Part shown: one piece after another, positions 1-64,000 of the stretch
Position numbering within the stretch: the first letter of the stretch is position 1
How the letters are laid out: each line of letters starts with the position of its first letter
NCBI GenBank assembly: GCA_964458315.1
Contig: CAYWIK010000005.1
Location: 4,122 to 68,121 of the forward strand
DNA: 64,000 nt
Direction: 5' to 3'
Source: an uncultured Spirochaetales bacterium
GTDB lineage: Bacteria; Spirochaetota; Spirochaetia; SPDA01; CAZSGZ01
Notes under the pieces: model-generated
Told to the model about the DNA's origin: nothing
What the model saw: the letters and a program-made list of their open reading frames with translations, nothing else
Databases searched by the model: none
Translations under genes and position numbers: made by a program

Positions 1-310
1 TTCCCTTTTCGACCGGAATCGTCACGCTCGGTCCTATAATGCTCGATTTAATATGCGCCGCTGAATTCCCCTCCATGTGGGCGTATCCGTTTTTGAAAGG
101 AACAATTGTATTGAGTTCCTTTATGATGTCTTGCACGACCGAGGGATCCGCGGCTTCGTTGATGGTAATGCCCGCCGTCGTGTGGGGGCAGTACACCGTG
201 CACAACCCCTCGTCTATACCGATCCCGGCAAGAATATTCTTTACTTCGGAGGTAATATTGACGAATTCTACATTATCACGGGTGCGAAGATTGAAATTTT
301 TAGCAGCCAT
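1..310 (-). CDS. yjbQ: YjbQ/UPF0047 family protein (secondary thiamine-phosphate synthase-like), 3' end runs off the window
   Basis: Not in the ORF track; hand-translated: MAAKNFNLRTRDNVEFVNIT...YCPHTTAGITINEAADPSVVQD...HMEGNSAAHIKSSIIG. The PHTTAG-INE and GNS-AH-KS motifs are typical. AGGAGG SD lies upstream of the ATG at 310. Confidence 0.9.
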   Translation of the reverse strand, partial: MAAKNFNLRTRDNVEFVNITSEVKNILAGIGIDEGLCTVYCPHTTAGITINEAADPSVVQDIIKELNTIVPFKNGYAHMEGNSAAHIKSSIIGPSVTIPVEKG

Positions 311-328
311 AAACACCCTCCTGCGGGA

Positions 329-1750
329 TTACTGAATTTTCCCGCTTTTTAACATTTCGACCGCTTCCTGAAGGGCGAGATCGTATTCGAGGTCATATAC
401 CGGTGGAGAATCGTTTGTTTTATTTAGTTCATTCCGGATCATTTTTCTCAATATCCTCTCTTCCAAGACGATTCCTTCGTTTTTAAGCTTATGAATAAAC
501 CGGTTGATTTCCCCGGAGGTAAGGGGCCTGTTTTTTTCAACAAAATCGGAAATAGTCTGTTCTTCAAGAAGTTTTCTATACGAAGCACGCTCTTCTTCGT
601 TGAGTTCCGGCTCTTTCACTTCTTTATCCGGTTCGATGCCGATTTTATCAATATTAGTTCCGGATGGCGTATAATATCTCGACATGGTAAGCTTAAAGCC
701 GCCCTCTCCAATGTATTTTATCTGCTGCACCGATCCTTTACCGAATGTAGTTTCCCCGATGAGATATGCCCTGTCTCGGTCCTTGAGGGCCCCCGCAAGA
801 ATTTCCGAGGCGGAAGCCGATCCCTTGTCAATCAGTACTACGATCGGTATCTTTTTATTGATTTCTATTTCCGGCTCAGCCGTGTATACCATGTTCTCGG
901 AAGAAATTCTCGAACGGGTGCTGACGATGATCCCTCCGGAAAGGAAGTAATCCGCAACGTCCACCACGGAAGTGAGAAGTCCCCCGGGGTTGTTTCGGAC
1001 ATCGATAATAAGAGCGTTAAAATTTCGGTCCTTAAAGTACTTTAAAGCATCGAGCACACGTTCATCCGTCAGTGGAGTAAATTGGATAATACGAAGATAA
1101 CCGATTCCGCCGGGAATCATATCGTGTTTCGTCGTTGGTACCTCGATTATTGCTCGTGTCAAGGTAACGGGAAACTCGATATCCTTGCCGCGCAGGATGG
1201 TGATCGAGACATCCGTACCGGGAGTGCCGCGAAGCCGGTCTACAACCTCGTCGAGATCCATGTCCTTCGTCGTTTCTCCCTCGATTGCAGTAATCAAGTC
1301 GCCCGCGTGTATTCCGGATTTTGCCGCAGGCGTGTCTTCGATAGGCGCAACGACGCGGACATAGGGAGAATAGTCTTCCTCAACGGCTTCTTCCCTCCCT
1401 CCCCCTCGTTCGGATTTGGATATATAGAGGCCTACGCCTCCGAATTTTCCCGATGTCGTGTCGGTCAAATCCTGCATCTCTTGTTCAGTGAGATAGGTGG
1501 AATGCGGATCGTCGAGACTTTCGAACAATCCGTTTACTGCGCCTTCAAAGAGCACTTCGGGTTCCACTTCGTCTACATAATTTTCATGGACAAATCTGAA
1601 TACCTGTTCGAACAGGCTTATATATCGCTGGATGCTTCGGTTTGACGAATCTGCGAATGCGCCCGGCGCAAAGACTAAGAGGGCGGTACAGAGAAGGATG
1701 ACCGCGGTCAAACTGAACCAGGTTATTCGTTCTTTTTGTTGTTTTCTCAT
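329..1750 (-). CDS. ctpA: S41 family C-terminal processing protease (CtpA) with PDZ domain
   Basis: Signal/TM N-terminus, LDDPHSTY, PDZ, DVRNNPGG, catalytic SASASE and GKGSVQ. Confidence 0.95.
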   Translation of the reverse strand: MRKQQKERITWFSLTAVILLCTALLVFAPGAFADSSNRSIQRYISLFEQVFRFVHENYVDEVEPEVLFEGAVNGLFESLDDPHSTYLTEQEMQDLTDTTSGKFGGVGLYISKSERGGGREEAVEEDYSPYVRVVAPIEDTPAAKSGIHAGDLITAIEGETTKDMDLDEVVDRLRGTPGTDVSITILRGKDIEFPVTLTRAIIEVPTTKHDMIPGGIGYLRIIQFTPLTDERVLDALKYFKDRNFNALIIDVRNNPGGLLTSVVDVADYFLSGGIIVSTRSRISSENMVYTAEPEIEINKKIPIVVLIDKGSASASEILAGALKDRDRAYLIGETTFGKGSVQQIKYIGEGGFKLTMSRYYTPSGTNIDKIGIEPDKEVKEPELNEEERASYRKLLEEQTISDFVEKNRPLTSGEINRFIHKLKNEGIVLEERILRKMIRNELNKTNDSPPVYDLEYDLALQEAVEMLKSGKIQ

Positions 1751-1759
1751 CTTGCCTTT

Positions 1760-1787
1760 ATTCTAGGGCTGAAGAGGAAATTGTCAA
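1760..1787 (-). promoter_or_regulatory. sigma70 promoter of ctpA (TTGACA-N16-TAGAAT), 9 nt from the ATG
   Basis: Read directly; no SD between -10 and start. Confidence 0.7.
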
Positions 1788-1814
1788 GACAGGCAAATTA
1801 TATCCCCGCGACGC

Positions 1815-1843
1815 TTGACTGTTCATTCCGAAGTTCGTAAACT
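1815..1843 (+). promoter_or_regulatory. sigma70 promoter (TTGACT-N17-TAAACT), 10 nt before ATG 1854
   Basis: The TTG used as start in the ORF track is the -35 hexamer. Confidence 0.65.
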
Positions 1844-1853
1844 CCGCAAACAG

Positions 1854-2273
1854 ATGATGACGAGACGCCCCATATTTTTTATCGGTGTAGTGTATGAACT
1901 GTTCCGGTTCGGTTTTCTATTTATTTTTGGCCTCGGTGTTCTCACCCCGGCATTCGATCAAGTTTATATCTTGATGATTATGATTCTCTCTTCTCCGGCC
2001 CTCTTAATGGCTGCCGGGTTTCTCGTTTTTGCTCTTTTCCCTGAAACCTATTTTCAGTTCCGCAAACTCCTCGCCCTCGGCAAACTATTGGAAATGTTTC
2101 CTCTCCTGTTTGCATTGCTCAATTCGATTGGAATCATCACCTTTGCGGGCGCCGAAAGGCAGTTTGCAAATGTAGGCCTCCTCTTTGCGGTTCTGCTTCT
2201 TTTAGATTTGCTTTTCTTTTTCTTTTTAGTATCATATAAACGTATGAATGAGATCGAGGTAAAGGAGCAATAG
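1854..2273 (+). CDS. Hypothetical membrane protein (about 4 TM)
   Basis: Hydrophobic ORF; start moved to 1854 from promoter position; stop abuts the next ATG. Confidence 0.75.
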   Translation: MMTRRPIFFIGVVYELFRFGFLFIFGLGVLTPAFDQVYILMIMILSSPALLMAAGFLVFALFPETYFQFRKLLALGKLLEMFPLLFALLNSIGIITFAGAERQFANVGLLFAVLLLLDLLFFFFLVSYKRMNEIEVKEQ

Positions 2274-3416
2274 ATGCAAATTGTCCCTATTGCCAGCGGC
2301 AAAGGGGGGGTCGGTAAATCGTTGTTGGCGGCCAATATTTCTCTGGCACTGGCGCAGGCCGGGAAACGGGTCATTGTTGCCGATCTGGATTTAGGCGGCT
2401 CAAACCTGCATCTCATCTTAGGGATAATGGGAATAAAGAAAGGGATCGGCACCTTTCTAAACGATTCTTCTATGGATTTTCAGGAAATTGTCCTGGATAC
2501 GGAATATAAAAATCTCAAATTTATCCCCGGGGATACGGAAATTCCCGGGGCGGCAAACCTAAAAACGTTTCAGAAGAAGAAACTCCTCCGAAGGTTGTTG
2601 GCTCTTGACGCGGACTACCTGATCATGGACCTCGGTGCGGGAACCAATTTCAATACGATTGATTTTTTTCTCATTTCCGGAAACGGAATTGTCGTGACTG
2701 CACCAACGCCGACTGCGAATCTCAACGCGTATCTTTTTATTAAAAATGTTGTGTTCCGGATTATGCATTCTTCATTTAAAAAAGATTCGAAAGCCCAGGA
2801 GTATATAAATTCACTTCTCAAAAGCGGTACGACCTTTCAGCAGATTTATATGCCGAAACTTTTAACGGCTATCAGCGAACGCGATCCTGAGAGCTATGCT
2901 CAGTTTCAGAAAAAAGCTTCCTCCTTTCAACCAAGGCTCGTACTCAATCTTCTCGATGACCCAAAGGACGCGAACAAGGCAAAACGGCTCAGTCGGTCAT
3001 GTAAGGAGTATTTGGGAGTGGATATGGAACATTTAGGGATTATTTATCGTGACGAGCTTCAGGACGTGGCCCTCCAGAGCAGGCTGCCGATCATTCTGTA
3101 TAAACCGGATACCGTGCTTTCGCAGGCGATTTACCGAATCGCGGACAAGCTGGTCCAAACGGAAGAAGAAAGCCCCGGACCGGTGGATTTCGGAAATCTG
3201 GAAGAAGGTTATCAAGAGGCTGAAATCGAGGCCGAAGTCGATTTCGAAACAAAATTACGCTATATGGAAGACCTTCTCCACAGCGGAGCTCTCACTAAGG
3301 GAGACTTGGTCGAGACGATAAAGACTCAGCAGTATGAAATAAATCAGCTGCGGAAAGAAAATACATTTTTAAAGACAAAACTAGTTCGAGCAATCGAAGC
3401 CGGGTTTGACGGCTGA
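2274..3416 (+). CDS. MinD/FlhG/ParA-family P-loop ATPase with C-terminal coiled coil
   Basis: Deviant Walker A SGKGGVGKS, ADLDLGGSNL, DLGAG; C-terminal QQYEINQLRKENTFLKTKL. Confidence 0.9.
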   Translation: MQIVPIASGKGGVGKSLLAANISLALAQAGKRVIVADLDLGGSNLHLILGIMGIKKGIGTFLNDSSMDFQEIVLDTEYKNLKFIPGDTEIPGAANLKTFQKKKLLRRLLALDADYLIMDLGAGTNFNTIDFFLISGNGIVVTAPTPTANLNAYLFIKNVVFRIMHSSFKKDSKAQEYINSLLKSGTTFQQIYMPKLLTAISERDPESYAQFQKKASSFQPRLVLNLLDDPKDANKAKRLSRSCKEYLGVDMEHLGIIYRDELQDVALQSRLPIILYKPDTVLSQAIYRIADKLVQTEEESPGPVDFGNLEEGYQEAEIEAEVDFETKLRYMEDLLHSGALTKGDLVETIKTQQYEINQLRKENTFLKTKLVRAIEAGFDG

Positions 3417-3434
3417 ATTTATAGACAGAATATT
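3406..3434 (+). promoter_or_regulatory. Possible sigma70 promoter (TTGACG-N17-AATATT), 6 nt before the fapA ATG
   Basis: Good -35, weaker -10, no SD. Confidence 0.45.
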
Positions 3435-3440
3435 AGAGTT

Positions 3441-6398
3441 ATGAGTGAAACTGAATTACGAGGAACCGTACAGATTGAAATAGACGGTTCGGGGCTGGAA
3501 GCGCGTCTGGTATATCTCCCCGACGAACAGGGGGATGTGTGGGACAAAGAAAAAATATTAAATCTCTTTTCTCAAAACCGCATCACCGAAGGGTTTAAAG
3601 GCGATGCGATCGATGGGTTTTTGAAAAACCCTCCCAAACCCGGAGAGGACGGCAGAATCACTGTTTCGGCGGCTGAAGGCGTACCTCCGGAGCCGCCGAA
3701 AGACGAAGAGGCGGAGTGGATTGAACTGCCGATACCGGAAGAACTTGAGGAGGAGGCGAAACAGGTCTTTGCGGAAGCCGGTGAGCCGGAAATCATCCAA
3801 AACCGGGTCGAGAAAGTCCAGAAAAAGAAAAAGGTCGAGAAAAAGCAGAAACTCGGCTTTTTGCCCGCGAAAGAAGAGATTGTCACGGTAATCGAAAAAA
3901 GGGAAGTCCCCGAGGCGGTCAAGGTAGACCCCGCGGTGGTAGGGACCGGATGGGTCGAAGAAGGGATGAAAATCGCAACGGTATACCCGGGCCGGCCGGG
4001 AAAAATGGGGAAGGATATTTACGGTACCCCGTTGATGCCGGAACGGGAGCCCGCGATCGCCGTATATCCCGGTAAAGGGGTGGAAAAGCGGCGGAACGAT
4101 GTCGTTGCAACGGCAACGGGTTTTTTCAGAAGGGGGGCCGACTGGGCCGAAGTTATCCCTTTCTCCGCCCATTCGTGGGAGGTCGATCTTTCCACTGACA
4201 AGGCCACGGCGCTCCTCGATTTTTCTCCCGGCGACTCCCGGGCGGCCCTTCCGAGGGGAGAAAAAATCATCGAGGCGGCGAAAGGAAAAGGGGCCGATCC
4301 GGATACCCTTATCGAACCCGATGAGGTTGACCGTATCCTTAAAAAAGCCCTGGAAAAAGGACAAGAGGTCAAGGGCCGCTCCATCAGTATCGATGAAGAC
4401 GGGGAGGTCGAAATATCGGTTTCGGAAGACAGCATGAAGGCGACCCTCACCATAAAAAAGGGGAGGGGAAATGGGAAACCTCTCGATTTGAAGGAAGTAG
4501 GCACGGCCCTGCGGGAAAGCGGGGTTAGGGGTTTTAAATCCGACAAAGTAAAAAATGATATTCTGGCTTTCTACCGGAGCACCGAGCAGGTGCTCGATTC
4601 CTATCTCCTTGTCGAGGGTACCCCGCCGGAACAGCCGGACACTCCTGAGTTCGTGGTAAATATAAAATTTTTATCCGAGAAAGAACGGGACGCCCTTAAA
4701 AACAGACTCGCCGGCTTAATGTCCGCGGAAATGGGAATTACTTCAGAGGATGAGTTTCCCCTCGATAACGTGGAAGAAATGGGCTATGTAGTCCGGCACC
4801 AGCCGATTGGACATTTCGAAAAACAGCAGAAAGGAAAAAATGGAAGGAACGTATACGGAAAAGAGGTCCCGGCAGCGGACCCTCCCAACCCGATGGTAAA
4901 AACCTTTGAGAATGTGTTAACCGAGGGAGAGGAGTATACCGCGGAAGTTTCCGGAGTGCTGGAAAAAGGAATTGCAAACGGCGCTCTTATGCTTCGAATT
5001 CGGCCGTATCGAGACGGCGAGATGGAGATCAGGACCGCCGAAGATATGATGAAAGCATTCCTCACGATTATACCGCCGGAAGGAGCGGGGAAAGGGATCG
5101 CCCCGGAGCAAATTTGGACAAAAATCAAAGAACGGGGCATAATAAAAGGGCTCAAAGAAGAAATAATCGAGAAGGCGATAGAAACTGCAAAAAAAGGCGA
5201 ACCCGTTGAAAATCTGCTTATAGCGGAGGGGCAGGAACCGAGGCACGCGAGTAAAAACCAGATTAAATTTTTTGTCGAGTTCGCTGCTGACTCAAAGGTC
5301 ACCATAAAACAGGACGGTACTGCCGATTATAAAAATCTGAACAAACTTACTGCGGTAAACCGCGGCCAGCCGATTGCTCAAATCCTGCCCCCGGAGGAAG
5401 CCGGCGAGGACGGCTGGGATATTACGGGAAAGACCATAAGCGCCCGCAGTTTTCAAGGGTTTGATCTGGAAATCGGAGAGAATATTGTAAAAAAAGAACA
5501 GGAAGACGGTGGTTTTACCCTTATTGCGGACAGGGACGGAAAGCTGGTATACGATAAAAAATCGATAGCAATTCAAAATATTCACCTAGTCGATGGAAAC
5601 GTGGGCGTAAAAACCGGGAACGTAAAATTTAAGGGGCTGATACAGATAAAAGGAAGCGTTGAGAGCGGCTTTTCCGTAGTTGCCGGAGATGCTATTCAGG
5701 TAGGAGAAGGGGTCGAAGGCTCCCTTCTTTCCGCGGAAGGGGATATTCTAATCGGCCACGGGGTGAAAGGCGGAGGAAAAGCGGTAATACGCGCAAAGGA
5801 AAACATCAAAGCCGGGTTTGTGGAAATGTCCACCCTGCTGTCGGTCAAAGATATTATGATTAAAAATTTTTGTTTCCGGTCGGTGGTCAAATGTAACGGC
5901 AGGTTTCAGCTTATGTCGGAGAAGGGCCATCTCGTGGGCGGTACGGTACGGAGCAAGTTGGGGATTGACGTAATGAATCTCGGTTCGGACAAAGGAGTAA
6001 AAACGCAGGTTTGTTTCGGGCAGGATTATCTTATCGCGGACCAGATTGAAATCGAAGAGCGGGAAATTCAAAAAATCAAAGACAAACTTCTCACTTTCGA
6101 TGTGTATATGCATAAAATGGAAAAACAGGGCGATCGCAGCCGGCTGGAGAAGGCGCGCAAAGAAAAACATAAACTTATGAAAGTCCTGGAAAAACGAGGA
6201 TTACGGCTTTTCACTCTTCGGGAAAAGTTCGAAGAACACTTTCCTTCCGAGGTCCGTGTGAGAGGGACCTTGTATCCCGGGGCGGTAATAGAGAGTCACG
6301 GAAGATATTTCGAGTCGAAGGAGGAAAAAAAAGGCATTACTATCGTCTTTAATTCGGAATCCGGACAGCTGGAAGAAAAAGCGAATAAAGAAAAATAA
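3441..6398 (+). CDS. FapA/DUF342 family protein (flagellar assembly protein A-like), with repeated N-terminal domains
   Basis: Repeated (V/I)xxSxDxMKAxL-type modules, GxDxxG motifs, beta-helix VDGNV...TGNVKFKG, C-terminal coiled coil. Confidence 0.85.
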   Translation: MSETELRGTVQIEIDGSGLEARLVYLPDEQGDVWDKEKILNLFSQNRITEGFKGDAIDGFLKNPPKPGEDGRITVSAAEGVPPEPPKDEEAEWIELPIPEELEEEAKQVFAEAGEPEIIQNRVEKVQKKKKVEKKQKLGFLPAKEEIVTVIEKREVPEAVKVDPAVVGTGWVEEGMKIATVYPGRPGKMGKDIYGTPLMPEREPAIAVYPGKGVEKRRNDVVATATGFFRRGADWAEVIPFSAHSWEVDLSTDKATALLDFSPGDSRAALPRGEKIIEAAKGKGADPDTLIEPDEVDRILKKALEKGQEVKGRSISIDEDGEVEISVSEDSMKATLTIKKGRGNGKPLDLKEVGTALRESGVRGFKSDKVKNDILAFYRSTEQVLDSYLLVEGTPPEQPDTPEFVVNIKFLSEKERDALKNRLAGLMSAEMGITSEDEFPLDNVEEMGYVVRHQPIGHFEKQQKGKNGRNVYGKEVPAADPPNPMVKTFENVLTEGEEYTAEVSGVLEKGIANGALMLRIRPYRDGEMEIRTAEDMMKAFLTIIPPEGAGKGIAPEQIWTKIKERGIIKGLKEEIIEKAIETAKKGEPVENLLIAEGQEPRHASKNQIKFFVEFAADSKVTIKQDGTADYKNLNKLTAVNRGQPIAQILPPEEAGEDGWDITGKTISARSFQGFDLEIGENIVKKEQEDGGFTLIADRDGKLVYDKKSIAIQNIHLVDGNVGVKTGNVKFKGLIQIKGSVESGFSVVAGDAIQVGEGVEGSLLSAEGDILIGHGVKGGGKAVIRAKENIKAGFVEMSTLLSVKDIMIKNFCFRSVVKCNGRFQLMSEKGHLVGGTVRSKLGIDVMNLGSDKGVKTQVCFGQDYLIADQIEIEEREIQKIKDKLLTFDVYMHKMEKQGDRSRLEKARKEKHKLMKVLEKRGLRLFTLREKFEEHFPSEVRVRGTLYPGAVIESHGRYFESKEEKKGITIVFNSESGQLEEKANKEK

Positions 6399-6406
6399 GT
6401 CTCTGC

Positions 6407-6435
6407 TTGATTTTACGGCTCTTTCCGGGTATTCT
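6407..6435 (+). promoter_or_regulatory. sigma70 promoter (TTGATT-N17-TATTCT) for the receiver/Hpt pair
   Basis: Followed by AGGAG SD and TTG start at 6466. Confidence 0.6.
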
Positions 6436-6465
6436 GGTTGCACGAAGTAATGTAGGAGAATCAAA

Positions 6466-6858
6466 TTGAAGATCCTGATTGTCGAAGACGAGTTTGGAAG
6501 CAGAAAGTTGCTGCAAAAATTTCTCTCTCCTTACGGAATCTGTGATTTGGCTGTAGACGGAGAAGAAGCGGTCGAAGCATTCGCGCTTGCGTTAAAAGAA
6601 AAGGAGCCTTACGATTTAATCTGCCTTGATATTATGCTGCCGAAAAAAGACGGGCAGACGGTATTAAAGGAAGTACGAAAAATAGAAGCCGATGCGGGGA
6701 TTCAGGGGCTTTCAGGCGTCAAGGTTATCATGACCACCGCTTTAAATGATCCGAAAAATATCATACAGGCATTTAATTCACAATGTGAGGCATACATACC
6801 GAAACCTATATCGAAGCAGAAACTGCTCGAGGAAATGCGGGGTCTTAGTCTCCTTTGA
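6466..6858 (+). CDS. Single-domain response regulator (CheY-like receiver)
   Basis: ILIVEDE, phosphoacceptor CLDIMLP, MTTA, YIPKP. Confidence 0.92.
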   Translation: MKILIVEDEFGSRKLLQKFLSPYGICDLAVDGEEAVEAFALALKEKEPYDLICLDIMLPKKDGQTVLKEVRKIEADAGIQGLSGVKVIMTTALNDPKNIIQAFNSQCEAYIPKPISKQKLLEEMRGLSLL

Positions 6859-6884
6859 AGGAATTCTTTGCATGAGGATACTGC

Positions 6885-7250
6885 ATGTCCGGCGATATTG
6901 ATAAAAACGTTTTGCTAAGCAGGGAAACCGCCCTCGATCACGTGCAGGGAGACGAAGAGTTTCTCAATGAGATTTATCAAATTTTTCTCGAGGAAATTCC
7001 CGGTAGAATAGAAATGTTTCAGCAAGCATTGAATGATCATAATATTAATGAACTGATCAGTCTGGCCCATTCGTTAAAGGGAGTTTCACTGACTATCGGC
7101 GCAGGCTCCTGTCATGATATTGCCGAACGAATGGAAATGGCGGCCCGGGCCGATAAAATAGACAGAGTAAAGCAACTCTATCCGGAGTTAGAGCAAATTC
7201 TGTTAAAACTCAAGGAACGGCTTTCGGATATTATTAACAAATACTCTTGA
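6885..7250 (+). CDS. Standalone Hpt (histidine phosphotransfer) protein
   Basis: AHSLKGVS motif in a helical acidic domain. Confidence 0.9.
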   Translation: MSGDIDKNVLLSRETALDHVQGDEEFLNEIYQIFLEEIPGRIEMFQQALNDHNINELISLAHSLKGVSLTIGAGSCHDIAERMEMAARADKIDRVKQLYPELEQILLKLKERLSDIINKYS

Positions 7251-7275
7251 CAATATCTGTTTATATAGGTATATT
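7247..7275 (+). promoter_or_regulatory. sigma70 promoter of fur (TTGACA-N17-TATATT)
   Basis: Consensus -35 with 17-nt spacer. Confidence 0.8.
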
Positions 7276-7280
7276 GTTAA

Positions 7281-7295
7281 TGATAATTATTATCA
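7281..7295. promoter_or_regulatory. Fur box, perfect 7-1-7 (TGATAAT-T-ATTATCA)
   Basis: Exact inverted repeat over the predicted TSS of the fur gene. Confidence 0.88.
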
Positions 7296-7322
7296 ATAAA
7301 TGATTATGAAGGGCATGAGATT

Positions 7323-7796
7323 ATGGTAGATCCCCGAATTTGTCGCGGTTACTACGGCAGGTTTAAGCGAAAAGGGTTGCGAATGACCCTGCCGCGGCAG
7401 GTAATTCTCGAGGTGCTTGACACCACAGACCAAAAGTATATGACCGCGGAAGAAGTCTATATGAGGGTGCATGAAGAATATCCGGGGATCGGGCTCGCAA
7501 CGGTGTATCGGACCCTCAACCTGCTATCCGACATGGGGCTTGTCTCGAAATTTGAATTCGGGGAAGGAAAGGCCCGTTATGAACTGACGGAACGGGGACA
7601 GAGGGAAAAACATCACCACCTGCTCGTTTGTTCACACTGTTTTCGCGTGATCAAATATTCCGATTTTTCGGAGGAGGAGCAGAAAGTATATGCTGATATC
7701 GAAGCGAAGCTGGAAAAAACATACGATTTTGCCGTTAAGCGGCATGTGGTCCAGTACTACGGTATTTGCGCCGAGTGCCGGAAAACCGGCGAGTAA
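7323..7796 (+). CDS. fur: Fur family transcriptional repressor
   Basis: RMTLPRQVILEVL, GLATVYRTL, HHHLLVCSHC, and C-terminal CAEC (two CxxC). Confidence 0.93.
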   Translation: MVDPRICRGYYGRFKRKGLRMTLPRQVILEVLDTTDQKYMTAEEVYMRVHEEYPGIGLATVYRTLNLLSDMGLVSKFEFGEGKARYELTERGQREKHHHLLVCSHCFRVIKYSDFSEEEQKVYADIEAKLEKTYDFAVKRHVVQYYGICAECRKTGE

Positions 7797-7822
7797 AGGA
7801 AATTTATTTTTTTCAGGATAAG

Positions 7823-7837
7823 TGATAATAATTATTA
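7823..7837. promoter_or_regulatory. Second Fur box (TGATAAT-A-ATTATTA, one mismatch)
   Basis: In the 65-bp gap upstream of the DUF5320 gene. Confidence 0.75.
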
Positions 7838-7861
7838 AAATCAAGTTTGGAGGTATAGATT

Positions 7862-8224
7862 ATGCCAAGAGGAGACGGAACAGGACCGAGCGGTTTCGGA
7901 CCGATGACAGGAAGAGGTTTAGGATTTTGCGCCGGATACGATACCCCCGGGTTTACGCAGCCGGGATTCGGCGGACGAGGATACGGCCGCGGTTACGGCT
8001 ATGGGCCTGGGCGCGGGTTTCGGAGCTATTATGGTTACGGACGAGGCTTGAGGAGAGGCTTCGCTCCCGGTGCACCGGCTGCGCCTTGGAGCGGGTACAG
8101 CTATCCCGCTTATTCCGAAGAGGATGAAAGAAACATGCTCAAGGACGAAGCCGAGTTCTTGCGCGAGCGGCTCGATTCGGTAGAGAAACGGCTGTCGGAA
8201 ATGAAAGAAAAGGACGAGTCATAG
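7862..8224 (+). CDS. DUF5320-like Gly/Arg/Tyr-rich small protein
   Basis: MPRGDGTGPxGxGPMTGRGLGFCAG start, GRGYG repeats, C-terminal coiled coil; GGAGG SD. Confidence 0.85.
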   Translation: MPRGDGTGPSGFGPMTGRGLGFCAGYDTPGFTQPGFGGRGYGRGYGYGPGRGFRSYYGYGRGLRRGFAPGAPAAPWSGYSYPAYSEEDERNMLKDEAEFLRERLDSVEKRLSEMKEKDES

Positions 8225-8225
8225 C

Positions 8226-8585
8226 ATGAAGGTATGTATCACAGCAAAAGGAAAAGAGCCGACATCGGAAGTGGACCCGCGTTTCGGCCGGGCCCAGTAT
8301 TTCGTGTTTGCCGATACCGAGACGGACGATTTTGAAGCAGTGGAAAACCCGGCGGTCAGCGCTCCGGGCGGGGCGGGGGTCCAGGCGGGTCAGCTAGTCT
8401 CGGAGCGCGGCGTTAAGACGGTACTAACCGGCAATGTAGGGCCGAATGCGTTTCAGGTCTTAGACGCCGCCGGTATACGGATTGTCACCGGCGTCGGCGG
8501 AACCGTTGAAAAGGCGAAAAAAGATTTTATCGACGGTATTTACGACGGCAAAGAGACCTCTGGCCCCACGGTCAAGGGAAAATGA
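8226..8585 (+). CDS. NifB/NifX-family (COG1433, Orange protein-like) metal-cluster-binding protein
   Basis: VDPRFGRAQYF, GGAGVQAGQ, VLTGNVGPNAF. Confidence 0.9.
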   Translation: MKVCITAKGKEPTSEVDPRFGRAQYFVFADTETDDFEAVENPAVSAPGGAGVQAGQLVSERGVKTVLTGNVGPNAFQVLDAAGIRIVTGVGGTVEKAKKDFIDGIYDGKETSGPTVKGK

Positions 8586-9436
8586 GAATTGCCGTTGCAA
8601 GCGGCAAGGGAGGGACCGGAAAAACCACCCTTGCCGTCAATCTCGCCCTCTCACTCGATGGTGAAGTCTGTCTTGCGGACTGCGATGTCGAGGAGCCGAA
8701 CGACCACCTTTTTATTCAGGTACCGGTGGAGGGCGAGAAAGCCGTTCATGTACAGATACCGGTTATAAACGAAGAGCGCTGCACGGCGTGCGGAAGGTGC
8801 GTGGACATTTGCGAGTTCAACGCTCTTGCCGTGATCGGCGGCCAAGTGCTGGTATTCGAACAGCTTTGCCACGGATGCGGAGGCTGCAGCCGTTTCTGCC
8901 CCGAGAAAGCGATTACTGAACGGGAACGGGAAATCGGAACCGTATTGTGGGGCAGGCAGGAAAACCTGCATTTTATTTACGGTCGACTCAATATTGGAGA
9001 GGCACTCGCTCCCCCGGTCATTCGTGCAGTTCAGCATCGTATTCCGAAAACCGGAACGATCATCATCGACAGCCCTCCGGGTACGACCTGCTCCATGGTG
9101 CAGGCAGTGGCGGACTCCGATTACTGCATTCTGGTTGCCGAGAATACCCCCTTCGGGCTCCATGACGCGAAAATTGCGATACAGGCGGTGGCCAACCTCG
9201 ATGTTCCCCTCGGCGTGGTGATCAACCGGTACGATACCGGAGCAAGCGGTCTTGAAGCATTTCTCGAATCGGAAAAAATTCCCGTACTCATGCGGATTCC
9301 CTTTAATGAAGAAATTGCCAGGCTCTACTCAAGGGGTATTCCCTTTGTAACGGAACTAACTGAATACCGCCGTAAACTGATTGATCTTGCGGAACAGGTA
9401 GGAAAAGAAGTTTCGGTAAGCAGGGGGAGCCGATGA
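8582..9436 (+). CDS. MinD-like P-loop ATPase with inserted 2x[4Fe-4S] ferredoxin (COG1149), copy 1
   Basis: SGKGGTGKT, DCDVEEPN, CTACGRCVDIC, CHGCGGCSRFC, DSPPGTTC. Confidence 0.92.
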   Translation: MRIAVASGKGGTGKTTLAVNLALSLDGEVCLADCDVEEPNDHLFIQVPVEGEKAVHVQIPVINEERCTACGRCVDICEFNALAVIGGQVLVFEQLCHGCGGCSRFCPEKAITEREREIGTVLWGRQENLHFIYGRLNIGEALAPPVIRAVQHRIPKTGTIIIDSPPGTTCSMVQAVADSDYCILVAENTPFGLHDAKIAIQAVANLDVPLGVVINRYDTGASGLEAFLESEKIPVLMRIPFNEEIARLYSRGIPFVTELTEYRRKLIDLAEQVGKEVSVSRGSR

Positions 9437-10347
9437 AACAGATCGTTGTATTCAGCGGAAAAGGAGGGACCGGAAAAACGTCTATAACCGCGTCGCTTGC
9501 GGCGCTGGCGCAAAACGCACTTTATGCGGATTGTGATGTAGATGCTTCGAACCTGCACATAATCCTTCATCCGGACATTGAGGAAACTCATTCTTTTATG
9601 GGACCAAAATGCGCGGAAATCATACAGGAGCGCTGCACCCGGTGTCTCGAGTGCATTGAGGCATGCAGGTACGATGCGATTTCCGAAGAAAACGGCGTGG
9701 TTATGGTAAATCCCTTTCTCTGCGAAGGGTGCGGAGTCTGTTATCACCTTTGTCCGGTTGACGCCGTTTCCTTTGAGCAGCGGGAAGCCGGAGAATGGTA
9801 TGCAGGGGAAACAAAGTACGGTCCAATGGTGTACGCGGAGCTATTCCCGGGAGAGGAGAATTCGGGAAAACTGGTAACCGAAGTCAGAAAAAAAGTGAAA
9901 CAGCTCGGTGAGGATATGAAAAAGGATTGGTGTATCATCGACGGCCCGCCGGGAACAGGGTGCGCCGTTATGGCATCTATTACAGGCGCCGATGCCGCGG
10001 TCCTGGTCACCGAACCCACGGTATCCGGTATTCATGATATGAGGCGGGCCCTGGAACTTGCTGCGTTCTTTTCAATTCCAACCGGCGTAGTGATCAATAA
10101 GAGCAGCATCAACCCTGAGCAGACCGACTCAATTAGGAAAGAATGTGAAAATAAGGATATACCTGTCCTTGGCGAAATTCCCTATTCCCGGCTGGTCATC
10201 GATTCGGTTTCGGAATGTATTCCCTATGTAGAGTTTCGAGATGATGACATCAGCCGGTCTTTGCGGAATATATGGGAAAATTGTAGACTTATGACAAAAA
10301 CAGATGGAGAAGCAAAAGATGAGCGGACAGACGAAAGAACAAACTGA
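9433..10347 (+). CDS. MinD-like P-loop ATPase with inserted 2x[4Fe-4S] ferredoxin (COG1149), copy 2
   Basis: SGKGGTGKT, DCDVDASN, CTRCLECIEAC, CEGCGVCYHLC, DGPPGTGC. Confidence 0.92.
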   Translation: MKQIVVFSGKGGTGKTSITASLAALAQNALYADCDVDASNLHIILHPDIEETHSFMGPKCAEIIQERCTRCLECIEACRYDAISEENGVVMVNPFLCEGCGVCYHLCPVDAVSFEQREAGEWYAGETKYGPMVYAELFPGEENSGKLVTEVRKKVKQLGEDMKKDWCIIDGPPGTGCAVMASITGADAAVLVTEPTVSGIHDMRRALELAAFFSIPTGVVINKSSINPEQTDSIRKECENKDIPVLGEIPYSRLVIDSVSECIPYVEFRDDDISRSLRNIWENCRLMTKTDGEAKDERTDERTN

Positions 10348-11137
10348 AGAGCAGGACAAACGGTTAGAACGGAATATGAGCGGAATCAAGCACAAACTCA
10401 TCGTCATGAGCGGAAAGGGGGGAGTCGGAAAATCCACCGTTGCCGTCAATTTGGCCCTCGGGTTGGCGATGGATGGATTCCGCGTTGGTGTTCTCGATGT
10501 GGATATTCACGGACCGAATATCGCTAAAATGCTCGGTATCGAGGACCGGCATCTTGTATCGGACGGCGAATACATCGAACCGATCGAGGTGTTCCCCGGC
10601 CTCACGGCGGTGAGCCTTGCCCTCGCCGGGTACGGGAATGATACGCCGATTATTTGGCGAGGCCCCCTCAAGATGGGAGCGATCAAGCAGTTTTTATCCG
10701 ATGTCCGATGGTCTGAACTCGACTATCTCATAATCGACAGCCCTCCGGGGACGGGAGATGAGCCGCTGAGTGTATGTCAGCTGATCCCGGGTATGGACGG
10801 TGCGGTGATCGTGACCACCCCCCAGGATGTGGCCCTTCTCGATTCGAGAAAAAGCGTCAACTTTGCAAAGCAGCTCAATATTCCAGTTATCGGAGTGGTG
10901 GAAAATATGAGCGGCTTGGCCTGTCCGCACTGCGGCAAAGATATCGAGCTTTTCGGCCGAGGCGGCGGAGAGCGTACCGCGGGGGAGATGCAGGTGCCTT
11001 TTTTGGGAAGCGTACCCATCGACCCGGAAGTGGTGAAGTCGGGAGACGCGGGAAAGCCCTTCATCGCCAGCCGTAACGGGAACGCCGTCACCGAGGCGAT
11101 ACGGCAGATCGTGAAAAAAATAACCGCTGCGGAATGA
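10319..11137 (+). CDS. mrp: Mrp/NBP35 (ApbC) Fe-S cluster carrier ATPase
   Basis: SGKGGVGKS, DIHGPN, IIWRGP, DSPPGTGD, ENMSGLACPHC; start 10319 has a GGAG SD. Confidence 0.93.
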   Translation: MSGQTKEQTEEQDKRLERNMSGIKHKLIVMSGKGGVGKSTVAVNLALGLAMDGFRVGVLDVDIHGPNIAKMLGIEDRHLVSDGEYIEPIEVFPGLTAVSLALAGYGNDTPIIWRGPLKMGAIKQFLSDVRWSELDYLIIDSPPGTGDEPLSVCQLIPGMDGAVIVTTPQDVALLDSRKSVNFAKQLNIPVIGVVENMSGLACPHCGKDIELFGRGGGERTAGEMQVPFLGSVPIDPEVVKSGDAGKPFIASRNGNAVTEAIRQIVKKITAAE

Positions 11138-11159
11138 AAGTCCGGCGGAATATGTAACT

Positions 11160-12047
11160 ATGAAAACATGTTTGCAATGTATTCCCTGTTTTTTCAGGCA
11201 GGCCCTCGAGGCCGCCGAGTTGAACGGACTGGGAGAAGAAACACAGAGAAAAATAGTTAATACCCTCGCGGGACAGATACCGTCTTTCAAACTCGACCAT
11301 TCACCGGTCGAAATGGCCGGGTATCTCCACCGGCTGGTGCGGGAAGAAATTGACGGAAAGGACCCTTATGCCCGCATAAAAAGGGAAAGTAATAAAAAGG
11401 CGCTTACGTTGTATCCCCGGGCTAAAGAGGAGATTCAAAAGAGCGAAACACCTCTCCTGCGGGCGATTCAGTTCGCGGCGGCTGGGAATATAATCGATTT
11501 CGGCGTAAAGGGCAAAATCAATATCGAAGACGAACTCAACCGGATCCTGGAAATGGAGGAAAAGATTATTTCCAAGGAAGACCGGGACCTATTCGATTAT
11601 GAGGGCTTTTCAAAAAGACTTGCCGTAAGCAAAACCATGCTCTACATAGGAGACAATGCCGGAGAAATTGTGTTCGATAAACTGCTTATCGAGGAAATAG
11701 ATCGGTTATATCCGGACCTGCATATCTATTTTGCCGTGCGGGGCGGACCAATTATCAACGATGTGACGGAGAAAGATGCCAAAGAATGCGGAATTGATAA
11801 AATCGCAACGGTAATTTCCAGCGGTGCGGATATTCCCGGTATAATTCTGCCGCAGTCGAGCCAAGAATTCGTCCGCCTTTTCTTTACGAGCGACCTGGTC
11901 TTAAGTAAAGGACAGGGCAATTTTGAATCCCTTTCCTCGGAAAAGAGGCTTATATATTTTTTATTCATCGCAAAATGCGCGGTCATTGCGGATCATGTCA
12001 ATGCCGATATCGGAGCCGTTCTTCTCTTGAATAATTCTCTTGAATAA
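11160..12047 (+). CDS. DUF89/ARMT1-like damage-control metal-dependent phosphatase
   Basis: N-terminal CxxCxxC, DPY..K, AGNIIDFG, GDNAGE, INDVT, SKGQGNFE. Confidence 0.9.
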   Translation: MKTCLQCIPCFFRQALEAAELNGLGEETQRKIVNTLAGQIPSFKLDHSPVEMAGYLHRLVREEIDGKDPYARIKRESNKKALTLYPRAKEEIQKSETPLLRAIQFAAAGNIIDFGVKGKINIEDELNRILEMEEKIISKEDRDLFDYEGFSKRLAVSKTMLYIGDNAGEIVFDKLLIEEIDRLYPDLHIYFAVRGGPIINDVTEKDAKECGIDKIATVISSGADIPGIILPQSSQEFVRLFFTSDLVLSKGQGNFESLSSEKRLIYFLFIAKCAVIADHVNADIGAVLLLNNSLE

Positions 12048-12091
12048 TTTTATGTTCTATGTAGAATCAAGCTGATTGCAAGGAGAAGGGA

Positions 12092-12433
12092 ATGAAAGAG
12101 ATATCTGCCCTCACGACACATGAAAAAGTATTTCTCGCCGGGTGTATAAAAAACATGATTTTGGCCGACGGTGTCTTCGATGATTCCGAATTGAATGAAT
12201 TGGATGTGCTCCTCGATGAACTCGACTTTACCGATTATGAAGAATGTTTAATGGAATTTGAAAACGGAGTCAACGACAGCGATTCATTTTGGGAAATGGC
12301 GGAGACGATTGAAGATCAGGAGACCCATGAAATGATTCTCGAAGTTTTATACGATCTGTCCATTCAGAAGGGATTGGAAGAATCAACAGAAAAAAATCTG
12401 CTCTCCGGTCTGAAAGAAATCTGGCAGATCTAA
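12092..12433 (+). CDS. Acidic TerB-like hypothetical protein
   Basis: MILADGVFDDSE resembles the TerB (A/S)DG motif; AGGAG SD. Confidence 0.55.
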   Translation: MKEISALTTHEKVFLAGCIKNMILADGVFDDSELNELDVLLDELDFTDYEECLMEFENGVNDSDSFWEMAETIEDQETHEMILEVLYDLSIQKGLEESTEKNLLSGLKEIWQI

Positions 12434-12933
12434 TCGAATACACGCCGCGGGGTCCTTTTCTTTTCCTCTTCCAGCTGCCGGCAGAACCGCGCATGCAGAA
12501 TAGACCGCATTTCTTTTATCGAGGTACAGTCGAGCATTTCTTGTCGAAAATTCGTCTGCCTCAGCAGTTTGACGAGGACGGAAAGGGCCTGCAGGTAATC
12601 ATCGTGAAAACCCGGCGGACTCGCGATGAGGAAGAGAAGATGGACCGGTTTACCGTCAACAGAACCGTAGTCGATTCCTTCCCAGGAAACGCCGAGTCCC
12701 ATAATAACCGATTTAATTTCCTCGAATTGAGCATGTGCCACCGCTACGCCGCGTCCGAAACCGGTGGAATACTCGTGCTCCCGCTGTAAAACTGATTCAA
12801 TAAACTGTTCCTTGTTTTTAATCGAATAAAATACGCTTGTTTTTTCGATAAGTTCCCTGATTGCTTGAAATTTCTCCCTATTGTGTAGAACACACACGCT
12901 GCCTTCAAGAAACGAACAATGGAGATCCTGCAT
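12430..12933 (-). CDS. PTS EIIA (Ntr/fructose-type) domain protein
   Basis: REHEYSTGFGRGVAVAH, DGKPVHLLFLIASP. Confidence 0.9.
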   Translation of the reverse strand: MQDLHCSFLEGSVCVLHNREKFQAIRELIEKTSVFYSIKNKEQFIESVLQREHEYSTGFGRGVAVAHAQFEEIKSVIMGLGVSWEGIDYGSVDGKPVHLLFLIASPPGFHDDYLQALSVLVKLLRQTNFRQEMLDCTSIKEMRSILHARFCRQLEEEKKRTPRRVFD

Positions 12934-12997
12934 TACTTACCCCGCTTAGTACACTATCATATATCTTATGAAAAAGGTAAAGGGTTTTCCCTAAGCA

Positions 12998-13027
12998 TTG
13001 CATGGTGTTCTTGTTTCCTGGTATCAT
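12998..13027 (+). promoter_or_regulatory. sigma70 promoter of purL (TTGCAT-N18-TGnTATCAT), 10 nt before ATG 13038
   Basis: Extended -10; supports a start at 13038 rather than 13002. Confidence 0.6.
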
Positions 13028-13037
13028 CTTTTTTGAA

Positions 13038-16000
13038 ATGCGTACGGAAGTTTTTTTCCCCTCACCCAGACTCGACGGCAGGGCGGTCAAACAGGCCGAA
13101 ACCTTGCGCACCGCAGGATATGCCGTAACAGATGTTGTGTGCATCGATGTCTATATTTCAGCCGGCCTGCAGCTTTTTTCGAAGGAAAAGGCGGAACGGG
13201 TATTCTGCGACCCGGTCATCCAGGAGCTCGTACACCCCGCAGGAAAAGAGAGCGGTTTTGCCGCCGACAGTTTTTTCCCCCGTTGGGACATTTGCGCTGA
13301 AATATCCTATAAACCCGGGGTAACGGACCCGGTTGGCATTACCGCGGAAAACGCGCTTCGTACCGAACTCGGAGACGATTTCCCCCCGGGAGGCACGGTC
13401 CGGGCGGCGCGGCAGTATTTGATCAATTTCAAAGATAGAGAACGTATGGATGAGGTGGTATCCTCACTCTACAACCCCTTGATCGAGCGGGCGGTAGTAA
13501 TCCGGCGTGATGAATGGCGCGAAGGAAAGCGGCCTCCGGAAGTCTATAATTATGCGGTGCCTCCGAGCGCGGTGCAAATCGAGACCTTTGATCTGCGGGG
13601 CCTATTGGAAACTGAACTTGCAGAACTTTCTTCCCGGCGGCTGCTCGCGTTGTCGGCCCAAGAAATGCGCGCCGTGCAGGAGTATTTTTTGTCCCCCGAA
13701 ACGATAGGGACGCGGAACGAACATGGACTTTCCGAGGCCGCAACGGATGTTGAACTGGAAATGATCGCCCAAACCTGGTCCGAACATTGTAAACATAAAA
13801 TTTTCAATGCGGAAATAGAATATTACGAAGGAGATAAAAGAGAGGAAATCGTGTCCCTCTTCAATACATATATCCGCGGCGTGACGGCCCTTTTGGAAAA
13901 GAAAAAAGATTTCTTACGGTCCGTATTTCATGATAACTCAGGTGTTGTCCAATTTGACGAGGAACACTGCTTCTGTTTCAAAGTCGAAACCCACAACTCT
14001 CCCTCCGCTCTCGACCCGTACGGAGGTGCAATAACCGGCATTGTTGGGGTAAACCGCGATATTATTGGTACGGGAAAAGGCGCAAAGCCGATTTTCAATA
14101 CTAATGTACTCTGTTTCGGTATGCCGGACACCCCGCCGGAGGAGCTTCCTCGAGGGCTGCTCCATCCGAAGCGGGTTTTGCGCGGGGTGCATCATGGAAT
14201 TATCGACGGAGGCAACCAATCGGGAATTCCGGTGGCTGCGGGTGCTTTCCTTTTCGACAAGAGCTACACCGGTAAACCGCTGGTCTTCTGCGGAACCGGG
14301 GGTGTTTTGCCCGCCGAGGTAAAAGGGGAGGCGTCGTGGATCAAGCACGTCGACCCGGGAGACAAGGCGGTCATGGTCGGCGGAAGGGTCGGGAAAGACG
14401 GCATTCACGGCGCTACCTTTTCGTCCCTCGAATTGAACGAGACCTCCCCGACTTCGGCCGTGCAGATCGGCGACCCGATCACCCAGAAAAAAATGCTCGA
14501 TTTTCTTCTCGAAGCGCGGGACGAAGGGCTCTACAAGGGAATTACCGATAACGGCGCGGGGGGGCTTTCTTCGTCCCTGGGAGAGATGGCCGAACTCTCC
14601 GGAGGCGTACGGATCGAGCTCGACCGCTGCCCCCTCAAATATCCAGGTCTTGCTCCCTGGGAGATTTTAGTTTCCGAGTCCCAGGAGCGGATGAGTCTCT
14701 CGGTGGACCCGGAGAAAGTAGATGCCTTGTTGGAACTAGCTTCCAGGCGTGACGTTGAGGCGACGGTGGTCGGAGAGTTTACCGATTCCGGGTATGTGGA
14801 AGTAATGTATAAGAGCGAGACCGTAGCTTTTTTGTCTCTTGAATTTCTGCATAACGGCCTCCCGGCTATGAAGCTCAAAGCGGAGTGGAAACCGCCGGAG
14901 CGCTCCACCCGGCAGGGGCGCAGCGGGCCGTCGCATGCCTCGCGGGGAGACCTGACTCCGCTCCTCCTCGCTCTTCTAAGCCACCCCAACGTGGCATCGA
15001 AGGAGCATCTGGTGCGGCAGTACGACCATGAAGTGCAGGCGGAGTCGGTTGTAAAGCCCTTCTGCGGAGCGCGGGCCGACGGCCCTTCCGACGGAGCGGT
15101 CTTAAAGCCTCTTTTTCACGCTAACCTCGGCATTACGGTAACCCACGGCATATGCCCGCGCTACGGGGATATCGATACCTACCATATGGCCATGTGCGCC
15201 CTCGACGAAGCGCTTAGGGCCCACGTGGCATGCGGCGGCGATCCCGACTCAGCGGCAGCCCTCGATAATTTCTGCTGGCCCGACCCGGTTGTTTCCGAAC
15301 AGACCCCGGACGGTGCATATAAACTGGCCCAGCTTGTTCGGGCGTGCCGCGGTCTGTACGACGGCTGCAGGGATTACGGTATTCCCCTTATCTCGGGAAA
15401 AGATTCAATGAAGAATGATGCCCGGCTCGGAAACAGGAAGGTTTCGGTGAGGCCCACCCTCCTCATTTCCATCCTGGGCTTCATCCCCGATATAGAAAAG
15501 GCGGTTTCCACGGATTTCAAGCGGCCCGGCGATGAGATATTTCTTCTCGGAGAGACCCGGGGAGAACTCGGCGGGACCTCCTTGGAAGCATGCACCGGCT
15601 CGGTATACGGCGATGTACCGACTGTGGACACGAGCCAATCGATCCGGCTCTACCGTGCCCTCTACCGCGCCGTATGTGCGGGACTCGTCTCATCATGCCA
15701 CGATCTTTCCGACGGCGGCCTGGCGGTTGCCTGCGCGGAATCGGCATTCGGAGGCCGGTACGGCGCCGAAATCGACATCGATTCGGCCCCGGTCCCGGAC
15801 GGCCAAAAGCCGGATGCATCCCGCCTTTTATTCTGCGAAACTCCCGGGCGGTTTGTCCTTTCAGTTCCGCGGGAGAAGGGAAAAGAGTTTTCCGCGGCGA
15901 TGGAAAAGACTGCCTGTGCCCGGATCGGAAGAGTCACGGACCGCCGAAGATTTATCGCCCGCAGCCGCGGGTCGGTTTGTATCGACTGCCGCCTCGAGGA

Positions 16001-16043
16001 AATTGAGACGGCCTGGAAATCCCTCGAAAGGAAGCTCGCGTGA
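13038..16043 (+). CDS. purL: Phosphoribosylformylglycinamidine synthase, synthetase subunit, with PurS-like N-terminal extension
   Basis: AQTWSEHCKHKIF, KVETHNSPS, DGIHGATFSS, DNGAGG, SESQERM, QYDHEV, ISGKDS, HDLSDGG. Confidence 0.95.
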   Translation: MRTEVFFPSPRLDGRAVKQAETLRTAGYAVTDVVCIDVYISAGLQLFSKEKAERVFCDPVIQELVHPAGKESGFAADSFFPRWDICAEISYKPGVTDPVGITAENALRTELGDDFPPGGTVRAARQYLINFKDRERMDEVVSSLYNPLIERAVVIRRDEWREGKRPPEVYNYAVPPSAVQIETFDLRGLLETELAELSSRRLLALSAQEMRAVQEYFLSPETIGTRNEHGLSEAATDVELEMIAQTWSEHCKHKIFNAEIEYYEGDKREEIVSLFNTYIRGVTALLEKKKDFLRSVFHDNSGVVQFDEEHCFCFKVETHNSPSALDPYGGAITGIVGVNRDIIGTGKGAKPIFNTNVLCFGMPDTPPEELPRGLLHPKRVLRGVHHGIIDGGNQSGIPVAAGAFLFDKSYTGKPLVFCGTGGVLPAEVKGEASWIKHVDPGDKAVMVGGRVGKDGIHGATFSSLELNETSPTSAVQIGDPITQKKMLDFLLEARDEGLYKGITDNGAGGLSSSLGEMAELSGGVRIELDRCPLKYPGLAPWEILVSESQERMSLSVDPEKVDALLELASRRDVEATVVGEFTDSGYVEVMYKSETVAFLSLEFLHNGLPAMKLKAEWKPPERSTRQGRSGPSHASRGDLTPLLLALLSHPNVASKEHLVRQYDHEVQAESVVKPFCGARADGPSDGAVLKPLFHANLGITVTHGICPRYGDIDTYHMAMCALDEALRAHVACGGDPDSAAALDNFCWPDPVVSEQTPDGAYKLAQLVRACRGLYDGCRDYGIPLISGKDSMKNDARLGNRKVSVRPTLLISILGFIPDIEKAVSTDFKRPGDEIFLLGETRGELGGTSLEACTGSVYGDVPTVDTSQSIRLYRALYRAVCAGLVSSCHDLSDGGLAVACAESAFGGRYGAEIDIDSAPVPDGQKPDASRLLFCETPGRFVLSVPREKGKEFSAAMEKTACARIGRVTDRRRFIARSRGSVCIDCRLEEIETAWKSLERKLA

Positions 16044-16798
16044 AAGATGTACGTACCGTCGTCATTACCGGCTACGGCATCAACGCGGACGGGGAACTCG
16101 CCGAAGCATTTACGCGGGCCGGCTCCGGGGCGAAGATTGTCCATATCAGAGATTTGATCGCGACACCGGAACTTCTCGATTCCGTTCACATTCTTGCATT
16201 TCCCGGAGGATTTTCCTTTGGTGATCATCTGGGCTCAGGCCTTGTATTTGCTCATCTCTGCAGACAGCGCCTCTATACTCCTATCCGCGGGTTTATCGAA
16301 CGGGGCAACCTGGTAATTGGTATCTGTAACGGGTTCCAAGTGTTGGTGAAGATGGGTATTTTGCCGAATCTCGGCGGGAAGTGGGAGCCGGAGGCGACGA
16401 TAATCTACAATGATTCCGGAGTGTTTATCGATGCATGGGTGACCTTGGAGGCGAATCCCGATTCTCCCTGTATCTGGACCCGAGGACTCGGTAAAGTCGA
16501 TTTTCCGATCCGGCATGGAGAGGGGAGGTTTTGGATGAAAAACGAAGACCTCCTGGAGAAACTCGAAACCCGGCAGCTGGCGGCCCTCCGCTATTGGAAG
16601 AATAACCCGAACGGATCGGTCAATTCCATTGCCGGAATAACCGATCCAAGCGGCCGCATATTAGGGCTTATGCCCCATCCCGAAGCTTTTCTCGTCAAAC
16701 AGAACCATCCCGGCTGGACCAGGCAGAAAGTGCCTGAAGAGTGCGGGATGGAGATATTTAATCGCGGGGTGCAATACGTCCGGGAAAATATTTTGTAG
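16040..16798 (+). CDS. purQ: FGAM synthase glutaminase subunit
   Basis: FPGGFSFGD, GICNGFQ, RHGEG, GLMPHPE. Confidence 0.95.
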   Translation: MKDVRTVVITGYGINADGELAEAFTRAGSGAKIVHIRDLIATPELLDSVHILAFPGGFSFGDHLGSGLVFAHLCRQRLYTPIRGFIERGNLVIGICNGFQVLVKMGILPNLGGKWEPEATIIYNDSGVFIDAWVTLEANPDSPCIWTRGLGKVDFPIRHGEGRFWMKNEDLLEKLETRQLAALRYWKNNPNGSVNSIAGITDPSGRILGLMPHPEAFLVKQNHPGWTRQKVPEECGMEIFNRGVQYVRENIL

Positions 16799-16805
16799 AA
16801 AAAAT

Positions 16806-16834
16806 TTGATAATTTCGCGTAAATTTTCTATTCT
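16806..16834 (+). promoter_or_regulatory. sigma70 promoter (TTGATA-N17-TATTCT)
   Basis: Upstream of GAGGG SD and ATG 16854. Confidence 0.6.
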
Positions 16835-16853
16835 ATATAAAAGAGGGTAATGA

Positions 16854-17042
16854 ATGGCAGTTGATTTCAGTATTGAAGAGAAAATCGGAAACGCATTGAT
16901 CCGCAGGGAAGCTATGCGCCGGGAAGAGGTCGAGGCGGTCTTGAAACTCCAGAACGCCGGTGACGACCGGCTTTTCGGGGAAATCGCCGTGGATATAGGG
17001 TTTCTCGATGTAAGGGAATTAATTGATTATCTCAGAAGGTAG
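16854..17042 (+). CDS. 62-aa standalone MshEN-like (GspE-N) domain protein
   Basis: KIGNALIRREAMRREEVEAVLKLQ and RLFGEIAVDIGFLDVRELIDYL follow the tandem RLGxxLxxxGxxxxxxLxxxLxxQ pattern; own promoter and SD. Confidence 0.6.
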   Translation: MAVDFSIEEKIGNALIRREAMRREEVEAVLKLQNAGDDRLFGEIAVDIGFLDVRELIDYLRR

Positions 17043-17044
17043 AT

Positions 17045-17602
17045 ATGCTGGTAGAAGCTGAAGTTTGGACAATTGCGCGTACCGATCAGGGCAACGCTGT
17101 TCTTGTGAGGCCTGTTGGGTCGGACACGGCAGTGCCAATCTTCATCGGACAATTGGAAGCGCAGTCGATCCTCATCGGCATGGGCAACGTACCGATGCCG
17201 CGTCCTTTGACCCATGACCTCTTTCTATCGGTTATTCAGAAAGTGGGGGTGACCATCGAAAGGATCGAAATCACCGAGTTAAAGGAAGGAACGTTTTACG
17301 CACAGCTCATTGTAAAACAGCAGGGACAACAGCTTATCGTGGATGCTCGGCCTTCCGACTCTATCGCACTGGCAGTACGGGACAAATGCCCGATTTTTAT
17401 CGATGAAGAGGTGGTGGAAGAAGCCGGCATCCCCGTGAGTACGATTACCGATCAGGTAAGCGAGACCGCGGAAGACGATACGAAGGCGATGAAGCTCGAA
17501 AAACTCGAGAAAGAATTGGAAAAAGCTGTGGAAGAAGAAAATTACGAAGAGGCCGCGCGCATTCGAGACTTGATTTCGGAATATAAAAACGCAGACAGTT
17601 AA
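17045..17602 (+). CDS. Bifunctional nuclease (DUF151/BFN) family protein with C-terminal UVR domain
   Basis: PIFIGQLEA, RPLTHDL, DARPSDSIALA; UVR LEKAVEEENYEEAARIRD. Confidence 0.92.
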   Translation: MLVEAEVWTIARTDQGNAVLVRPVGSDTAVPIFIGQLEAQSILIGMGNVPMPRPLTHDLFLSVIQKVGVTIERIEITELKEGTFYAQLIVKQQGQQLIVDARPSDSIALAVRDKCPIFIDEEVVEEAGIPVSTITDQVSETAEDDTKAMKLEKLEKELEKAVEEENYEEAARIRDLISEYKNADS

Positions 17603-17611
17603 GATATTTCC

Positions 17612-17797
17612 TCAATACATTTCCACCCGTCTCTTCAGCTTGTCTATCGAATCGAAGAGGTCCATTTTTTTATTGCTCAAAGTGACTGCACCGGCCCCGT
17701 TGTACCGTTCTTCCACTAAGAGTTCGAGTTGGCTTTGAATGAGTTCAATTAAATCTTCGAAATCGGCAAGATCCATGTCACCTTTTAATGAGTGCAT
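17612..17797 (-). CDS. Small hypothetical protein (61 aa)
   Basis: Own promoter TTGTCA-N16-TATCAT (17843-17816) and AGGAG SD 6 nt before the ATG. Confidence 0.65.
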   Translation of the reverse strand: MHSLKGDMDLADFEDLIELIQSQLELLVEERYNGAGAVTLSNKKMDLFDSIDKLKRRVEMY

Positions 17798-17836
17798 CTT
17801 TTTCTCCTATTTTAGATGATACTAAATTTTCACGGT

Positions 17837-17864
17837 TTGACAACTGATCTTTTCCCGGTATAAT
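17837..17864 (+). promoter_or_regulatory. Consensus sigma70 promoter (TTGACA-N16-TATAAT), 6 nt before ATG 17871
   Basis: Both hexamers are perfect; no room for an SD. Confidence 0.85.
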
Positions 17865-17870
17865 TTACCC

Positions 17871-18782
17871 ATGCTCGAAGTACGTTCGGTGGGAAAAAGC
17901 TTCGGTAAGCTCACCGCCGTGGATTCTGTATCTTTTACCGCGGTGCCCGGTCAGGTTTACGGCCTCATCGGTCCAAACGGCGCCGGAAAATCGACCATTA
18001 TTCGGATGATTATGAATATCTTGGCACCTGATACCGGAGAGATACTTTTTGACGGAAAAAAGATCAGCGAAAAGGACAAAAGCCGTATCGGATATCTGCC
18101 TGAGGAACGGGGTCTGTATAAAAAAGTTAAACTTGGCGATATGCTCTGGTATCTTGCGGACTTGAAGGGAGTCGACCCATACAAGGGCAAAGCAAACATC
18201 GGCCGGTGGCTTAAACGGTTTGAACTGACCGATTGGAAAGACCGCAAGATCGAGGAGCTCTCCAAAGGGATGTCCCAGAAAGCCCAGTTTATTGCCGCGG
18301 TGGCCCATGATCCTGATATGATGTTTTTCGATGAACCCTTCGCGGGGCTTGACCCTGTGAGCGCCGACCTGCTCAGAGAATCGATTGTGGAAATGGGCCG
18401 TCAGGGGAAAACGGTCCTTTTTTCGACCCATAATATGGAAAGCGCGGAACGGATCTGTTCTAATATTTTTATGATCAACAAGGGCAGGGAAGTAGTTTCC
18501 GGCAGCATGTCGCGTATCAAGGATTCTTACGGGAGCCGCTCGGTTACTCTCGAGTTCGATGGAAACGCGGATTTTATCGCGGACCTGCCCGGTGTCGAAC
18601 AGCTGATCCGGTATCCGCGCTGGATAGAAATCGATATTGGAGAAAACGGTTCTCCCGATAAACTGCTCCGGGAGTTGGCCGGACGTATTTCGGTCCGGCG
18701 GTTCGAGGTGGCGAGTCCGTCGCTCCATAAAATTTTTGTAGATCTCGTGGGCAAACCTCCCGAGGAGGTGGAAATTGGGTAA
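17871..18782 (+). CDS. ABC-2 type exporter ATP-binding protein (NatA/YhaQ-like)
   Basis: GPNGAGKS, LSKGM, FFDEPF, STH. Confidence 0.93.
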   Translation: MLEVRSVGKSFGKLTAVDSVSFTAVPGQVYGLIGPNGAGKSTIIRMIMNILAPDTGEILFDGKKISEKDKSRIGYLPEERGLYKKVKLGDMLWYLADLKGVDPYKGKANIGRWLKRFELTDWKDRKIEELSKGMSQKAQFIAAVAHDPDMMFFDEPFAGLDPVSADLLRESIVEMGRQGKTVLFSTHNMESAERICSNIFMINKGREVVSGSMSRIKDSYGSRSVTLEFDGNADFIADLPGVEQLIRYPRWIEIDIGENGSPDKLLRELAGRISVRRFEVASPSLHKIFVDLVGKPPEEVEIG

Positions 18783-19986
18783 ACTCGGCAAGGTGGTTCG
18801 GCAGGAGTTCAAAATGACCGCCGGAAACCGCGCTTTCGTTATTGTGACGATTATCGGCCCTTTTCTCATTATTGCAATGGCCGTGCTTCCGGGGTTCTTC
18901 GCCAACCGGGGAATGAGCAATCGCCGGGCCGATATCGGGATATACGGAGCGTCCCCGGCCTTAGTCCGGTCCCTCGAAGAGGCTGCGGAAGGGACCAATT
19001 TCACCTTTATTAGTGAACAGGACCGGGACATATTGGTGCAAATGATCGGAGAGGAAAAAATTAACGGATTTTTGGAGTTCCCGGAAGATTATTTACAGGG
19101 GGGGACCATTACCTATTACTCCAAAACCGGGACCGATGTCTATATTTCAGAGGCGCTGAACGGTATCATCAATTCGGTCCTCTTGAGCAGGAGGCTGATC
19201 GAAGAGGGACTTTCGCCGGACAAGGTCGCTTCCCTCACGAGGCACCCATCGGTCGAGACGAAAGCCCTTGAATCCGGCAGGAAGGAAGATTTTTTCTCCA
19301 TCATCTTGACCTCGATCGCTTTTGTCATGCTCATTTACATGACCGTGCTGCTCTACGGCCAGATGATCGGCAGGGCGGTCATTATGGAGAAAAATTCCAA
19401 GACGGTGGAGATCATGCTTTCCTCCGTACGGCCGGGAGAACTGCTGATGGGGAAAATATTCGGCCGGGGTTTGGCGGGAATTCTGCAGTATGTGGTGTGG
19501 ATAACCGTTGCGCTCGTGATTGCCCGGGTCCTCGGCCCCGCTTTACGCATCGAGCTTCCGGCAACCATGACCTTGGTGAATCTGGGATATCTTTTTCTCT
19601 TTTTCGTTTTGGCTTTTTTCCTCTACTCCAGTTTGTACGCGGCCCTCGGCGCGGGGGCGGAAGACGATCAGCACTTAGGGCAGCTCGGCTGGCCGCTTAT
19701 CTTCTTCCTCGTTTTACCGCTGATGCTTGTGACTTTTCTCGTTATGGATCCCGGTTCAACCATCTCCGTTGTTCTCTCGTTCTTCCCCCTTACCGCGCCG
19801 ATTGTCATGTTTCTTCGGGTTTTGATTGCTTCCCCCCCTGCTTGGCAGATTCTCTCCTGCCTGGCGATCCTTGCGGGAACCATCGGTTTGGCTCTTGCGG
19901 GCGCGACAAAAGTGTTTCGTGTCGGTATATTAATGACAGGAAAAAAATATTCATTGAAAGAAATTGTTCGATGGATTCGATATTAA
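18775..19986 (+). CDS. ABC-2 type exporter permease (NatB/YhaP-like)
   Basis: EKNSKTVEIMLSS motif, multiple TM segments. Confidence 0.9.
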   Translation: MGKLGKVVRQEFKMTAGNRAFVIVTIIGPFLIIAMAVLPGFFANRGMSNRRADIGIYGASPALVRSLEEAAEGTNFTFISEQDRDILVQMIGEEKINGFLEFPEDYLQGGTITYYSKTGTDVYISEALNGIINSVLLSRRLIEEGLSPDKVASLTRHPSVETKALESGRKEDFFSIILTSIAFVMLIYMTVLLYGQMIGRAVIMEKNSKTVEIMLSSVRPGELLMGKIFGRGLAGILQYVVWITVALVIARVLGPALRIELPATMTLVNLGYLFLFFVLAFFLYSSLYAALGAGAEDDQHLGQLGWPLIFFLVLPLMLVTFLVMDPGSTISVVLSFFPLTAPIVMFLRVLIASPPAWQILSCLAILAGTIGLALAGATKVFRVGILMTGKKYSLKEIVRWIRY

Positions 19987-19999
19987 ATAGGAGTTTTAT

Positions 20000-20983
20000 A
20001 TGAAGTATAGAAAATTAGGCAAAACCGGAATGGAAATTTCGGAAATCAGTTTCGGGACCTGGGCCCTCGGCTCCGAATGGGGACCGGTGGAGGACGGCGA
20101 ATCACGGAAAGCCCTCGAGACCGCTCTTGAAAGAGGGGTAAACTTTTTCGATACCGCGGACGTGTACGGGATGGGAAAGAGTGAAATGCTCCTCGCGGAG
20201 TTAAAACAAAAACATCCGGAAAAATTTTACATCGCTACAAAGGCGGGAAGGAAGCTCAATCCTCACACGGCGGAACGGTACACTCCGGAACATATACGGG
20301 GATTTATCGAACACAGTCTTAAAAACCTCGAAACCGACACCCTGGATTTGGTTCAGCTTCACTGTCCGCCGACGGAATCGTACTATCATCCGGAGCTTTT
20401 CGATGCCCTCGATTCATGGTGTGATGAAGGGATCATCAAGAATTACGGCGTGAGTGTGGAAAAGGTTGAGGAGGCGTTAAAGGCGATCGAATATCCGGGG
20501 GTAAAGACCGTGCAAATTATTTTTAATATGTTCAGGCAGCGGCCGGCGGACCTGTTTTTTAAACGGGCCGCCGAGAAAAATATCGGAATTATCGTAAGGG
20601 TACCCCTGGCGAGCGGACTGCTGACCGGAAAAATGACGCGCGACACAACGTTTCCCGAAAGCGATCACAGAAATTTCAACCGGGAAGGCGAGCGGTTCGA
20701 CAGGGGAGAAACCTTTGCCGGCGTCAACTTCGAAAAAGGGCTTGAAGCGGTGGAAGAGCTGAGGAAAGTTTGCCCGGAAGGGATGACTATGGCACAGTTC
20801 GCCCTTCGCTGGATACTCATGTTCGATGAAGTGTCCTGTATCATCCCCGGGGCGAAGCGTCCCTCCCAGGCGGAAGAAAATATCGCGGCGGCTGAGTTTC
20901 CGCCTCTCGATTCAGAGGTGATGAATACGGTAGAGAAAATATACGAAACCTATGTGAAGCCGGATGTACATCACCGCTGGTAA
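20000..20983 (+). CDS. Aldo/keto reductase
   Basis: SFGTW, FDTADVYG, IATK, DLVQLH, GVS, PLASGLLTG, IPGAK. Confidence 0.95.
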   Translation: MKYRKLGKTGMEISEISFGTWALGSEWGPVEDGESRKALETALERGVNFFDTADVYGMGKSEMLLAELKQKHPEKFYIATKAGRKLNPHTAERYTPEHIRGFIEHSLKNLETDTLDLVQLHCPPTESYYHPELFDALDSWCDEGIIKNYGVSVEKVEEALKAIEYPGVKTVQIIFNMFRQRPADLFFKRAAEKNIGIIVRVPLASGLLTGKMTRDTTFPESDHRNFNREGERFDRGETFAGVNFEKGLEAVEELRKVCPEGMTMAQFALRWILMFDEVSCIIPGAKRPSQAEENIAAAEFPPLDSEVMNTVEKIYETYVKPDVHHRW

Positions 20984-20989
20984 TATTTC

Positions 20990-21739
20990 CTACCAGGAGA
21001 CTGTTCCTTCAGGGACCTTTTGGTAGGCCTGAAACATTTTTTCGAGATCGAAACGGGACTCATACACCGCTTTCCCGGTTATGAGTCCGACAATTTTGCC
21101 GTTTCCCCGGGCGATAACATTTTTTATATCATCTTCGCTGCTGATTCCCCCGGAAAGGATCACCGGCAGGTCCGAGGCTTCCGCGATTCGTCTTGTGGCG
21201 TCTACATCAGGGCCTTCAAGGGTCCCGTCTTTGGAAATGGATGTATAAATCAAACTCGTAATCCCGATTTCTTTCGCCCGCTGGGCGAGCTGTTCATCCG
21301 GTATTTCCGTAGCGTGCTCCCATCCGTCTATCCGGACTTTGCCGTCGAGAGAATCGATACTGGCAATGAAAATCGGGCCGTAGTGCTGTATCCACCCTTC
21401 GACTCTGCTGGTATTGCGTGCAAAAATGGTGCCGACAACAAGTCTGTCTATACCAAGGTCGATCAACTCGGCCACATCTTCTTCATCCCGTATGCCGCCG
21501 CCGAGCTGAATGGTACAGGAAACCGCCTTTCTGATTTTACGGATTTTTTTCCTGTTCCGTTTGCTTCCTCCCCGCGCCGCATCGAGATCGACAATATGAA
21601 TCCGCTGAGCACCGGCCCGCTCGAATTCGCGGGCGGCGGCGACAGGATCTTTATCATAAACCGTAGCCTGCGAATAGTTGCCCTTGTATAAACGAACGCA
21701 TTCTCCACCGAAAATATCTATGGCTGGTATTATGAGCAT
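20990..21739 (-). CDS. hisA: ProFAR isomerase
   Basis: IPAIDI.GG.CVRL..G, HIVDLDAA, QLGGGIR, SISKDGTL.GPD. Confidence 0.93.
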   Translation of the reverse strand: MLIIPAIDIFGGECVRLYKGNYSQATVYDKDPVAAAREFERAGAQRIHIVDLDAARGGSKRNRKKIRKIRKAVSCTIQLGGGIRDEEDVAELIDLGIDRLVVGTIFARNTSRVEGWIQHYGPIFIASIDSLDGKVRIDGWEHATEIPDEQLAQRAKEIGITSLIYTSISKDGTLEGPDVDATRRIAEASDLPVILSGGISSEDDIKNVIARGNGKIVGLITGKAVYESRFDLEKMFQAYQKVPEGTVSW

Positions 21740-21824
21740 CCCCTACTCCTGTTTTGGAAGTGGTAAAAAAGTATACCAATTTGTCCTTTAAAGAGCAAGG
21801 ATAAATTACTATATTATTGTCATC

Positions 21825-22532
21825 ATGGTTCCAATCGACGTTAAAAAGCGAAAACTTTTCCACCTTATTGCTTTTCCGGTTTTTATTGCGGCAACATTTG
21901 CGGCAGCGGTAATTTTCCGGGAACAGCTGTGGGAACTTTTCTCTTCCCCGGAGAGGATCCGGAACTGGGTGTCGGACCGGGGAGTAACGGCGCCGCTTAT
22001 TTTTATCGGCCTTCAGCTGCTGCAGGTGATCGTGTCGGTGATCCCCGGAGAAGTCCCGCAGATAGCCGGAGGCTACCTCTTCGGGGTGTGGCTGGGTGTT
22101 CTCTATTCTCTCATCGGCATCACCCTCGGGTCGGGTTTTAACTACTACCTTGCCCGCGTGCTCGGGCGCCCCTTTGTCCGTTCTCTCCTCAAGAAAGAAC
22201 GGCTTGATAAGTTTGAAAACTTTGCAAAGTCCAAAAAAATCACCGCCGCTTTTTTTCTTCTTTTTCTTTTGCCGGGTTTTCCGAAAGACACCCTCTGCTA
22301 TGTTGCCGGCATCACTCCCATGAAATTTCTTCCCTTTTTACTTATTTCGACCCTGGGAAGGCTGCCCGGCATTATCGGCAGCGCGGTGATGGGAGACGCC
22401 GCCGCGGAAAAACGGTGGCTTCCGGCGGGAATCATCTTCGGTGCGGCAGTGGTGCTCTTTGTTATCGGGTTTTTCTTTCGAGAGCGTCTGCGCAAGCTGG
22501 TTGAAAGGTTCTCGAACAGGCACGGAGGGTGA
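21825..22532 (+). CDS. TVP38/TMEM64 (DedA/VTT) membrane protein
   Basis: VIPGEVPQIAGGYLFG, LLFLLPGFPKD. Confidence 0.9.
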   Translation: MVPIDVKKRKLFHLIAFPVFIAATFAAAVIFREQLWELFSSPERIRNWVSDRGVTAPLIFIGLQLLQVIVSVIPGEVPQIAGGYLFGVWLGVLYSLIGITLGSGFNYYLARVLGRPFVRSLLKKERLDKFENFAKSKKITAAFFLLFLLPGFPKDTLCYVAGITPMKFLPFLLISTLGRLPGIIGSAVMGDAAAEKRWLPAGIIFGAAVVLFVIGFFFRERLRKLVERFSNRHGG

Positions 22533-22554
22533 TCCCGAGGAGGGAACGATGCTT

Positions 22555-24162
22555 TTAAGGCAGGACCGATTTCCGGGCGATCCCCGGTCCGATTTCGAGT
22601 TTTCTACTTCGTAAATATTTAAAAGGATGTATATCTAAGGGGTTTGGAAACCATCCTCCGATTTGAAAGAGATCCACCAGGTTCCAAGCAGGCAGATGGT
22701 TTATGGGCAGGACCACCGCTTCTTTCAAAAGTATTTCCTCCGCCTCGGCGAGGGTCCGGTACCGTTCGATTCCCGACTGGGTCATGGTCTTTTCTATAAT
22801 CGATTCATATTCGTAATTATTATATCCGGCATCATTCAAGTTGCTGTCTGTCGTCCACATTTGGAGAAAAGTGAGGGGGTCGGCAAAATCACCGATCCAT
22901 GAAATAGTTCCGAGGGTATATTCGGTGTCCCGGAGCACGTTGTAATATTCGGAAAAATCGTACTCCTCCACCGAAACTTCCACCTCGAGGACCTCTTCCC
23001 ATGCCTGCTGCATAAGGAGGGCGATTCTCCTGCTTTCGAAACCCGATGGAATTTTAATGACCACTTCCGGAAGCCCTTCTCCCCTCGGAAAACCCTCCTC
23101 TTCGAGAATCCGGAGGGCCTCTTCGGTGTTATTTTCCTCGATTCCCTCCGCCGCGGGATAGTGAGGAAGCTTCGGAATGAGCCTGGCTGTGGGAAGATAC
23201 ATAAACCGTTCGGACCGGATCGTATCCCACGGCAACGCGAGGGCCAATGCCTTCCGCACCGGCGGATTGTTCCAGGGAGCTTCCTTGCAGGAAAAAAAGA
23301 AATAATTTGTCGCAAAGAGCGGGTTGATGACGATTGCATCGGTGTTCTCAACTTGATGGAGTATGATGCCGTCCGCGACCCATTCCATTTTTTTTGCGTT
23401 AAATTTTTGTGTGCTTTCCGCGGGGTCTTCATGAAAGTGAATGATGATTTTGTCCGCTTCGACATTTTTTTCATCCCAGTAGAGGCGGTTTTTCAGCAAA
23501 ACAATTTTTTCATCGTTTTGAGAGTAGACATAGTACGGTCCGTTGCCCGGAATAATGTTTGTTTTATCCCATTCGGATTTGTCTAAAAACTTAGGGTGTA
23601 CAGGGACAAAACTGTGGTGGCAGAGGACTTTGAGGAAATGCCTGGCCGGATGTTCCAGTTCCACCTCGAGAACAAAGGGAGAAAGTGCATGAATCCCGAC
23701 CTCATTCTCGTTTTTGATTTTCCCGGTCCGGTAATTTTTTGCGTTTTTGACCATGTCGAAAAGAAAGGAATACTCGCTTTTTTCCTCCGGGTCGAGAAGT
23801 GTAAGCCAGCTTTTTCGAAAATCGTAGGCGGTTACCGGATCGCCGTTCCAGTATCTTCCGTTTTCCCGTAATAAAAAGCGGTAAACCGTACCGTCCTCGG
23901 AAACCTCCCAATAGAATGCCGCGGCCGGTAAAGGTTCCATGGTCAGGGGATGGTAACTTACAAGGCCTTCGAACAGGGCGGTGTAGATCTGTGCTTCCGT
24001 AGCGGTAAAGGTGTGGAGAGGATTGAAGGAAATGTCCGCCGGCGCGAAGGAAACGTCGAATTCGACAGCAGCTATTTCCGCGGCATTGTCTTCCCGGTTT
24101 TCCGTATAACCGCCGTGAAGCACGCTGCAGAGAAAGAGGATGACGAAGATTATTTTTGGCAC
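22555..24162 (-). CDS. Peptide ABC transporter substrate-binding protein (OppA-like), orphan
   Basis: LFEGLV, YRFLLR, WNGDPVTAYDF, GNGPY, WIGDFADP; GTG start fixed by the promoter. Confidence 0.9.
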   Translation of the reverse strand: MPKIIFVILFLCSVLHGGYTENREDNAAEIAAVEFDVSFAPADISFNPLHTFTATEAQIYTALFEGLVSYHPLTMEPLPAAAFYWEVSEDGTVYRFLLRENGRYWNGDPVTAYDFRKSWLTLLDPEEKSEYSFLFDMVKNAKNYRTGKIKNENEVGIHALSPFVLEVELEHPARHFLKVLCHHSFVPVHPKFLDKSEWDKTNIIPGNGPYYVYSQNDEKIVLLKNRLYWDEKNVEADKIIIHFHEDPAESTQKFNAKKMEWVADGIILHQVENTDAIVINPLFATNYFFFSCKEAPWNNPPVRKALALALPWDTIRSERFMYLPTARLIPKLPHYPAAEGIEENNTEEALRILEEEGFPRGEGLPEVVIKIPSGFESRRIALLMQQAWEEVLEVEVSVEEYDFSEYYNVLRDTEYTLGTISWIGDFADPLTFLQMWTTDSNLNDAGYNNYEYESIIEKTMTQSGIERYRTLAEAEEILLKEAVVLPINHLPAWNLVDLFQIGGWFPNPLDIHPFKYLRSRKLEIGPGIARKSVLP

Positions 24163-24168
24163 CCTAGA

Positions 24169-24197
24169 AGTGTAGTGGATGTATAGAGGCGTGGCAA
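24169..24197 (-). promoter_or_regulatory. sigma70 promoter (TTGCCA-N17-TACACT), 6 nt before GTG 24162
   Basis: Read directly. Confidence 0.7.
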
Positions 24198-24215
24198 GTC
24201 CGCATAATTGCGGAC
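24198..24215. repeat. Perfect inverted repeat GTCCGCA-TAAT-TGCGGAC (terminator hairpin or operator)
   Basis: Between the DUF711 stop and the -35 of the SBP promoter. Confidence 0.6.
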
Positions 24216-24236
24216 GAGGGGTTAAACGCGTCGGCG

Positions 24237-25595
24237 TTAGTTGCGCAGTCCGCGGAGGGGCGCCGGTATGCGTCCGCCCCGTCTGATAAATCGGGTGCTG
24301 TCGAGGCAGCGGCATTTCATAACCGGCGCGGTTCCGAGGAGTCCGCCGAATTCCACGCTGTCCCCCGCTTTTTTACCGGGCGCCGGAATAATACGGACCG
24401 CCGTAGTCTTGTCGTTGACCACCCCGATCGCGGCTTCGTCCGCGATAATTGCGGATATTGTTTCGGCGGGGGTGTTCCCGGGCAGCGCGATCATATCGAG
24501 GCCCACGGAACAGACGCTGGTCATTGCCTCGAGTTTTTCCAAAGACATTGCCCCGGACTTTACCGCCTCGATCATGCCTTCGTCTTCGCTTACCGGAATG
24601 AAGGACCCGCTCAAGCCGCCCACGTACGACGAGGCCATGGATCCGCCCTTTTTTACCGCGTCGTTTAAAAGGGCGAGGGCAGCCGTGGTGCCCGGGGCCC
24701 CGCATGCCTCGATACCCATTTCTTCGATTATACGGGCCACGCTGTCTCCGCGGGCGGGAGTAGGGGCAAGGGAGAGGTCGACGATGCCGAAGGAGACCCC
24801 GAGACGTTTCGAAGCTTCCTGGGCCACCAGCTGACCCATCCGTGTAATTTTGAAGGCGCATTTTTTTATCGTTTCCGAAACCATCTCGAAGTCGACATCT
24901 CCGATTTTCCGAAGAGCGCTGTAAATGACCCCGGGGCCGCTGATCCCGACATTGATGACACAGTCCGGTTCGCCGATCCCGTGGAATGCACCTGCCATGA
25001 ACGGGTTGTCCTCCGGTACATTGGCAAATACCACTAATTTCGCGCATCCGATCCCGCCGTTCTCTTTCGTTCTTTCCGCGGTTTCGATAATAATCCTTCC
25101 CATCTCGCGTACCGCATCCATATTGATCCCGCTCCGGGTGGTGGCGACATTTACCGATGAACATACCTTGTTTGTTGCCGAAAGGGCTTCGGGTATGGAA
25201 ACCAAGAGATTCCGGTCCCCGGTGGTATAGCCTTTATGCACCAGGGCGGAAAAGCCGCCGATGAAATCGATTCCGATTTCTCCAGCGGCAGCGTCGAGGG
25301 TTTCGGCGAATCCGAGATAATTTTCCGTTTCCGCGCTCTCGGCTATAAGTGCGATCGGGGTTACGGAAATTCGGGTGTTCACGATGGGAATTCCGTACTC
25401 CTTTTCGATCTGCCGGGCCGTGGAGACGAGGTCTTTTCCATATTTGGTGATTTTATCGTAAATTCGCCGCCTGCCGTCCTTTGGGTCCCGGGAAATACAG
25501 TCCCTGAGAGATATGCCCATGGTAATGGTCCTAATATCCAGATTTTCTTCCTGGATCATCCGTATAGTTTCGTTAATTTCCGAAGGAATAAACAT
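24237..25595 (-). CDS. UPF0210/DUF711 PFL-like family protein
   Basis: [46 protein letters not shown]. Confidence 0.93.
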
Positions 25596-25605
25596 AGCCG
25601 TACAC

Positions 25606-25875
25606 CTACACTCTATGCATGCTGTTGAAGATATCTTCGTGCTGAATAGTGACCATGACACCGAGGTCTCTGCCCGCATCGTTTAATTTATCCGAAATAT
25701 CGGCAAAGGAGCTCCGGGCTTTTTCCAGGTCTACGAACATGATCATTGTAAACATGTCCTGCATAATGGTCTGAGAAATATCGAGAATATTGACTTCACA
25801 CTCGGCCAGCGCCCGGCTTATTCCCGCAATAATACCCACCCTGTCTTTTCCGATAACCGTTATTACCGCTCTCAT
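25606..25875 (-). CDS. UPF0237 ACT domain protein
   Basis: [33 protein letters not shown]; usual partner of DUF711. Confidence 0.93.
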
Positions 25876-26573
25876 GTATAGACTCCTCTATGCGGAATTT
25901 CGTGCAGCAGGTTCGCGAGGCCGGATGGGTCGGAGTGCATAGGGAAATGGTCCGTCCCCAGATAAAGGCAAAATCCGCCGCGGTCTCGGTACTCTTCTGC
26001 TATTCTCTTAAGAATCGGCGTAAATGTCCAGGATTCCGGTTTTTCCGTACATTCGATATAGACACTTTGTATCGAGTCCACGGTATCTCGGGAAAATAAA
26101 AGCTTTTCCCTTCCGGTTTCGATCGGCTGGTCCGTGAGTCTGCCGTCATAGGTGTCGAAATGGGGAATTTTCCAACCGTCGCCGAAACTTTCGGTAATCG
26201 AGGAGAGACGGCGGGTAATTTTCACGCCGAAGAGGTCAAAGAGGGACTGTCCCGGGTGAGGAATAAAGGCGTCGAGATATACAAGGAGGCGTATTTTTTC
26301 AGGGACCCGGTCCGCGATGCCCGTCGCTACCATCCCGCCGTAGCTGAAGCCTACTAAAATAAAATCCGAGAGTCTTTCATATTCAATAACCTGTAAGACA
26401 TCTTGAATATGGGAGGAAAGATTTGTCTCCGGTGCGGCGAGATGACATCGCTCGCCCATGCCGGTGAGGCTCGGTCTGAATACGCGGTGACCCATTTGTG
26501 CCAGCGTATCGGCAGGTTTGCTCCACTGCCACCCTCCCGCCCATCCGCCGTGAATGCAGAGATAGTCGACCAT
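25872..26573 (-). CDS. Alpha/beta hydrolase (esterase-like)
   Basis: HGGWAGGW, nucleophile GFSYGG, YLDAF, C-terminal His (TDHFPM). Confidence 0.9.
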   Translation of the reverse strand: MVDYLCIHGGWAGGWQWSKPADTLAQMGHRVFRPSLTGMGERCHLAAPETNLSSHIQDVLQVIEYERLSDFILVGFSYGGMVATGIADRVPEKIRLLVYLDAFIPHPGQSLFDLFGVKITRRLSSITESFGDGWKIPHFDTYDGRLTDQPIETGREKLLFSRDTVDSIQSVYIECTEKPESWTFTPILKRIAEEYRDRGGFCLYLGTDHFPMHSDPSGLANLLHEIPHRGVYT

Positions 26574-26604
26574 AATTCTCTATGTATGATGGGGAATCGT
26601 GTCA

Positions 26605-26633
26605 TTGTCAATCCTTCCCGAGTTATTTATAAT
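26605..26633 (+). promoter_or_regulatory. sigma70 promoter of pyrG (TTGTCA-N17-TATAAT), 8 nt before the ATG
   Basis: Read directly; no SD. Confidence 0.8.
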
Positions 26634-26641
26634 TCATATAC

Positions 26642-28240
26642 ATGAAGAAATATATTTTCGTGACCGGCGGTGTCTGTTCGAGCCTTGGAAAGGGAATCGC
26701 GGCAGCCTCGATTGGATGTCTTCTCGAAGCCCGGGGTTTAAATATCAGGATGATTAAGATCGATCCTTATATCAACGTTGATGCCGGGACCATGAGTCCC
26801 TATCAGCATGGAGAAGTGTACGTAACCGATGACGGGGCTGAGACGGACCTCGATCTCGGCAACTATGAACGGTTTACTTCCGGGCGGTTGAGTCAAGAAA
26901 ACTCGATTACCACCGGACAGGTATACGAATCGGTGATCAAAAAGGAACGGGAAGGGCGTTATCTCGGCCGGACCGTACAGGTCATCCCGCATATTACCGA
27001 TGAAATAAAGCGGCGTATCTTTAAAATCGGCCAGGAAGAAGGAACGGACGTTACCATTATTGAGATCGGCGGAACCGTGGGCGACATCGAGTCGGTACCG
27101 TTTCTCGAAGCTGCCAGGCAATGTATTCACGACTTAGAAAGAAAGAATGTTCTTTTCGTCCATCTCACCCTCGTCCCGACTGTTGCGGGGGGGGAGCTGA
27201 AAACGAAACCGACCCAGCATTCGGTTAAAGCTCTTCGGGAAATCGGAATACAGCCGGACATCCTTCTGTGCCGTGCCCCCTATCTGCTGGAAGATGCGAT
27301 GCGGAAGAAGATTGCACTCTTTACCAATGTAGAGGAAGAAGCGGTCATTTCGGCCTACGACATCAAGACGTCGATCTATGAAATTCCCCTTATGTATCAC
27401 GGTCAATGCTTGGATAAGATTGTAGTGGAACGCCTCGGCATCAAAAACGGCAGGGCGGACCTCAATGCCTGGAAGGAGGTGGTGAACACCTACAACCGGG
27501 CGGAGAAAGTGGTGCGGGTCGCATTGGTGGGGAAATATGTGGAACTGAACGATACGTATAAATCGATCCATGAGTCACTCATTCACGGCGGATTGGCGAA
27601 TAAGGTAAAGACGGAAATCGTATATATCGATTCCGAAAAACTCGAAAAGGAGGAGAGCCGGGAATCCTTGTTCGAGGGAATTGACGGTATTCTTGTTCCC
27701 GGGGGATTCGGCCAACGGGGAATTGAAGGAATGGTATGCGTCGCGGAGCTTGCCCGTACGAAAAAGATTCCTTATTTCGGTATCTGTCTCGGGCTTCAGG
27801 TGATGGTAATCGAGTATGCCCGCAATGTTTTAGGGTTAGAGCATGCTAATAGTACCGAGTTCGCTCCCGAAGGCCCTCATCCGGTAATAAGCCTTTTAGA
27901 AGAGCAAATCGATGTAATAGCATACGGCGGAACCATGCGGCTCGGGAAATCGGAAACAAAACTTCTTGCAAACACAAAAATAATAGAGGCATACGGTTCC
28001 GAATCGATATTTGAACGTCATCGGCACCGGTATGAGGTTTCCAACGTATACAGAGACTCCCTTTCCCAGGCCGGACTTATCATCGGCGGTGTAACGCCTG
28101 ACAACGCGTTGGTGGAATCGGTGGAGTGGCGGGACCACCCGTGGGGAATCGGAGTACAGTATCATCCCGAATTCAGGTCCAGACCTACAAACCCTCATCC
28201 TCTTTTCGTCAGTTTTATACGGGCGGGCATACACAAATGA
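26642..28240 (+). CDS. pyrG: CTP synthase
   Basis: [40 protein letters not shown]. Confidence 0.98.
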
Positions 28241-28806
28241 AATATTTGCCGATGCTAGCCGCCTTTGTTCTCATCTGCGCAGGCTGTACCTTCGATTATG
28301 AAGAAGGGCGGATCGCCGAGGACCTTGACGAAACCGTACCCGAAACGGTCCTGCGGGAATTCACTCAGGTCCGCATGTATAAGGGGAGGCCTCAGTACCG
28401 GGTCTACGGAAGCAGGGCCGAGACCTACGGTAAAAAAAAGGAGACTGTTGCCGAGAATGTGCTGTTCCAGGAGTTCGGAAGCGAAGGAGAGATTGTAACC
28501 GAGGGGAGCGCTGAGCGGATTACTTACTTTACGGAAACAGAAAATGCCGAACTCGAGGGAAACCTCGATTTTTATAGTGCCGATGAAGAAGCGGGAATCG
28601 AGGGAGACTATCTCTATTATAACGATGAAGAAAATACTCTTTCGGGTAAACCGGAAGAAAGAATTATCATGGAGAAAAAGGACGGTTCCTCCCTGTCCGG
28701 CAGAGGTTTTGCCGTCAATATTTCAGGAAAAGAGTTTCGTTTCTCCTCCGGCGTTGAAGGGATTTGGGTAGAGGAAGATGAAGAGGACAACAACAAGAAT
28801 GAGTAA
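28237..28806 (+). CDS. lptC: LptC-like LPS export periplasmic protein
   Basis: Signal with LICAGC, beta-jellyroll-like sequence, position before lptA/lptB; ATGA overlap with pyrG. Confidence 0.75.
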
Positions 28807-29494
28807 CCCCCGGCGCCGGGGCGGATTCTGTACGCTGTTCTGCCTCCTGGTCTGCACGTTTCCTGTTTCGGGAGATACCTTTACCTTTTCCGGCGACTCT
28901 ATGAACTCGGTCATTGCAAAGGGGAAAGAACGGACTATTTTAAAGGGAAATGCTTCAATACAATCCGGAAGCACCCACATAAAAGCGGAAACCATTGAAT
29001 TATACGGCGAAGACTCGAGGTTCGCTTTCTGCAGCGGCGATGTAGTGGTCAAGGACCCTGAAAAAGGGATTGTTTTGACTTCCGAGCGCCTTTTTTATGA
29101 TCGGGAAGAGGACAGAAGCAGGGTCGACGGCTATGCTGAAATGGAGGACCAAAAGAACGAGCTGATTGTGAAAGGCGGTTTTTTAGAGCATTTCGGCGAT
29201 CTTGAAATTACTATCATTCAAATCGGGGTCCGAATTCTCAAAGAAGATTTGGCATGCAGGTCGGAGTTTGCCCGGTACCGGCGGGAAGAGGAGATACTGG
29301 AACTTTCCGGCGTCCCTTATGTATACTGGAAAGGCGACGAGTATCGCGCTTCGAGGATCGTCATCAACCTTGATACGGATGAAATTCTTTTAGAGGGAGA
29401 AGTCGAAGGAACGGTGGTTACTGAAGAAAAATCTGAGGAGGAACAGGAGCGTGAAGACGGCACCGGAAACGGTGAAAACGGAACAAATGACTGA
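28799..29494 (+). CDS. lptA: LptA/OstA family protein
   Basis: FTFSGD, TILKGNA, IKAETIEL OstA repeats; synteny. Confidence 0.8.
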   Translation: MSNPRRRGGFCTLFCLLVCTFPVSGDTFTFSGDSMNSVIAKGKERTILKGNASIQSGSTHIKAETIELYGEDSRFAFCSGDVVVKDPEKGIVLTSERLFYDREEDRSRVDGYAEMEDQKNELIVKGGFLEHFGDLEITIIQIGVRILKEDLACRSEFARYRREEEILELSGVPYVYWKGDEYRASRIVINLDTDEILLEGEVEGTVVTEEKSEEEQEREDGTGNGENGTND

Positions 29495-30218
29495 ATCGAC
29501 CCTGCGTGTCGAGGGGCTAAAAAAAGCATTCGGGAAAAAACTTGCTGTTCGGGACGTCTCTTTTTCGATGAACAAAGGAGAGGTTGTCGGGCTTTTAGGT
29601 CCGAACGGCGCGGGAAAAACTACCTGTTTTTTTATGATCGTAGGGTTTATCAAGCCTACGGCAGGCCGTATTTATCTCGACGGAAAGAATATCACCCCTC
29701 TTCCTATGTACAGGCGGGCACTTGAAGGCATTTCCTACCTTCCCCAGGAGGCTTCGGTTTTTCGGAAATTAACGGTGGAACAAAATATTTATGCGGTCCT
29801 GCAGACCAGAAACGATCTGAGGAGACACCAAAAGCGGGAACAGCTCGAGCGTCTATTGTCGGAACTCGGAATTGTAGAAGTTCGCAGACAGAAGGCCTTT
29901 ACCCTCTCGGGTGGCGAGCGCAGACGGACGGAGATCGCGCGGTCTCTGGCAATTCAGCCGAAGTTTCTTCTTTTAGACGAGCCTTTTGCCGGAATCGATC
30001 CGATTACGGTTGATGAAATTAAAAAGATTATCAAAAATCTTTCAGCAAAAGGTATCGGTATTCTTATCACCGACCATAATGTCCGGGACACGCTGGAAAT
30101 TACCAACCGTTCTTATATTATCAACAACGGAGATATTCTGGTAAGCGGAACAAGGGACGAACTCCTCGGCAATGAAGTGGCGCGGAAGATATATCTAGGA
30201 CAAGAATTCCGCATGTAG
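29487..30218 (+). CDS. lptB: LptB ABC ATPase
   Basis: GPNGAGKTT, YLPQEASVFRKL, LSGGERRRTEIAR, DEPFAGIDP, TDHNVRDTL. Confidence 0.95.
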   Translation: MTESTLRVEGLKKAFGKKLAVRDVSFSMNKGEVVGLLGPNGAGKTTCFFMIVGFIKPTAGRIYLDGKNITPLPMYRRALEGISYLPQEASVFRKLTVEQNIYAVLQTRNDLRRHQKREQLERLLSELGIVEVRRQKAFTLSGGERRRTEIARSLAIQPKFLLLDEPFAGIDPITVDEIKKIIKNLSAKGIGILITDHNVRDTLEITNRSYIINNGDILVSGTRDELLGNEVARKIYLGQEFRM

Positions 30219-30225
30219 CGGTCAA

Positions 30226-30254
30226 TTGACAAATTGTTCCCCCTGCCTCATTAT
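30226..30254 (+). promoter_or_regulatory. Probable sigma70 promoter of rpoN (TTGACA-N17-CATTAT)
   Basis: Read directly; GGAG SD before GTG 30273. Confidence 0.55.
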
Positions 30255-30272
30255 TAATGATTGGAGCGCATT

Positions 30273-31646
30273 GTGCAGTACCAAAAGCCGCAAATGGCAC
30301 AGCAGCAGAAACTCAAAATGAATCCCCAGCTCTATCAGTCGATAAAACTGATGGCCCTCCCGGTGCAGGAGCTGAAGTTTCGGATCCACGAAGAACTGCA
30401 AAACAATCCTGCTTTAGAAATTATCGAAGAGAAAACCGAGACTTCTCTGGAAGCGGAAACCGAAGAAAGGGGGGAGGAGTATGAATATTTCGACAACACC
30501 TCGGACCCGGGCTATACCGGATCTTTCGATGACGAGGCGAGTGACGCGAAGCGTAAGTTTATGGAAAATGCCCTCTCCCGTCCGGAGAACCTTCACGAGC
30601 ACTTGATGTGGCAGCTTCGGCTTCAGCCGATCAGTGAACGGGAGTTCGAGATCGGGCGCCTGCTGATACACAATCTCGACGATAACGGGTTTCATATCGA
30701 GGAACCGGAGAACCTCATTCCGCCCGCGGAGAAAAAAATCCTAGATGATATGATCGAGCGAATTCAAGGATTCGAACCGGTCGGTGTGTGTACCGCGGAT
30801 TATAAGGAATCGCTTATTGTACAGGCTGAGTATGCGCCGACTGCTCCGGAAAGAACGGTCGAACTTATAAAAAACCATCTCCAACACCTCGAGAAGGGAA
30901 GAATCGACAAGGTGGCGAAAGAGATGGAGATGGAAGAGGAGGAAGTGGAAGAAATCCTCGAGTTTATTCGGACGCTCAATCCGCTGCCCGGGACCCAGTT
31001 TTCCGCGGAAACCGCGCGTTATGTAATCCCGGATGTTCTTGTACGAATAAGAGACGGGGAATTTGTCCTCGTTTTAAATGACGAGGAGATACCGGTTTTA
31101 GGGATTAATTCATTTTTTACCCATCTCCACGATGACGAAAATACCGCGGGCAAGAAAGATGTAAAACGGTACGTAAACGATAAGATCAAGGACGCGAAGT
31201 GGTTTATTCGGAGCATTCATCAGAGAAACGAAACGCTTATTAAAATTTCGAAGGCAATTGTCGAATTTCAGCGGGATTTTTTCCTGCGCGGCCCGAAATA
31301 TCTCGTCCCTCTTACTCTCAAAGACGTTGCTGATGAGGTCGGTGTCCATGAAACCACCGTATCGAGAATTGCCAACGCAAAATATATCCAGACTGAATGG
31401 GGGACTTTTGAAATCAAATATTTTTTTTCCAACTCCATTTCCGGCGCTGGATCTAAGGGTTCTCGTTTCTCGAAAGAGGGGGTTAAGGCGATGATCAAGG
31501 AGCTTATAGAAGAGCATTCCTCGGAAAAGAAATTATCGGACCAAAAGATTGCCGATGAACTAAAGAAAAAAGGAGTGCAGATCGCCCGAAGGACCGTTGC
31601 TAAATATAGAGGCGAGTTGGACATTATGTCGTCCTACGACAGATAA
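30273..31646 (+). CDS. rpoN: RNA polymerase sigma-54 factor
   Basis: Gln-rich region I, VGVHETTVSR HTH, RpoN box ARRTVAKYR. Confidence 0.97.
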   Translation: MQYQKPQMAQQQKLKMNPQLYQSIKLMALPVQELKFRIHEELQNNPALEIIEEKTETSLEAETEERGEEYEYFDNTSDPGYTGSFDDEASDAKRKFMENALSRPENLHEHLMWQLRLQPISEREFEIGRLLIHNLDDNGFHIEEPENLIPPAEKKILDDMIERIQGFEPVGVCTADYKESLIVQAEYAPTAPERTVELIKNHLQHLEKGRIDKVAKEMEMEEEEVEEILEFIRTLNPLPGTQFSAETARYVIPDVLVRIRDGEFVLVLNDEEIPVLGINSFFTHLHDDENTAGKKDVKRYVNDKIKDAKWFIRSIHQRNETLIKISKAIVEFQRDFFLRGPKYLVPLTLKDVADEVGVHETTVSRIANAKYIQTEWGTFEIKYFFSNSISGAGSKGSRFSKEGVKAMIKELIEEHSSEKKLSDQKIADELKKKGVQIARRTVAKYRGELDIMSSYDR

Positions 31647-31663
31647 AATATGCGGGAGGTTTT

Positions 31664-31960
31664 ATGAACGTCGAAATCAAGGCTGTCCATTTTTCGATTG
31701 GGGATGATACTAAAGAGTATATCCATAAAAAGCTGCATCGAATCGATTTTGCAAAAGATTTGATTGTAGATTTACTGTTTACATTAACCAAGGAAAAGCG
31801 GGATTTCAGAGCAGAGGTAAATATCCATTTTAAATGGAATGTTACGAGTCATATAAAGGTCAAGGCTTTCGACCTTATCGAGGGTATTGATTTGCTCATG
31901 GATAAAATGGAACGGAAAGTGCGCAAGGAAAAGGAAAAGGTCCAGGACCATTCGGCATGA
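31664..31960 (+). CDS. hpf: Ribosome hibernation promoting factor (short HPF)
   Basis: S30AE-like fold pattern, IDLLMDKMERKVRKEKEK; follows rpoN. Confidence 0.88.
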   Translation: MNVEIKAVHFSIGDDTKEYIHKKLHRIDFAKDLIVDLLFTLTKEKRDFRAEVNIHFKWNVTSHIKVKAFDLIEGIDLLMDKMERKVRKEKEKVQDHSA

Positions 31961-32940
31961 AAAAGTTTACCGTATTAGATCTTTTGGACCTGGATTTAAA
32001 AGACCACAACGCCCTCTATCTAAAATGTATCGGCGGACGGCCCGGACTGGTCCGTGAAATTACCGTACCCGATTTGAACCGGCCGGGACTTGCCCTCGGC
32101 GGTTTCTTTGATAATTTTGCATACCAGCGTATCCAGCTTTTCGGCAGAGGGGAGCAGGCCTATCTCCTGAAACTCGAAAGAGAACAGGAATCCCAGCCCC
32201 TTATCGAGATGTTCAAATACGAATTCCCGTGCTGCATTTTCAGCCACGGCCTTTTTCCGAGCGAAGCGTTTATGCGCCTTGCGGAAGAGTCGCAGTGTCC
32301 GGTCCTGCAGACGAAACTCTCTTCTTCCGATTTGGCCGTGCGGCTTATGTGGGCCCTCAATAATGTGTTTGCCCCGAAAAAAACGATCCACGGAGTATTA
32401 GTGGAGGTATTCGGTATCGGCGTTCTCATTAAGGGAGACAGCGGTGTCGGAAAGAGTGAAACCGCTCTTGAGCTTATCGAGCGCGGCCACCGCCTTATTG
32501 CGGACGATGCGGTTGAGATGAAATGTGTGAGCGGTAATATTCTTACCGGAACCGGCGCGAATAAGGCCATCGGCCATCACATGGAAATCCGGGGGCTGGG
32601 AATCATCAATATAACCCATCTGTTCGGGGTGGGGGCCATTCGGGACAAAAAGCAGATCCAGCTCGTAGTCGAACTCGAGGAATGGGACGCGGACAAAGAA
32701 TATGACCGGCTGGGAGCTTCGAACAATACGGAGGAACTGTTAGGCGTCCATATTCCCTATTTGATGATCCCGGTAAAACCGGGTAGAAATATCCCGATTA
32801 TTATAGAAACCGCGGCAATGAATGAGAGGCTTAAAAAGATGGGTTTTTACAGCGCGAAAGAGTTTAATCAAAATATTTTAAAGTGGCTCGAGAGCGAGAA
32901 CGCGAGGAACCTTTATTTCAAAAAGAAATCGGTTTTTTAA
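31957..32940 (+). CDS. hprK: HPr kinase/phosphorylase
   Basis: NRPGLAL, HGVLVEV, GDSGVGKSE, ADDAV, MEIRGLG, PVKPGRN. Confidence 0.97.
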   Translation: MKKFTVLDLLDLDLKDHNALYLKCIGGRPGLVREITVPDLNRPGLALGGFFDNFAYQRIQLFGRGEQAYLLKLEREQESQPLIEMFKYEFPCCIFSHGLFPSEAFMRLAEESQCPVLQTKLSSSDLAVRLMWALNNVFAPKKTIHGVLVEVFGIGVLIKGDSGVGKSETALELIERGHRLIADDAVEMKCVSGNILTGTGANKAIGHHMEIRGLGIINITHLFGVGAIRDKKQIQLVVELEEWDADKEYDRLGASNNTEELLGVHIPYLMIPVKPGRNIPIIIETAAMNERLKKMGFYSAKEFNQNILKWLESENARNLYFKKKSVF

Positions 32941-32948
32941 GGAAAAAA

Positions 32949-33215
32949 ATGGAAGAGCGGGAAGTTACGATTAAAAACCGGGCCGGTATACACGCGCGCC
33001 CGGCCGCACTTATCGTGCAGACGGCGAATAAGTATGACGCGCAGATCTCCTTTGAAAAAGATGACGATAGGGTGAATGGGAAATCAATCATGGGAATCAT
33101 TACCCTCGGAGCAGGGTACAATACAAAACTGAAAGTCATTGCCGAGGGTGATGATGAGAAACAGGCAGTGGACGCGATTGCCGCACTGTTCGAAAAAAGG
33201 TTTGAGGAAGATTAG
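32949..33215 (+). CDS. ptsH: Phosphocarrier protein HPr
   Basis: GIHARPA (His15) and VNGKSIMG (Ser46). Confidence 0.96.
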   Translation: MEEREVTIKNRAGIHARPAALIVQTANKYDAQISFEKDDDRVNGKSIMGIITLGAGYNTKLKVIAEGDDEKQAVDAIAALFEKRFEED

Positions 33216-33780
33216 TCGATTATTCAGATATCTGTTTTTCATTTCTCTTTTTTTTCTTTGCCCGCTTTTTTCAATAGAAGCAGGTCTGCATGTTGATGTT
33301 TTATGCGATGAAGAAACCATTACCCTGGATATTCGTCTGCACGACATGCCGACCGAAGAAATCTTGAAAAGCTTTGAAAAAGGCTATCGCGGGGAAATCA
33401 ATTTTAATATCAAATTATATCGCAAAACCGAAGGGCTTTTTTCCTTTCTTGGAGACCGGCTCGTACAAGAAGTGAATTTAACCCGGGAAGCGGGCTGGGA
33501 CATGTTCGATCGAGTATTCTATTTTACGGAAGAATCCGGGGGAAGACATGCTTTTAAAGAGAAACAAATTTTTTTTTCAAAACTGTTTTCCGTACATAAT
33601 CTGCGTCTTTCAGTAGAGTTCGATGACGATCGAAGTTATTATCTCCTTGTCAATGGACAGATCAATCCGGTAAAGCTGACCGCACCGATATCCATCATCC
33701 AGCTTGTTCGCCCGGAAGGAAGATATACTACACCCTGGAAGCGGGTCCCGGTCAGCCCCGATGAAGAGGACGGCAGATGA
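33202..33780 (+). CDS. DUF4390-like exported protein (start uncertain)
   Basis: Hydrophobic signal, domain resembling DUF4390, usual position before an ntrY-like kinase. Confidence 0.6.
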   Translation: MRKISRLFRYLFFISLFFLCPLFSIEAGLHVDVLCDEETITLDIRLHDMPTEEILKSFEKGYRGEINFNIKLYRKTEGLFSFLGDRLVQEVNLTREAGWDMFDRVFYFTEESGGRHAFKEKQIFFSKLFSVHNLRLSVEFDDDRSYYLLVNGQINPVKLTAPISIIQLVRPEGRYTTPWKRVPVSPDEEDGR

Positions 33781-35531
33781 AGCTGTTCCGAGGCACCGCT
33801 TCCTCCACGGCGGGGATATTAAGTGTTGTATTTATCTATATCATCCTCATCCTCATGGTACTCCTTTTTTCGAGCCAAATCCTTAAGGACGTGACGGAAG
33901 AAGGAAGACTTTCCAATTCCATCATCATACCTATCGGGATCCTTCTTCCCCTCGCCCTGCTCGGGATCATTGTTTTCAACATTATCCGCCTTGCCCGGGA
34001 TAAACGGGCGAATAAACCGGGAGTCCGATTTAAAATTCGTCTCATTCTGTTTTTTACCTTCATTTCTCTTCTATCGTCGATCCCCCAGGGGATCCTTTCG
34101 ATCAGTTTTTTAGATACCACCCTCAATTCCTGGTTCAGCGCCCGGCTCGGCCGGGCCCTCGAAGGAGGCGTCCATATCGCTTTGACCCATTATAATGAGC
34201 GGGTGGAGAGTCTGCAGGATTTTTCCTCGAGCAGGGTTTTTCACTCCCTCATGCAGGACATTGAGTACAGACCGGAACGGGTGTGGGAAAACATTCGTTC
34301 CGTAAACCGGATGGTCGAATCATTTCAAGTTTTTAAAAACGAAGAGAGCCTCTTTTTCTTTGGAGACGGAAGGGGAGAAATTGAAGCGTACAGTTCTTCC
34401 CTCGTTCGGGAGGGATCGGTTATAAAAGATACCACCGAAGAAATATCCGCGCTTCGGGTTTTCCGAAACGTGAAGGCCGGCGGAGCGGAATATCAGGTCG
34501 TATTAAGCTCATTCCTTCCCGATAATTTCGATCTCGAGGCCGGAAACCTTACAAAGTCCTTAGAAGTATTCAGACAGCTCGAAGAATATAATACAATTTT
34601 TCGGCTGGTACTGATTCTTTTCTACTCCTTTTTCTCGGTCCCGATCCTCCTTCTTTCGATCCTTGTTAGTTTTATCTTAAGCGATGAGATTATCCGCCCC
34701 ATCGTGCATCTCGAAGAGGCGACGAGAAAAGTCGCTGAGGGTGATTTCTCTGTCCGGATACTCTCCCGCAGCCGGGATGAACTTGCGGTTTTGACCCAAT
34801 CGTTTAATACGATGGTTTCGGAAATGGAACATTCCCGAAGACAGCTGCTGCAGGCTGAAAAAGTGACCGCCTGGCAGGAAATAGCCCAGCGAATGGCCCA
34901 CGAAATTAAAAATCCTTTAACACCGATAAAACTCTCGGCCCAGAGAATTTTGAAGAAATACAGCCGCGACCCTTCGGGGTTCGAAGGGATTCTCGAACCG
35001 GCGGTGGAATCGATCGTACGGGAAGTAGACAATCTCAACGATCTTCTGAGGGAGTTCCGTGATTTTGCCCGTCTGCCGGCGCCCCGGACGGAAATCGTCC
35101 CGTTAAAAGATTTAATCGAAGAAACCATAGCTTCCTTTCAGGCTTCCTATCCGGGGGTGGGCTTTTTTCAGCATGTCGGAGAAGACATTACCATACGGGC
35201 GGACCGGGGACAAATTGGAAGGATATTTCAGAATTTGATAAAAAATGCAATTGACGCAATGGGCGAAAGGGGCGAAATAACTTTGTACGCTTCACTTGTA
35301 ACGAAAGGAAATATACATTATTCTAGAGTACAGATTCAGGATACCGGTCCGGGAATCAAAGAGCAGGATCGGGAAAAGATTTTCCATCCTTATTTTACTA
35401 CAAAAGATCACGGAACCGGTCTGGGGCTTGCGATTGTAGAGCGTATTATATTCGATCACAAGGGAAGTATCTGGTTCGATACGGAACCGGATATTGGCAC
35501 CACCTTCTATATTGATTTGCCTTCGGAGTAG
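33777..35531 (+). CDS. NtrY-like membrane sensor histidine kinase (HAMP-HisKA-HATPase)
   Basis: AWQEIAQRMAHEIKNPLTPIKLSAQR, QNLIKNAIDA, DTGPG, GTGLGLAI. Confidence 0.93.
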   Translation: MKLFRGTASSTAGILSVVFIYIILILMVLLFSSQILKDVTEEGRLSNSIIIPIGILLPLALLGIIVFNIIRLARDKRANKPGVRFKIRLILFFTFISLLSSIPQGILSISFLDTTLNSWFSARLGRALEGGVHIALTHYNERVESLQDFSSSRVFHSLMQDIEYRPERVWENIRSVNRMVESFQVFKNEESLFFFGDGRGEIEAYSSSLVREGSVIKDTTEEISALRVFRNVKAGGAEYQVVLSSFLPDNFDLEAGNLTKSLEVFRQLEEYNTIFRLVLILFYSFFSVPILLLSILVSFILSDEIIRPIVHLEEATRKVAEGDFSVRILSRSRDELAVLTQSFNTMVSEMEHSRRQLLQAEKVTAWQEIAQRMAHEIKNPLTPIKLSAQRILKKYSRDPSGFEGILEPAVESIVREVDNLNDLLREFRDFARLPAPRTEIVPLKDLIEETIASFQASYPGVGFFQHVGEDITIRADRGQIGRIFQNLIKNAIDAMGERGEITLYASLVTKGNIHYSRVQIQDTGPGIKEQDREKIFHPYFTTKDHGTGLGLAIVERIIFDHKGSIWFDTEPDIGTTFYIDLPSE

Positions 35532-35536
35532 TTGTC

Positions 35537-36904
35537 ATGAGCTGCATTCTTGTCATTGATGACGAGCCCGCCATATGCGAAGTGCTTTCCGGAATTCTCG
35601 AAGACGAAGAGTATGAAGTCGTTACTGCCGGCGACGGTATTCAGGGCCTTCGGATCATGGAGCAGGAAGATATCGACCTGGTCATTCTCGATGTGTGGCT
35701 CCCCGGCATGGGGGGGATGGACGTGCTTCGGGAGATACGGGAGAAAAATCCCGGTATCGAGGTTATCATTATTTCCGGCCATGGAAGTATCGATATGGCG
35801 GTCCGGGCTTTAAAGCTCGGTGCATTTGATTTTCTTGAAAAGCCCCTCTCTCTCGACCGGGTGACCACGCTGGTGCGGAACGCCCTCATGGTTGAAGACC
35901 TTAAAAGAGAGAATAAAGAACTTAAGGATTCCATCTTTATGGAAGACGAGATGATCGGTGAAAGTGAAGGGATGAAAAAAGTGAGGCAGTTGATAGACCA
36001 AAGCGCTGCAACCGATTCAACGATCCTTATCACGGGAGAGAACGGGACCGGGAAAGAATTAGTTGCCCGCATGATTCATAAAAAAAGCCGTCGTTCCGGA
36101 GGACCCTTTGTTGAAGTAAACTGTGCTGCCATTCCGGATACCTTGATCGAGAGCGAACTGTTCGGTCATGAAAAAGGGGCTTTTACCAGTGCCGCCTCTA
36201 GAAGGAAGGGAAAGTTCGAGATGGCGGACCGAGGGACGATATTCCTTGACGAGGTTGCCGATATGTCCCCGAATGCCCAGGCGAAGGTCCTGCGGGTCAT
36301 TCAGGAAAAAAAATTTGAACGAATCGGGGCCGAACAGTCCATCGAAGTCGAGCTCCGGCTTATAGCGGCGACGAATAAAAATATAAAAAAAGAAATCGAA
36401 CAGAAACGGTTTCGTGAAGACCTCTACTTCAGGCTCAACGTTATTCCGATTCATGTTCCCCCGCTGCGGGAGCGGCGCGAGGACATTCCCGTCCTTGTCG
36501 ATTATTTTTTAGAAAAATTCAGCGCTCCGAAGCTTAAAGAGGGCCCGAAACGGATCGACAATAGGGGGATGAAGGTACTTAGGGAATACGAGTGGCCCGG
36601 AAACATTCGGGAATTGAAAAATTTCATAGAACGTATTACCATTATGAGTGACGAGCGGTTGATTTCCGCGGATACGGTCCGAAAGTATCTCGGGGATAAA
36701 CTCAAAACAGAAGGAGGGGATGAGTTACAAGATTTTTCCGGCATGAAATTAAACGATGCTAAGGACCTTTTTGAAAAAAAGCTTCTAACCAAGAAGCTGG
36801 CGGAAAATGAGTACGTCATATCAAAAACTGCCGAGGTCTTAGGCATATATCCGAGCAACCTCCACGGAAAGATCAAAAAGCTGGGAATCAAGATTCAAAA
36901 ATGA
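35537..36904 (+). CDS. NtrX-like sigma-54-dependent response regulator
   Basis: Receiver DVWLP, GENGTGKE, ELFGHEKGAFT (GAFT), DEVAD, WPGNIREL, C-terminal HTH. Confidence 0.94.
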   Translation: MSCILVIDDEPAICEVLSGILEDEEYEVVTAGDGIQGLRIMEQEDIDLVILDVWLPGMGGMDVLREIREKNPGIEVIIISGHGSIDMAVRALKLGAFDFLEKPLSLDRVTTLVRNALMVEDLKRENKELKDSIFMEDEMIGESEGMKKVRQLIDQSAATDSTILITGENGTGKELVARMIHKKSRRSGGPFVEVNCAAIPDTLIESELFGHEKGAFTSAASRRKGKFEMADRGTIFLDEVADMSPNAQAKVLRVIQEKKFERIGAEQSIEVELRLIAATNKNIKKEIEQKRFREDLYFRLNVIPIHVPPLRERREDIPVLVDYFLEKFSAPKLKEGPKRIDNRGMKVLREYEWPGNIRELKNFIERITIMSDERLISADTVRKYLGDKLKTEGGDELQDFSGMKLNDAKDLFEKKLLTKKLAENEYVISKTAEVLGIYPSNLHGKIKKLGIKIQK

Positions 36905-37503
36905 AAGCCCTAACGAAACGACAAGAACAGGTCCTCACTTTTTTAAAAGAGTTTATCGAAATGCACAAATATCCGCCGACAATCCGTGAAATTGCAGGGA
37001 ATTTCAATATTTCGGTGAAGGGCGCCTACGATCATGTCAAAGCCCTCGAACGGAAGAACATTATCCGTTGTGATATAAACCGCTCCAGGGCGATCGAAAT
37101 CGTCGGGCAGGCGGAAGAGGACGAACTTGTAACGGTCCCGATCCTCGGGAATGTGGCCGCGGGGGCCCCCCTTTTTGCCGAGGAGAATTTTGACGGCGAC
37201 GTCCGCCTGCCGGTATCGATGCTTGGAAAGGGCAGGCATTTCGCCCTTCGGGTCAAAGGGGACAGCATGCAGGAAGCGGGCGTCCTCGATGGAGATATTG
37301 CGGTATTCGTTCAGCAGAATGTCGCGGATAATGGGTCAATCGTCGTGGCAATGGTAAACGAAGCGGTCACGCTGAAACGTTTTTTCAAGGAGAAGAATCG
37401 GGTAAAACTCAAGGCGGAAAATCCGGTCTATCCCCCGATCTATACGCAGAATATACAAATTCTGGGAAAACTGATTTTTATATTTCGAAATTATGAAGAT
37501 TGA
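36901..37503 (+). CDS. lexA: SOS repressor LexA
   Basis: LTKRQ, YPPTIREI, VAAG cleavage site, GDSM (Ser), TLKRF (Lys). Confidence 0.95.
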   Translation: MKALTKRQEQVLTFLKEFIEMHKYPPTIREIAGNFNISVKGAYDHVKALERKNIIRCDINRSRAIEIVGQAEEDELVTVPILGNVAAGAPLFAEENFDGDVRLPVSMLGKGRHFALRVKGDSMQEAGVLDGDIAVFVQQNVADNGSIVVAMVNEAVTLKRFFKEKNRVKLKAENPVYPPIYTQNIQILGKLIFIFRNYED

Positions 37504-38485
37504 ACCTGCCTATTTACTTCTAGGCCCTGAAAACGGTGAAAAAGCGGCCTTTATCAAGCAGCTGAAAAACAATTTAAGACAAGCCGCGGGAGAACTGGAA
37601 GAGTACAGGTTTTATCCGTTTGAAACCGAAATAAACGAGGTTATCGGACTCCTCCAAAACGGTTCTCTCTTTTCGGACCATAAAGTCGTTACCCTCTATC
37701 AAGTCGAAACACTGACGAAAAAGCAGGACATTGAACCGATCGTATCGTATCTCCAAAACCCCGCGGAATCGGCAACGCTTCTCCTTGTAAGCGATGAGGT
37801 TCCGGTAGACAAACGGCTTCGGAGCGCCGTAACGAAAAATAGTACCAAGATTTTTTGGGAGATGTTTGAAAACAGGAAAAAAGAATGGATTCAACAATAC
37901 TTCCAGAAAAATAAAATCGAAATCGAAGGACAGGCAGTTGAATTGATTCTCGAACTGGTGGAAAACAATACCCTCGAGTTGAAGCGGGAATGCAATCGTC
38001 TCGTGCTGTTTTTCAATGACCGGGAACGATTGACTGCCCAAGATGTAGAAGATTTTATCTACCACAGCAAGGAAGAAAACGTGTTTTCCCTGTTCGAGAA
38101 GATTGCACGCAAAGAACTGTCCGCAGCCCTCGAAGCTTCGGAGAAAATTCTCCTTTCAGGAGAGTCTGACGGGGTACAGCTGGCTGCGGGTTTGATCTGG
38201 CAGTTTAAAAAGCTTCTTGGAATTACATTGCTTACGAAGAGAAAATTTGGGTTTGAAGAAGCGTGCAAACAGGAAAAAATCCGGAGCAAGCGTATTCAGC
38301 GGACCTACCAGCAGGGAATACAGAACTATTCGGCGGTGAGTCTCGAGAGGATCATCAGCCTGCTTGCCTATTTCGATTTTTTTCTCCGGGCTTCCCGTAC
38401 CGAAATTCAGCGTCTGCTGGTTTCCCTCATGGTTTTCTATTGCGTCAGGAAAGAGGGAGTATTCCCGCGGGATGAGGCGGTGTAA
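37493..38485 (+). CDS. holA: DNA polymerase III delta subunit
   Basis: YLLLGPE, SLFSDHKVV, ELKRECNRL, NVFSL. Confidence 0.85.
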   Translation: MKIEPAYLLLGPENGEKAAFIKQLKNNLRQAAGELEEYRFYPFETEINEVIGLLQNGSLFSDHKVVTLYQVETLTKKQDIEPIVSYLQNPAESATLLLVSDEVPVDKRLRSAVTKNSTKIFWEMFENRKKEWIQQYFQKNKIEIEGQAVELILELVENNTLELKRECNRLVLFFNDRERLTAQDVEDFIYHSKEENVFSLFEKIARKELSAALEASEKILLSGESDGVQLAAGLIWQFKKLLGITLLTKRKFGFEEACKQEKIRSKRIQRTYQQGIQNYSAVSLERIISLLAYFDFFLRASRTEIQRLLVSLMVFYCVRKEGVFPRDEAV

Positions 38486-38492
38486 GCGGCCG

Positions 38493-38855
38493 TTATTCTT
38501 CCCGGTGGACCGTTTCCGGTGAAAAAGCGGGTAAGCACACGGATATGTACTCCGCTCCTTCCGGCCCCGGCGAGCCGTACCGTACCCATTCGCCGGCGGG
38601 CACAAAAACCGCCGTTCCTGCTCCAACTTCATAGGTTTTTTCTTTCGTCTCCACCGTAAGCGTTCCCTTGAGGACTACCGTGTATTCGCCGAAATCGGGC
38701 TGCTGGGCCGGTTCCGACCATCCGGGAGGACTTTTCATCCGGGCAATGCTCACTTCGGATGTGCCGGTGTTGACCCTTCCTACATATTCTTCGATGCGTT
38801 TCGGTTTCGTGCCTGCTGCTTTTACAATCGACGGCCCTGAAATTATTTGAATCAT
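38493..38855 (-). CDS. Cupin domain protein
   Basis: PGWSEPAQQPDFGEYTVVLKG, GEWVRY, YISVCLPAFSP. Confidence 0.9.
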   Translation of the reverse strand: MIQIISGPSIVKAAGTKPKRIEEYVGRVNTGTSEVSIARMKSPPGWSEPAQQPDFGEYTVVLKGTLTVETKEKTYEVGAGTAVFVPAGEWVRYGSPGPEGAEYISVCLPAFSPETVHREE

Positions 38856-38861
38856 GGAAGT

Positions 38862-38890
38862 ACTTTACGCTTTTTCCTTTTCCGGATCAA
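38862..38890 (-). promoter_or_regulatory. sigma70 promoter (TTGATC-N17-TAAAGT), 6 nt before the cupin ATG
   Basis: Read directly; overlaps the end of the upstream gene. Confidence 0.65.
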
Positions 38891-39575
38891 GTAATTTCCG
38901 GAGGTCGAAGAAACGGGGGGAGTACTCGGCTTCTAAAAAGGTTCGGGCAAGATCAAAGACGGGTATATGGAGTCTGGAAATGATGCCCGAGTCGGATGTA
39001 ACGGCGAACCCGGCGGTCTGCTGCTTTAAAAGGTAGTCCGCCGATTTTACCAGTTCTATTTCGAGCCGGATTCCGAGCATTTTTCCGATCTCCCTGAGCC
39101 TCTCCGCGTGCCGGCCGCTTTTCGAAACCGGGGCGTCGAGATAGATCAGGAAAAGCGTCTGCAGCCGTGCCCCGCACCACCGAAGAAGCCCTTCCGCTAC
39201 GTCGAAGAGCAGCTTTTCCTGCTGAATTCTCCCGTGGTTCCCCCCGACGTCCCGTAAAAACCCGTCGTTGGCGATGAACATCGGTTTTCCGAGGCGGTAG
39301 TGGAGGCAGGTAAGAAGAAGATTGTACCCGTCGATATGGAGGGCAGATGTACCGGCACGAGGAGGCGCCGGCTCCGCAAGCCTCGCATAGTTTTTTTCCG
39401 CTTCTTCCCGTTTCAATACGCCCCGATAGAGGACCTTCCGGAGTTCCGACGGAAGGCGGTAGCGGTTTCCCACCAGTTCATTCACCGGTTTTTCGGGGTA
39501 CCCCTTGTTAAGAAGAAAGGAGTAATCCCCGGCCGCTGAGATAAATTGTATCTGTTGGTTTTCATTTGCAAACAT
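38865..39575 (-). CDS. DUF434 family protein (NYN/PIN-like)
   Basis: DYSFLLNKGYP, LVGNRYRL, IDGYN, DGFLRDV, LDAPVSKSG, DSGII. Confidence 0.85.
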   Translation of the reverse strand: MFANENQQIQFISAAGDYSFLLNKGYPEKPVNELVGNRYRLPSELRKVLYRGVLKREEAEKNYARLAEPAPPRAGTSALHIDGYNLLLTCLHYRLGKPMFIANDGFLRDVGGNHGRIQQEKLLFDVAEGLLRWCGARLQTLFLIYLDAPVSKSGRHAERLREIGKMLGIRLEIELVKSADYLLKQQTAGFAVTSDSGIISRLHIPVFDLARTFLEAEYSPRFFDLRKLLDPEKEKA

Positions 39576-41334
39576 GCAGACTCGGTGAAATCCGTATTGT
39601 CCATCGGACTCCATGACCGCATGACAAGTCGATGCTGCCCTTCAGTTGAGAAACCAGGGCGTCTACGAGCTTGAGCCCGAGAGACCTGTTGTTTCCCGTT
39701 CCCGCACTTTGGAAGGCCGCCGGATCCATCCCTTTTCCGTTGTCCCGCACTTCGAGGACCGTTTCCGCATCCGAGTCCGAAAGCCTGACCTCGATTTTCC
39801 CTGTGGTATTCAATGGGAATCCGTGCTTGATACTGTTGGAAACGAGTTCGGTGATGATGAGTCCGCAGGGCACCGCGGTATCGATGTCTATGCTGATTGG
39901 ATCGATGTAAAAATCCATCTTCAATTTTCGTGCATTCGCGTTGTAGGAGTCGAATATTGCCTCGCAGAGGGACGGAATATAATCGGCTGCTTCGATCCGG
40001 GCAATCGTGTCGGATTGATAGAGGTGATCATGAATCAAAGCCATTGAGGTTATGCGGTTTTCGCAGGTGATGAAGATATCGAGATCTTCCTCGGAATTGA
40101 TGGTCGAATGCTGAAGGCGGATCATGCTCGAAATAATCTGGAGATTGTTCTTGACACGGTGATGGATCTCCCTAAGGAGGATCTCCTTCTCCTCGAGGTT
40201 TTGCTTTATGGTTTTCTCGTCACGTATTTTCTCGGTTGTGTCGGTACCGATGCAGATAATACTGGTAAGCCGGCCTTCGTTGTCGTACAGCGGAGCGTTT
40301 GTCCAAGCCACCCATATCCGGGTACCGTCCTTCTTTGTGTTCTGGTTAATATTGTTGGCATAATCCTCGGGGTTCTCGATGAGTTTTTTAAGAAACGCTT
40401 TGGTCTCAGCATATTCGTTTTGATTGCGCGGTTTATTGATTGTTTCGATTCCCCTTTTCCCCACGATTTCTTCCGCCGGGTAGCCGAACAGCTCTTCTCC
40501 GAATCTGTTGATAAAGGTGATGGTCCCGTCCATATTGTACTTTATAATCGCGCTGTTTGCATGTGAAACAATGGTGCGGTATTCCCTCTCACTCTCCTCG
40601 AGGGCCTGTTGAAACCGTTTCCGTTCGGTAATGTCTCTGGTGGTTCCGCGGATGCCGAGGTATACTCCCGAATCGTCATATACCTTTTGTGAGATCGATT
40701 CCATCCACCGTACTTCTCCCTGTTTTGTAGTGATCCGGTATCGGTGGGTAATCGGTTCGTTGGTCTCTTTTGTCTTCTTATGAAAACGGTTGATATACCC
40801 CTCTCTATCGTCAGGATGAATCATCTTTAGATAAAAGTCCTGTTCTCCCTCGAGGAATACCTCGGCAGGATAGCCGGTAATCCGCTCCGCAGAGGGAGAC
40901 TGATAGATGAGATTCCCCTTTGTGTCGTACCAGTATTCGGAATCGTAGGTGTATTCGGTAATTGCCCTGTAGTGGGCATCCCGCTCCGCATTTTTTTTAA
41001 GCGCCCATCTGAGGTATGCGGAGATGAAGATTAAGAGGGCAACAATGATCATACCGGCCGTTGGATAGAGGTCGGCGGCGGTGATGCTTGGGTCGGTCGC
41101 CGGACGGAGAAGAAAGTAGGTCCCGGTCATGAGAACGGCGGTACTGATAATCCCGGTGACGAGGCCGTGGAGAAGGGTTATCGTCACAACCGGGATGAAG
41201 ATGAATAAATATTCACCGTTATGAAATACACCGGAGGTGAGAAAAAACAAGGCTGTAAACAGACAGACGGCGCCGAGAGAATAGAGCACTCTCCTGGGCA
41301 GCGGACTTTTTAAATTTGGTATCACCACACTCAT
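39562..41334 (-). CDS. Membrane PAS-PAS sensor histidine kinase (HisKA_2/HWE type), orphan; real start may be GTG 41325
   Basis: About 4 TM, two PAS domains, LLREIHHRVKNNLQ, ELVSNSIKH, DNGKG; promoter TTGATT-N17-TAAAAT (41361-41333) overlaps the ATG. Confidence 0.92.
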   Translation of the reverse strand: MSVVIPNLKSPLPRRVLYSLGAVCLFTALFFLTSGVFHNGEYLFIFIPVVTITLLHGLVTGIISTAVLMTGTYFLLRPATDPSITAADLYPTAGMIIVALLIFISAYLRWALKKNAERDAHYRAITEYTYDSEYWYDTKGNLIYQSPSAERITGYPAEVFLEGEQDFYLKMIHPDDREGYINRFHKKTKETNEPITHRYRITTKQGEVRWMESISQKVYDDSGVYLGIRGTTRDITERKRFQQALEESEREYRTIVSHANSAIIKYNMDGTITFINRFGEELFGYPAEEIVGKRGIETINKPRNQNEYAETKAFLKKLIENPEDYANNINQNTKKDGTRIWVAWTNAPLYDNEGRLTSIICIGTDTTEKIRDEKTIKQNLEEKEILLREIHHRVKNNLQIISSMIRLQHSTINSEEDLDIFITCENRITSMALIHDHLYQSDTIARIEAADYIPSLCEAIFDSYNANARKLKMDFYIDPISIDIDTAVPCGLIITELVSNSIKHGFPLNTTGKIEVRLSDSDAETVLEVRDNGKGMDPAAFQSAGTGNNRSLGLKLVDALVSQLKGSIDLSCGHGVRWTIRISPSLHVCK

Positions 41335-41357
41335 TTTATAACGGGTTTTTTAACGAA

Positions 41358-42611
41358 TCAATGGGAGTATCGCTTTACTTCTTCGGCAATGATTTCGATT
41401 CCTCTTCGGACGTCCTCATCGTTCTGGGAATAGTTGATTCGAATACACTGATCGCTGTGTTTCAGGTAAGGCCCGGAATACCCGTAGAAAAAGTGTTTTC
41501 CCGGGATAATCAGCACCCGGTGCCGTTTTAAGACAGAGTAGAGTTCCGTCGTCGGAATAGAGAGATTTTTAAACCAAAGCCAGAGAAAGATGGCCCCCTC
41601 GCTCCGGTGGAGCGCATAGTCCTGTCCCGCCATTGTCTCGTGCACCCATTCCTGCGCCCGCTGCGACTTGGCCCGGTAAAACGGTTTGATTAGATCCCGG
41701 CTTAAGGCAATGATCTCTCCCGACCGGATGAACGGTTCGGTCAAGACCTGTCCCAAGCTTCCGGAGGCGAGGCTTACGACCGCATTGAACGCGGAAAGGG
41801 CGTCGATAATCTCTTCGTTGGCGATAATGATCCCCGTCCGGGTGGACGGAAGGCCGAGTTTTGAAAGGCTCATGGAATAGATGATATGGTCGTCCCAATA
41901 CGGCTCCGCATCGACGAAAAGGATGTTGGGAAAGGGCGTTCCGTAGGCGTTGTCGATGAGGAGGGGGATGTTCCGTTTTTTGGCGAGGGTGCTCAGTTTT
42001 GCAATTTCCCCGTCGGTGAGCACATTTCCGGAAGGGTTTGTCGGTCTTGAAACGCAGACCGCCGCTGTGTCGTCGTCTATTTCGATTCGTTCAAAATCGA
42101 CCCGGTATTTGAATGTGTGGTCGTCGTACTCTTCGATACGGGCCGGTACCGCCCGAATACAGTCCTCTGCGATAAACTGATCGGAATATCCGACGTATTC
42201 CGGAAGGAGGGGAAAGAGTATTTTACGGCAGTCCCCGCATGAATCCGTCCCTGCAAACATGTTGAAGAGCATCATAAAGGCGGTTTGACTGCTGTTGGTG
42301 ACGGCAACGTTCTTCTCGGTGATCTTCCAGTCGTATTCGCGCCGGAAAAAGTCAGCCGCCGCTTCGAGAAAGGATTTCCGTCCTCTAGGCGAATCGTAGG
42401 AGGTAACCATTTTTTCGAAGGAATCGCCGTCGGCAAGGATTTCCTCCATCCTTCTCCGCCACAAGCGGTTTATTTCCGGAATCGCCGCCGGATTTCCGCC
42501 TCCGAGCATATAGTAATGCTCTTTTGAAGAGACCGCCGTGCCGAGATCATCCATCAGTTCGAGTATACCGGTGTTTTTTGTCAGTTTTTTTCCAAGATTC
42601 GAGAGCTTCAT
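41358..42611 (-). CDS. avtA: Valine-pyruvate (alanine-valine) aminotransferase
   Basis: GILELMDDL, MLGGGNPA, SRPTNPSGN, DNAYG, SLSKLGLPSTRTGI; AGGAGG SD. Confidence 0.88.
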   Translation of the reverse strand: MKLSNLGKKLTKNTGILELMDDLGTAVSSKEHYYMLGGGNPAAIPEINRLWRRRMEEILADGDSFEKMVTSYDSPRGRKSFLEAAADFFRREYDWKITEKNVAVTNSSQTAFMMLFNMFAGTDSCGDCRKILFPLLPEYVGYSDQFIAEDCIRAVPARIEEYDDHTFKYRVDFERIEIDDDTAAVCVSRPTNPSGNVLTDGEIAKLSTLAKKRNIPLLIDNAYGTPFPNILFVDAEPYWDDHIIYSMSLSKLGLPSTRTGIIIANEEIIDALSAFNAVVSLASGSLGQVLTEPFIRSGEIIALSRDLIKPFYRAKSQRAQEWVHETMAGQDYALHRSEGAIFLWLWFKNLSIPTTELYSVLKRHRVLIIPGKHFFYGYSGPYLKHSDQCIRINYSQNDEDVRRGIEIIAEEVKRYSH

Positions 42612-42634
42612 GGCACTCCTCCTGTTGCTGTTTT

Positions 42635-42721
42635 TTACATATGAATCATTGCTTTGATAACGCTGTCTTTGTACCCGTCTACCAGTTCGAAAGCATACTG
42701 GACTTCCGCCGCCTTCATCAT
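42635..42721 (-). pseudogene. 28-codon ORF resembling the extreme C-terminus of a Zn-dependent (MDR) dehydrogenase
   Basis: Hand-translated MMKAAEVQYAFELVDGYKDSVIKAMIHM*; GGAGG upstream; ATG overlaps the stop of the FAD oxidoreductase. Confidence 0.5.
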
Positions 42722-44397
42722 TTCCGCTCCTCCTTCATATCTTCGGTGAACAGTACCCCCGGGCTGAAGAGCCCCTGCGGGTCCAGGGCCGCCTTTATTG
42801 CATGCATCTCTTCGAGCTCTTCCGGGGTGAACTGCAGGTGCATAAACTTCCGTTTAAGCCGCCCGATGCCGTGTTCGGCGCTGACGCTTCCGCCCCGTTC
42901 AACCACGGACCGGGCGAACTGTCCGTACAGCTTCCAGGCGGATTCCTGTTCTTTTAGGTTCTTCGGCAGGATATTAACGTGGAGATGCCCGTTCCCGATG
43001 TGCCCGAACATGCAGTATTCCAGCCCTGCACCCTCGAGTACCCGGCGGTATTCCGCAAGCTGTTCCGGGAAGGCATGATCGGGTACCGACATATCGGTGC
43101 CGATTTTTGTAAGTTCCGGTATCGAATTTTTGCGCATGCCGATAATGGAATTGATCCGCTCCGGGAGGGCGTGACGGAATTTTTTCATCGCCGTGAGATC
43201 GTGGTGGGAAAATCCGGCCCAGGTGTACTCCGCCGGTATTCCCTTTTCTTCAAGGATTTTTTGGATTTCCGATGAAATTGTAAGGAACTGTTCCTGTCGT
43301 TCGAAACCGATTTCCACATACAGAACCGCTCGGGCCGGTTCCGGAAGCTGCGGTACCCCGCTTGCCTCCCCCTGTTCCCTGCGGAATTCCTTCAAGAGGC
43401 TTAATGAATTTTCATCCATGTACTCAACAGCTGCGGGAGAAAAGCTTTCGGCGTTTTTAAGGCGCCGTACCGTTTCCTCCGGCGTATCTTCCGGGAGAAA
43501 TATGCAGAGATAGAGGGTTTTGGCGGGAGGGGAGATACATTTGAGCTCGAGCTCGGTAATGATGCCGAGACTCCCTTCGCTTCCGATAAAGAGGTCGACC
43601 GGTTCTGCGAATTCGGTCAGGTAATAACCGGCAGCGTGTTTCGTCGGAGGGATTGCGACCGGGCGGAAGGAAACCGTTTTTGATACGGGAGCGGGAAGCT
43701 CAATGGACCTCAGGGCCGTTTTGCTGTTGTTTTCCGCCCCGCCGCCGGTACCGATTTCTTCGGCGGCCCGGGTTTCGGGTTCCCTTTTTAGCTTGACGAC
43801 CTTTCCGTCTGCAAGAACCGCCGTCAGGCCGAGTACCCAGTCCCGCATCGGGCCGTACAAGAGGGTGCGGGCACCCGAAGCATTGGTAGCCGCCATGCCG
43901 CCGAGGGTGGCCGTGGTTTCCGTCGGATCGACGGGGAAAAAGAGCTCCCCTTCCGGCGGCTTCGCTTTTTCAGTCAGCTTGCCTTTATCGGACCCTTTGC
44001 CGCAGATAGAACCGAGGACCGGAAACCGTTTCTGCCTGAGGGTTTCCAGAAGCTCCTGTAAGGTGACCCCGGCGCCCACATGGAGGGCCCAGCATCCGAA
44101 CTCATCGTCGTACCGCAATCCGAAGACGGATTTCAGTGCCTCGATGGAAAGGAGGGCGCCGGCCTTTTGCGGCACCGCGCCGCCGACGATCCCCGTCCTG
44201 CCGCCGGAGACGGTAATCGGCAGCCCGTCGGCGGCGCACTCCGCGACTGCTTCCGCGACTTCACGGGTCGAGGCGGTAAGGTAGAGGCGTTTTGGAACTT
44301 CCGGGTCGAGTTTCGATTCGTCGAGCAGAATCTGGCGGTAGCTTTCTTCGATTTTTTTCTTATCCGTAATAACTTTTCCTGAATATGCCTTTTTCAT
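42718..44397 (-). CDS. FAD-binding oxidoreductase, D-lactate/glycolate (GlcD/LctD) family
   Basis: SGGRTGIVGGAVP, PVDPTE, GGMAATNASG, FIGSEGSLG, FGHIGNGHLHVN, SAEHGIG. Confidence 0.9.
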   Translation of the reverse strand: MKKAYSGKVITDKKKIEESYRQILLDESKLDPEVPKRLYLTASTREVAEAVAECAADGLPITVSGGRTGIVGGAVPQKAGALLSIEALKSVFGLRYDDEFGCWALHVGAGVTLQELLETLRQKRFPVLGSICGKGSDKGKLTEKAKPPEGELFFPVDPTETTATLGGMAATNASGARTLLYGPMRDWVLGLTAVLADGKVVKLKREPETRAAEEIGTGGGAENNSKTALRSIELPAPVSKTVSFRPVAIPPTKHAAGYYLTEFAEPVDLFIGSEGSLGIITELELKCISPPAKTLYLCIFLPEDTPEETVRRLKNAESFSPAAVEYMDENSLSLLKEFRREQGEASGVPQLPEPARAVLYVEIGFERQEQFLTISSEIQKILEEKGIPAEYTWAGFSHHDLTAMKKFRHALPERINSIIGMRKNSIPELTKIGTDMSVPDHAFPEQLAEYRRVLEGAGLEYCMFGHIGNGHLHVNILPKNLKEQESAWKLYGQFARSVVERGGSVSAEHGIGRLKRKFMHLQFTPEELEEMHAIKAALDPQGLFSPGVLFTEDMKEERK

Positions 44398-44409
44398 GGA
44401 TCTACCTTA

Positions 44410-46293
44410 TTAATATCCATCCTTCCCGTGGAGCTCCATCAAATTGCGCAGCAGGACCGAGTAGTCGGCCGCAAACCCGTAATCCGCCGCCTTGAAAATC
44501 GGCGCGTCCGGGTCCTTGTTGACCGCGATGACCGTTTCGGCATCGTGCATTCCTACCAGATGCTGCACCGCGCCCGAAATCCCGCAGGCGAAATAGACCG
44601 CCGGCTGGACCGTTTTCCCGGTCTGGCCGACCTGTTGGGGATAAGGAATCCAGCCGGCTTCAACGGCGCTTCTCGAAGCGCCGACTGCGCCGCCTACCAT
44701 GGCGGCGAACCGTTCGAGCAGCTCGAAGCCGGCTCTACCCCCCAGGCCCCGGCCGCCGGAGATGATGATTCGGGCATTTGCAATGTCCGATTTTCCGCGG
44801 ATTGTCCGTTTTCGTTCGAGGACCCTGACCGGCGGGGCCGTTCCCCCGCGGCCGGCCGAAGCGCAGGGAGTGACCGAAGCGCGCGGTTTGGCGTTTCCGG
44901 CGGCCCCGTCTTCGATCGGCTTCAGCACATGAGGGCGGGCGGTCGCCATTTGGGGCCGCCGGTCCGGACAGGTAATGGTTGCCATGATATTTCCCCCAAA
45001 GGCCGGCCGCGTCTGGAGGAGAAGACCGGTTTTATCGTCGATATCGAAACGGGTACAATCGGCAGTAAGTCCGGTCTCGAGCCGGGAGGCTACGAGGGGC
45101 ATATAAGCCCTGCCTCCTAATGTTGCGGGCCCGAGGACAAACGCCGGATCGATTTCTCTTAGAGCTTCCGCTAACACCTCTGCGAGAACGTTTACTTCAC
45201 CGGCGAACTCCGGTTCTATTTCGGCATAGCAGACCGTGCTTACACCCGGAAATGCGGCGGATTGGAGGACCTCCCGTAAGTGCGGTCCGGCAAAGAGAAG
45301 GGTAACCGCGGTCCCTGCTTTCTCAGATAGCCTTCGGGTTTCTCCCAGCAGTTCGAAGGTTACGGAGCGGATGCTCTTTTCTTCAGGGTCGATCTCTCCG
45401 ATAACCGCTGCTTTGCGGTGTTGAGATTCGTCGGATACAGCTGCATCGGGACCCGGTGCGGCCGGGGAAGCAGCGGCTGCAGGTGAATCGTTGGCCCTAG
45501 CCCGCGGACGGTCCGTTTCTTTTTTTCTCAGCAATTCGAGGACCATGCGCAGGTCTTCTTCCCGGTCCGGATCAAGAAACCGGACCTTTTTGTCGTGGGA
45601 CACTGGAACGATTTTTTTTACCCTCGTGGGGGAACCGGACAGTCCGACGCCGCCCTTTTGGAAACCAAGTTCTTGGTTGGTAAAAAAAGAAAGTTCCTCG
45701 GCAAACGCCTTCTCCCATCCCGGAAGGGTTATGAGCCGGGGCGTATTAATGTCTTTGACCACCGCGCATACCGCGGGAAGAGAAGCTTCAAGAATAAAAT
45801 GACCGGTATCGGTCATCGATTCAACCTGCAGTGTGCTCCTTTCCGTTTTGTTGATTTTAAAAACATAGGGAAGAAAGGGTATTCCGAGACGGACCGCCAG
45901 CTCCGCGGGAACTTGGGCCGTATCTCCGTCGATCGCTTGCTTTCCGCACAAAATTATATCCGGATCGCCGATTTTTCGCACAGCCTCGGCAAGTGTCACT
46001 GCCGTGGCCCATGTATCCGCGCCTGCAAACATCTTGTCCGAACAGAGAAAACCGCGGTCCGCACCCATTGCCAGTGCTTCGCGCAGAGAATGTTCGACTT
46101 GTTTCGGGCCCATGGAGAGGACCGATACCTCCCCGCCATACCGTTCCCGAAGGCGAATTCCTTCTTCTACAGCGTTACAGTCGAGAGGATTGATTATGCT
46201 TTCCACCCCTTCCCGATTCAGGGTCCCTGTTTCCGGGTCCACCGTGAGTTCCGCCGTATCCGGCACTTGTTTTATACAAACGATAATCTTCAT
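44410..46293 (-). CDS. Fused electron transfer flavoprotein beta-alpha (EtfB-EtfA)
   Basis: N-half KQVPD, GKQAIDGDTAQV, PRLITL; Ala/Pro linker; C-half GLTADCT, RPAFGGN, RPQMAT, SGGRG, QVGQTG, GISGAVQH, INKD-like VNKDPDAPIF. Confidence 0.93.
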   Translation of the reverse strand: MKIIVCIKQVPDTAELTVDPETGTLNREGVESIINPLDCNAVEEGIRLRERYGGEVSVLSMGPKQVEHSLREALAMGADRGFLCSDKMFAGADTWATAVTLAEAVRKIGDPDIILCGKQAIDGDTAQVPAELAVRLGIPFLPYVFKINKTERSTLQVESMTDTGHFILEASLPAVCAVVKDINTPRLITLPGWEKAFAEELSFFTNQELGFQKGGVGLSGSPTRVKKIVPVSHDKKVRFLDPDREEDLRMVLELLRKKETDRPRARANDSPAAAASPAAPGPDAAVSDESQHRKAAVIGEIDPEEKSIRSVTFELLGETRRLSEKAGTAVTLLFAGPHLREVLQSAAFPGVSTVCYAEIEPEFAGEVNVLAEVLAEALREIDPAFVLGPATLGGRAYMPLVASRLETGLTADCTRFDIDDKTGLLLQTRPAFGGNIMATITCPDRRPQMATARPHVLKPIEDGAAGNAKPRASVTPCASAGRGGTAPPVRVLERKRTIRGKSDIANARIIISGGRGLGGRAGFELLERFAAMVGGAVGASRSAVEAGWIPYPQQVGQTGKTVQPAVYFACGISGAVQHLVGMHDAETVIAVNKDPDAPIFKAADYGFAADYSVLLRNLMELHGKDGY

Positions 46294-48128
46294 GCAAAAA
46301 CCAACGGCCCGAGGAGATAGTAATCGAAAGACGCGGGGAGCTTTGCATATACGAAAGGTCGTTTAATGCTTTTCTTGAGCACATCCTTTACATGAGGAAC
46401 GAGGCCGGGTTCATCCAGCCCCTCAGTATAGAGTTTCACTGCCTCTTGCCTCCTTTCGAGAAGGTCTAAAGCCCTCCCTTCCCAGAGAAAAAGGAGGGAA
46501 TGCAGCACCGGCGGGAACGCATCATTTTTTTTCAAGTTTTTAAAAATTTTCAGGGCAGTTTCGAATTCCCGGTTTTTTAAATATAAAATCCCAAGGATGT
46601 AGCGGTATGGAGGATCATCGTACAGGCCGACCGCTCTGCGCATGGAAGCCAAAGAGGAAGAGAGCTTGCCGATCTTCAAATATTCCTGTGAAAACATCGC
46701 ATGCCGGAGGGAGGCTTTCATATCCTCCGTAACTGCGGTATACGGTGTATTGTGGAAAACCGGCCGGTTCGACCTTACGTATGACGGAAGCCGTTCGACT
46801 GAGACAGCGCTGCTGCTGTCTTTAGGAAAATTAAAACCGATATAACGATTGTAGCAGACTGCCGGAGGTTTCCCGCCGGCCACCCAAAAATGCATGGTCT
46901 CCGGTTCGAATACTACACTGGTAAGGGTAATCGGCTGGGCGGGAAAAACGCCGAGAAGTCGTAATTCTTCCGCGGCGGCGGAATAATTGCATGAAATTAT
47001 ATCGATCATCCGCTGTACCGTTAGAGAGCCGTAATTTTCCTCGAGAGCATCTTTGATTATACGATATCTTCCAATTGTGTTCTCCTGCAGGAGAGGGAAT
47101 TCGATTTCATCTTTTTTGAGTCTCGGATTATGGTAATGATTGGTCTGTACCATTATATCAAACTCATCTTCCATCCTGCGGATGACACAACGTTTTGAAT
47201 CATTTTCCACGGAAACCGCCCCGGCTTTATCCGCGAAAAGGACGGCATGGGGAGTTCCACAGGTCAGTTTCTCATTCCTGATTAAATGTTCAATACCTTC
47301 GATCGATTCCGTGCGCGTAAGAAGGTAGTGGTTGAAATCGAGGGAGAGCATGCCCTTTTTTGCTACATTTTTCGAGAGGTATACAAACATACTCATGACC
47401 GTTCCAAAGGAACTCATCCCGGTCAAGCCGTTCCCGGGAAATCCTGCCGCGGAAATATATACATAAGGCGCTTTTTTCCGCTTTTCCCAATGAAAAGAGC
47501 CGTTTTCTCCTCGAACATACATTTCTATTTCTTCGGTGGGATAAGAGTAGATAACCGTTGGATATTTCCAGGCAAATACCCCGGGGAAATCCATATTTCG
47601 GGCAAACATGGCCTTAGCTCCCGCTTTCAGCGCGCTCTTTCGCGCATAGGCCCCGCTGCACCCGCCGAGATAATAGTTTCCAAGGGTTTCCTTACCGCCT
47701 TGCAGAAACCCGGCGGCAAGGATTTCCATAAGATCGGGAGAAACTACACCGCGTACCGCTTGTCCTCGATCCAGTTCAAGGGCATCCGAAATTCCGTACA
47801 GCTCATCCTTTGTTTCTTCGAGCATCATTTTTTCGAGAGGCGTGTAGTACAGATGGTCGAGGATATCTGCAAGAAGATGTTTCAGTCCGCCGGGAATCTT
47901 TTTTGCAAAGTCGGAGCTGTAATAGAGAGATTTCAGAAAGGAACCGTAATACCGGTTTATTCCGGAGTCTATGATTTTTCCTTTTAAAAGCTCCGCGTGG
48001 GCAAGTCCGCGTTCGTACGGATTTCCATAGAGATAGAGTACATTGATTCCTCCCTTTTCCCAAAGTTCGGAACCGCTCGGCCCGTGTTTTTTAATAAATT
48101 TATAGCCCGCAAGTTTTTCCAAAGCCAA
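46290..48128 (-). CDS. Peptidase C45-like Ntn hydrolase/acyltransferase with C-terminal TPR
   Basis: GxPYERGxAH, predicted nucleophile GGC-SG, ARNMDF, QTNHY; TPR-like C-terminal helices; GGAG SD before TTG. Confidence 0.75.
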   Translation of the reverse strand: MALEKLAGYKFIKKHGPSGSELWEKGGINVLYLYGNPYERGLAHAELLKGKIIDSGINRYYGSFLKSLYYSSDFAKKIPGGLKHLLADILDHLYYTPLEKMMLEETKDELYGISDALELDRGQAVRGVVSPDLMEILAAGFLQGGKETLGNYYLGGCSGAYARKSALKAGAKAMFARNMDFPGVFAWKYPTVIYSYPTEEIEMYVRGENGSFHWEKRKKAPYVYISAAGFPGNGLTGMSSFGTVMSMFVYLSKNVAKKGMLSLDFNHYLLTRTESIEGIEHLIRNEKLTCGTPHAVLFADKAGAVSVENDSKRCVIRRMEDEFDIMVQTNHYHNPRLKKDEIEFPLLQENTIGRYRIIKDALEENYGSLTVQRMIDIISCNYSAAAEELRLLGVFPAQPITLTSVVFEPETMHFWVAGGKPPAVCYNRYIGFNFPKDSSSAVSVERLPSYVRSNRPVFHNTPYTAVTEDMKASLRHAMFSQEYLKIGKLSSSLASMRRAVGLYDDPPYRYILGILYLKNREFETALKIFKNLKKNDAFPPVLHSLLFLWEGRALDLLERRQEAVKLYTEGLDEPGLVPHVKDVLKKSIKRPFVYAKLPASFDYYLLGPLVFA

Positions 48129-48217
48129 AACCGCACTCCAATACGTATAACAAAACTAATGAAATGAAATAGAAGAAGCAAGTGGTATTATTTTCCATCG
48201 TTGGCGGCAGATGACTA

Positions 48218-49585
48218 CTATACTTTTATTTGCTTCCATTTCCCTTGGCGGAATTTCAGGGTGAGGACGATAGAACGGATAAGGAAATCGGAGCACATTC
48301 CAATCCAAACACCAAAAAGCCCCAGCCCGGCACGGATGCTCAAGGACCAGCAAAGGGGCAGACGGATGAAAAACCTGCTTAAAAACATAATGATCATCGG
48401 AAACCGCGTTTCTCCCGCCCCTCGGAGTCCCCCGCTCACTACTAAGGTTGGGGCGAGAAAAATCGCCATGGCCGCATAGAGCCTTAAGGGGCGTCGTGCA
48501 ATCGAGATGATATCTTTAGACTCGGTAAACAGCCGGATAAGGGTTTCCGGGATGGTAAAATAGAGGACCGCAACCGCGGCGAAGATGCCCGCGGCATAGA
48601 GAACCGATTTCCACACCAATCGTTCCGCGCGCTCCGGTTTTTCAGCGCCCAGGTTTTGTCCGGTAAGGGTCGAAGCGGCAATCGAAAAGCCGAAGCCGGG
48701 CATAAAGGAAAGGGAGGCGAGGCGGATGACGATCTGGAACCCAGCAATTGAATAACTGCCGAGAGGATTTACCGAAATGGCCATTACGACAATTTGGCTT
48801 ATGGACATGGTCATTCGTTCGGCGGTAGCCGGCAAACCGAAACGGAGGACTTTTCCCAGATGGGAAAAGGAAAAAAACGGTCCTTTTCCGAATGGCCCCC
48901 ACGGTTTTTTCAAGGATAAAACCAGAAGAGCGCCCGCACCGCACACAAAGCTTATTCCGGAGGCGAGCGCGGCCCCCCGTATTCCCATTTCCGGGAACCC
49001 GAACCTTCCGAATATCAGAATCCAGTCGAGGACCAGATTGACTACATTCATTCCTACCCCCACGATCATCGGTGTAAGGGTGTTTCCGGCCGCCCTGAAT
49101 CCGAATTGCAGGGCCACAAGGAGGTATACAAAGGGAATGAAAAGTACGAATAATGAAAAATAGTCCCTGGACGCCGGAAACAATTCCTTCGGCATCTGCA
49201 TTACCCTGAACAGCCCGTTGTGGGTAAACCGGAGCATCGGAACCAACAGGAGACCGAGGACCGAAAATCCAATAATTGCCGCACGAAAGTAAAGAGACGC
49301 ATTGCGCAGGTCCCCCGCGCCGACCATTCTCGCTACGCAAGTGGTAAGCCCGATACCGAACCCTTCCGCCATCATCCGGATGTTCCAGACGATAAGCATT
49401 ATGAGCCCGGAGGCCGCAAGGGGGATGGGCCCAAGCTGCCCGATAAAGATCGTATCTACTACTTCAACAGCCGTGAGGGAAATCTGAGAAAGGATTGCGG
49501 GAACTGCAAGCTCCAGGATTTCGCGGGAATCACTTTTATGTAAAGGCATTGAACCTACCATACGGGTTTCTTCGGTTTTACTCAA
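48218..49585 (-). CDS. MATE family transporter
   Basis: ELAVPAIL, VDTIFIGQLG, GNTLTPM, NLVLDWILIFG, MGIRGAALAS, GQNLGA. Confidence 0.95.
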   Translation of the reverse strand: MSKTEETRMVGSMPLHKSDSREILELAVPAILSQISLTAVEVVDTIFIGQLGPIPLAASGLIMLIVWNIRMMAEGFGIGLTTCVARMVGAGDLRNASLYFRAAIIGFSVLGLLLVPMLRFTHNGLFRVMQMPKELFPASRDYFSLFVLFIPFVYLLVALQFGFRAAGNTLTPMIVGVGMNVVNLVLDWILIFGRFGFPEMGIRGAALASGISFVCGAGALLVLSLKKPWGPFGKGPFFSFSHLGKVLRFGLPATAERMTMSISQIVVMAISVNPLGSYSIAGFQIVIRLASLSFMPGFGFSIAASTLTGQNLGAEKPERAERLVWKSVLYAAGIFAAVAVLYFTIPETLIRLFTESKDIISIARRPLRLYAAMAIFLAPTLVVSGGLRGAGETRFPMIIMFLSRFFIRLPLCWSLSIRAGLGLFGVWIGMCSDFLIRSIVLTLKFRQGKWKQIKV

Positions 49586-49604
49586 CCAAGGTCATTTCGA
49601 TGGG

Positions 49605-49633
49605 GTGACAGAAGTCAAATTTTATTTTACTAT
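49605..49633 (+). promoter_or_regulatory. sigma70 promoter of the cysD operon (GTGACA-N17-TACTAT), 11 nt before the ATG
   Basis: Read directly; no SD. Confidence 0.6.
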
Positions 49634-49644
49634 CGAAATCCGTT

Positions 49645-50526
49645 ATGGATCACCTGGAATATTTAGAGAATATTAGTGTTAGAATTCTGAGGGAAGCATA
49701 CGCGAATTTCAAAAATCTGGGTATGCTTTGGTCTATCGGTAAAGACAGTACCGTTCTTTTATGGCTTGCCAGAAAGGCATTTTTCGGTCATGTCCCGATT
49801 CCTCTTATCCACATCGATACAAGTTTTAAAATTCCCGAAATGATAGAATACAGAGATCGTCTCACGAAAGAGTGGGGGTTGACCATGATTTACGGACAGA
49901 ACCGCGCCGCCATAGAAGAAAAAAACACCTTTCCCGACGGGAATACGGACCGCCTCTCCTGCTGCCGCCTGTTGAAAACCGAAGCCCTGCGCAATACCCT
50001 TGCAGGCACCTGGGACCGCTACCGGTTCAACCATAAAACCGGGCGATACGAGGTGGACAAAAACCGGGAACCCTTTACCGGGATTATTGCCGGCGTTCGG
50101 GCGGACGAGGAGGGGTCCAGGTCCAAGGAGCGTTATTTTTCTCCCAGAGACAAGGAAAACGAGTGGGACGTAGACGACCAGCCGCCTGAGTTTTGGAACC
50201 AGTTCAAGACCGATTTCGCGCCCGGCACCCACCTCCGGATCCATCCACTTCTCGATTGGACGGAACTCAACATCTGGGAATATATCGAACGGGAAAAAAT
50301 CCCTACGGTAAGCTTGTACTACAATCAAGGAAACGGAAAACGGTATCGTTCCCTGGGCTGTGCGCCATGTACTTTTCCGATCGATTCGTCTTCCGGAAAC
50401 GTTGCTGAGATTGTCGAAGAGCTTTCTACCGGAAACCTTTCCAATATAGCGGAGCGTTCGGGCCGGGCACAGGACAAAGAGGACGGCGGCGGTCTGGAAA
50501 CTTTACGCAGAGACGGGTATATGTAA
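49645..50526 (+). CDS. cysD: Sulfate adenylyltransferase subunit 2
   Basis: [46 protein letters not shown]. Confidence 0.95.
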
Positions 50527-52328
50527 TGGTTTCGAAAGACCGCAAACAGATGAATATTGTCATTGCCGGTCATGTGGACCATGGAAAGAGCACCGTCATC
50601 GGCCGGCTTTTAGCGGACACCGGCAGCCTGCCGGAGGGAAAGCTGGAGCAGATCAAACATCAGTGTGAAATCAACTCTAAACCCTTCGAGTATGCTTTTC
50701 TGTTAGACGCCCTCAAGCACGAACAGGCACAGGGAATTACCATCGACAGCGCCCGGGTGTTTTTCCATACGAAGGCGCGGGATTATATCATTATCGACGC
50801 GCCGGGCCATATCGAATTCCTTAAAAATATGGTAAGCGGGGCGGCCCGGGCGGAAGCGGCCTTTTTGGTAATCGACGCGGAAGAGGGAATTCAGGAGAAT
50901 TCACGGCGCCACGGCTATATGCTTACCATGCTCGGGATCAAGCAGATCTGTGTGCTGGTCAACAAGATGGATTTGGTCGAATACAACAAGGTCACCTTTA
51001 AAAAGATAACGAGAAAATTTTCCCGTTTTCTTCGAAATGTGGAGATCTTCGACGTGACCTTTATTCCGGTAAGCGGCGTCGAAGGGACTAATATCAATAC
51101 GTTAAGCGATATTACCGACTGGTATGAAGGGCCGACGGTAGTCGAGCAGCTCGATATTTTTGAAAAAGAGCCCGACCGAAACGAACGGGCGTTCCGAATG
51201 CCGGTCCAGGACGTGTATAAATTCACTCGTTACGGCGACAGCCGGAGAATCATCGCCGGAACGGTAGATTCAGGCACTCTCCGGGTGGGCGACGATGTGG
51301 TATTTTATCCGTCGGGCAAGCGGAGTAAAGTGAAGAGCATCGAATCTTTTAATACGGAGCAAAAACTTCAGGTTTCCGCGGGGCACGCTGCGGGTTTCAC
51401 ATTGGAGGAACAGATTTACGTCACTCGGGGGCAGATTGCGGTACGCGCGGACGAGCTCAAGCCGAAGGTGGCTTCGGTGGTCCGGGTAAACCTATTCTGG
51501 CTCGGCCGCCGGCCGGTGACTATGAAAAAAGAATATATATTCAAGATTGGAACGGTTCGCGTTCAGGCACGGGTAGAGGAAATTGTGCGGGTCATCGATG
51601 CATCTACCCTCGATGCCAAAGCCGTTAAAGAAGTGATAGAGCTTCATGATGTGGCCGAATGCATTCTCCGTCTCGGCAAACCGATTGCTTTCGACTTGGT
51701 CGACAACATTCCTCAAACCAGCCGGTTCGTCATTGTAGACGACTATGAAATCCGCGGCGGCGGAATTATACGGGAACCCATAGAAGATATCCAGTCCTTT
51801 GCCAGACGGAATATTTTAGTCCGAAATTACAACTGGGAACCGAGTCATATACCGCCGAAAAAACGCGCCTCCAGGTACAGTCAGCGGCCCACCCTTATCC
51901 TCATTACCGGACAGGAGAGTGACGCGAAGAGAGGAATCGCCGAACAGCTCGAAGAACAGCTTTTCGCGGAGGGGAAATTGGTGTATGCCATCGGTATCGG
52001 GAACATTCTTTCCGGGATCAGCGCCGATGTTACCGAAGAGAAAGGCGGCCGGACCGAACAAATCAGACGGCTCGCCGAGGTGGCCCATCTTTTTTTAGAC
52101 GCGGGAATGATTCTTATCGTGACGGCGGTGGAACTTACCCAGGACGACCTGGACCTGATCCGGTTTTCAATTACTCCGGACAGGATCGAGACCGTCTGGG
52201 TAGGCGATCAAGTAACGACGGACCTCACCTTTGACCTGCAGGTGACCAACAACGTGGTTTTAGAAGAGGCGATTACCGGCGTCAAGGAGCTTTTGATTAA
52301 AAACCGCATCATCTTTCAACCTTTGTAA
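50526..52328 (+). CDS. cysN: Sulfate adenylyltransferase GTPase subunit with degenerate C-terminal APS-kinase-like domain
   Basis: GHVDHGKS, GITID, DAPGH, NKMD; C-terminal CysC-like fold lacking the P-loop. Confidence 0.93.
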   Translation: MVSKDRKQMNIVIAGHVDHGKSTVIGRLLADTGSLPEGKLEQIKHQCEINSKPFEYAFLLDALKHEQAQGITIDSARVFFHTKARDYIIIDAPGHIEFLKNMVSGAARAEAAFLVIDAEEGIQENSRRHGYMLTMLGIKQICVLVNKMDLVEYNKVTFKKITRKFSRFLRNVEIFDVTFIPVSGVEGTNINTLSDITDWYEGPTVVEQLDIFEKEPDRNERAFRMPVQDVYKFTRYGDSRRIIAGTVDSGTLRVGDDVVFYPSGKRSKVKSIESFNTEQKLQVSAGHAAGFTLEEQIYVTRGQIAVRADELKPKVASVVRVNLFWLGRRPVTMKKEYIFKIGTVRVQARVEEIVRVIDASTLDAKAVKEVIELHDVAECILRLGKPIAFDLVDNIPQTSRFVIVDDYEIRGGGIIREPIEDIQSFARRNILVRNYNWEPSHIPPKKRASRYSQRPTLILITGQESDAKRGIAEQLEEQLFAEGKLVYAIGIGNILSGISADVTEEKGGRTEQIRRLAEVAHLFLDAGMILIVTAVELTQDDLDLIRFSITPDRIETVWVGDQVTTDLTFDLQVTNNVVLEEAITGVKELLIKNRIIFQPL

Positions 52329-52341
52329 GGAGTTAATCAAT

Positions 52342-53622
52342 ATGAATACGGAATATACACTCCGATGTACATCCTGCGGAAAAAGCATAAGCGACGAAGA
52401 ATTACCCCTCCAATGCGATTGCGGGACTCCGGCTCTGCTGCGGGCGGAATACGAAAAAAAACAACTGAATCCCGGCCCCGACGCTTTAGGCCTGTATAAG
52501 TTTGCCGATTGGCTTCCCATCCGGCGGACCCTCGAAGGTTCAGCCCCGCCGATTACCTATAAGAGCGACGGACTGGCAAAACGGCTCGGGTTTTCGAACC
52601 TGTATATAACCTTCAACGGTTACTGGCCCGAGCGGGACTGCGGGATGAAAACGGGGACGTTTAAAGAGTGCGAGGCCTTTTCCGTATGCGCGAGGATGCC
52701 GGAGGGGTTTGAAAAGACCCTGGTGGTTGCATCAGCGGGGAATACGGCGCGCGCCTTTGCACGGGTCTGTTCCGCCAACCGTATTCCCTTGGTGGTCGTG
52801 GTACCGGAGACGAGCCTGGATGCAATGTGGTTCGACGAAGATATCGACTCTTGCGTGCGGCTGATTGCCGCCGGGGGAGGCAGCGATTATTTCGATGCAA
52901 TTTATCTGTCCAATTTGATTTGCGGTATCGACGGATATGTGCCCGAGGGGGGCGCTAAGAATATCGCCCGCCGCGACGGTATGGGGACCACGGTCTTGAG
53001 CGCCGCCGTTGAAATTGGCGAGGTGCCTGAGTATTATTTTCAGGCCGTAGGAAGCGGTACCGGCGCGATTGCCGCATGGGAAGCCAACCGTAGGCTCCTT
53101 GCGGACGGACGGTTCGGCGAAAATAAAATGAAGCTTATGGTCTCTCAGAACGCGCCGTTTCTGCTTCTTTTCGACAGCTGGAAACGGAAGATGAGGGAGT
53201 TGGTTGAACTCGATCTTGCAACCGCTTCAAAACAAATCGAGGAAATCAAAGCGAAGGTCCTCTCCAACCGGAAACCGCCCTATAGTCTGACCGGCGGATT
53301 GTACGATGCCCTTGTGGACGTCGAAGGAGATGTGCTTGCGGCCACCAACTTGGAATCGGACGAAGCGCGGCAGCTTTTCTTAGAAACCGAAGGGATTGAT
53401 ATTACCCCGGCCGCGGGTGTAGCATTGGCAAGCCTTATTCAGGCTTCGAAAACGGGCTTAGTAAAAAAAGAGGCGCTGGTAATGCTCAATATTACCGGCG
53501 GCGGAGTGGAGCGATTTAAATTGGAGAGACCGACCCGCTATCTCGAACCCTCTACCGTCATTCCCCGGGAGGATATCGTGCGGGAAAATCTCAATGCGAT
53601 AACAAAAGCATTAGGCGAGTAA
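52342..53622 (+). CDS. Cysteate synthase (threonine-synthase-like, PLP)
   Basis: N-terminal CxxC, DWLP, FNGYWPER, TGTFKECEA (PLP Lys), ASAGNTARAF, EGGAKNIARRDGMGT, YFQAVGSGTG, LSNRKPPY, LNITGGG. Confidence 0.9.
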   Translation: MNTEYTLRCTSCGKSISDEELPLQCDCGTPALLRAEYEKKQLNPGPDALGLYKFADWLPIRRTLEGSAPPITYKSDGLAKRLGFSNLYITFNGYWPERDCGMKTGTFKECEAFSVCARMPEGFEKTLVVASAGNTARAFARVCSANRIPLVVVVPETSLDAMWFDEDIDSCVRLIAAGGGSDYFDAIYLSNLICGIDGYVPEGGAKNIARRDGMGTTVLSAAVEIGEVPEYYFQAVGSGTGAIAAWEANRRLLADGRFGENKMKLMVSQNAPFLLLFDSWKRKMRELVELDLATASKQIEEIKAKVLSNRKPPYSLTGGLYDALVDVEGDVLAATNLESDEARQLFLETEGIDITPAAGVALASLIQASKTGLVKKEALVMLNITGGGVERFKLERPTRYLEPSTVIPREDIVRENLNAITKALGE

Positions 53623-53634
53623 AGGAGTTGTAAA

Positions 53635-54912
53635 ATGGACCTGTTTGATAAATGTAAAACGGATGAAGGATATTTCGGAAAATTGCGCGCCATGGGAGAT
53701 AATTACTTTACCATGCCGGTTATAGACGATAAGCCGGGCAGAATCATGGAATACGACGGCGAAAAAAAATTGATGTGGTCCGTCAATAATTATCTCGGTT
53801 TGGCGGATAACGAGGAGATAAAAAAAAGCGCCTTAGAAACCGTGGAGGAGTGGAGCGTTTCCGCGCCCATGGGATCGAGGATGATGAGCGGAAACACGAG
53901 CGAACATATCGCTTTGGAAAATCAGCTGGCAGAGTTCGCCAAAAAAGAAGCTTCCATTCTGTTTAATTACGGATATCTCGGGGTTTTAGGGACTATTTCC
54001 TCCCTCGCGGGACAGGATGACATGATCATTATGGATAAGCTTGCGCACGCATCGATCGTGGACGGTGTCCTTTTGTCCCGCGCCCCTTTTCGGGTTTTTA
54101 AGCACAACGACATGGAAAGTCTCGAAATTGTGCTCAAACGGGTGAATAAGGAACGGAAAGGCGGCGTGCTCATTGTAATCGAAGGGACTTACGGAATGAC
54201 CGGCGATCTCGCAAAACTTAAAGAAATCTGCGAATTGAAAGAAAAATACGACGCACGGCTTTTTGTCGACGATGCCCACGGGTTCGGGGTTCTCGGGGAG
54301 CAAGGCCGGGGCGCTCCCGATCATTTCGGCGTGCAGGACAAGGTCGATATATATTTCGGCACTTTCGCCAAGTCCTTCGCCTCTATCGGCGGGTTCTCCG
54401 CCGCGCGGAAGGACGTGGTGCAGTGGATACGCTATAATGCCAGGACCCAGGTGTTTGCCAAGAGCCTGCCCATGGTGTACGTAAAATCCCTGCGGAAAGC
54501 GCTTGAACTGGTAAAAAACGGAGATAAAAGGCGCGAGCACATGTGGAAAATCTCGAATGTCCTGAAAAAAGGACTTTCGGAGCTTGGTTACTATATCGGA
54601 AAGGGAGAGAGCCCCATCTGCGCGGTGTTTGCTCCTATCGGAAGCGAGAATGTTGAAACCGTGGGCGCCAGGCTGGTTAAATATTTGCGGCACGAGAAGA
54701 ATATATTCACCACCGCGGTCATCTACCCGGTTATTCCCCTCGGACTTTTAATGTTCCGGATCATCCCGACCACGGCCCACACCGAGGAAGACGTGGATAC
54801 TACGGTTAAAGCGTTTAAGGACATGCGGGACGAGATGAAGCTCGACTTGAAGATGGACGAAAAGGACCGGAAGAATATCGATAAAATCTACGGTATTAGG
54901 AGCGCCGATTAA
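53635..54912 (+). CDS. Alpha-oxoamine synthase family enzyme, cysteate-C-fatty-acyltransferase (SulA/CapB)-like
   Basis: NNYLGLA, PMGSRMMSG, LFNYGYLG, DKLAHASIVDG, VDDAHGFG, YFGTFAKS (PLP Lys), RTQVFAKSLPM. Confidence 0.8.
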   Translation: MDLFDKCKTDEGYFGKLRAMGDNYFTMPVIDDKPGRIMEYDGEKKLMWSVNNYLGLADNEEIKKSALETVEEWSVSAPMGSRMMSGNTSEHIALENQLAEFAKKEASILFNYGYLGVLGTISSLAGQDDMIIMDKLAHASIVDGVLLSRAPFRVFKHNDMESLEIVLKRVNKERKGGVLIVIEGTYGMTGDLAKLKEICELKEKYDARLFVDDAHGFGVLGEQGRGAPDHFGVQDKVDIYFGTFAKSFASIGGFSAARKDVVQWIRYNARTQVFAKSLPMVYVKSLRKALELVKNGDKRREHMWKISNVLKKGLSELGYYIGKGESPICAVFAPIGSENVETVGARLVKYLRHEKNIFTTAVIYPVIPLGLLMFRIIPTTAHTEEDVDTTVKAFKDMRDEMKLDLKMDEKDRKNIDKIYGIRSAD

Positions 54913-55970
54913 TCCTTTACCCGGCCGAAACGGAGCGCCTTCAGGAGCATGTTCGGAAGGGGTTTCTCCGGGTCCCGCTTCGTAAGATCCAGGTATCTTC
55001 CTTTTGCCTTGTTGATGGGAATTTTGTGGGTTTCGACAAATTCGATGAGCGTTCCGTCAGGGTCTTCGATATAGCTGAAGGGCCCGCTCGCCTCGCCCAT
55101 ATCAAAGGCGCCGCTGCTTTCCACGGTAAAGGGGAACCCTTGTTCTTCGCATACTTTACGGAGGGCCTCCATGCCGCGGATATCGAAACAGAGATGGATA
55201 AAGCCCAAATCGCCCCAGTACCGGTCTTTAAAAATTTTACGCGGCTTTCGTCCGAGACACTGGACGAGCTCGATTTTTGACGGCCCTAAAATGCGGCTGA
55301 ATGCTCCTTTTCGTGCTTCCGAATGGGTAAGGAGAACGCGCCGCACGTTTTCATCTCCTCCCGGAAGGGGTGCAAAATCGTCCGCGGCGCCGGAGACGTC
55401 ATAGACGACGCGGTCGTATCCCAGGATATCCGCGTACACTTTCCCGGCATTTTCGATGTCCGAGACGCCGATCATGCAGCCCGAAACCCCGCCGGTGACA
55501 TGGCGCCCCCTGGAAAAAAAATCCCTTTCCTCCACTACTTGATATAGGTTCCCATAAGGGTCCTGTACGAAAAAGTGTCCGGCCCCGCCAGGGTCTTTTT
55601 GTATCCCGCCGATTAATTCCGCGTCTTCTTGTTGAAAAAACGTATATGCTTTTTCCGCGTTTCTGCATTTTATTCGGGCGCTGAAAATTCCCAAGTCGCC
55701 GAGGAGTATTTCGAAGTCCGGTTTTTCCGGTTTCCGGCTTTCATACTGCCATATTTCAAAACCTCCTCCTCCCATAATCGATATGGCCAGCGTGGCGGTG
55801 CGGGAATGTACCTTGCCGCCGGTATATTTTGTCATAAACGGGGCTTCACCCGAATCGGTGAACACCGGTATATCCATGCCGAAGTGTTTCCGGATCCATC
55901 CCCGTGCGGCGTCCGCATTAGGGATGCCCAATCCTACCTGCTGTATTCCGCTTATCAAATAGTCTGCCAT
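54909..55970 (-). CDS. Two-domain VOC (glyoxalase-fold) protein
   Basis: ISGIQQVGLG, GGGFEIWQ, QDPYGN, GCMIGVSD, WGDLGFIHLCFD, EDPDGTLIEFVE; start at MADYL. Confidence 0.85.
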   Translation of the reverse strand: MADYLISGIQQVGLGIPNADAARGWIRKHFGMDIPVFTDSGEAPFMTKYTGGKVHSRTATLAISIMGGGGFEIWQYESRKPEKPDFEILLGDLGIFSARIKCRNAEKAYTFFQQEDAELIGGIQKDPGGAGHFFVQDPYGNLYQVVEERDFFSRGRHVTGGVSGCMIGVSDIENAGKVYADILGYDRVVYDVSGAADDFAPLPGGDENVRRVLLTHSEARKGAFSRILGPSKIELVQCLGRKPRKIFKDRYWGDLGFIHLCFDIRGMEALRKVCEEQGFPFTVESSGAFDMGEASGPFSYIEDPDGTLIEFVETHKIPINKAKGRYLDLTKRDPEKPLPNMLLKALRFGRVKD

Positions 55971-55989
55971 GGGGTAAGTTGTACACCAA

Positions 55990-56006
55990 TTGATAAAATA
56001 TATCAA
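55990..56006. promoter_or_regulatory. Inverted repeat TTGATA-N5-TATCAA forming the -35 of both divergent promoters (malY and VOC)
   Basis: Plus strand: TTGATA-N18-TAGAAT-N8-ATG 56028. Minus strand: TTGATA-N17-TACAAC-N7-ATG 55970. Confidence 0.6.
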
Positions 56007-56027
56007 CAAAGCATAGAATAAGACGCC

Positions 56028-57197
56028 ATGGAGTATAATTTAGACAAGGTAATCGAACGAAAGGGAACCAACACCTATAAGTGGGACAACATGCAGAAAC
56101 TTTTCGGGAGAAACGATCTTCTTCCCATGTGGGTAGCGGACATGGATTTTCCCGCTCCGGAGGGAATACGGTTTGCAATCGAAGAACGGGCGCGCCACGG
56201 GATCTACGGATACACCTACACCCCCGAATCGGTTTACGAGTCGGTCATAAACTGGATGTATTCTCGGCACGGCTGGGTGATAGAGCGGGAATGGCTTTCG
56301 TTTTTGCCCGGCGTGATGCCGAGTGTTGCCTTTGTTATTCAGGCCTTTACCTCGCCCGGGGACGGCGTAATCGTACAGCCGCCGGTGTACTATCCCTTTT
56401 TTTCCGTTGTGAAGGCAAACGGGCGAAAGCTGCTGGAAAATCCCCTCCTGATCGATACCGAGGGAAAATATCATATCGATTTTTCCGATTTAGAAAAAAA
56501 ACTGAAACAAGGCGGAAAAATCCTTCTCCTCTGCAGTCCTCACAATCCGGTCGGCCGCGTTTGGACCAAAGAGGAGCTGACGGAAATCGGCCGTCTTTGT
56601 AAAAAACATGAAGCGATCGTGCTCTCCGATGAGATTCACGCCGACCTGGTGTTTCCGGGGGCGACCCATTGGCCCTTCTCAAAAATTTCCGATGAGCTGA
56701 GGGACCTTTCAATCGTCGCGCAGGCGCCGAGTAAGAGCTTTAATATTCCGGGTTTGACGATTTCGGAGCTCATCATTCCGTCGAAAAGTTTGCGCGAACG
56801 TTTCTTTCGGTTCTATCGCGGGCTTTCCATGCATCTTTCCAATCTTTTCAGCACCACCGCCCTCGAGGCCGCCTACCGGGAGGGGGGCGATTGGTTGGAC
56901 CAGGTTCTTGCGTATATCGATAGAAATATCGGGCTGGTAGAAAAACGGTTAAGAGAAACCACTCCGGGGCTTACCTTTCAAAAACCCGAAGGGACCTATC
57001 TGCTCTGGCTCGACTGCAGGCGGCTCGGCCGGGACGCTGAAGAAAGCGCCCGCCTCTTGGTGGAGAAAGGAAAAATCGCCCTTAATCGCGGAGACACGTT
57101 CGGCACCGGCGGTGAAGGCTTTCACCGCATGAACGTCGCCTGTCCCCGCTCAATTGTCGAAGAGGGATGCCTGAGGATCGCGAAGGCTTTCGGTTAA
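56028..57197 (+). CDS. MalY/PatB family PLP C-S lyase (cystathionine beta-lyase-like)
   Basis: PMWVADMDF, CSPHNPVGRVW, SDEIHADL, APSKSFNIPG, EGTYLLWLD, RMNVACP. Confidence 0.95.
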   Translation: MEYNLDKVIERKGTNTYKWDNMQKLFGRNDLLPMWVADMDFPAPEGIRFAIEERARHGIYGYTYTPESVYESVINWMYSRHGWVIEREWLSFLPGVMPSVAFVIQAFTSPGDGVIVQPPVYYPFFSVVKANGRKLLENPLLIDTEGKYHIDFSDLEKKLKQGGKILLLCSPHNPVGRVWTKEELTEIGRLCKKHEAIVLSDEIHADLVFPGATHWPFSKISDELRDLSIVAQAPSKSFNIPGLTISELIIPSKSLRERFFRFYRGLSMHLSNLFSTTALEAAYREGGDWLDQVLAYIDRNIGLVEKRLRETTPGLTFQKPEGTYLLWLDCRRLGRDAEESARLLVEKGKIALNRGDTFGTGGEGFHRMNVACPRSIVEEGCLRIAKAFG

Positions 57198-57281
57198 GTC
57201 CTCACGAGCCGGATAAACGAATGTTCATCATCTTGTATGAAATGGTAGAATTCAATTACCGATGATGTTACCATCTTTCAT

Positions 57282-59651
57282 ATGGAAGAAAAACACGTTC
57301 CCCTTGCACTAAACGATGTATCTTTCGTGCTTACGGAGAAAGAAATCGCCCGCCTCGAGAAACACGCGCCAAACGAATCCGTGATCGGTCAGGAACGCGG
57401 TATGAAAGCACTTCGGATGGGGACCGAAATACAGAGCCGCGGGTACAATGTCTTTGTTACCGGTATGCCGGGTACGGGCCGACGAACAGCCGTTAAAAGA
57501 ATTCTCGAGGAGTACGACGGAGCACTGCGGGAGCACAAAGACGTCGCTTATGTGTATAATTTTGACCAGCCGATGCAGCCGAGGGTGCTTTATTTCGGCC
57601 CCGGTAACGCCGTGAAATTTAAACATGATGTTCACCAACTTGTAGAAAATTTAAAGAGTACGATAAAACTGCGGTTGGAAAGTGAAGCATATATCGAGCA
57701 GCGAAACGAAATTGTACAGGTAATAGAGCAGGAGGAGAACAGGCGTATATCCTCTTTCGAAGTGAAGCTCTCGAAAGAGGGGTTTAGGATGATCCACATA
57801 CGGGAAGGCGAAGGGCAGGCCATGGATATCGCCCCGCTCTATGAAGGGAAACCGGTGAACTTCGAACGGCTCCATGAAATGGTAGCGTCCGGAGAGCTTT
57901 CGGAAAATGAATTGAATACGAAGCGTGAAAAATATTTTGGATATATGGATGAAATGAAAAAGGTGTTTGCCGAACTTCGTAATGCCAGGTCCGCCATGGA
58001 TGAGGAACTTGAGGCGCTGCAAATTGAAACGGCTCGGCCGGCAGTCGCGGTGGAGGTGAGCCATCTGCGTGAGCTCTACGGGGGAGAAAAGATCGAAGCT
58101 TATTTAGCTGCATTAGAGCAAGATCTTCTTACCAATCTATATCTTTTTACCACGGATGAACACATTCGGGACTCGGCAGGGAACCCGGGATTTCTGCGCT
58201 ACGGGGTGCATGTTTTGGAGGATCGGTCCGATATCGACGCCTTTCCGGTGGTGTATGAACACTATCCGAGCTACGAAAACCTCTTCGGGAATATTGATGT
58301 CCAGACCACCTTCATGATGATTCAGGCCGGTTCGGTTGTGCGGGCCTCCGGCGGTTTTCTCGTTATCCAGGCAGAGGACCTTCTTCGGGAAGAGGAGTCT
58401 TGGTTCCATCTCAAACGAACGCTGCAGACCGGATTGGTCGAAATTCAGCATCGCCCCGGTCTCTTTGGACAATGCGGTGCGATGATGAAACCGGAACCAA
58501 TTGAGGTAGACACAAAAGTCATTATTGTAGGGAACGAAAATCTATACGATCTATTGTATGCAAGTGATCCGGATTTTCGGAAATTTTTCAAAATACACGC
58601 TGAATTCAACCGAATCACCAATCGAAACGACGAAACCATGGCTGCATATATCGAGTTCATTCATACCTTTTGTTCCGATGAGGGACTCAAGCCGGTTTCA
58701 AAATCGGGACTCTGCGCGCTTGTCGAATACGGAGTGCGGCTTGCAGAGGATAGAGAAAAAATAAGCACACGCTTTTCCCTTATTTCCGACCTGCTCCGGG
58801 AAGCGGATTACATAGCGGAAAAGAAAGGACGTAAAGATATCGGCCGTGATTCGGTAGCAGCAGCCCTTTCGGAGCGTCAATTCCTTGCGGACCGGTTCGA
58901 ATCGAGTATAGATGAGCAGATTGTGCGGGGGAAACTTTTTGTGGAGGTTACCGGCAGCGCGGTCGGCCGGGTGAACGGCCTCGCGGTGTATGACCGGGGG
59001 TACCGCTCTTTCGGAAGACCTGCGGTCATTACGGCCCGCGCCGCTCCGGGCGGAAAAGGAGTTGTTAATATTGAGCGGGAGGCCGGATTGTCGGGAGAGA
59101 TTCACAATAAAGGGATCCTCATTCTCGAAAGTTTCATCCGAAGCAGCTACGCTCCTGATTTTCCGGTGTCGATCCACGCGAGCATCTGTTTTGAACAGTC
59201 TTACGGAGAAATCGATGGAGATTCCGCATCCTCTACGGAAGTGTATGCCCTCCTGAGCGCCCTCGCGGAAGTCCCTCTCCGGCAGGATATTGCCGTTACC
59301 GGGAGTGTCAACCAAATGGGATACGTGCAGCCGGTCGGCGGAATAACCGAAAAGGTGGAAGGCTTTTTTCATGTCTGTAGGATGAGCGGGCTTACCGGGA
59401 CTCAGGGGGTGGTTATTCCCAAACAAAATATAACGAACCTCGTCCTCACCGGCGAAACTTACCAAGCGGTGGAGAAAGGAGATTTTTTTATCTATCCCGC
59501 TGCAACGATAAACGACGGCATAGAGATTCTCACCGGGATGGAAGCGGGGGAGCAGCAGCGGGGGAGGTTCCCTGAGGGGACATTCAACGACCTGGTAAGG
59601 AGAAAACTCCGCGAAATGGGAGACCATGTGCGAAACTACATTCGGGCGTAA
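57282..59651 (+). CDS. Lon-like protease (LonC/AAA_32 type, peptidase S16)
   Basis: VIGQER, degenerate Walker A GMPGTGRRT, Ser-Lys dyad DGDSAS...GGITEK; TGnTACCAT 7 nt before the ATG. Confidence 0.92.
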   Translation: MEEKHVPLALNDVSFVLTEKEIARLEKHAPNESVIGQERGMKALRMGTEIQSRGYNVFVTGMPGTGRRTAVKRILEEYDGALREHKDVAYVYNFDQPMQPRVLYFGPGNAVKFKHDVHQLVENLKSTIKLRLESEAYIEQRNEIVQVIEQEENRRISSFEVKLSKEGFRMIHIREGEGQAMDIAPLYEGKPVNFERLHEMVASGELSENELNTKREKYFGYMDEMKKVFAELRNARSAMDEELEALQIETARPAVAVEVSHLRELYGGEKIEAYLAALEQDLLTNLYLFTTDEHIRDSAGNPGFLRYGVHVLEDRSDIDAFPVVYEHYPSYENLFGNIDVQTTFMMIQAGSVVRASGGFLVIQAEDLLREEESWFHLKRTLQTGLVEIQHRPGLFGQCGAMMKPEPIEVDTKVIIVGNENLYDLLYASDPDFRKFFKIHAEFNRITNRNDETMAAYIEFIHTFCSDEGLKPVSKSGLCALVEYGVRLAEDREKISTRFSLISDLLREADYIAEKKGRKDIGRDSVAAALSERQFLADRFESSIDEQIVRGKLFVEVTGSAVGRVNGLAVYDRGYRSFGRPAVITARAAPGGKGVVNIEREAGLSGEIHNKGILILESFIRSSYAPDFPVSIHASICFEQSYGEIDGDSASSTEVYALLSALAEVPLRQDIAVTGSVNQMGYVQPVGGITEKVEGFFHVCRMSGLTGTQGVVIPKQNITNLVLTGETYQAVEKGDFFIYPAATINDGIEILTGMEAGEQQRGRFPEGTFNDLVRRKLREMGDHVRNYIRA

Positions 59652-59663
59652 AAAGGAAACATC

Positions 59664-60926
59664 ATGGAAAAAATAAACCTCGATCCGGAGTGGGCGGAAG
59701 AACGGCTCCTTAAACGGTTTGACCGATATGTGCGCGTCGAGACCACGTCGGACAGAAATGCAGACAAGGTGCCTTCTACAGAAGCGCAGTGGGAACTCCT
59801 TAGGCTTCTTGAAGGAGAACTGAGGGAGCTTGGGGTCGGCGATGTAGAACTCGATGAAAACGGGTATCTGATTGCTCGGCTTCCGGCGAATGCCGGCACC
59901 TCCGCCGCCACGCCGGCCATCGGCTTTATGGCCCACGTAGACACCGCGGCTGAAGCCCCCGGCAGTAATGTCCGTCCGCAGATCCGTGAAAACTACGACG
60001 GAAGTATCATCGTGCTCAAGGACGGCATCACCATCGACCCGGCGGAGTTTCCCGAACTGCGGGACAGAATCGGCGACACGATCATCACCTCCGACGGCAC
60101 GACCCTCCTGGGAGCGGACGACAAGGCCGGCGTGGCGGAAATCATGACTGCCGTGGAATGGCTCTCTCAAAATCCGGATACAGGCCGCGGAGAAATAGAA
60201 ATCATCTTTACTCCGGACGAAGAGACTGGAAAAGGGATGGACTGCTTTCCAATAAACAAACTGCATTCGAAATACTGCTACACCTTTGACGGCGATGTGG
60301 AGGGCGCCATAGAGGCGGAGTGTTTTCACGGATACATGGCGGTAGTGCATATAAGGGGCGTGTCGATCCATCCCGGGAAAGGCCGGGGAAAGTTGATGAA
60401 CGCCGTGACCATGGCGTCCGCATTTGTTTCCATGCTGCCGAGAAATGAAAGCCCCGAAGCGACGGACGGCCGGTATGGATTTTACTGTCCTTTAGAGATA
60501 AACGGGAGTATCGGCAGGGCGGAAATCCGCCTGCTCCTGAGGGATTTTGCATATCCGGAGATTGAGCGGCGGTCCGCCGCTTTGCGGAAAATCGCCGCCG
60601 CGGTTGAAGCGGATTTCCCCGGCTCCAGTGTAGAGGTGGAAATAAAAAAACAGTATGAAAACATGCGCGATCATTTAGACCGGGAGCCGAGGGGACTCGA
60701 ATTCTTGCGCGGGGCAGTGCGGCTGGCCGGGATGGATCCGGTGGAGAAGGAAATCCGGGGCGGGACCGACGGCGCCAGACTTGCCGAGATGGGAATACCG
60801 ACGCCGAATGTTTTTACCGGCGGTGCAAACTACCACAGCGTTCGGGAGTGGGCTTCTTTGCAGGTGATGCGTAAAGCGACTGAGACCCTACTGAATATAA
60901 TCAGGCTGTGGGCGGAAAAGGGTTAA
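59664..60926 (+). CDS. pepT: Tripeptidase T
   Basis: GFMAHVDT, SDGTTLLGADDKAG, FTPDEE, RGGTDG, NYHS..EW. Confidence 0.96.
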   Translation: MEKINLDPEWAEERLLKRFDRYVRVETTSDRNADKVPSTEAQWELLRLLEGELRELGVGDVELDENGYLIARLPANAGTSAATPAIGFMAHVDTAAEAPGSNVRPQIRENYDGSIIVLKDGITIDPAEFPELRDRIGDTIITSDGTTLLGADDKAGVAEIMTAVEWLSQNPDTGRGEIEIIFTPDEETGKGMDCFPINKLHSKYCYTFDGDVEGAIEAECFHGYMAVVHIRGVSIHPGKGRGKLMNAVTMASAFVSMLPRNESPEATDGRYGFYCPLEINGSIGRAEIRLLLRDFAYPEIERRSAALRKIAAAVEADFPGSSVEVEIKKQYENMRDHLDREPRGLEFLRGAVRLAGMDPVEKEIRGGTDGARLAEMGIPTPNVFTGGANYHSVREWASLQVMRKATETLLNIIRLWAEKG

Positions 60927-62080
60927 GAAAAACTTTTCAGGTTAATGGTTCTTTTATTGTCCGAAAGGCTCTTCTGCATATATTCTCTGTCCAAATCAAG
61001 CTTGTCCACCAAAAACTCCAGCTGATTTTGAGAAACCAGGTTCTGCTCGGCGAAAAGGTACATAAGCGCTTTTTCCGCTATGCAGGGAACTTTGAGGGCG
61101 TTCATGTTGATTGGGTAGGATGAACTGTCGTCCAGATAATTTTCGGAAAAATATTTATAGAGTTCAGATTTATTGGATCCGGCCTTGATGAGGTCGAGTT
61201 CATGTGTGAGCGGATCGAGGCTTCCCCGGGACGCTTCTACCCCTAAAGGTTTGAGGAAAAGAAAAGTATATTCCTTGCCCGGAAGATAGTGATGGTTGTC
61301 GCAGCGGGTGCAGTAGTTTGGTTCCTTCGAATCGTGCTTCTTTGTGTCGCCGCCGATAATGATGAGAGGATCGAAGTAGAGGGCGGGGCATTCCTCTCCG
61401 GCTATAAGATAATATCGGTAGGTGTAAAAGGAATCCAGGATACAGTCGTCATGTTCGCAGTAGGCGGTGAGAGGAAACACGTCCGTTGCGTTTTCCAGCA
61501 TGAGCCGGGCGGTGGGATTAAATATGTCTTTTCGGAAATTGAGGATGAGGCTGGGGAAGATGAAAACCCGGCCCCGGCGTTCCGATTCCCTTCGAATCAC
61601 ATAGACGAGCCGCTCGTCGTAGAAGGAAGCTTCGTCGATGATCCAAGTCCCGATATGAGGATTGTTTTCGATCAGTGTTTCGAGCTCGAAAGAGTCCGCT
61701 ACCTGCGCGATATTGTCTCCGCATCGTGCAAACCCGCCCCGGTAGGCGAGGGCGTCTTCGGGATAATCGGGAAACCGTCCCGCGTCGAGTTTCGACCGCA
61801 CAAAGAACACGTTCCGCCGGTCCGCCTTCCCCATGGTGGTAAGGGCGGCGACTTTGCTTGTTTTCCCGCGGGCGACGAGGCTGTCCCGCCATACCCGGGA
61901 AGAATATTCTGTTTTCCCGGAACCCATCGGGCCGATCACGAGGATCCTCCTCGAAGGGCGGGTAAAATCGAAATGATTAAAGGAATGATGGACGTTGAGC
62001 TCGGGAAATCCGAGGCTTTTCAAGAAATACGCAGTGGTGGATTCGTAGCTCATATCCTGGAAAAACCGTTCACGCATCAA
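60923..62080 (-). CDS. tdk: Thymidine kinase, long spirochaete type
   Basis: GPMGSGKTE, IDEASF, LNFR, C-x-H-x2-C and YCTRC zinc motifs; coupled to pdp. Confidence 0.85.
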   Translation of the reverse strand: MMRERFFQDMSYESTTAYFLKSLGFPELNVHHSFNHFDFTRPSRRILVIGPMGSGKTEYSSRVWRDSLVARGKTSKVAALTTMGKADRRNVFFVRSKLDAGRFPDYPEDALAYRGGFARCGDNIAQVADSFELETLIENNPHIGTWIIDEASFYDERLVYVIRRESERRGRVFIFPSLILNFRKDIFNPTARLMLENATDVFPLTAYCEHDDCILDSFYTYRYYLIAGEECPALYFDPLIIIGGDTKKHDSKEPNYCTRCDNHHYLPGKEYTFLFLKPLGVEASRGSLDPLTHELDLIKAGSNKSELYKYFSENYLDDSSSYPINMNALKVPCIAEKALMYLFAEQNLVSQNQLEFLVDKLDLDREYMQKSLSDNKRTINLKSFS

Positions 62081-62093
62081 TTTTTCCTGCTTC

Positions 62094-63398
62094 TCATTCG
62101 AATATTTGATAGATTAGTGTAGACGGTTCCGGCTTTTCCAAGCTGATCGTTACTGCTCCGGTAAACTTTGCAGCCGCCTCCTCACGGTTTGTTTCATCAT
62201 TAATATGCATTTCGGCGATGGGTTCTCCCTTCCGGACCGGTTCCCCGAGGCGTTTTTTCACCCAAATGCCGACGGCGTGATCGATTTGATCATCCTTTTT
62301 CGCCCGGCCTGCACCGAGCAGCATGGCGGCTACGCCGATATCTTCGGTATTCATCGACGAAACGAAACCGTCTTCGGCGGCTTTTATCGGAACAACTGTT
62401 TTTGCACGGGGCAGCAAAGATGTGTCGATCGTGACTTCCGGATTACCGCCCTGGGCTTCTATCATATCCGCGAGTTTCCGGAGAGCAGATCCGTCCGAAA
62501 TTACTCCTTCCAGAGTACTCATTGCTTGAGTAGGATTTTCGACTATACCCGAAAGTTTGAGCATTTGGGCGGCAAGCGTAAACGCCACGGTCCTCAGGTC
62601 TCCCTGCTCTTTCCCCTGCAGAACTTCGATCGCTTCCTGTACTTCGATACTGTTCCCAACCGCATTTCCCAGTGGCTGGTTCATGTCCGAAACCACGGCG
62701 TTGGTTTTGCGCCCTACTCCGGTCCCGATTTCTACCATCGTTTTTGCCAATGCGACCGCATCGTCAACGTTTTTCATGAAAGCGCCGGAACCGTATTTGA
62801 CGTCGAGGACAATAGCGTCGCTTCCGGCTGCGATTTTCTTACTCATGATGCTGCTCGCAATGAGGGACAAGTTGTCTACCGTAGCCGTAACGTCCCGCAG
62901 CGCGTAGAGTTTTTTGTCCGCCGGTACCAGGTCAGCGGTCTGACCGATTACGCTCAATCCGATGGTTGAAACAATTTCAAGAAACCGATCCATGGTTTGA
63001 CTAACCGAAAATCCGGGAATCGATTCCAGCTTGTCTATCGTGCCGCCGGTGTGCCCCAACCCCCTGCCGGACATTTTCGCGACCCTTCCCCCGCAGGCCG
63101 CAACAAGGGGCGCAACCACAAGGGTTGTTGTATCCGCGACGCCCCCGGTGCTGTGTTTATCCACTTTTATGCCGGGAATGGGAGAAAGGTCGATCTGGTC
63201 TCCCGACTCGGCCATGGAAAGGGTTAGATCGGTCGTTTCCCGGGCGTCCATCCCCTGAAACCAGATCGCCATCATGAGCGCCGAGATTTGATAATCGGGA
63301 ATCTTATCTCCCACGTACCCGCCTACGAAGTAATCGATTTCCTGCCTGGACAGTGACCCTCCGTTACGCTTTTTTTGTATGATATCGGTTATATGCAT
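62094..63398 (-). CDS. pdp: Pyrimidine-nucleoside phosphorylase
   Basis: DKHSTGGV, KMSGRGLGHTGGTIDKLESIPGF, ADKKLYALRDVT, SIMSKK, LDVKYGSGAF. Confidence 0.96.
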   Translation of the reverse strand: MHITDIIQKKRNGGSLSRQEIDYFVGGYVGDKIPDYQISALMMAIWFQGMDARETTDLTLSMAESGDQIDLSPIPGIKVDKHSTGGVADTTTLVVAPLVAACGGRVAKMSGRGLGHTGGTIDKLESIPGFSVSQTMDRFLEIVSTIGLSVIGQTADLVPADKKLYALRDVTATVDNLSLIASSIMSKKIAAGSDAIVLDVKYGSGAFMKNVDDAVALAKTMVEIGTGVGRKTNAVVSDMNQPLGNAVGNSIEVQEAIEVLQGKEQGDLRTVAFTLAAQMLKLSGIVENPTQAMSTLEGVISDGSALRKLADMIEAQGGNPEVTIDTSLLPRAKTVVPIKAAEDGFVSSMNTEDIGVAAMLLGAGRAKKDDQIDHAVGIWVKKRLGEPVRKGEPIAEMHINDETNREEAAAKFTGAVTISLEKPEPSTLIYQIFE

Positions 63399-63406
63399 TT
63401 GTCTTT

Positions 63407-63435
63407 ATGGTAGTAGGAAACGATCAAAGAGGCAA
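63407..63435 (-). promoter_or_regulatory. sigma70 promoter of pdp (TTGCCT-N17-TACCAT), 8 nt before the ATG
   Basis: Read directly; the -35 lies inside the 3' end of intI. Confidence 0.7.
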
Positions 63436-64000
63436 GCCGTTATCCGCCAGGCGGTCGAAGGGGCTTTCTACGCCAAGCTTGTTTTTTCGAGCTACGTGGG
63501 TATAAATCATCGTGGTCTGCAGGCTGGAATGCCCTAAGAGCTCCTGGACGGTCCTGATGTCGTATCCATGTTCGATAAGATGGGTCGCGAAGCTGTGCCG
63601 CAGGGTGTGTACGGATGCGTTCTTGGTAAGCCCAGCTGCTTGGACGGCCTTGTGGAACGCCTTCTGAAGTGATGAGTGATAGATGTGATGGCGCCGCACG
63701 ATTTTTTCCGCCGGGTCGATGGACAATTTCGGGGACGGGAATACCCAGAACCATTTCCAGCTTTCGGGCGATTTCGGATATTTTCTTCGTAGGGCAGCCG
63801 GTATCGAAACGCCTGCAATGCCGTTTCGACGGTCTTCTTCAAACCGGCTTCGGACCCGGCGCATCTGCTCCTGAAGCGGTTTTATGAGTCCTTCGGGGAG
63901 CAGGGTTTCCCGGTCTTTGTCCCCTTTCCCCGAACGGACCACAATACTGTTCCTTTCAAAATCGATGTCTTTTATCCGGAGATTGAGACATTCCCTGAGT
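63424..64000 (-). mobile_element. intI: Integron integrase (IntI), 5' part outside the window
   Basis: Frame is open to the edge ([14 protein letters not shown]...GKGDKDR); IntI-specific insert ALRRKYP...W.WFWVFPS..LS.DP; [23 protein letters not shown]. Confidence 0.92.

Follow-up and report, generated by a model that had tools for sequence, protein, structure and literature searches.

A probably autoregulated unit of a Fur-family gene, its operators and an ORP-like metal-sulfur cluster module recurs across many bacterial phyla

The suf Fe-S assembly operon of E. coli is repressed by Fur, classical autoregulated Fur uses a 7-1-7 box (the B. subtilis/E. coli consensus), and in Helicobacter pylori the ferritin gene pfr is repressed by apo-Fur. 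The orange-protein (ORP) cluster and complex of D. vulgaris Hildenborough and D. alaskensis comprise Orp3, Orp4, Orp5, Orp8 and Orp9 (PMC6345978, PMC3897727, PMC8359166). Orp3 and Orp4 are 2x[4Fe-4S] ATPases, Orp8 is the ORP and Orp9 is MrpORP, and in Desulfovibrio the orp genes are controlled by sigma-54 and the redox-sensing activator OrpR (PMC6345978, PMC8359166). IssA is the thioferrate iron-sulfur storage protein of Pyrococcus furiosus, and MTH1175 is a tail-less protein of the IssA type (PMC5524996). The locus described here lies in a 64-kb stretch of DNA (the window) from a spirochaete of microbial mats, where positions 7247-12433 hold a tightly packed run on the + strand consisting of a promoter, a box, fur, a second box and seven downstream genes (Table 1).

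The genes of the run overlap or stand 2-65 nt apart, with intergenic gaps from -44 to +65 nt, and the start of ATPase copy A overlaps the preceding stop codon by 4 nt. The first-pass annotation had placed fur, DUF5320, a NifX-like gene, two ferredoxin-ATPases, Mrp and DUF89 in one run without a nitrogenase in the window, and both statements held, as profile matches located all of these genes on the + strand and no nitrogenase, iron-uptake gene or second fur gene was found in the 64-kb window. A TerB-like ORF missing from that earlier list follows DUF89, is kept there in loci L001-L005 and probably closes the transcription unit; a convergent PTS-IIA gene ends at 12430. Metatranscriptome contigs of a mat match parts of both fur and mrp, a weak sign that these genes are expressed.

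Table 1. Positions of the predicted promoter elements, operators and genes in the window.
Feature	Position	Strand	Evidence or remark
-35 hexamer TTGACA of promoter P1	7247-7252	+	sigma-70 promoter scan
-10 hexamer TATATT of promoter P1	7270-7275	+	sigma-70 promoter scan
Operator O1, perfect 7-1-7 Fur box TGATAATTATTATCA	7281-7295	.	0 mismatches to TGATAATnATTATCA
Fur-family regulator, 157 aa	7323-7796	+	PF01475, 109.7 bits
Operator O2, Fur box TGATAATAATTATTA in the fur-DUF5320 spacer	7823-7837	.	1 mismatch
Candidate -10 TAAAAT of weak internal promoter P2, overlapping O2	7836-7841	+	inferred from reading the sequence only
DUF5320 protein	7862-8224	+	PF17253, 89.7 bits
ORP/MTH1175-type single-domain Nitro_FeMo-Co (IPR003731), NifX-like protein	8226-8585	+	87.6 bits
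CbiA/ParA P-loop ATPase with inserted 2x[4Fe-4S] ferredoxin domain, copy A	8582-9436	+	two Fer4 motifs; COG1149 type, Orp3/Orp4-like
CbiA/ParA P-loop ATPase with inserted 2x[4Fe-4S] ferredoxin domain, copy B	9433-10347	+	two Fer4 motifs; 147 bits to copy A
Single-domain Mrp/NBP35 Fe-S cluster carrier	10304-11137	+	PF10609, 324.7 bits; closest to MrpORP P-loop domain
DUF89/ARMT1-like metal-dependent phosphatase family protein	11160-12047	+	228 bits
TerB-like small protein	12092-12433	+	weak Pfam match, below cut-off

The DUF5320 protein begins with a conserved MPRGDGTGP...GxC motif, continues as a disordered region rich in Gly, Arg and aromatic residues and ends in a C-terminal helix; AlphaFold2 gave low confidence for residues 1-85 and a helix over residues 86-119. 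When compared with PDB sequences, the NifX-like protein matched MTH1175 (80 bits), TM 1RDU (71 bits) and the D. gigas ORP 2WFB (70 bits). The motifs GKGGTGKT, CTACGRCVDIC and CHGCGGCSRFCP were observed in the translation of copy A, and GKGGVGKS and CPHC in that of Mrp, which scored 246 bits against ApbC and 370.7 bits against the MrpORP model NF041136, over model positions 1-250 of 365 and below the cut-off of 450.

Promoter P1 is a near-consensus sigma-70 promoter (11/12 match, 17-nt spacer) and the best of the region, and the TGA stop codon of the upstream Hpt gene lies inside its -35 hexamer. O1 begins 6 nt 3' of the -10 hexamer and so covers the predicted transcription start, in agreement with the perfect Fur box reported earlier over the fur start, and O2, the second box reported before DUF5320, was likewise recovered 27 nt past the fur stop codon and 25 nt ahead of the DUF5320 start codon. 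These two are the only Fur boxes with at most two mismatches in the 64 kb (0.16 expected), while a relaxed consensus gave five further matches, all inside coding regions and at about chance level. In related spirochaetes with Fur proteins of 50-93% identity, both promoter hexamers and the box stand in constant register while the flanking bases diverge, with the spacing from TTGAC to the box kept in L001, L004, L006, L007, L011 and L012. A perfect box was present at the O1 position in every related spirochaete locus with the module, and O2 was kept in L001-L006 and L013; where the orthologous fur of a spirochaete stands without the module beside it, the box is missing too. The candidate -10 of P2 reads TATAAT in L004 and TATATT in L001; no good -35 accompanies O2, and the promoter scan of the region reported no promoter there.

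In a Fur-alone search, in which evaluable loci were scored for module genes on the same strand within 2.5 kb downstream, module genes directly followed fur in 62 of 70 loci, and a second Fur search gave 62 of 63. The loci that combine fur and the module span at least 15 phylum-level lineages, mostly uncultured anaerobes, including Spirochaetota, Omnitrophota, Atribacterota, Elusimicrobiota, Planctomycetota, Nitrospirota, Clostridia, Calditrichota, Ignavibacteria, Cloacimonadota, TA06 and others, and DUF89 recurs within the module in many phyla. With the box defined as at most one mismatch to TGAnAATnATTnTCA, it was found ahead of fur in 54 of 78 loci and in the fur-module spacer in 34 of 79 (35 of 71 in the second Fur search), whereas only 0.3% of background windows contain one. 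Altogether, 127 matches were detected in 1.88 Mb of loci, with 65 before fur and 36 before DUF5320 or NifX-like genes; among the remainder, several precede unrecognised MPxxDGTGP proteins. A module-first search found the box in six of 11 Fur-linked modules, in none of the 10 linked to a sigma-54 activator, which belong to Desulfobacterota, and in two of the 32 with neither regulator. Taken together, these genomic comparisons strongly support the view that a regulator subfamily, two operators and the module were inherited together across many phyla, probably as a conserved, autoregulated Fur-operator-module unit, of which no description was found in the searchable literature. The earlier idea of a local rewiring peculiar to the window genome has to be abandoned, as the Fur arrangement is widespread and occurs in more phyla than the sigma-54 type.

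We propose that positions 7247-12433 would form one autoregulated transcription unit, in which the strong P1 would drive fur, and the seven downstream genes would be expressed by read-through and possibly also from the weak internal promoter. These genes would constitute an ORP-like module for handling metal-sulfur clusters, with the DUF5320 protein, a tail-less IPR003731 cluster-binding protein, two ferredoxin-domain ATPases, an Mrp/NBP35 carrier, DUF89 and the TerB-like protein. A Fur dimer in its DNA-binding form would occupy O1 over the start and O2 in the spacer, so that its own synthesis would be shut off, and the module even more tightly; loss of that form would derepress the unit. It is likely that the operon is repressed by its own Fur-family protein through the two boxes; since the operator does not differ from the generic Fur consensus, it could also be bound by some other Fur paralogue encoded outside this locus. 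The likeliest signal would be intracellular Fe(II) or a related divalent metal, since most subfamily members keep complete canonical metal sites and since Fur-headed islands of other phyla also carry NifU_N, EncFtn-like ferritin and cation-efflux genes. Metal scarcity would then raise Fe-S carrier and insertion capacity, as in the Fur control of E. coli suf, and a unit repressed in this way fits an iron-storage role poorly, unless the apo form is the repressor. What we infer is that the protein binds, that it represses, which effector it answers to and what the module does biochemically, the last because MrpORP passes Fe-S clusters in vitro to Orp3/4/8 in Desulfovibrio (PMC6345978).

The regulator might instead be the general iron regulator of the organism, with the module as one target among many, which we consider rather unlikely. 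In Marispirochaeta-like genomes the orthologous fur keeps its FapA/sigma-factor/response-regulator surroundings but has neither module nor box next to it, suggesting a function beyond the module. Both are missing beside the orthologous fur of spirochaete loci L009, L010, L014-L017 and L019, so that the regulator may have a wider role. The box, being the generic Fur consensus, is also comparable with delta-proteobacterial sites (PMC545781), and the genome was scanned over 64 kb only, where no second fur was seen. However, the Fur subfamily travels with the module throughout the lineages listed above, ORP-like modules without an adjacent fur almost never have the box, about 85% of the box matches in the 1.88 Mb flanks lie at fur or module genes, and in a tandem duplication (L031) both copies of fur are accompanied by a DUF5320 gene of their own. 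The dedicated Fur-family repressor suggested earlier is strongly supported by the co-inheritance with operators and module and by the near absence of the box where no fur is adjacent; such a repressor would presumably, but not necessarily, serve this module alone.

The 7323 start of fur is supported by the conservation of the N-terminal 20 residues in homologues, while the shorter form of the gene caller starts at 7383. The protein scores under every NCBIfam equivalog cut-off (125 vs 220), and by family models and structures it is nearer to true Fur than to PerR, Zur or Nur. The four Cys, H97, H99, E119 and H141 are invariant. In the spirochaete clade of the window, three of the five canonical S2 sensing-site ligands are replaced (Y39, L100 and K111 in the window Fur for His, His and Glu/Asp), and only the S3-type site (H97, H99, E119, H141) and the Cys4 site are intact; non-spirochaete members retain all S1, S2 and S3 ligands. 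As the usual S2 site is lost, iron sensing through it is doubtful in the window genome, and the odds that iron is the signal there fall slightly short of even. Of the metal- or redox-responsive repression put forward earlier, control by a Fur-family repressor is supported by comparative genomics, but iron cannot be assumed as the signal in this genome.

Sensing of peroxide or redox state rather than metal supply, in the manner of PerR or through the clade-specific N-terminal Cys, would parallel the control of orp, which OrpR switches off as redox potential rises (PMC8359166). A PerR model ranks third among the NCBIfam matches (88.8 bits), S2 is degenerate, and the Cys at position 7 occurs within the subfamily in the spirochaete clade only. 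This reading is nevertheless improbable, as Fur models and structures outscore PerR, the peroxide sensing of PerR uses the S2-equivalent site that is lost here, conservation of the N-terminal Cys does not extend to the whole subfamily, and the boxes have a G at position 2 and a C at position 14, bases that, after the B. subtilis operators, we take to mark Fur rather than PerR boxes (TTATAATnATTATAA). We likewise give little credence to a spirochaete-clade regulator that senses another metal (e.g., Zn or Ni) through its HxH...E...H site, or that binds DNA without a metal signal as a constant damper. The two intact sites and the retention of perfect boxes although S2 is lost would suit it, and a His-x-His/Glu/His site of this kind is one zinc-sensing site of Streptomyces Zur, but scores against Zur and Nur models and structures are poor (Zur 38 bits) and the rest of the subfamily combines canonical Fur sites with the same operators. 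The view that the boxes merely reflect promoter elements or AT-rich palindromes arising by chance, and that the gene order is a coincidence, is effectively refuted, for although the intergenic regions are AT-rich and two of 100 window shuffles reached two matches, the boxes are conserved by position across loci and phyla far above background and are specifically missing where fur is missing.

Compared with IssA, the NifX-like protein has the same IPR003731 globular domain, with MTH1175 as its best structural-database match, and both systems include a cationic, aromatic, Gly-/Pro-rich disordered segment with a single Cys. Unlike in IssA, this segment is a separate DUF5320 protein with its own conserved N-terminal motif and a C-terminal helix, and none of the 120 best DUF5320 homologues proved to be a DUF5320-IPR003731 fusion. 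The H. pylori apo-Fur/pfr case is a precedent for a metal-free Fur repressing an iron-handling gene, and such repression, if true, would make an operator at the start site compatible with storage; the window operator, however, is of the holo-type consensus. As with E. coli suf, a predicted Fur-family repressor has an operator overlapping a sigma-70 promoter and Fe-S cluster machinery as its target, but the regulated genes are unrelated to suf/isc, the regulator gene lies beside its target and has evolved together with it, and a second operator lies inside the operon. As with classical Fur, the operator is identical to the 7-1-7 consensus and the box at its own promoter implies autoregulation, while the canonical sensing site is degenerate in the window clade. 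The likeness to the Desulfovibrio ORP system, drawn already in the first-pass annotation, was confirmed, as both have two paralogous P-loop ATPases with two [4Fe-4S] motifs, a single-domain IPR003731 protein and an Mrp/NBP35 carrier for which MrpORP is the nearest model. Activator-linked clusters of Desulfobacterota are also headed by DUF5320 (e.g., L093, L108), and both types occur in anaerobes only. The window has one operon with a sigma-70-type promoter, Fur boxes and an adjacent fur, whereas Desulfovibrio has two divergent operons with sigma-54, IHF and OrpR; its Mrp is without the fused Di-Nase domain of MrpORP, and its module is without the small Cys-rich protein and adds DUF89 and the TerB-like gene. 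The recurrence of the Fur-headed unit in more than 12 phyla thus offers a testable clue to the purpose of the ORP-like complex.

The ORF listing, together with Pfam and NCBIfam scans, bears out the one-strand run from fur to DUF89 described by the first-pass annotation (see the table). Starts and stops in this run overlap or are spaced by 2-65 nt, which fits a single transcript, and at the run's end, at 12430, lies a convergent PTS-IIA gene. The public call for fur (P0002, 137 aa) begins at an internal ATG at 7383; the longer gene is more likely, because the 20 upstream residues are kept in homologues and a GAAGGG ribosome-binding site precedes its start. Genes for a response regulator, an Hpt protein, FapA and a MinD/FlhG-like ATPase are located 5′ of fur, and the remaining window genes are housekeeping ones, such as purL, CTP synthase, Lpt genes, rpoN and HPr kinase, together with a two-component sigma-54 activator, sulfate-assimilation genes and an ETF/FAD oxidase. 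The 627-aa protein that follows the FAD-linked oxidase has two ETF domain matches and an ETF-alpha FAD domain, looks like a fused electron-transfer flavoprotein and is adjoined by an ORF of 612 aa that matches no Pfam family. Neither iron-uptake genes nor a second fur were found within the 64-kb window. A nitrogenase role for the module was rejected, as the 64 kb contain no nif genes, an absence that had been claimed before.

Features of the fur-headed run and of other loci discussed in the text
Feature	Position	Strand	Match or remark
P1, -35 hexamer	7247-7252		TTGACA
P1, -10 hexamer	7270-7275		TATATT
O1, Fur box	7281-7295		TGATAATTATTATCA, 0 mismatches
fur	7323-7796	+	PF01475, 109.7 bits (cut-off 23.1), residues 17-145
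O2, Fur box	7823-7837		TGATAATAATTATTA, one mismatch
-10-like element	7836-7841		TAAAAT
DUF5320	7862-8224	+	PF17253, 89.7 bits
Nitro_FeMo-Co (IPR003731) single-domain protein	8226-8585	+	PF02579, 87.6 bits
P-loop ATPase copy A	8582-9436	+	CbiA/ParA + two Fer4; two CxxCxxCxxxC motifs
P-loop ATPase copy B	9433-10347	+	CbiA/ParA + two Fer4; two CxxCxxCxxxC motifs
Mrp/NBP35	10304-11137	+	PF10609, 324.7 bits; GKGGVGKS + CPHC
DUF89/ARMT1-like	11160-12047	+	228 bits
TerB-like ORF	12092-12433	+	weak match, under cut-off
rpoN	30261-31646
rpoN, HPr kinase, histidine kinase, NtrC-type sigma-54 activator	within 30261-36904
FAD-linked oxidase, then 627-aa ETF-type protein	42718-48128	-

The top sigma-70-like promoter of the region (P1, with a 17-nt spacer and an 11/12 match) lies upstream of fur, and the Fur box O1 begins six bases past its -10 hexamer, so that transcription is predicted to start under this box. 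As the first-pass annotation had stated, the box before fur is perfect, matching the 7-1-7 consensus throughout, and a second box (O2) precedes DUF5320, inside the 65-nt spacer that follows fur. No further site with ≤2 mismatches to the consensus exists in the 64 kb (0.16 expected), and the five additional window matches to the relaxed consensus TGAnAATnATTnTCA are all intragenic and occur at about chance frequency. Both boxes are kept in position across the loci recovered from other genomes. The -10-like element that overlaps O2 reads TATAAT or TATATT in relatives, and no convincing -35 was seen for it.

The key result is that this Fur subfamily and the module are co-inherited across many phyla. 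As a single query against species genomes the window's Fur gave no match, and an alignment query was required; this Fur-only search, with one genome per species, returned 80 loci at 46-76% identity to the window's Fur, from Spirochaetota, Omnitrophota, Atribacterota, Elusimicrobiota, Planctomycetota, Nitrospirota, Clostridia, Calditrichota, Ignavibacteria, Cloacimonadota, TA06, Auribacterota and others. Annotation of the loci by phmmer, with the window proteins as queries, placed DUF5320, NifX-like or ferredoxin-ATPase genes ≤2.5 kb downstream of fur and co-directional with it in 62 of the 70 loci that had ≥1.5 kb of downstream sequence. Outside these 62 are two loci with an Mrp gene immediately after fur (L021, L054), one with the module about 3.3 kb downstream (L084), and four Marispirochaeta-like spirochaetes (L014, L015, L017, L019). 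Of 78 loci, 54 have a box with ≤1 mismatch to the relaxed consensus in the 150 nt that precede fur, and of 79 loci, 34 have one directly behind the gene, against a background of 0.3% in 4617 control windows. A second Fur search with a Clostridia seed, the locus set of which overlaps in part with the first, gave the module in 62/63, an upstream box in 32/69 and a spacer box in 35/71, and added WOR-3, Aminicenantes, Sumerlaeota and Syntrophales; aimed at cultured organisms, it yielded metagenome or single-cell genomes only. Altogether, the 1.88 Mb of fetched loci hold 127 box matches, with 65 before fur and 36 before DUF5320 or NifX-like genes, while several of the 22 others precede unrecognised MPxxDGTGP proteins. 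One Omnitrophota locus (L031) carries tandem fur copies (2657-3557, 6995-7863), and behind each copy lies a separate DUF5320 gene.

The converse test, in which modules were searched for via the ferredoxin-ATPase, drew ORP-like modules from Desulfobacterota, Dehalococcoidia, Bathyarchaeia, Thermoplasmata, methanogens, Omnitrophota and others, and 53 of the loci had sufficient upstream sequence to be evaluated. A box (≤1 mismatch) occurred in 6/11 of the roughly 11 loci with an adjacent fur, in none of the 10 next to a sigma-54 activator, which are Desulfobacterota throughout and represent the OrpR situation, and in 2/32 of those with neither regulator adjacent. This distribution indicates that the operator travels with the neighbouring fur and is not general to ORP-like modules, and the co-occurrence of box and fur is our main argument that regulator and operator probably form a dedicated, cis-linked pair. 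The two boxed modules with no adjacent fur, from Ignavibacteria (L143) and Zixibacteria (L158), have one box each with ≤1 mismatch, and their regulator may be encoded farther off.

From these sequence features, box statistics and co-inheritance, we infer that P1 would transcribe fur together with the module, and that a Fur dimer bound at O1, over the start site, would stop initiation and so provide autoregulation. O2 would add a second, module-specific block, by covering a weak internal promoter or by serving as a roadblock, and loss of the DNA-binding form would derepress the unit. That the Fur-family protein represses its own operon, module included, via both boxes is a reading in which we place good confidence.

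The kind of Fur was assessed from model scores and metal ligands. The window's protein passes no equivalog cut-off; its best equivalog is the Bacillus-type Fur model NF051892 (125.1 bits vs a cut-off of 220), followed by PRK09462 (99 vs 146), PerR (88.8 vs 180) and Zur (38 vs 167), and a search of solved structures by sequence gave 9IRE at 100 bits and E. coli Fur at 87 bits. By these scores it appears nearer to true Fur than to PerR, Zur or Nur. In an alignment of the window's Fur, E. coli Fur and 86 subfamily members, the structural Cys4 site with its two CxxC pairs (C103, C106, C149, C152) is invariant in all 88 sequences, and the S3-type site (H97, H99, E119, H141) is invariant as well. 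The canonical S2 site, which we take from the Pa/Vc/Hp Fur structures to be H33, E81, H88, H90 and E101 of E. coli Fur, reads Y39, E87, H98, L100 and K111 in the window and thus differs in three of the five ligands, all three of which are lost throughout the spirochaete clade (Y/F39, L/Q/V100, K/R111). The 67 non-spirochaete members retain a full S2, with H39, E87, HHHH at 97-100 and Asp 111 in 60/67, and look like ordinary metal-sensing Fur proteins. Because three S2 ligands are lost, Fe(II) cannot be assumed as the effector in the window's genome, and we name iron as its signal only tentatively. Despite this loss, the operators of the spirochaete clade are, if anything, nearer to the consensus. 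A Cys at position 7, or an N-terminal Cys-Cys, is present in many members of this clade and was not seen outside it.

The window sequence is present in microbial-mat and stromatolite metagenomes, and the Fur homologues carry the label Spirochaetales. Contigs with a Fur 66-93% identical to the window's show the same order (response regulator-Hpt-fur-module). Behind a TTGAC/-10 pair that is conserved as well, they have a perfect box whose register is unchanged, whereas the bases around these elements diverge. Reduced modules, comprising fur-NifX-like-Mrp-DUF89 in one locus (L007) and fur-NifX-like-Mrp in two others (L011, L012), have an O1-type box only. The Marispirochaeta-like loci (L009, L010, L014-L017, L019) lack both a neighbouring module and a box, although their orthologous fur has kept its genomic surroundings. 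These are FapA/LGT/sigma-factor/response-regulator, with fur directly after the response regulator, and then CheW and an MCP gene in the place of the module. A 229-aa metallo-beta-lactamase-fold gene lies between mrp and DUF89 in close relatives (L001 10845-11534, L004 10833-11522, L013 10145-10834) and is missing from the window's genome, where the gap (11137-11160) is 22 nt only. In the mat metatranscriptome X19, short contigs at 99-100% identity match the response regulator, fur and mrp (6400-6624, 7385-7626, 10849-11012) and give no start-site information; they hint weakly at expression of the locus in situ, the run type being guessed and DNA carry-over being possible, and two further runs had no matches to the locus.

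DUF5320 is the conserved first gene of the module. Its product has, at the N-terminus, the invariant motif MPRGDGTGPxGxGPMTGRxxGxCAG, which includes one invariant Cys; a region rich in Gly, Arg, aromatic residues and Pro comes next, and the C-terminal part forms an amphipathic helix. Residues 1-84 comprise 26 Gly, 9 Arg/Lys, 17 aromatic, 10 Pro and 1 Cys with a pI of 10, and AlphaFold2 predicts residues 1-85 at low confidence, probably disordered, and 86-119 as a confident helix. Searches of solved structures returned no relative of DUF5320 or of the whole COG1149-type ATPase. The composition of residues 1-84 is like that of the disordered tail of P. furiosus IssA, which is there fused to an IPR003731 domain; this tail follows the domain, has the protein's only Cys and is a proposed binder of anionic thioferrate, and MTH1175 is named in the same paper as a tail-less protein of the IssA type (PMC5524996). 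Unlike IssA, the window's IPR003731 protein (119 aa) is tail-less, and the similar composition resides in the separate DUF5320, which makes a split IssA-like system conceivable. A Rosetta-stone test revealed no fusion of DUF5320 with IPR003731 among the 120 best DUF5320 homologues. In such a system, nucleation of an anionic Fe-S or thioferrate-like species would fall to the tail-less IPR003731 protein, while DUF5320 would supply the cationic Gly/Arg/aromatic disordered segment and the single invariant Cys in trans and oligomerise via its C-terminal helix. Loading or unloading of clusters would be the task of Mrp and the ferredoxin-ATPase pair, and the regulator of the spirochaete clade would respond to some other signal, having given up the canonical S2 as an iron site. 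We regard it as unlikely that the whole forms a widespread metal-sulfur regulon of anaerobes, in which a specialised Fur governs two-protein, split IssA-like storage or delivery and the spirochaete Fur dropped S2 for a different signal.

To our knowledge, the ORP complex, a conserved feature of strict anaerobes, has no resolved function and has been studied in Desulfovibrio only, under sigma-54/OrpR redox control. The Fur-repressed operon proposed here offers a handle on it. In many, mostly uncultured phyla a homologous module is headed by its own fur and two conserved operators, an arrangement that would place the module in metal homeostasis. It also gives a defined protein-DNA pair, a predicted inducing condition and a natural series of regulators with a canonical or degenerate sensing site. 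The gene context of this Fur subfamily, moreover, reveals its target, a help in annotating metagenome-assembled genomes. Fur-headed islands of other phyla contain extra genes in the module interiors (e.g., L052, L024, L058, L028, L084), namely NifU_N, EncFtn-like ferritin, cation-efflux (CDF), DsrE, CoA-disulfide-reductase-like flavoprotein, radical-SAM, methyltransferase, DUF169, metallo-beta-lactamase-fold, thioredoxin and peroxiredoxin genes, which point to iron and sulfur handling.

Comparison with the known systems revealed both shared and missing parts. In D. vulgaris, MrpORP passes Fe-S clusters to an Orp3/Orp4/Orp8 sub-complex in vitro, and the orp operons need sigma-54, IHF and OrpR, an Fe-S-containing redox sensor (PMC6345978, PMC3897727, PMC8359166). 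The paired 2x[4Fe-4S] P-loop ATPases (Orp3/Orp4), which in the window score 147 bits against each other, and the single-domain IPR003731 protein (Orp8) are shared with Desulfovibrio. The matches of the latter to MTH1175 (80 bits), T. maritima 1RDU (71 bits) and D. gigas ORP 2WFB (70 bits, E = 1.9e-18) are similar and do not separate the ORP clade from the IssA-type clade. Whereas Desulfovibrio MrpORP is a P-loop NTPase fused to Di-Nase, the window's Mrp (277 aa) is single-domain: it is closest to the MrpORP model (370.7 bits vs a cut-off of 450), covers positions 1-250 of its 365, lacking the fused second domain, and keeps the carrier hallmarks of Mrp/NBP35, the deviant Walker A and the CxxC motif. 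A Cys-rich family of about 70 aa, assumed to be the Orp5 equivalent, has no copy in the window. It is present inside many modules (e.g., L048 8631-8843, L037 5380-5598, L024 9012-9236), combines a DUF5320-like N-terminus (MPxGDGTGPxGxGP...GRG) with a Cys-rich end (CxCPxCG...CPKCG), has no Pfam match and may be the small [2Fe-2S] protein of ORP operons. Desulfovibrio orp has a sigma-54 promoter and the OrpR activator, while the window's module has a sigma-70-like promoter; the sole activator in the window is 24 kb distant, contains a receiver domain and is encoded after a histidine kinase. With rpoN and this NtrC-type activator present, sigma-54 control is available to the organism, though unused for the module. 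As core ORP parts are shared, and the two-domain Mrp, sigma-54/OrpR control and, if the Cys-rich family is indeed the Orp5 equivalent, the small Cys protein are missing, we call the module ORP-like. The literature searched gave no link of Fur to ORP, COG1149, COG1433 or DUF5320 and no description of Fur-linked ORP-like clusters, which are also not part of the delta-proteobacterial Fur regulon reconstruction (PMC545781); this may be because metagenome-assembled or single-cell genomes are the source of every Fur-linked locus recovered. Both the autoregulated Fur operon and the ORP cluster are already known kinds, and the Fur-linked ORP-like unit is a variant of both.

Follow-up and report, generated by a model that had tools for sequence, protein, structure and literature searches.

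The locus and its gene junctions

The locus described here lies within a window of 64,000 nt (the whole stretch of DNA that was analyzed) and comprises genes for the sulfate adenylyltransferase subunits CysD and CysN, a cysteate synthase and an α-oxoamine synthase (AOS) of the SulA/CapB/CFAT type. According to the ORF call on the window, this four-gene cluster spans positions 49645–54912, with all genes on the + strand. The stop codon of cysD and the start codon of cysN have one base in common (TAATG). Gaps of 13 nt and 12 nt separate cysN from the cysteate synthase gene and the latter from the AOS gene, respectively, and in both gaps the TAA stop codon overlaps an AAGGAG Shine–Dalgarno (SD) sequence (TAAGGAGttaatcaatATG and TAAAGGAGttgtaaaATG). 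The operon is native in composition.

Upstream of cysD, a sigma-70-like consensus scan identified a promoter-like element at 49605–49633 (+ strand; GTGACA, a 17-nt spacer and TACTAT) that ends 11 nt 5′ of the cysD ATG. The block GGGGTGACAGAA...TACTATCG around this match is invariant among the window and two related loci, L082 (the 91% relative) and L086 (the 79% relative). The sequence flanking the block diverges, to the point that L086 has a different upstream gene. We infer that this conserved element functions as a promoter. Downstream of the −10 box, both relatives also carry a leader of ~35 nt with a GGAG ribosome binding site ahead of the cysD ATG. The window lacks this SD-bearing leader, making the expression level of its cysD uncertain. 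A preceding sequence-only reading had described four co-oriented genes behind one promoter, joined by a 1-bp overlap and 12–13 bp gaps with AAGGAG motifs; its coordinates proved exact, and the promoter-like block is kept in relatives.

Predicted sulfate activation by CysD and CysN

The first gene, cysD (49645–50526, + strand), encodes the 293-aa small subunit of sulfate adenylyltransferase, which scores 336.6 bits on NCBIfam model NF003587 (cutoff 195) and matches Pfam PAPS_reduct. The second gene, cysN (50526–52328, + strand), encodes a 600-aa protein consisting of the GTPase subunit (residues 1–430) and a degenerate APS-kinase-like domain (residues ~431–600; nt 51816–52328). The GTPase part matches GTP_EFTU with 155.7 bits and is borderline on TIGR02034 (335.9 bits against a cutoff of 336.1), with intact G1 (GHVDHGKS), G3 (DAPG) and G4 (NKMD) motifs.

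The APS kinases 3uie and 1d6j can be aligned with the C-terminal domain of CysN, in which GQESDAKRG stands in place of the P-loop GLSGSGKST, GIGN in place of DGDN, and VE in place of SP. An active bifunctional CysNC was rejected, as the Walker-A P-loop, DGDN and SP motifs are all lost and the protein reaches 440.8 bits on NF004035 (cutoff 715). Judging from these motifs, the domain is catalytically dead, so that the operon would yield APS and not PAPS. CysD together with a GTPase CysN bearing a C-terminal APS-kinase fold resembles the CysDN/CysNC complex, as in bifunctional CysNC/NodQ. The window domain differs in having lost the kinase motifs, yet it is under strong purifying selection (domain dN/dS 0.016), and its degenerate motif is kept in relatives. 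We propose that the domain is retained for a non-catalytic role, either structural or regulatory. Fungal ATP sulfurylase has a non-catalytic, regulatory APS-kinase-like domain, and the CysN domain appears closer in kind to this than to an active CysC.

Cysteate synthase

The third gene (52342–53622, + strand) encodes a 426-aa PLP enzyme that scores 494.6 bits on the cysteate synthase equivalog TIGR03844 (cutoff 324.9), against at most 66.6 bits on threonine-synthase models. It matches PDB 9k3c, 'Cysteate synthase', with 509.5 bits and 57.2% identity over 409 residues, and its PLP-lysine motif TFKE aligns with SFKE in this comparison. The enzyme is predicted to convert O-phosphoserine and sulfite into L-cysteate. 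In passing the equivalog cutoff, in its 57% identity and in keeping the PLP-lysine motif it resembles the known cysteate synthases (Methanosarcina type, CapA, 9k3c). What sets it apart is its setting, a spirochaete operon that also encodes an AOS and CysDN. The cysteate synthase gene also lies directly 5′ of an AOS gene in other spirochaete loci (L001, L004–L006, L088 and L171). Clusters of Bacteroidales and Chlorobiota, by contrast, contain another PALP enzyme, which at 127 bits stays below the TIGR03844 cutoff, and Alistipes and Odoribacter are described in reviews as having no cysteate synthase at all (PMC10191378).

A SulA/CapB/CFAT-type α-oxoamine synthase

The fourth gene (53635–54912, + strand) encodes a 425-aa AOS. 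Its highest-scoring solved structures are the cysteate acyltransferases 28eh ('Cysteate-C-fatty acyltransferase', 362.6 bits) and 7u7h (SulA, 360.5 bits), ahead of the best serine palmitoyltransferase (SPT, 242.9 bits), KBL (215.6 bits) and BioF (about 155 bits); ALAS and CqsA also stay at or below 242.9 bits. Identity is 44.8% to SulA, 34.6% to SPT and 33.1% to KBL. The protein is not truncated, and its alignment with the lipid-forming SulA/CFAT enzymes covers the whole length, N-terminal domain included. In a neighbor-joining tree with one SPT and one KBL as the only outgroup, it branches as the sister of the SulA/CFAT clade, and SPT and KBL fall outside this grouping (100/100 bootstraps).

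The catalytic residues N51, H138, D212, H215, K246 (PLP) and R375 correspond to SulA N53, H140, D217, H220, K251 and R376. Lys276 (in FAKSLPM) corresponds to SulA Lys281, a position occupied by Ala in SPT and Asn in KBL, and all 80 cysteate-type sequences have this lysine. A Lys here, as opposed to the Ala of SPT, has been proposed as a discriminator, with SulA Lys281 being called structural and the basis of cysteate selectivity still open (PMC9304779). The window enzyme is predicted to condense cysteate and a fatty acyl-ACP or acyl-CoA to 3-ketocapnine and CO2. The sequence-only reading had named the four genes cysD, cysN, cysteate synthase and cysteate acyltransferase; the NF003587, TIGR03844, 9k3c and SulA/CFAT scores and the CysN GTPase motifs agree with these names, and the phylogeny and Lys276 put the last enzyme on the SulA/CFAT side rather than with SPT and KBL.

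SulA (Alistipes finegoldii, 7u7h), CapB (Capnocytophaga ochracea), CFAT (28eh) and Fjoh_2419 are cysteate acyl-ACP transferases, whose reaction is the first committed one in sulfonolipid synthesis. The window AOS has the same fold and length, 44–45% identity, the catalytic residues and the lysine, and forms one monophyletic group with them against SPT and KBL. However, it belongs to a separate sister clade without a characterized member, with 58–100% identity inside the clade and about 45% to the Bacteroidota clade, and carriers among Spirochaetota, 'Eubacteriales' and Marinimicrobia metagenome-assembled genomes (MAGs). Another difference is that its gene is translationally coupled to those for cysteate synthase and sulfate activation; in characterized Bacteroidota producers, by contrast, the pathway genes are scattered (PMC11211663).

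Bacterial sphingolipid clusters, such as the Spt-CerS-CerR genes of Caulobacter, follow a similar logic, in which a PLP-dependent AOS forms an amino-keto long-chain base that is subsequently reduced and N-acylated. In the Rhodobacteria cluster, SPT comes with a dedicated ACP and acyl-CoA synthetase (PMC9386255); likewise, in relative L091, a SulA-type domain forms one fusion protein with an acyl-AMP ligase and a carrier protein, an indication of fatty-acyl donors. Unlike in these clusters, the predicted substrate in the window is cysteate and not serine, and the locus has its own sulfur-activation module and a VOC gene, two features that sphingolipid clusters are not known to have.

A convergent VOC gene

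This VOC gene (54909–55970, − strand) is convergent with the AOS gene, the two overlapping by 4 bp, and encodes a predicted two-domain (four-module) metalloprotein of the VOC/glyoxalase fold with 353 aa (Pfam Glyoxalase and Glyoxalase_4). Its ORF reaches a TTG at 56009; homologs begin at the ATG at 55970. The AF2 model has a pLDDT of 91.8, and its best fold matches are two-domain glyoxalase I (Zea mays GLX1, 6bnx), human GLOD4 (3zi1) and PcpA (4huz), with which it shares the four-module βαβββ fold (TM up to 0.68–0.69 on target). Identity to these is only 11–15%, and the genomic context of lipid and sulfur metabolism is different. Identity as a glyoxalase I was rejected (TIGR00068, 18.5 bits against a cutoff of 120), leaving a superfamily member by Pfam and fold only. 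Residues Q10, Q11, E72, H259, E310 and E313 are invariant, and the Gln, Glu, His and Glu among them lie on strands where the metal ligands of VOC proteins normally sit. The sequence-only reading had overlooked this conserved gene.

The gene adjoins a SulA-type AOS gene in 21 of 80 genome loci (Spirochaetota, Bacteroidota and Chlorobiota) and in all close relatives, with 57–68% identity across phyla. Elsewhere it is found next to SDRs, PlsC-type acyltransferases (~457 aa) and a fatty-acid hydroxylase, of which the SDR and the acyltransferase are candidate late-step enzymes. We propose that the VOC protein belongs to the same functional unit as the operon. With low confidence, its role could be metal-dependent proton transfer, that is epimerization or isomerization, next to the keto group of an α-amino-ketone sulfonate. 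A bolder reading, which we regard as possible but rather doubtful, is that the protein is an unrecognized component of the synthesis of sulfonolipids (or of related sulfonated long-chain-base lipids), with the ~457-aa PlsC-type acyltransferase and SDR, its neighbors on either side in many environmental genomes, being the dedicated N-acyltransferase and 3-ketocapnine reductase. If so, sulfonolipid synthesis would be modular, with 6–9 genes, across Spirochaetota, Bacteroidota, Chlorobiota and Balneolaceae, and the VOC protein would catalyze a new metal-dependent step, for example C2 epimerization or isomerization of the α-amino-ketone sulfonate.

Conservation in relatives and host

The same gene order is found in six independent contig lineages with 73–100% AOS identity, in keeping with the arrangement that the sequence-only reading had singled out. 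All genes are under strong purifying selection, with dN/dS values against the 91% relative ranging from 0.018 (cysD) to 0.087 (VOC) at dS 0.9–2.2. The recurrence of the order in six lineages and the low dN/dS of every gene argue against a chance arrangement. At the level of sequence, this analysis establishes the gene identities, the catalytic residues, the conservation and the selection.

In the 73–79% relatives (L086, L173 and L174), the operon contains a fifth gene, cysH, encoding an Fe-S APS reductase (TIGR02055, 262 bits against 235; CC/CxxC/ECGLH motifs), which together with the dead kinase domain of CysN fits an APS-only route. The gene is not in the operon in the sub-lineage with the 80%, 91% and 100% members. 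In a Bacteroidales/Chlorobiota MAG cluster, an AOS gene accompanies genes for VOC, APS reductase, CysD, CysN, a sulfate-type transporter, an SDR, CysQ and a PALP enzyme, an independent recurrence of the link between sulfate activation and cysteate-lipid synthesis. The spirochaete-type loci found all come from MAGs or metagenomes. For the host, nearly all named top matches of the CTP synthase marker belong to Spirochaetota, which supports placing the window in this phylum and agrees with the spirochaete origin suggested earlier.

A proposed sulfonolipid front end and its alternatives

We consider it likely that the operon encodes the opening steps of a capnine-type sulfonolipid pathway in an uncultured, Spirochaetales-like bacterium of a microbial mat. 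Substrates, step order and lipid output, like the VOC role above, are ones that we infer from the genes. CysD and the GTPase CysN would activate sulfate to APS, with no PAPS being made, after which a thioredoxin-dependent Fe-S APS reductase, in this genome presumably encoded outside the 64-kb window, would reduce APS to sulfite. Cysteate synthase would then swap the phosphate of O-phospho-L-serine for sulfite, and the SulA/CapB-type PLP enzyme would combine the resulting L-cysteate with a long-chain acyl thioester, giving 3-ketocapnine and CO2. Finally, reduction to capnine by an SDR and N-acylation by an acyltransferase would be performed by enzymes encoded outside the window.

Within the 64-kb window, we found no APS/PAPS reductase or other sulfite source, and no 3-ketocapnine reductase (adh_short), N-acyltransferase or ACP gene. 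As late-step genes are unlinked in characterized producers too (PMC11211663), their lack in the window does not mean that the genome has none. Of the earlier proposal that the operon forms the entry route to sulfonolipids, the genes for sulfate activation, cysteate formation and acylation hold up in silico, but the route in the window is incomplete, lacking APS reductase. The same proposal called this an undescribed system; we instead regard it as a computationally supported variant of the known sulfonolipid pathway in a new phylum. To our knowledge, sulfonolipids have so far been described in Bacteroidota; the sequence-only reading knew of none in spirochaetes, and our literature search likewise found no paper linking the two.

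The alternative that fares best, although we think it unlikely, is that the AOS pairs cysteate with an acyl donor that is short or unusual, which would yield a small sulfonated amino-ketone (serving as osmolyte, as signal or as precursor of a natural product) rather than a membrane sulfonolipid. The window has no fatty-acid, ACP, reductase or N-acyltransferase genes, a MATE exporter gene kept in the sub-lineage lies divergent and adjacent to the operon, and sulfonate osmolytes are common in microbial mats, the habitat here. Cysteinolate has been mentioned as an osmolyte (PMC12814064). The end-to-end alignment with lipid-forming SulA/CFAT, the acyl-AMP ligase and carrier protein fusion in L091 and the lipid-type neighbors of VOC elsewhere favor a sulfonolipid instead.

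Slightly less probable is a non-functional or poorly expressed remnant, which has lost its in-operon APS reductase and cysD SD leader. This would match the disappearance of cysH from the 80–100% sub-lineage, the ~35 nt deleted downstream of the −10 box, ahead of the cysD ATG, and the missing sulfite source inside 64 kb. Yet all five ORFs are intact, and their dN/dS at such dS indicates long purifying selection after cysH left the operon. The cysH-less layout is common to the three sub-lineage members, and relocation fits this better than decay.

We give still less credence to an AOS of the SPT or KBL/BioF type that is next to cysteate synthase by coincidence, with cysteate serving coenzyme M-like cofactor, taurine or sulfolactate metabolism. 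The AOS is annotated publicly as glycine C-acetyltransferase and falls below the cutoff of every named NCBIfam subfamily, the KBL, SPT and BioF models all scoring near 300–317 bits. Against this stand the 120-bit lead of SulA/CFAT over any SPT, KBL or BioF structure, the Lys in place of Ala or Asn, the 100/100 clade and the 12-nt spacing to cysteate synthase in a pair that stays adjacent in many loci; moreover, the complete spirochaete genome L088 has a separate KBL-like paralog.

Finally, an ordinary assimilatory sulfate-reduction operon for cysteine, with mis-called threonine-synthase-like and aminotransferase-like housekeeping enzymes, is very improbable: cysDN are typical of assimilation, and Pfam gives the PLP enzymes generic labels only, but sulfite reductase, CysK/CysM and serine acetyltransferase are absent from operon and window, and the cysteate synthase equivalog is passed by a large margin with threonine-synthase models at ≤67 bits.

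A candidate sulfonolipid operon in a spirochaete

Sulfonolipids are bioactive outer-membrane lipids: gliding motility depends on them, the choanoflagellate rosette-inducing factors are among them, and in the gut they act on TLR4. The literature we searched describes them as Bacteroidota lipids and makes no mention of sulfonolipids in spirochaetes. Large homology surveys with loose cutoffs do report 'CFAT homologues' in 13-21 phyla, so homologues outside Bacteroidota are not unheard of. In the window, four genes on the forward strand encode CysD (49645-50526, 293 aa), CysN (50526-52328, 600 aa), a cysteate synthase (CS; 52342-53622, 426 aa) and an α-oxoamine synthase (AOS; 53635-54912, 425 aa). 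Judging by their sequences, this operon probably makes cysteate and a ketocapnine-type base.

The sequence-only reading had placed four co-oriented genes behind one promoter at 49645-54912, and open reading frames were found at exactly these positions. The 1-bp overlap it described is the TAATG junction of cysD and cysN, where stop and start share one base, and its two 12-13 bp gaps are those between cysN and CS (13 nt) and between CS and AOS (12 nt), in both of which an AAGGAG Shine-Dalgarno sequence shares bases with the TAA stop codon. Its promoter corresponds to a putative one: a consensus scan returned a sigma-70-like match (GTGACA-17 nt-TACTAT, 49605-49633) within a block, GGGGTGACAGAA...TACTATCG, which is unchanged in relatives with AOS proteins 91% and 79% identical. 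The intergenic DNA around this block diverges among all three, and the upstream gene also differs in the 79% relative. Both relatives carry a segment of ~35 nt with a GGAG ribosome-binding site between the promoter-like element and the cysD ATG, which is missing from the window. Here, only 11 nt (49634-49644) separate the conserved -10-like box from the ATG, and cysD of the window may be weakly expressed or translated from an mRNA with hardly any leader. In Rfam and tRNA scans covering the entire window nothing was found, and thus neither a riboswitch nor a leader RNA ahead of the operon.

The gene order recurs in six contig lineages. Compared with the 91% relative, at dS values of 0.9-2.2, dN/dS is 0.018 for cysD, 0.034 for cysN, 0.082 for CS, 0.036 for AOS, and 0.087 for a convergent gene of the VOC (glyoxalase-fold) superfamily discussed below. 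By these measures the operon is maintained and not a chance arrangement. Recent horizontal transfer from Bacteroidota is ruled out on two grounds: the operon does not stand out from the remaining window in GC content, GC3 or codon usage (r = 0.94), and the AOS clade branches deeply beside that of Bacteroidota instead of from within it; a decaying operon is ruled out by the dN/dS values.

Cysteate synthase and cysteate acyltransferase

The assignment of the third gene as a cysteate synthase was borne out. Its product scores 494.6 against the cysteate-synthase equivalog TIGR03844 (cutoff 324.9) and 67 bits or less against threonine-synthase models, and over 409 residues it shares 57.2% identity, and the PLP-lysine motif, with 9k3c, solved as 'Cysteate synthase'. 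CS also lies directly upstream of AOS in other spirochaete loci (L001, L004-L006, L088 and L171), where a TetR regulator is often present and cysDN absent. The neighbourhood survey returned both the full gene order in the six contig lineages and this CS-AOS adjacency elsewhere in spirochaetes.

The fourth gene product falls below the cutoffs of all named NCBIfam AOS subfamilies. Among solved structures, it scores highest against the cysteate acyltransferases 28eh ('Cysteate-C-fatty acyltransferase', CFAT; 362.6 bits) and SulA of A. finegoldii (7u7h; 360.5 bits), compared with 242.9 for serine palmitoyltransferase (SPT), 215.6 for KBL and about 155 for BioF, a SulA/CFAT margin of about 120 bits. 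Lys281 of SulA, an alanine in SPT, has been proposed as the residue that separates sulfonolipid from sphingolipid condensing enzymes (PMC9304779). Its counterpart in the window is Lys276 (in FAKSLPM), a lysine in 80/80 cysteate-type sequences, an alanine in SPT and an asparagine in KBL; N51, H138, D212, H215, K246 and R375 match the remaining catalytic residues. In a neighbour-joining tree with thin outgroups (one SPT and one KBL sequence), the window AOS belongs to a 'spirochaete-type' clade (100/100 bootstraps), the sister group of the Bacteroidota clade with SulA and CFAT (100/100); SPT and KBL fall outside (100/100). Checked against SPT, KBL and BioF, the earlier proposal of a SulA/CapB-type enzyme thus stands as a prediction, resting on the bit-score margin, Lys276 and the position of the clade.

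On every sequence-level criterion tested, CS and AOS of the window resemble the CapA/CapB (Cys/CFAT, SulA) entry into capnine synthesis. Unlike SulA and CFAT, the window AOS sits in a separate clade without a characterised member, which appears to have been singled out or analysed before by no one. The system further differs from those described in Bacteroidota in its phylum, in an operon with a dedicated, APS-only sulfate-activation module, in a kinase-dead CysN domain, and in its VOC partner.

A sulfate-activation module that would stop at APS

The identification of cysD and cysN held up as well: CysD exceeds its NCBIfam subfamily cutoff (336.6 versus 195), and in CysN the G1, G3 and G4 motifs of an EF-Tu-type GTPase are intact. 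CysN continues into a C-terminal domain of APS-kinase fold (51816-52328, forward strand), in which, on alignment to real APS kinases, the P-loop GLSGSGKST has become GQESDAKRG, DGDN has become GIGN, and SP has become VE. The degenerate P-loop (ITGQESD[A/G]K) is kept in relatives and the dN/dS of the domain, 0.016, is the lowest in the operon, which together with the loss of the kinase motifs argues for a non-catalytic domain that has been conserved, and suggests a role in regulation or scaffolding. With its kinase domain dead, the operon would deliver APS rather than PAPS. Among the spirochaete loci compared, the cysDN module is specific to the lineage of the window.

Sulfite would then be supplied by an APS reductase. 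Distant members of the lineage (one at 73%, two at 79%) have a fifth operon gene 3′ of AOS, encoding a 240-aa reductase that exceeds the cutoff of the thioredoxin-dependent APS-reductase model (262.4 versus 235.3) and carries CC, CxxC and ECGLH motifs, which we take to be the signature of Fe-S APS reductases. Such an in-operon reductase would link APS to the sulfite used by cysteate synthase, in agreement with a kinase-dead CysN, and the pair would offer a clean example of an APS-only sulfur branch for a lipid head group. The window and the 91% and 80% relatives have no APS reductase gene at this position. Within the 64-kb window, neither tblastn with cluster genes from other loci nor a Pfam search of about 45 open reading frames found a CysH, an SDR, a CysQ, a sulfate transporter or a PlsC-type acyltransferase. 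Given the strong purifying selection on the operon, relocation of cysH elsewhere in the genome is more likely than loss of the function. Two neighbours in relatives were rejected as pathway members: an SDR in L086, a 79% relative, which sits with a sugar ABC transporter and GntR and is no nearer to the VOC-linked SDRs than a generic SDR, and a 291-aa gene upstream of cysD in L172, a lineage-specific lipoprotein-like open reading frame without a counterpart elsewhere.

A related association occurs in seven Bacteroidales/Chlorobiota MAG loci (L013, L014, L016, L017, L021, L022 and L033), which share a divergent cluster of nine genes (e.g. L022:789-11221). AOS lies on one strand, and facing it are genes for a VOC protein, an APS reductase, CysD, a CysN without kinase domain, a transporter of the CitMHS/Na-sulfate-symporter type, an SDR, a CysQ-type phosphatase and a PALP enzyme. 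The latter scores below the cysteate-synthase equivalog cutoff (127 versus 324.9 bits) and may be a second, non-orthologous cysteate-forming enzyme. From this separate cluster, the association of sulfate activation with a SulA-type enzyme arose at least twice, which supports the pathway proposed earlier. The operon can accordingly be read as a candidate entry route to sulfonolipids on the strength of the sequence tests and recurrent clusters, with the qualification that neither a sulfite-forming reductase nor late enzymes lie within the 64 kb.

A conserved VOC partner gene

The original operon of four genes stands, yet it missed a conserved neighbour. On the reverse strand at 54909-55970 (the open reading frame extends to a TTG at 56009, and homologues begin at the ATG), a 353-aa VOC-superfamily protein is encoded convergently with AOS, overlapping its stop codon by 4 bp. 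This gene is present beside AOS in every close relative, and no other neighbour of SulA-type AOS genes is as widely conserved: it lies convergent or divergent in 21 of 80 genome loci from Spirochaetota, Bacteroidota and Chlorobiota. The family is large, named only 'VOC family protein', and 57-68% identical across phyla, compared with about 45% for AOS.

Several loci reached through VOC homologues extend this linkage. In L088, a 4.84-Mb Spirochaetaceae genome (labelled a MAG at NCBI), VOC, a CysH-like gene, CS, a SulA-type AOS and TetR occur together. In L091 (6575-12318), a 1101-aa fusion of an AMP-binding domain (fatty acyl-AMP ligase), a PP-binding carrier and a SulA-type AOS lies directly upstream of a VOC homologue; its AOS domain is 54% identical to that of the window and has the diagnostic lysine, and a molybdopterin sulfite-oxidase-like gene converges on the VOC gene. 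The cultured Balneolaceae isolate Fodinibius halophilus (GCA_011059105.1; L089:10001-16490) has a VOC gene convergent with that of a 458-aa PlsC-type acyltransferase, beyond which lie genes for a sulfotransferase, a fatty-acid hydroxylase and a CysQ-like phosphatase; the isolate may offer an experimental handle on the family. A Bacteroidia MAG likewise has VOC beside a PlsC-family acyltransferase of ~457 aa.

A search of metagenomes with the VOC alignment retrieved 80 loci (L092-L171). VOC adjoins an SDR in 32 of them (in 25 of the 52 that span 8 kb or more), the PlsC-type acyltransferase in 15, and in five a SulA-type AOS. Typical arrangements are an acyltransferase-SDR-VOC operon (L165:7779-11065) and an SDR-VOC pair facing an acyltransferase (L121:9126-12265), the SDRs of which are 44% identical to each other. 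The VOC-linked PlsC-family acyltransferases of environmental contigs measure ~414-462 aa. The third and fourth steps of sulfonolipid synthesis require SDR and acyltransferase classes, and it is possible that these VOC-linked proteins are devoted to the late steps in making sulfonolipids or related lipids. Published reductases for the 3-ketocapnine step are promiscuous, scattered SDRs (PMC11211663), and the N-acylating enzyme is not named in the reviews within the literature searched.

The tie between VOC and the pathway is one of genetic association. In structure, a confident AF2 model of the protein (pLDDT 91.8) comes closest to two-domain glyoxalase I, GLOD4 and PcpA, with which it shares 11-15% identity. 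Glyoxalase I or extradiol dioxygenase identity is ruled out, as the family models fail, PDB sequences give no match, and the fold matches are generic at that level of identity. Modules 1 and 4 carry the invariant residues (Q10/Q11, E72, H259 and E310/E313) on their first and last strands, which we take to be the usual metal-ligand sites of VOC modules, in a set presumably resembling the Gln/Glu/His/Glu of Zn-type glyoxalase I. From their placement, a metal-dependent proton-transfer reaction is very tentatively proposed; the protein could be an epimerase or isomerase acting on an α-amino-ketone sulfonate or a related intermediate.

In four loci of Spirochaeta/Alkalispirochaeta type (L001, L006, L007 and L010; e.g. 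L006:12512-13722), VOC is followed in the same orientation by a gene for a ~210-aa protein without a Pfam match, and a Hpre_diP_synt_I-family membrane protein is also encoded after VOC; neither gene is in the window.

Host, distribution and significance

The exact AOS protein occurs on a microbial-mat metagenome contig (ERZ922773, PRJEB25599). The CTP synthase encoded 25 kb from the operon has named top matches that are nearly all Spirochaetota (Spirochaetales, Spirochaetaceae and Alkalispirochaetaceae), the exceptions being one unclassified 'bacterium' MAG and one Clostridia MAG; its nearest cultured species are Marispirochaeta aestuarii (71% identity) and Spirochaeta cellobiosiphila (69%). 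Among further chromosomal genes of the window are those for LptC/LptA/LptB, RpoN, HprK and FapA. These matches and genes point to an uncultured, free-living, diderm Spirochaetales-like host.

More than 100 AOS homologues are 62-91% identical and carry no annotation beyond 'glycine C-acetyltransferase' or 'aminotransferase class I/II'; the named ones are from Spirochaetota MAGs and one Marinimicrobia. With one genome per GTDB species, 11 AOS loci were found at 58-71% identity (Spirochaetaceae, Spirochaeta, Alkalispirochaeta and 'Eubacteriales' MAGs), and the next tier, at 43-47%, comprises Bacteroidota, Chlorobiota and Balneolaceae. No cultured carrier of the spirochaete-type clade was found among these homologues and genomes.

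If confirmed, the operon would be a maintained and self-contained route from sulfate through cysteate to ketocapnine in free-living spirochaetes, bringing these lipids to a further diderm phylum and to microbial mats and soda lakes as habitats. It would also be the first compact gene cluster for a sulfonolipid pathway, the genes of which are scattered in characterised producers, a feature that has hampered finding the remaining enzymes. Testable candidates for the missing parts would then be the VOC protein and, via VOC neighbourhoods, a PlsC-type acyltransferase and a specific SDR. The earlier description as an undescribed system needs narrowing: the chemistry is known, and the added value lies in the compact cluster and the VOC/SDR/PlsC lead toward unassigned steps.

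Other genes around the operon

Divergent from cysD is a MATE-family efflux transporter gene (48218-49585, reverse strand), the position of which is conserved in the 91% and 80% relatives; it is missing there in the 73-79% relatives, making its link to the operon uncertain. Divergent from VOC, a PatB-family C-S lyase (56028-57197, forward strand; TIGR04350, 490.8 bits) may be related to sulfur amino acids or merely syntenic; the 91%, 80% and one of the 79% relatives have a class I/II aminotransferase-fold gene at this position. A fused EtfB-EtfA (627 aa) adjoins an FAD-linked oxidase (559 aa) at 42718-46293 (reverse strand), and in several relatives the pair is kept next to the operon; it resembles a module of lactate/glycolate dehydrogenase and electron-transfer flavoprotein such as anaerobes typically have. 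At 46290-48128 (reverse strand) lies a 612-aa autoproteolytic acyltransferase/hydrolase of the C45 family (acyl-CoA:6-APA acyltransferase-like), whose orthologue in the 91% relative has faint TPR matches in its C-terminal part. A 557-aa open reading frame (58698-60371, reverse strand) antisense across LonC-like protease and M20 peptidase genes is almost certainly spurious. Lastly, three ParA/MinD-type P-loop ATPases, two with 4Fe-4S ferredoxin inserts, followed by an ARMT1-like damage-control phosphatase, form an unusual cluster at 8582-12047 (forward strand).

Follow-up and report, generated by a model that had tools for sequence, protein, structure and literature searches.

A probable cysteate-C-fatty acyltransferase of an old spirochaete-type branch closes a predicted sulfate-to-cysteate operon in a Spirochaetales bacterium

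The window, that is, the whole stretch of 64,000 nucleotides analyzed here, stems from a Spirochaetales bacterium of microbial mats. It contains an ORF (53635–54912) that, with a probability of roughly 0.8, encodes a PLP-dependent cysteate-C-fatty acyltransferase of an old, spirochaete-type branch, which closes a sulfate-to-cysteate operon and is not a recent import. The substrates and the product of the enzyme, and the actual formation of a sulfonolipid by the host, are predictions from sequence. The best 80 matches of PyrG all belonged to Spirochaetota (66–80% identity); an LptC/A/B block is present in the window, and the host is diderm.

Table 1. Features of the acyltransferase locus (window coordinates; functions as predicted).
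Feature	Position (nt)	Strand	Residues (aa)	Basis or remark
Sigma-70-like promoter candidate, GTGACA-17-TACTAT	49605–49633	+		12 nt before cysD; consensus match only, 9/12 positions
cysD, sulfate adenylyltransferase subunit 2	49645–50526	+		NF003587, 336.6 bits (cut-off 195); PF01507
cysN, sulfate adenylyltransferase GTPase subunit with degenerate C-terminal APS-kinase-like domain	50526–52328	+		Pfam GTP_EFTU and partial APS_kinase
Cysteate synthase (O-phospho-L-serine + sulfite to L-cysteate)	52342–53622	+		TIGR03844, 494.6 bits (cut-off 324.9)
Cysteate-C-fatty acyltransferase (SulA/CapB/CFAT-type AOS enzyme)	53635–54912	+	425	ATG start
Motif PMGSRMMSG	53866–53892	+	78–86	Acyltransferase ORF
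Motif LFNYGYLG	53959–53982	+	109–116	Acyltransferase ORF
Motif YFGTFAKS	54352–54375	+	240–247	Acyltransferase ORF
Motif RYNARTQVFAKSLPM	54430–54474	+	266–280	Acyltransferase ORF
Two-domain VOC (glyoxalase-fold) protein	54909–55970	−		Pfam PF00903 and PF13669

A sequence-only reading of this DNA had listed four motifs in the ORF and taken them to mark a cysteate acyltransferase rather than a serine palmitoyltransferase (SPT) or BioF. All four were found (Table 1), and the counterparts it had given for comparison (PMGARMMSG, LLNFGYQG, YFSTFAKS, and KYNLRSQMFAKSLPM) proved near letter-perfect against PDB 28eh, a solved cysteate-C-fatty acyltransferase, the sole slip being AKALPM instead of the correct AKSLPM. 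The assignment itself was borne out. In a phmmer search of the PDB, the best solved relatives were 28eh (362.6 bits) and 7u7h, which is SulA (360.5 bits), whereas SPT (3a2b) reached 242.9 bits and KBL 215.6 bits; its scores with the cysteate acyltransferases thus exceed those with SPT and KBL by 120–150 bits. In two neighbor-joining trees, the family was split from SPT and KBL in 100/100 and 60/60 bootstraps, and the adjoining cysteate synthase gene, a diagnostic lysine, and missed cut-offs of other families (see below) point in the same direction. Pfam PF00155 matched the protein, in keeping with a fold-type I PLP enzyme of the α-oxoamine synthase (AOS) family. The AF2 model (pLDDT 89.6) had 7u7h chains as its top Foldseek matches and superimposed on AOS structures with TM values of 0.85–0.9; as a prediction, it confirms the AOS fold and adds nothing beyond sequence to the choice between SulA and SPT.

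Equivalents of all catalytic residues were present when the protein was aligned with SulA: Asn53, His140, and Arg376 of SulA correspond to N51, H138, and R375, and Lys251 aligns with the Schiff-base lysine K246 (nt 54370–54372) inside GTFAKS. K276 (nt 54460–54462, FAKSLPM) is the equivalent of Lys281 of SulA, a residue that is Ala in SPT and has been proposed to discriminate condensing enzymes for sulfonolipids from those for sphingolipids (PMC9304779). In an alignment of 112 sequences, Lys occupied this position in 103/103 cases, namely, in 32/32 spirochaete-type and 71/71 FCB-type sequences (FCB being the Bacteroidota/Balneolaceae/‘Chlorobi’ superphylum), and was replaced by Ala in SPT, Asn in KBL, and Thr in AOS paralogues. 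The P-M-G-x-R insertion, N-[FY]-G-Y, Q272, and A-K-S-L-P were likewise invariant in both types and differed in SPT, KBL, and the paralogues, which argues that the motifs are family signatures rather than chance resemblances. Two further positions set the types apart: Q117 of SulA is replaced by Leu or Met, and K370 mostly by Leu, Ile, or Met in the spirochaete clade, while both are invariant in Bacteroidota-type enzymes. Acyl-donor preference or fine specificity could, thus, differ between the clades.

The ORF, whose AAGGAG ribosome-binding site lies 7 nt before the ATG, is the last of four genes in the order cysD, cysN, cysteate synthase, and acyltransferase, with junctions that either overlap or span 12–13 nt. 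The stop codon of cysD overlaps the start codon of cysN (TAATG), and the cysteate synthase gene follows cysN at a distance of 13 nt, again behind an AAGGAG site. Its product gave 509.5 bits with PDB 9k3c (“Cysteate synthase,” residues 3–411). The same gene order was present in three Spirochaetales MAG loci (L166, L167, and L236), with cysD being 81–83% identical to that of the window. CysN scored marginally below the cut-off of TIGR02034 (335.9 versus 336.1 bits), and its APS_kinase match was partial (profile positions 2–98 of 152, 50 bits), with ITGQESDAKRG, not GxxGxGK[ST], at the position of the P-loop. The promoter candidate lies inside the 59-nt gap between the divergent MatE gene and cysD; the scanned region contained 13 such sites compared with a mean of 6.3 (sd 2.3) after shuffling, about twice the expectation, and a match alone says nothing on function. 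Nothing beyond weak consensus matches emerged from the promoter and terminator scan, and searches of the window for Rfam families and tRNAs gave no matches. A run labeled as metatranscriptome contained contigs at least 99% identical on the cysteate synthase and acyltransferase genes, which weakly suggests that both may be expressed in situ.

Based on these assignments, the following route can be proposed. CysD/CysN would convert sulfate to APS, which would also be the end product of the pair because the kinase-like tail of CysN is apparently inactive. An APS reductase would then release sulfite; no cysH was found in the 64-kb window by tblastn, although a gene for an Fe–S type APS reductase follows the acyltransferase gene in the clusters of close relatives (L166 and L236). 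Cysteate synthase would form cysteate from phosphoserine and sulfite, and the acyltransferase would combine L-cysteate and a fatty acyl thioester—by analogy with SulA, likely acyl-ACP—in a condensation that releases CO2. The expected product, 3-ketocapnine, is the first intermediate committed to capnine-type sulfonolipids. No SDR-type 3-ketocapnine reductase was detected among the window ORFs by motif scan, and neither this reductase nor the N-acyltransferase was found in the window or the related clusters examined. The neighbors of the cluster in related spirochaete loci were genes for an IS200-type transposase and a TetR regulator along with unrelated ones; a reductase gene was not among them. 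A locus labeled ‘Eubacteriales’ (L008) was the only one with SDR and epimerase genes downstream.

The gene for a two-domain VOC protein runs toward the acyltransferase gene from the opposite strand, and the ends of the two overlap by 4 nt. In all 15 Spirochaetota loci that were informative, the two genes are neighbors, as they are in ∼14 loci of Bacteroidales and ‘Chlorobi’; in most other Bacteroidota loci they lie apart. The VOC protein, which is 52–68% identical across phyla, had no NCBIfam match and no PDB match by sequence. Its AF2 model (pLDDT 93) resembled generic two-domain glyoxalase, PcpA, GLOD4, and HPPD folds in Foldseek, with TM values of ∼0.55 or lower. Its tree was poorly resolved, with strict spirochaete monophyly in 0/50 bootstraps and two outsiders intruding, and a literature search on sulfonolipid, capnine, or cysteate synthase together with VOC or glyoxalase yielded nothing relevant. 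Its linkage to the acyltransferase gene in both phyla makes the VOC gene a candidate for the sulfonolipid pathway.

The acyltransferase gene could also be read differently, namely, as encoding an enzyme of the cysteate-acyltransferase lineage that does not serve the synthesis of a capnine-type membrane lipid. By accepting another acyl donor, a different chain length, or, in place of cysteate, a similar acidic amino acid, it might instead give rise to a sulfonated signaling molecule or secondary metabolite. The constant neighborhood of a VOC enzyme would be in keeping with this, as would the replacement of Q117 and K370 near PLP and the active-site loop, a cluster devoid of reductase and N-acyltransferase genes, and a Legionella relative (see below) that is coupled to a fatty-acyl-AMP ligase and a carrier protein of its own, an arrangement typical of secondary metabolism. 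Such a product is nevertheless unlikely: a dedicated cysteate synthase and sulfate activation in one operon suggest bulk cysteate as the substrate, every residue known to be important in SulA is retained, and the later pathway genes are unlinked in Bacteroidota, too (PMC11525784).

Besides the type of enzyme, its origin was addressed by the sequence-only reading, which proposed that the gene was transferred from Bacteroidota or, alternatively, that the clade is wider than thought. It is the alternative that gained support. In neighbor-joining trees of sequences gathered by peptide-pattern scans, hence with biased sampling and not by maximum likelihood, bootstrap values were 100% for the spirochaete-type clade, 99% for the FCB clade, and 100% for the whole family. 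The spirochaete-type clade is un-nested, being sister to all of Balneolaceae plus Bacteroidota (99–100%), and internally as deep as the Bacteroidota clade. Its members found here all come from MAGs with generic annotations; some are labeled Eubacteriales, Marinimicrobia, or Bacteroidetes, labels that are possibly wrong, and no cultured spirochaete carrying a spirochaete-type acyltransferase was found. The window enzyme shares 44–47% identity with every member of the Balneolaceae/Bacteroidota clade, which among themselves share 51–65%. In five MAGs containing both genes, identities to the window were 75/73, 74/73, 70/71, 67/57, and 66/61% for PyrG/CFAT.

A recent acquisition of the gene or operon from within crown Bacteroidota, which is how the proposed transfer would most directly be understood, is therefore unsupported and highly improbable: besides the sister placement and a divergence that tracks PyrG, GC, GC3, and codon usage of the gene are within the range of the window, and the region around 47.5–64 kb yielded neither a tRNA nor direct or inverted repeats of note. 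To be sure, characterized relatives come from Bacteroidota only, some transfer must have occurred given the scattered occurrence of the family among phyla, and Bernardetia, Aureibacter, and Legionella carry members on large plasmids; a phage-type integrase gene ∼8.5 kb downstream (from position 63424 onward) is the sole hint at a mobile element. Cysteate synthase is 57–60% identical to Bacteroidales proteins and 48–61% to other spirochaete ones, yet in its tree all spirochaete sequences were separated from all Bacteroidales sequences (99%). Furthermore, cysD and cysN linked to the acyltransferase gene in Bacteroidales clusters are only 31–36% identical to those of the window, which indicates that the clusters were built independently and did not move as a block. 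The acyltransferase branch has probably descended vertically within Spirochaetales, and the capnine-type pathway is probably present in a second, old bacterial lineage rather than recently imported into it; an ancient transfer between phyla, in either direction, is still needed to account for the patchy distribution.

That the ORF encodes an ordinary SPT, glycine C-acetyltransferase (KBL), or BioF is barely credible and effectively refuted by sequence, despite the public name of close relatives (“glycine C-acetyltransferase”) and a KBL model scoring highest in NCBIfam, because the curated cut-offs were widely missed for KBL (NF005394, 316.6 versus 460 bits; TIGR01822, 250.7 versus 493), SPT (NF047600, 307.7 versus 640; NF047599, 303.6 versus 500; NF047603, 220.1 versus 670), and BioF (TIGR00858, 301.3 versus 426.45), and because the bit scores against solved structures, K276, and the neighboring cysteate synthase gene all speak for a cysteate acyltransferase. 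The public annotation is probably wrong for the whole clade.

Sulfonolipids play roles in gliding motility, choanoflagellate development, and gut immune signaling. The literature describes them as outer-membrane lipids of Bacteroidetes (PMC9304779), and no report of sulfonolipids in spirochaetes was found. A broader and decidedly tentative reading of our data is that the cysteate acyltransferases comprise a second deep lineage, harbored by Spirochaetales that live free in saline and alkaline mats and sediments and with relatives on a Legionella plasmid, that this lineage operates in self-contained sulfate-to-3-ketocapnine operons with the VOC protein as an unrecognized pathway component, and that capnine synthesis is not restricted to FCB. 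If such operons do what is proposed, the range of these lipids would extend to sulfate-rich mats and soda-lake sediments, and sulfonolipids would be weaker markers of Bacteroidota. A second enzyme clade is now also usable for defining cysteate specificity among AOS enzymes.

Among known systems, the closest are SulA and its equivalents, CapB/CFAT of Capnocytophaga, Chryseobacterium, and Flavobacterium (Fjoh_2419). SulA, the cysteate acyl-ACP transferase of Alistipes finegoldii (7u7h; PMC9304779), has the fold-type I PLP AOS fold and the signature motifs in common with the window enzyme; identity to SulA and 28eh is 44–45% over the full length, and the Asn, His, Schiff-base Lys, and Arg residues as well as the Lys281 equivalent are shared. 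It differs in that the window enzyme belongs to a separate sister clade with a Spirochaetota host, in which hydrophobic residues take the place of Q117 and K370. Moreover, the synthase and acyltransferase genes are unlinked in the Bacteroidales loci examined, whereas in the window they form one operon with sulfate activation. SPT of Sphingobacterium multivorum (3a2b) has the same fold, the same decarboxylative Claisen chemistry, and ∼35% identity to the window enzyme, but Ala at the position of Lys276, no Met insertion of PMGxR, and GTFSKS instead of TFAKS. As for the preceding step, TIGR03844 cysteate synthases include the CapA/Cys proteins of Bacteroidota and the methanogen enzyme. Compared with cysteate synthase 9k3c, the window gene is distinguished by its translational linkage to cysDN and the acyltransferase gene, and the spirochaete sequences are set apart in the tree (99%).

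A further comparison leads outside both phyla, to an AOS homologue (WP_252582559) on plasmid pLlyPCM2298_1 of Legionella lytica PCM 2298, a cultured organism. The protein is 45–46% identical to the window acyltransferase, possesses the diagnostic Lys together with Leu at the Q117 position, and joined the spirochaete-type clade in 52 of 60 bootstraps; a literature search combining sulfonolipid, capnine, or cysteate synthase with Legionella yielded nothing relevant. Its gene adjoins those for a FAAL-ACP-phosphosulfolactate synthase fusion and a phosphosulfolactate phosphatase, so that the neighborhood is, as in the window, one of C3 sulfonate synthesis. In contrast to the window, however, the route would be of the ComA/ComB type with a fatty-acyl-AMP ligase and a carrier, not of cysteate synthase and CysDN, and the system is plasmid-borne and known from its genes. 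The Legionella cluster, thus arranged around a different sulfonate route, lends independent support to a sulfonate as the substrate of the spirochaete-type branch.

The sequence-only reading had placed the acyltransferase, on four short peptides, with the cysteate-C-fatty acyltransferases (CFAT; SulA/CapB type) rather than with the AOS enzymes SPT and BioF. All four peptides are present in the ORF (residues 78-86, 109-116, 240-247 and 266-280), and the Bacteroidota motifs given for comparison are nearly identical to those of the solved CFAT 28eh. In an alignment of family members and outgroups (n = 112), these positions were invariant or nearly so in all sequences of the cysteate acyltransferase type and differed in SPT, KBL and AOS paralogues. 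When all PDB sequences were searched, the top two matches were 28eh (362.6 bits) and SulA from Alistipes finegoldii (7u7h; 360.5 bits), followed by Sphingobacterium SPT (242.9 bits) and KBL (215.6 bits). The protein scored far under the curated NCBIfam cut-offs for KBL, SPT and BioF, and no cysteate acyltransferase model was among its NCBIfam matches. These scores, together with the diagnostic lysine and the tree split described below, bear out the proposed family, despite the fact that public records label spirochaete homologues "glycine C-acetyltransferase" or generic aminotransferases.

In SulA, catalysis requires Lys281 (alanine in SPT), a residue put forward as a discriminator; the docked sulfonate sits between Lys251 and Lys281′ (Radka et al, PMC9304779). 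Both lysines are conserved in the acyltransferase (K246 and K276, respectively), and the equivalents of Asn53, His140 and Arg376 are N51, H138 and R375. K276 was invariant in all 103 family sequences aligned, the position being occupied by alanine in SPT, asparagine in KBL and threonine in paralogues. The AlphaFold model (pLDDT 89.6) had 7u7h chains as its best Foldseek matches. TM-scores were similar against all AOS structures, so the fold adds little beyond sequence. Two substitutions are specific to the spirochaete-type enzymes (SulA Q117 to L/M and K370 to L/I/M), which would allow for another acyl donor or another product.

Features of the window and of the related Legionella plasmid locus
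Feature	Position	Strand	Remarks
ParA/MinD-like ATPase	2274-3416		just 5′ of FapA-family gene
FapA-family protein	3441-6398	+	985 aa, unusually long for family; four FapA_N matches, then beta-solenoid domain
Three tandem MinD/ParA/NUBPL-type P-loop ATPases, then ARMT1-like damage-control phosphatase	8582-12047	+	4Fe-4S ferredoxin inserts in two of the three ATPases
CTP synthase (PyrG)	26642-28240		host marker
EtfB-like + EtfA-like fusion (electron-transfer flavoprotein)	42718-46293	-	627 aa; FAD-linked oxidase (559 aa) adjoining
cysD	49645-50526	+	stop overlaps cysN start (TAATG)
cysN	50526-52328	+	C-terminal APS-kinase-like domain, P-loop degenerate
Cysteate synthase	52342-53622	+	TIGR03844, 494.6 bits (cut-off 324.9); 509.5 bits to solved cysteate synthase 9k3c
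Acyltransferase	53635-54912	+	425 aa; ATG start; AAGGAG ribosome-binding site 7 nt 5′
VOC (glyoxalase-fold) protein	54909-55970	-	353 aa, two-domain; converges on acyltransferase gene, 4-nt overlap
Integrase (PF00589, phage-type)	63424-64000	-	continues beyond window (L081 19790-21103)
L326, Legionella lytica plasmid	NZ_CP071528.1, 317340-322211		AOS gene, then 970-aa fusion, then phosphosulfolactate phosphatase

The acyltransferase gene closes a run of four closely packed genes on one strand, the last two intergenic gaps being 12-13 nt with an AAGGAG site in each. The order cysD-cysN-cysteate synthase-CFAT recurs in the Spirochaetales MAG loci L166, L167 and L236. The APS-kinase-like domain of the cysN product (C-terminal third; 51800-52328) lacks a Walker A motif (reading ITGQESDAKRG), covers just the first 98 of the 152 positions in the Pfam profile and is comparably degenerate in L236; it is probably non-catalytic or regulatory, in keeping with direct APS reduction. 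Downstream of the acyltransferase gene, L166 (5404-6123) and L236 (8541-9263) carry a cysH with Fe-S cysteine pairs and an ECGLH motif, marks by which it would encode an APS reductase; this fits the apparently dead kinase domain. Fe-S type cysH lies within the acyltransferase clusters of relatives from two phyla (L236, L166, L013, L014, L016, L017, L021, L022, L024, L033 and L291) and is absent from the entire 64-kb window. Short contigs from a metatranscriptome-labelled run (X16) matched the synthase (52329-52597) and acyltransferase (53876-54140) regions at at least 99% identity, a weak hint of operon transcription in the mat, with DNA carry-over possible.

Direct observation covers family membership, diagnostic residues, operon structure, host, tree topology and composition; the steps proposed here extrapolate from reactions already established for SulA/CapB and cysteate synthase. 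The route would lead from sulfate via APS, sulfite and cysteate to 3-ketocapnine. CysDN would convert sulfate to APS, and an APS reductase encoded elsewhere would yield sulfite, which would take the place of the phosphate of O-phosphoserine on cysteate synthase. Cysteate would then form the external aldimine on the PLP of K246 and condense with acyl-ACP under loss of CO2; the resulting 3-ketocapnine would be reduced and N-acylated by unlinked enzymes to an outer-membrane sulfonolipid.

All 80 best genome matches of the window's CTP synthase were Spirochaetota (66-80% identity), among them Marispirochaeta and Sediminispirochaeta (70-71%). The window carries lptC-lptA-lptB-rpoN-hprK, which indicates a diderm organism, and the same contig was found in microbial-mat, stromatolite and microbialite metagenomes. 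Other window genes include an electron-transfer flavoprotein fusion that may form, with its adjoining FAD-linked oxidase, a lactate or glycolate dehydrogenase-ETF module (see table).

The sequence-only reading had left two explanations for the Bacteroidota-like motifs, transfer from that phylum or a clade wider than thought. Homologues, collected by peptide-pattern scans, at 62-91% identity were all uncultured, the named ones being Spirochaetota except one labelled Marinimicrobia (MAG labels may be wrong); identity then drops to 58% ("Eubacteriales"-labelled MAGs) and 44-47% (Bacteroidota, "Chlorobi" and Balneolaceae). In neighbour-joining trees (100 bootstraps), the spirochaete-type clade (100%) was sister to a Balneolaceae plus Bacteroidota-like clade (99%), and both together split from SPT, KBL and paralogues (100%). 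Thus, grouping with cysteate acyltransferases stood, and nesting within Bacteroidota did not; SulA and 28eh, 64% identical to each other and 44-45% to the window protein, lie inside the Bacteroidota part. The wider clade was upheld, and cysteate synthase showed a matching spirochaete versus Bacteroidales split (99%). Given the patchy distribution, an ancient inter-phylum transfer, in either direction, is likely. Within Spirochaetales, both genes occur in five MAGs whose PyrG/acyltransferase identities to the window (75/73, 74/73, 70/71, 67/57 and 66/61%) are as expected under vertical descent. A recent transfer from Bacteroidota, for which an integrase gene 8.5 kb downstream, without tRNA or att-like repeats, is the sole mobile-element hint, is not supported, given the sister topology, divergence tracking PyrG, GC, GC3 and codon usage of the operon genes within the window's range, and the lack of tRNA or flanking repeats around the acyltransferase region. 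In some Bacteroidales/"Chlorobi" loci, cysN-cysD-cysH-VOC diverges from CFAT, their cysD/cysN being just 31-36% identical to the window's, which indicates that the link to sulfate activation arose independently in both lineages.

The most constant acyltransferase neighbour in both Spirochaetota and Bacteroidales/"Chlorobi" is the VOC gene, adjoining in 15 of 15 Spirochaetota loci with available flank and in ∼14 Bacteroidales/"Chlorobi" loci (VOC-bearing loci: L001, L003-L007, L010-L017, L021, L022, L024, L033, L049, L050, L065, L166, L167, L236, L246, L260, L269, L291, L295, L300 and L307). Sequences of its product from Spirochaetota, Bacteroidota, Balneolaceae and "Chlorobi" are 52-68% identical and, between phyla, more conserved (about 49-60%) than the acyltransferase (44-47%). 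Matches to the model (pLDDT 93) were confined to generic folds with two domains, of the glyoxalase I, PcpA and GLOD4 kinds; the invariant residues E234, H259 and E310 point to metal binding by the C-terminal domain. No published paper connecting a VOC protein with sulfonolipids was found; the window's protein is put forward, and regarded here, as a candidate pathway component. In L001, from a Spirochaetaceae MAG, an IS200-type (Y1) transposase (9403-9948) lies between the two genes. In L246, L252, L257, L295 and L307, the far side of the VOC gene holds a second, distant AOS paralogue (31-35% identity with the window enzyme), associating VOC with AOS enzymes more generally.

Both the enzyme family and the pathway have been described in Bacteroidota (PMC9304779, PMC11211663, PMC11525784), to which nearly all prioritised homologues in a human-gut genome survey were assigned; no literature report of sulfonolipids, or of such genes, in Spirochaetota or Legionella was found. 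The acyltransferase represents a distinct clade of this family, in a new phylum and with an operon layout that is new as well. Plasmids searched by tblastn yielded a homologue (45% identity) on a 373-kb Legionella lytica plasmid; it has the diagnostic lysine and the spirochaete-type leucine at the SulA Q117 position, and in 52 of 60 bootstraps it fell with the spirochaete-type clade. In the adjoining 970-aa fusion, a fatty-acyl-AMP ligase is joined to an acyl carrier domain and to phosphosulfolactate synthase. In this cultured Legionella, the locus appears to be a sulfonated-lipid cluster not described before. Two unrelated links to the making of sulfonate precursors are therefore seen in the non-Bacteroidota branch, and they lend support to a sulfonated amino acid as its putative substrate: compared with the window operon, the Legionella cluster takes a different route to the C3 sulfonate, via phosphosulfolactate synthase and phosphatase.
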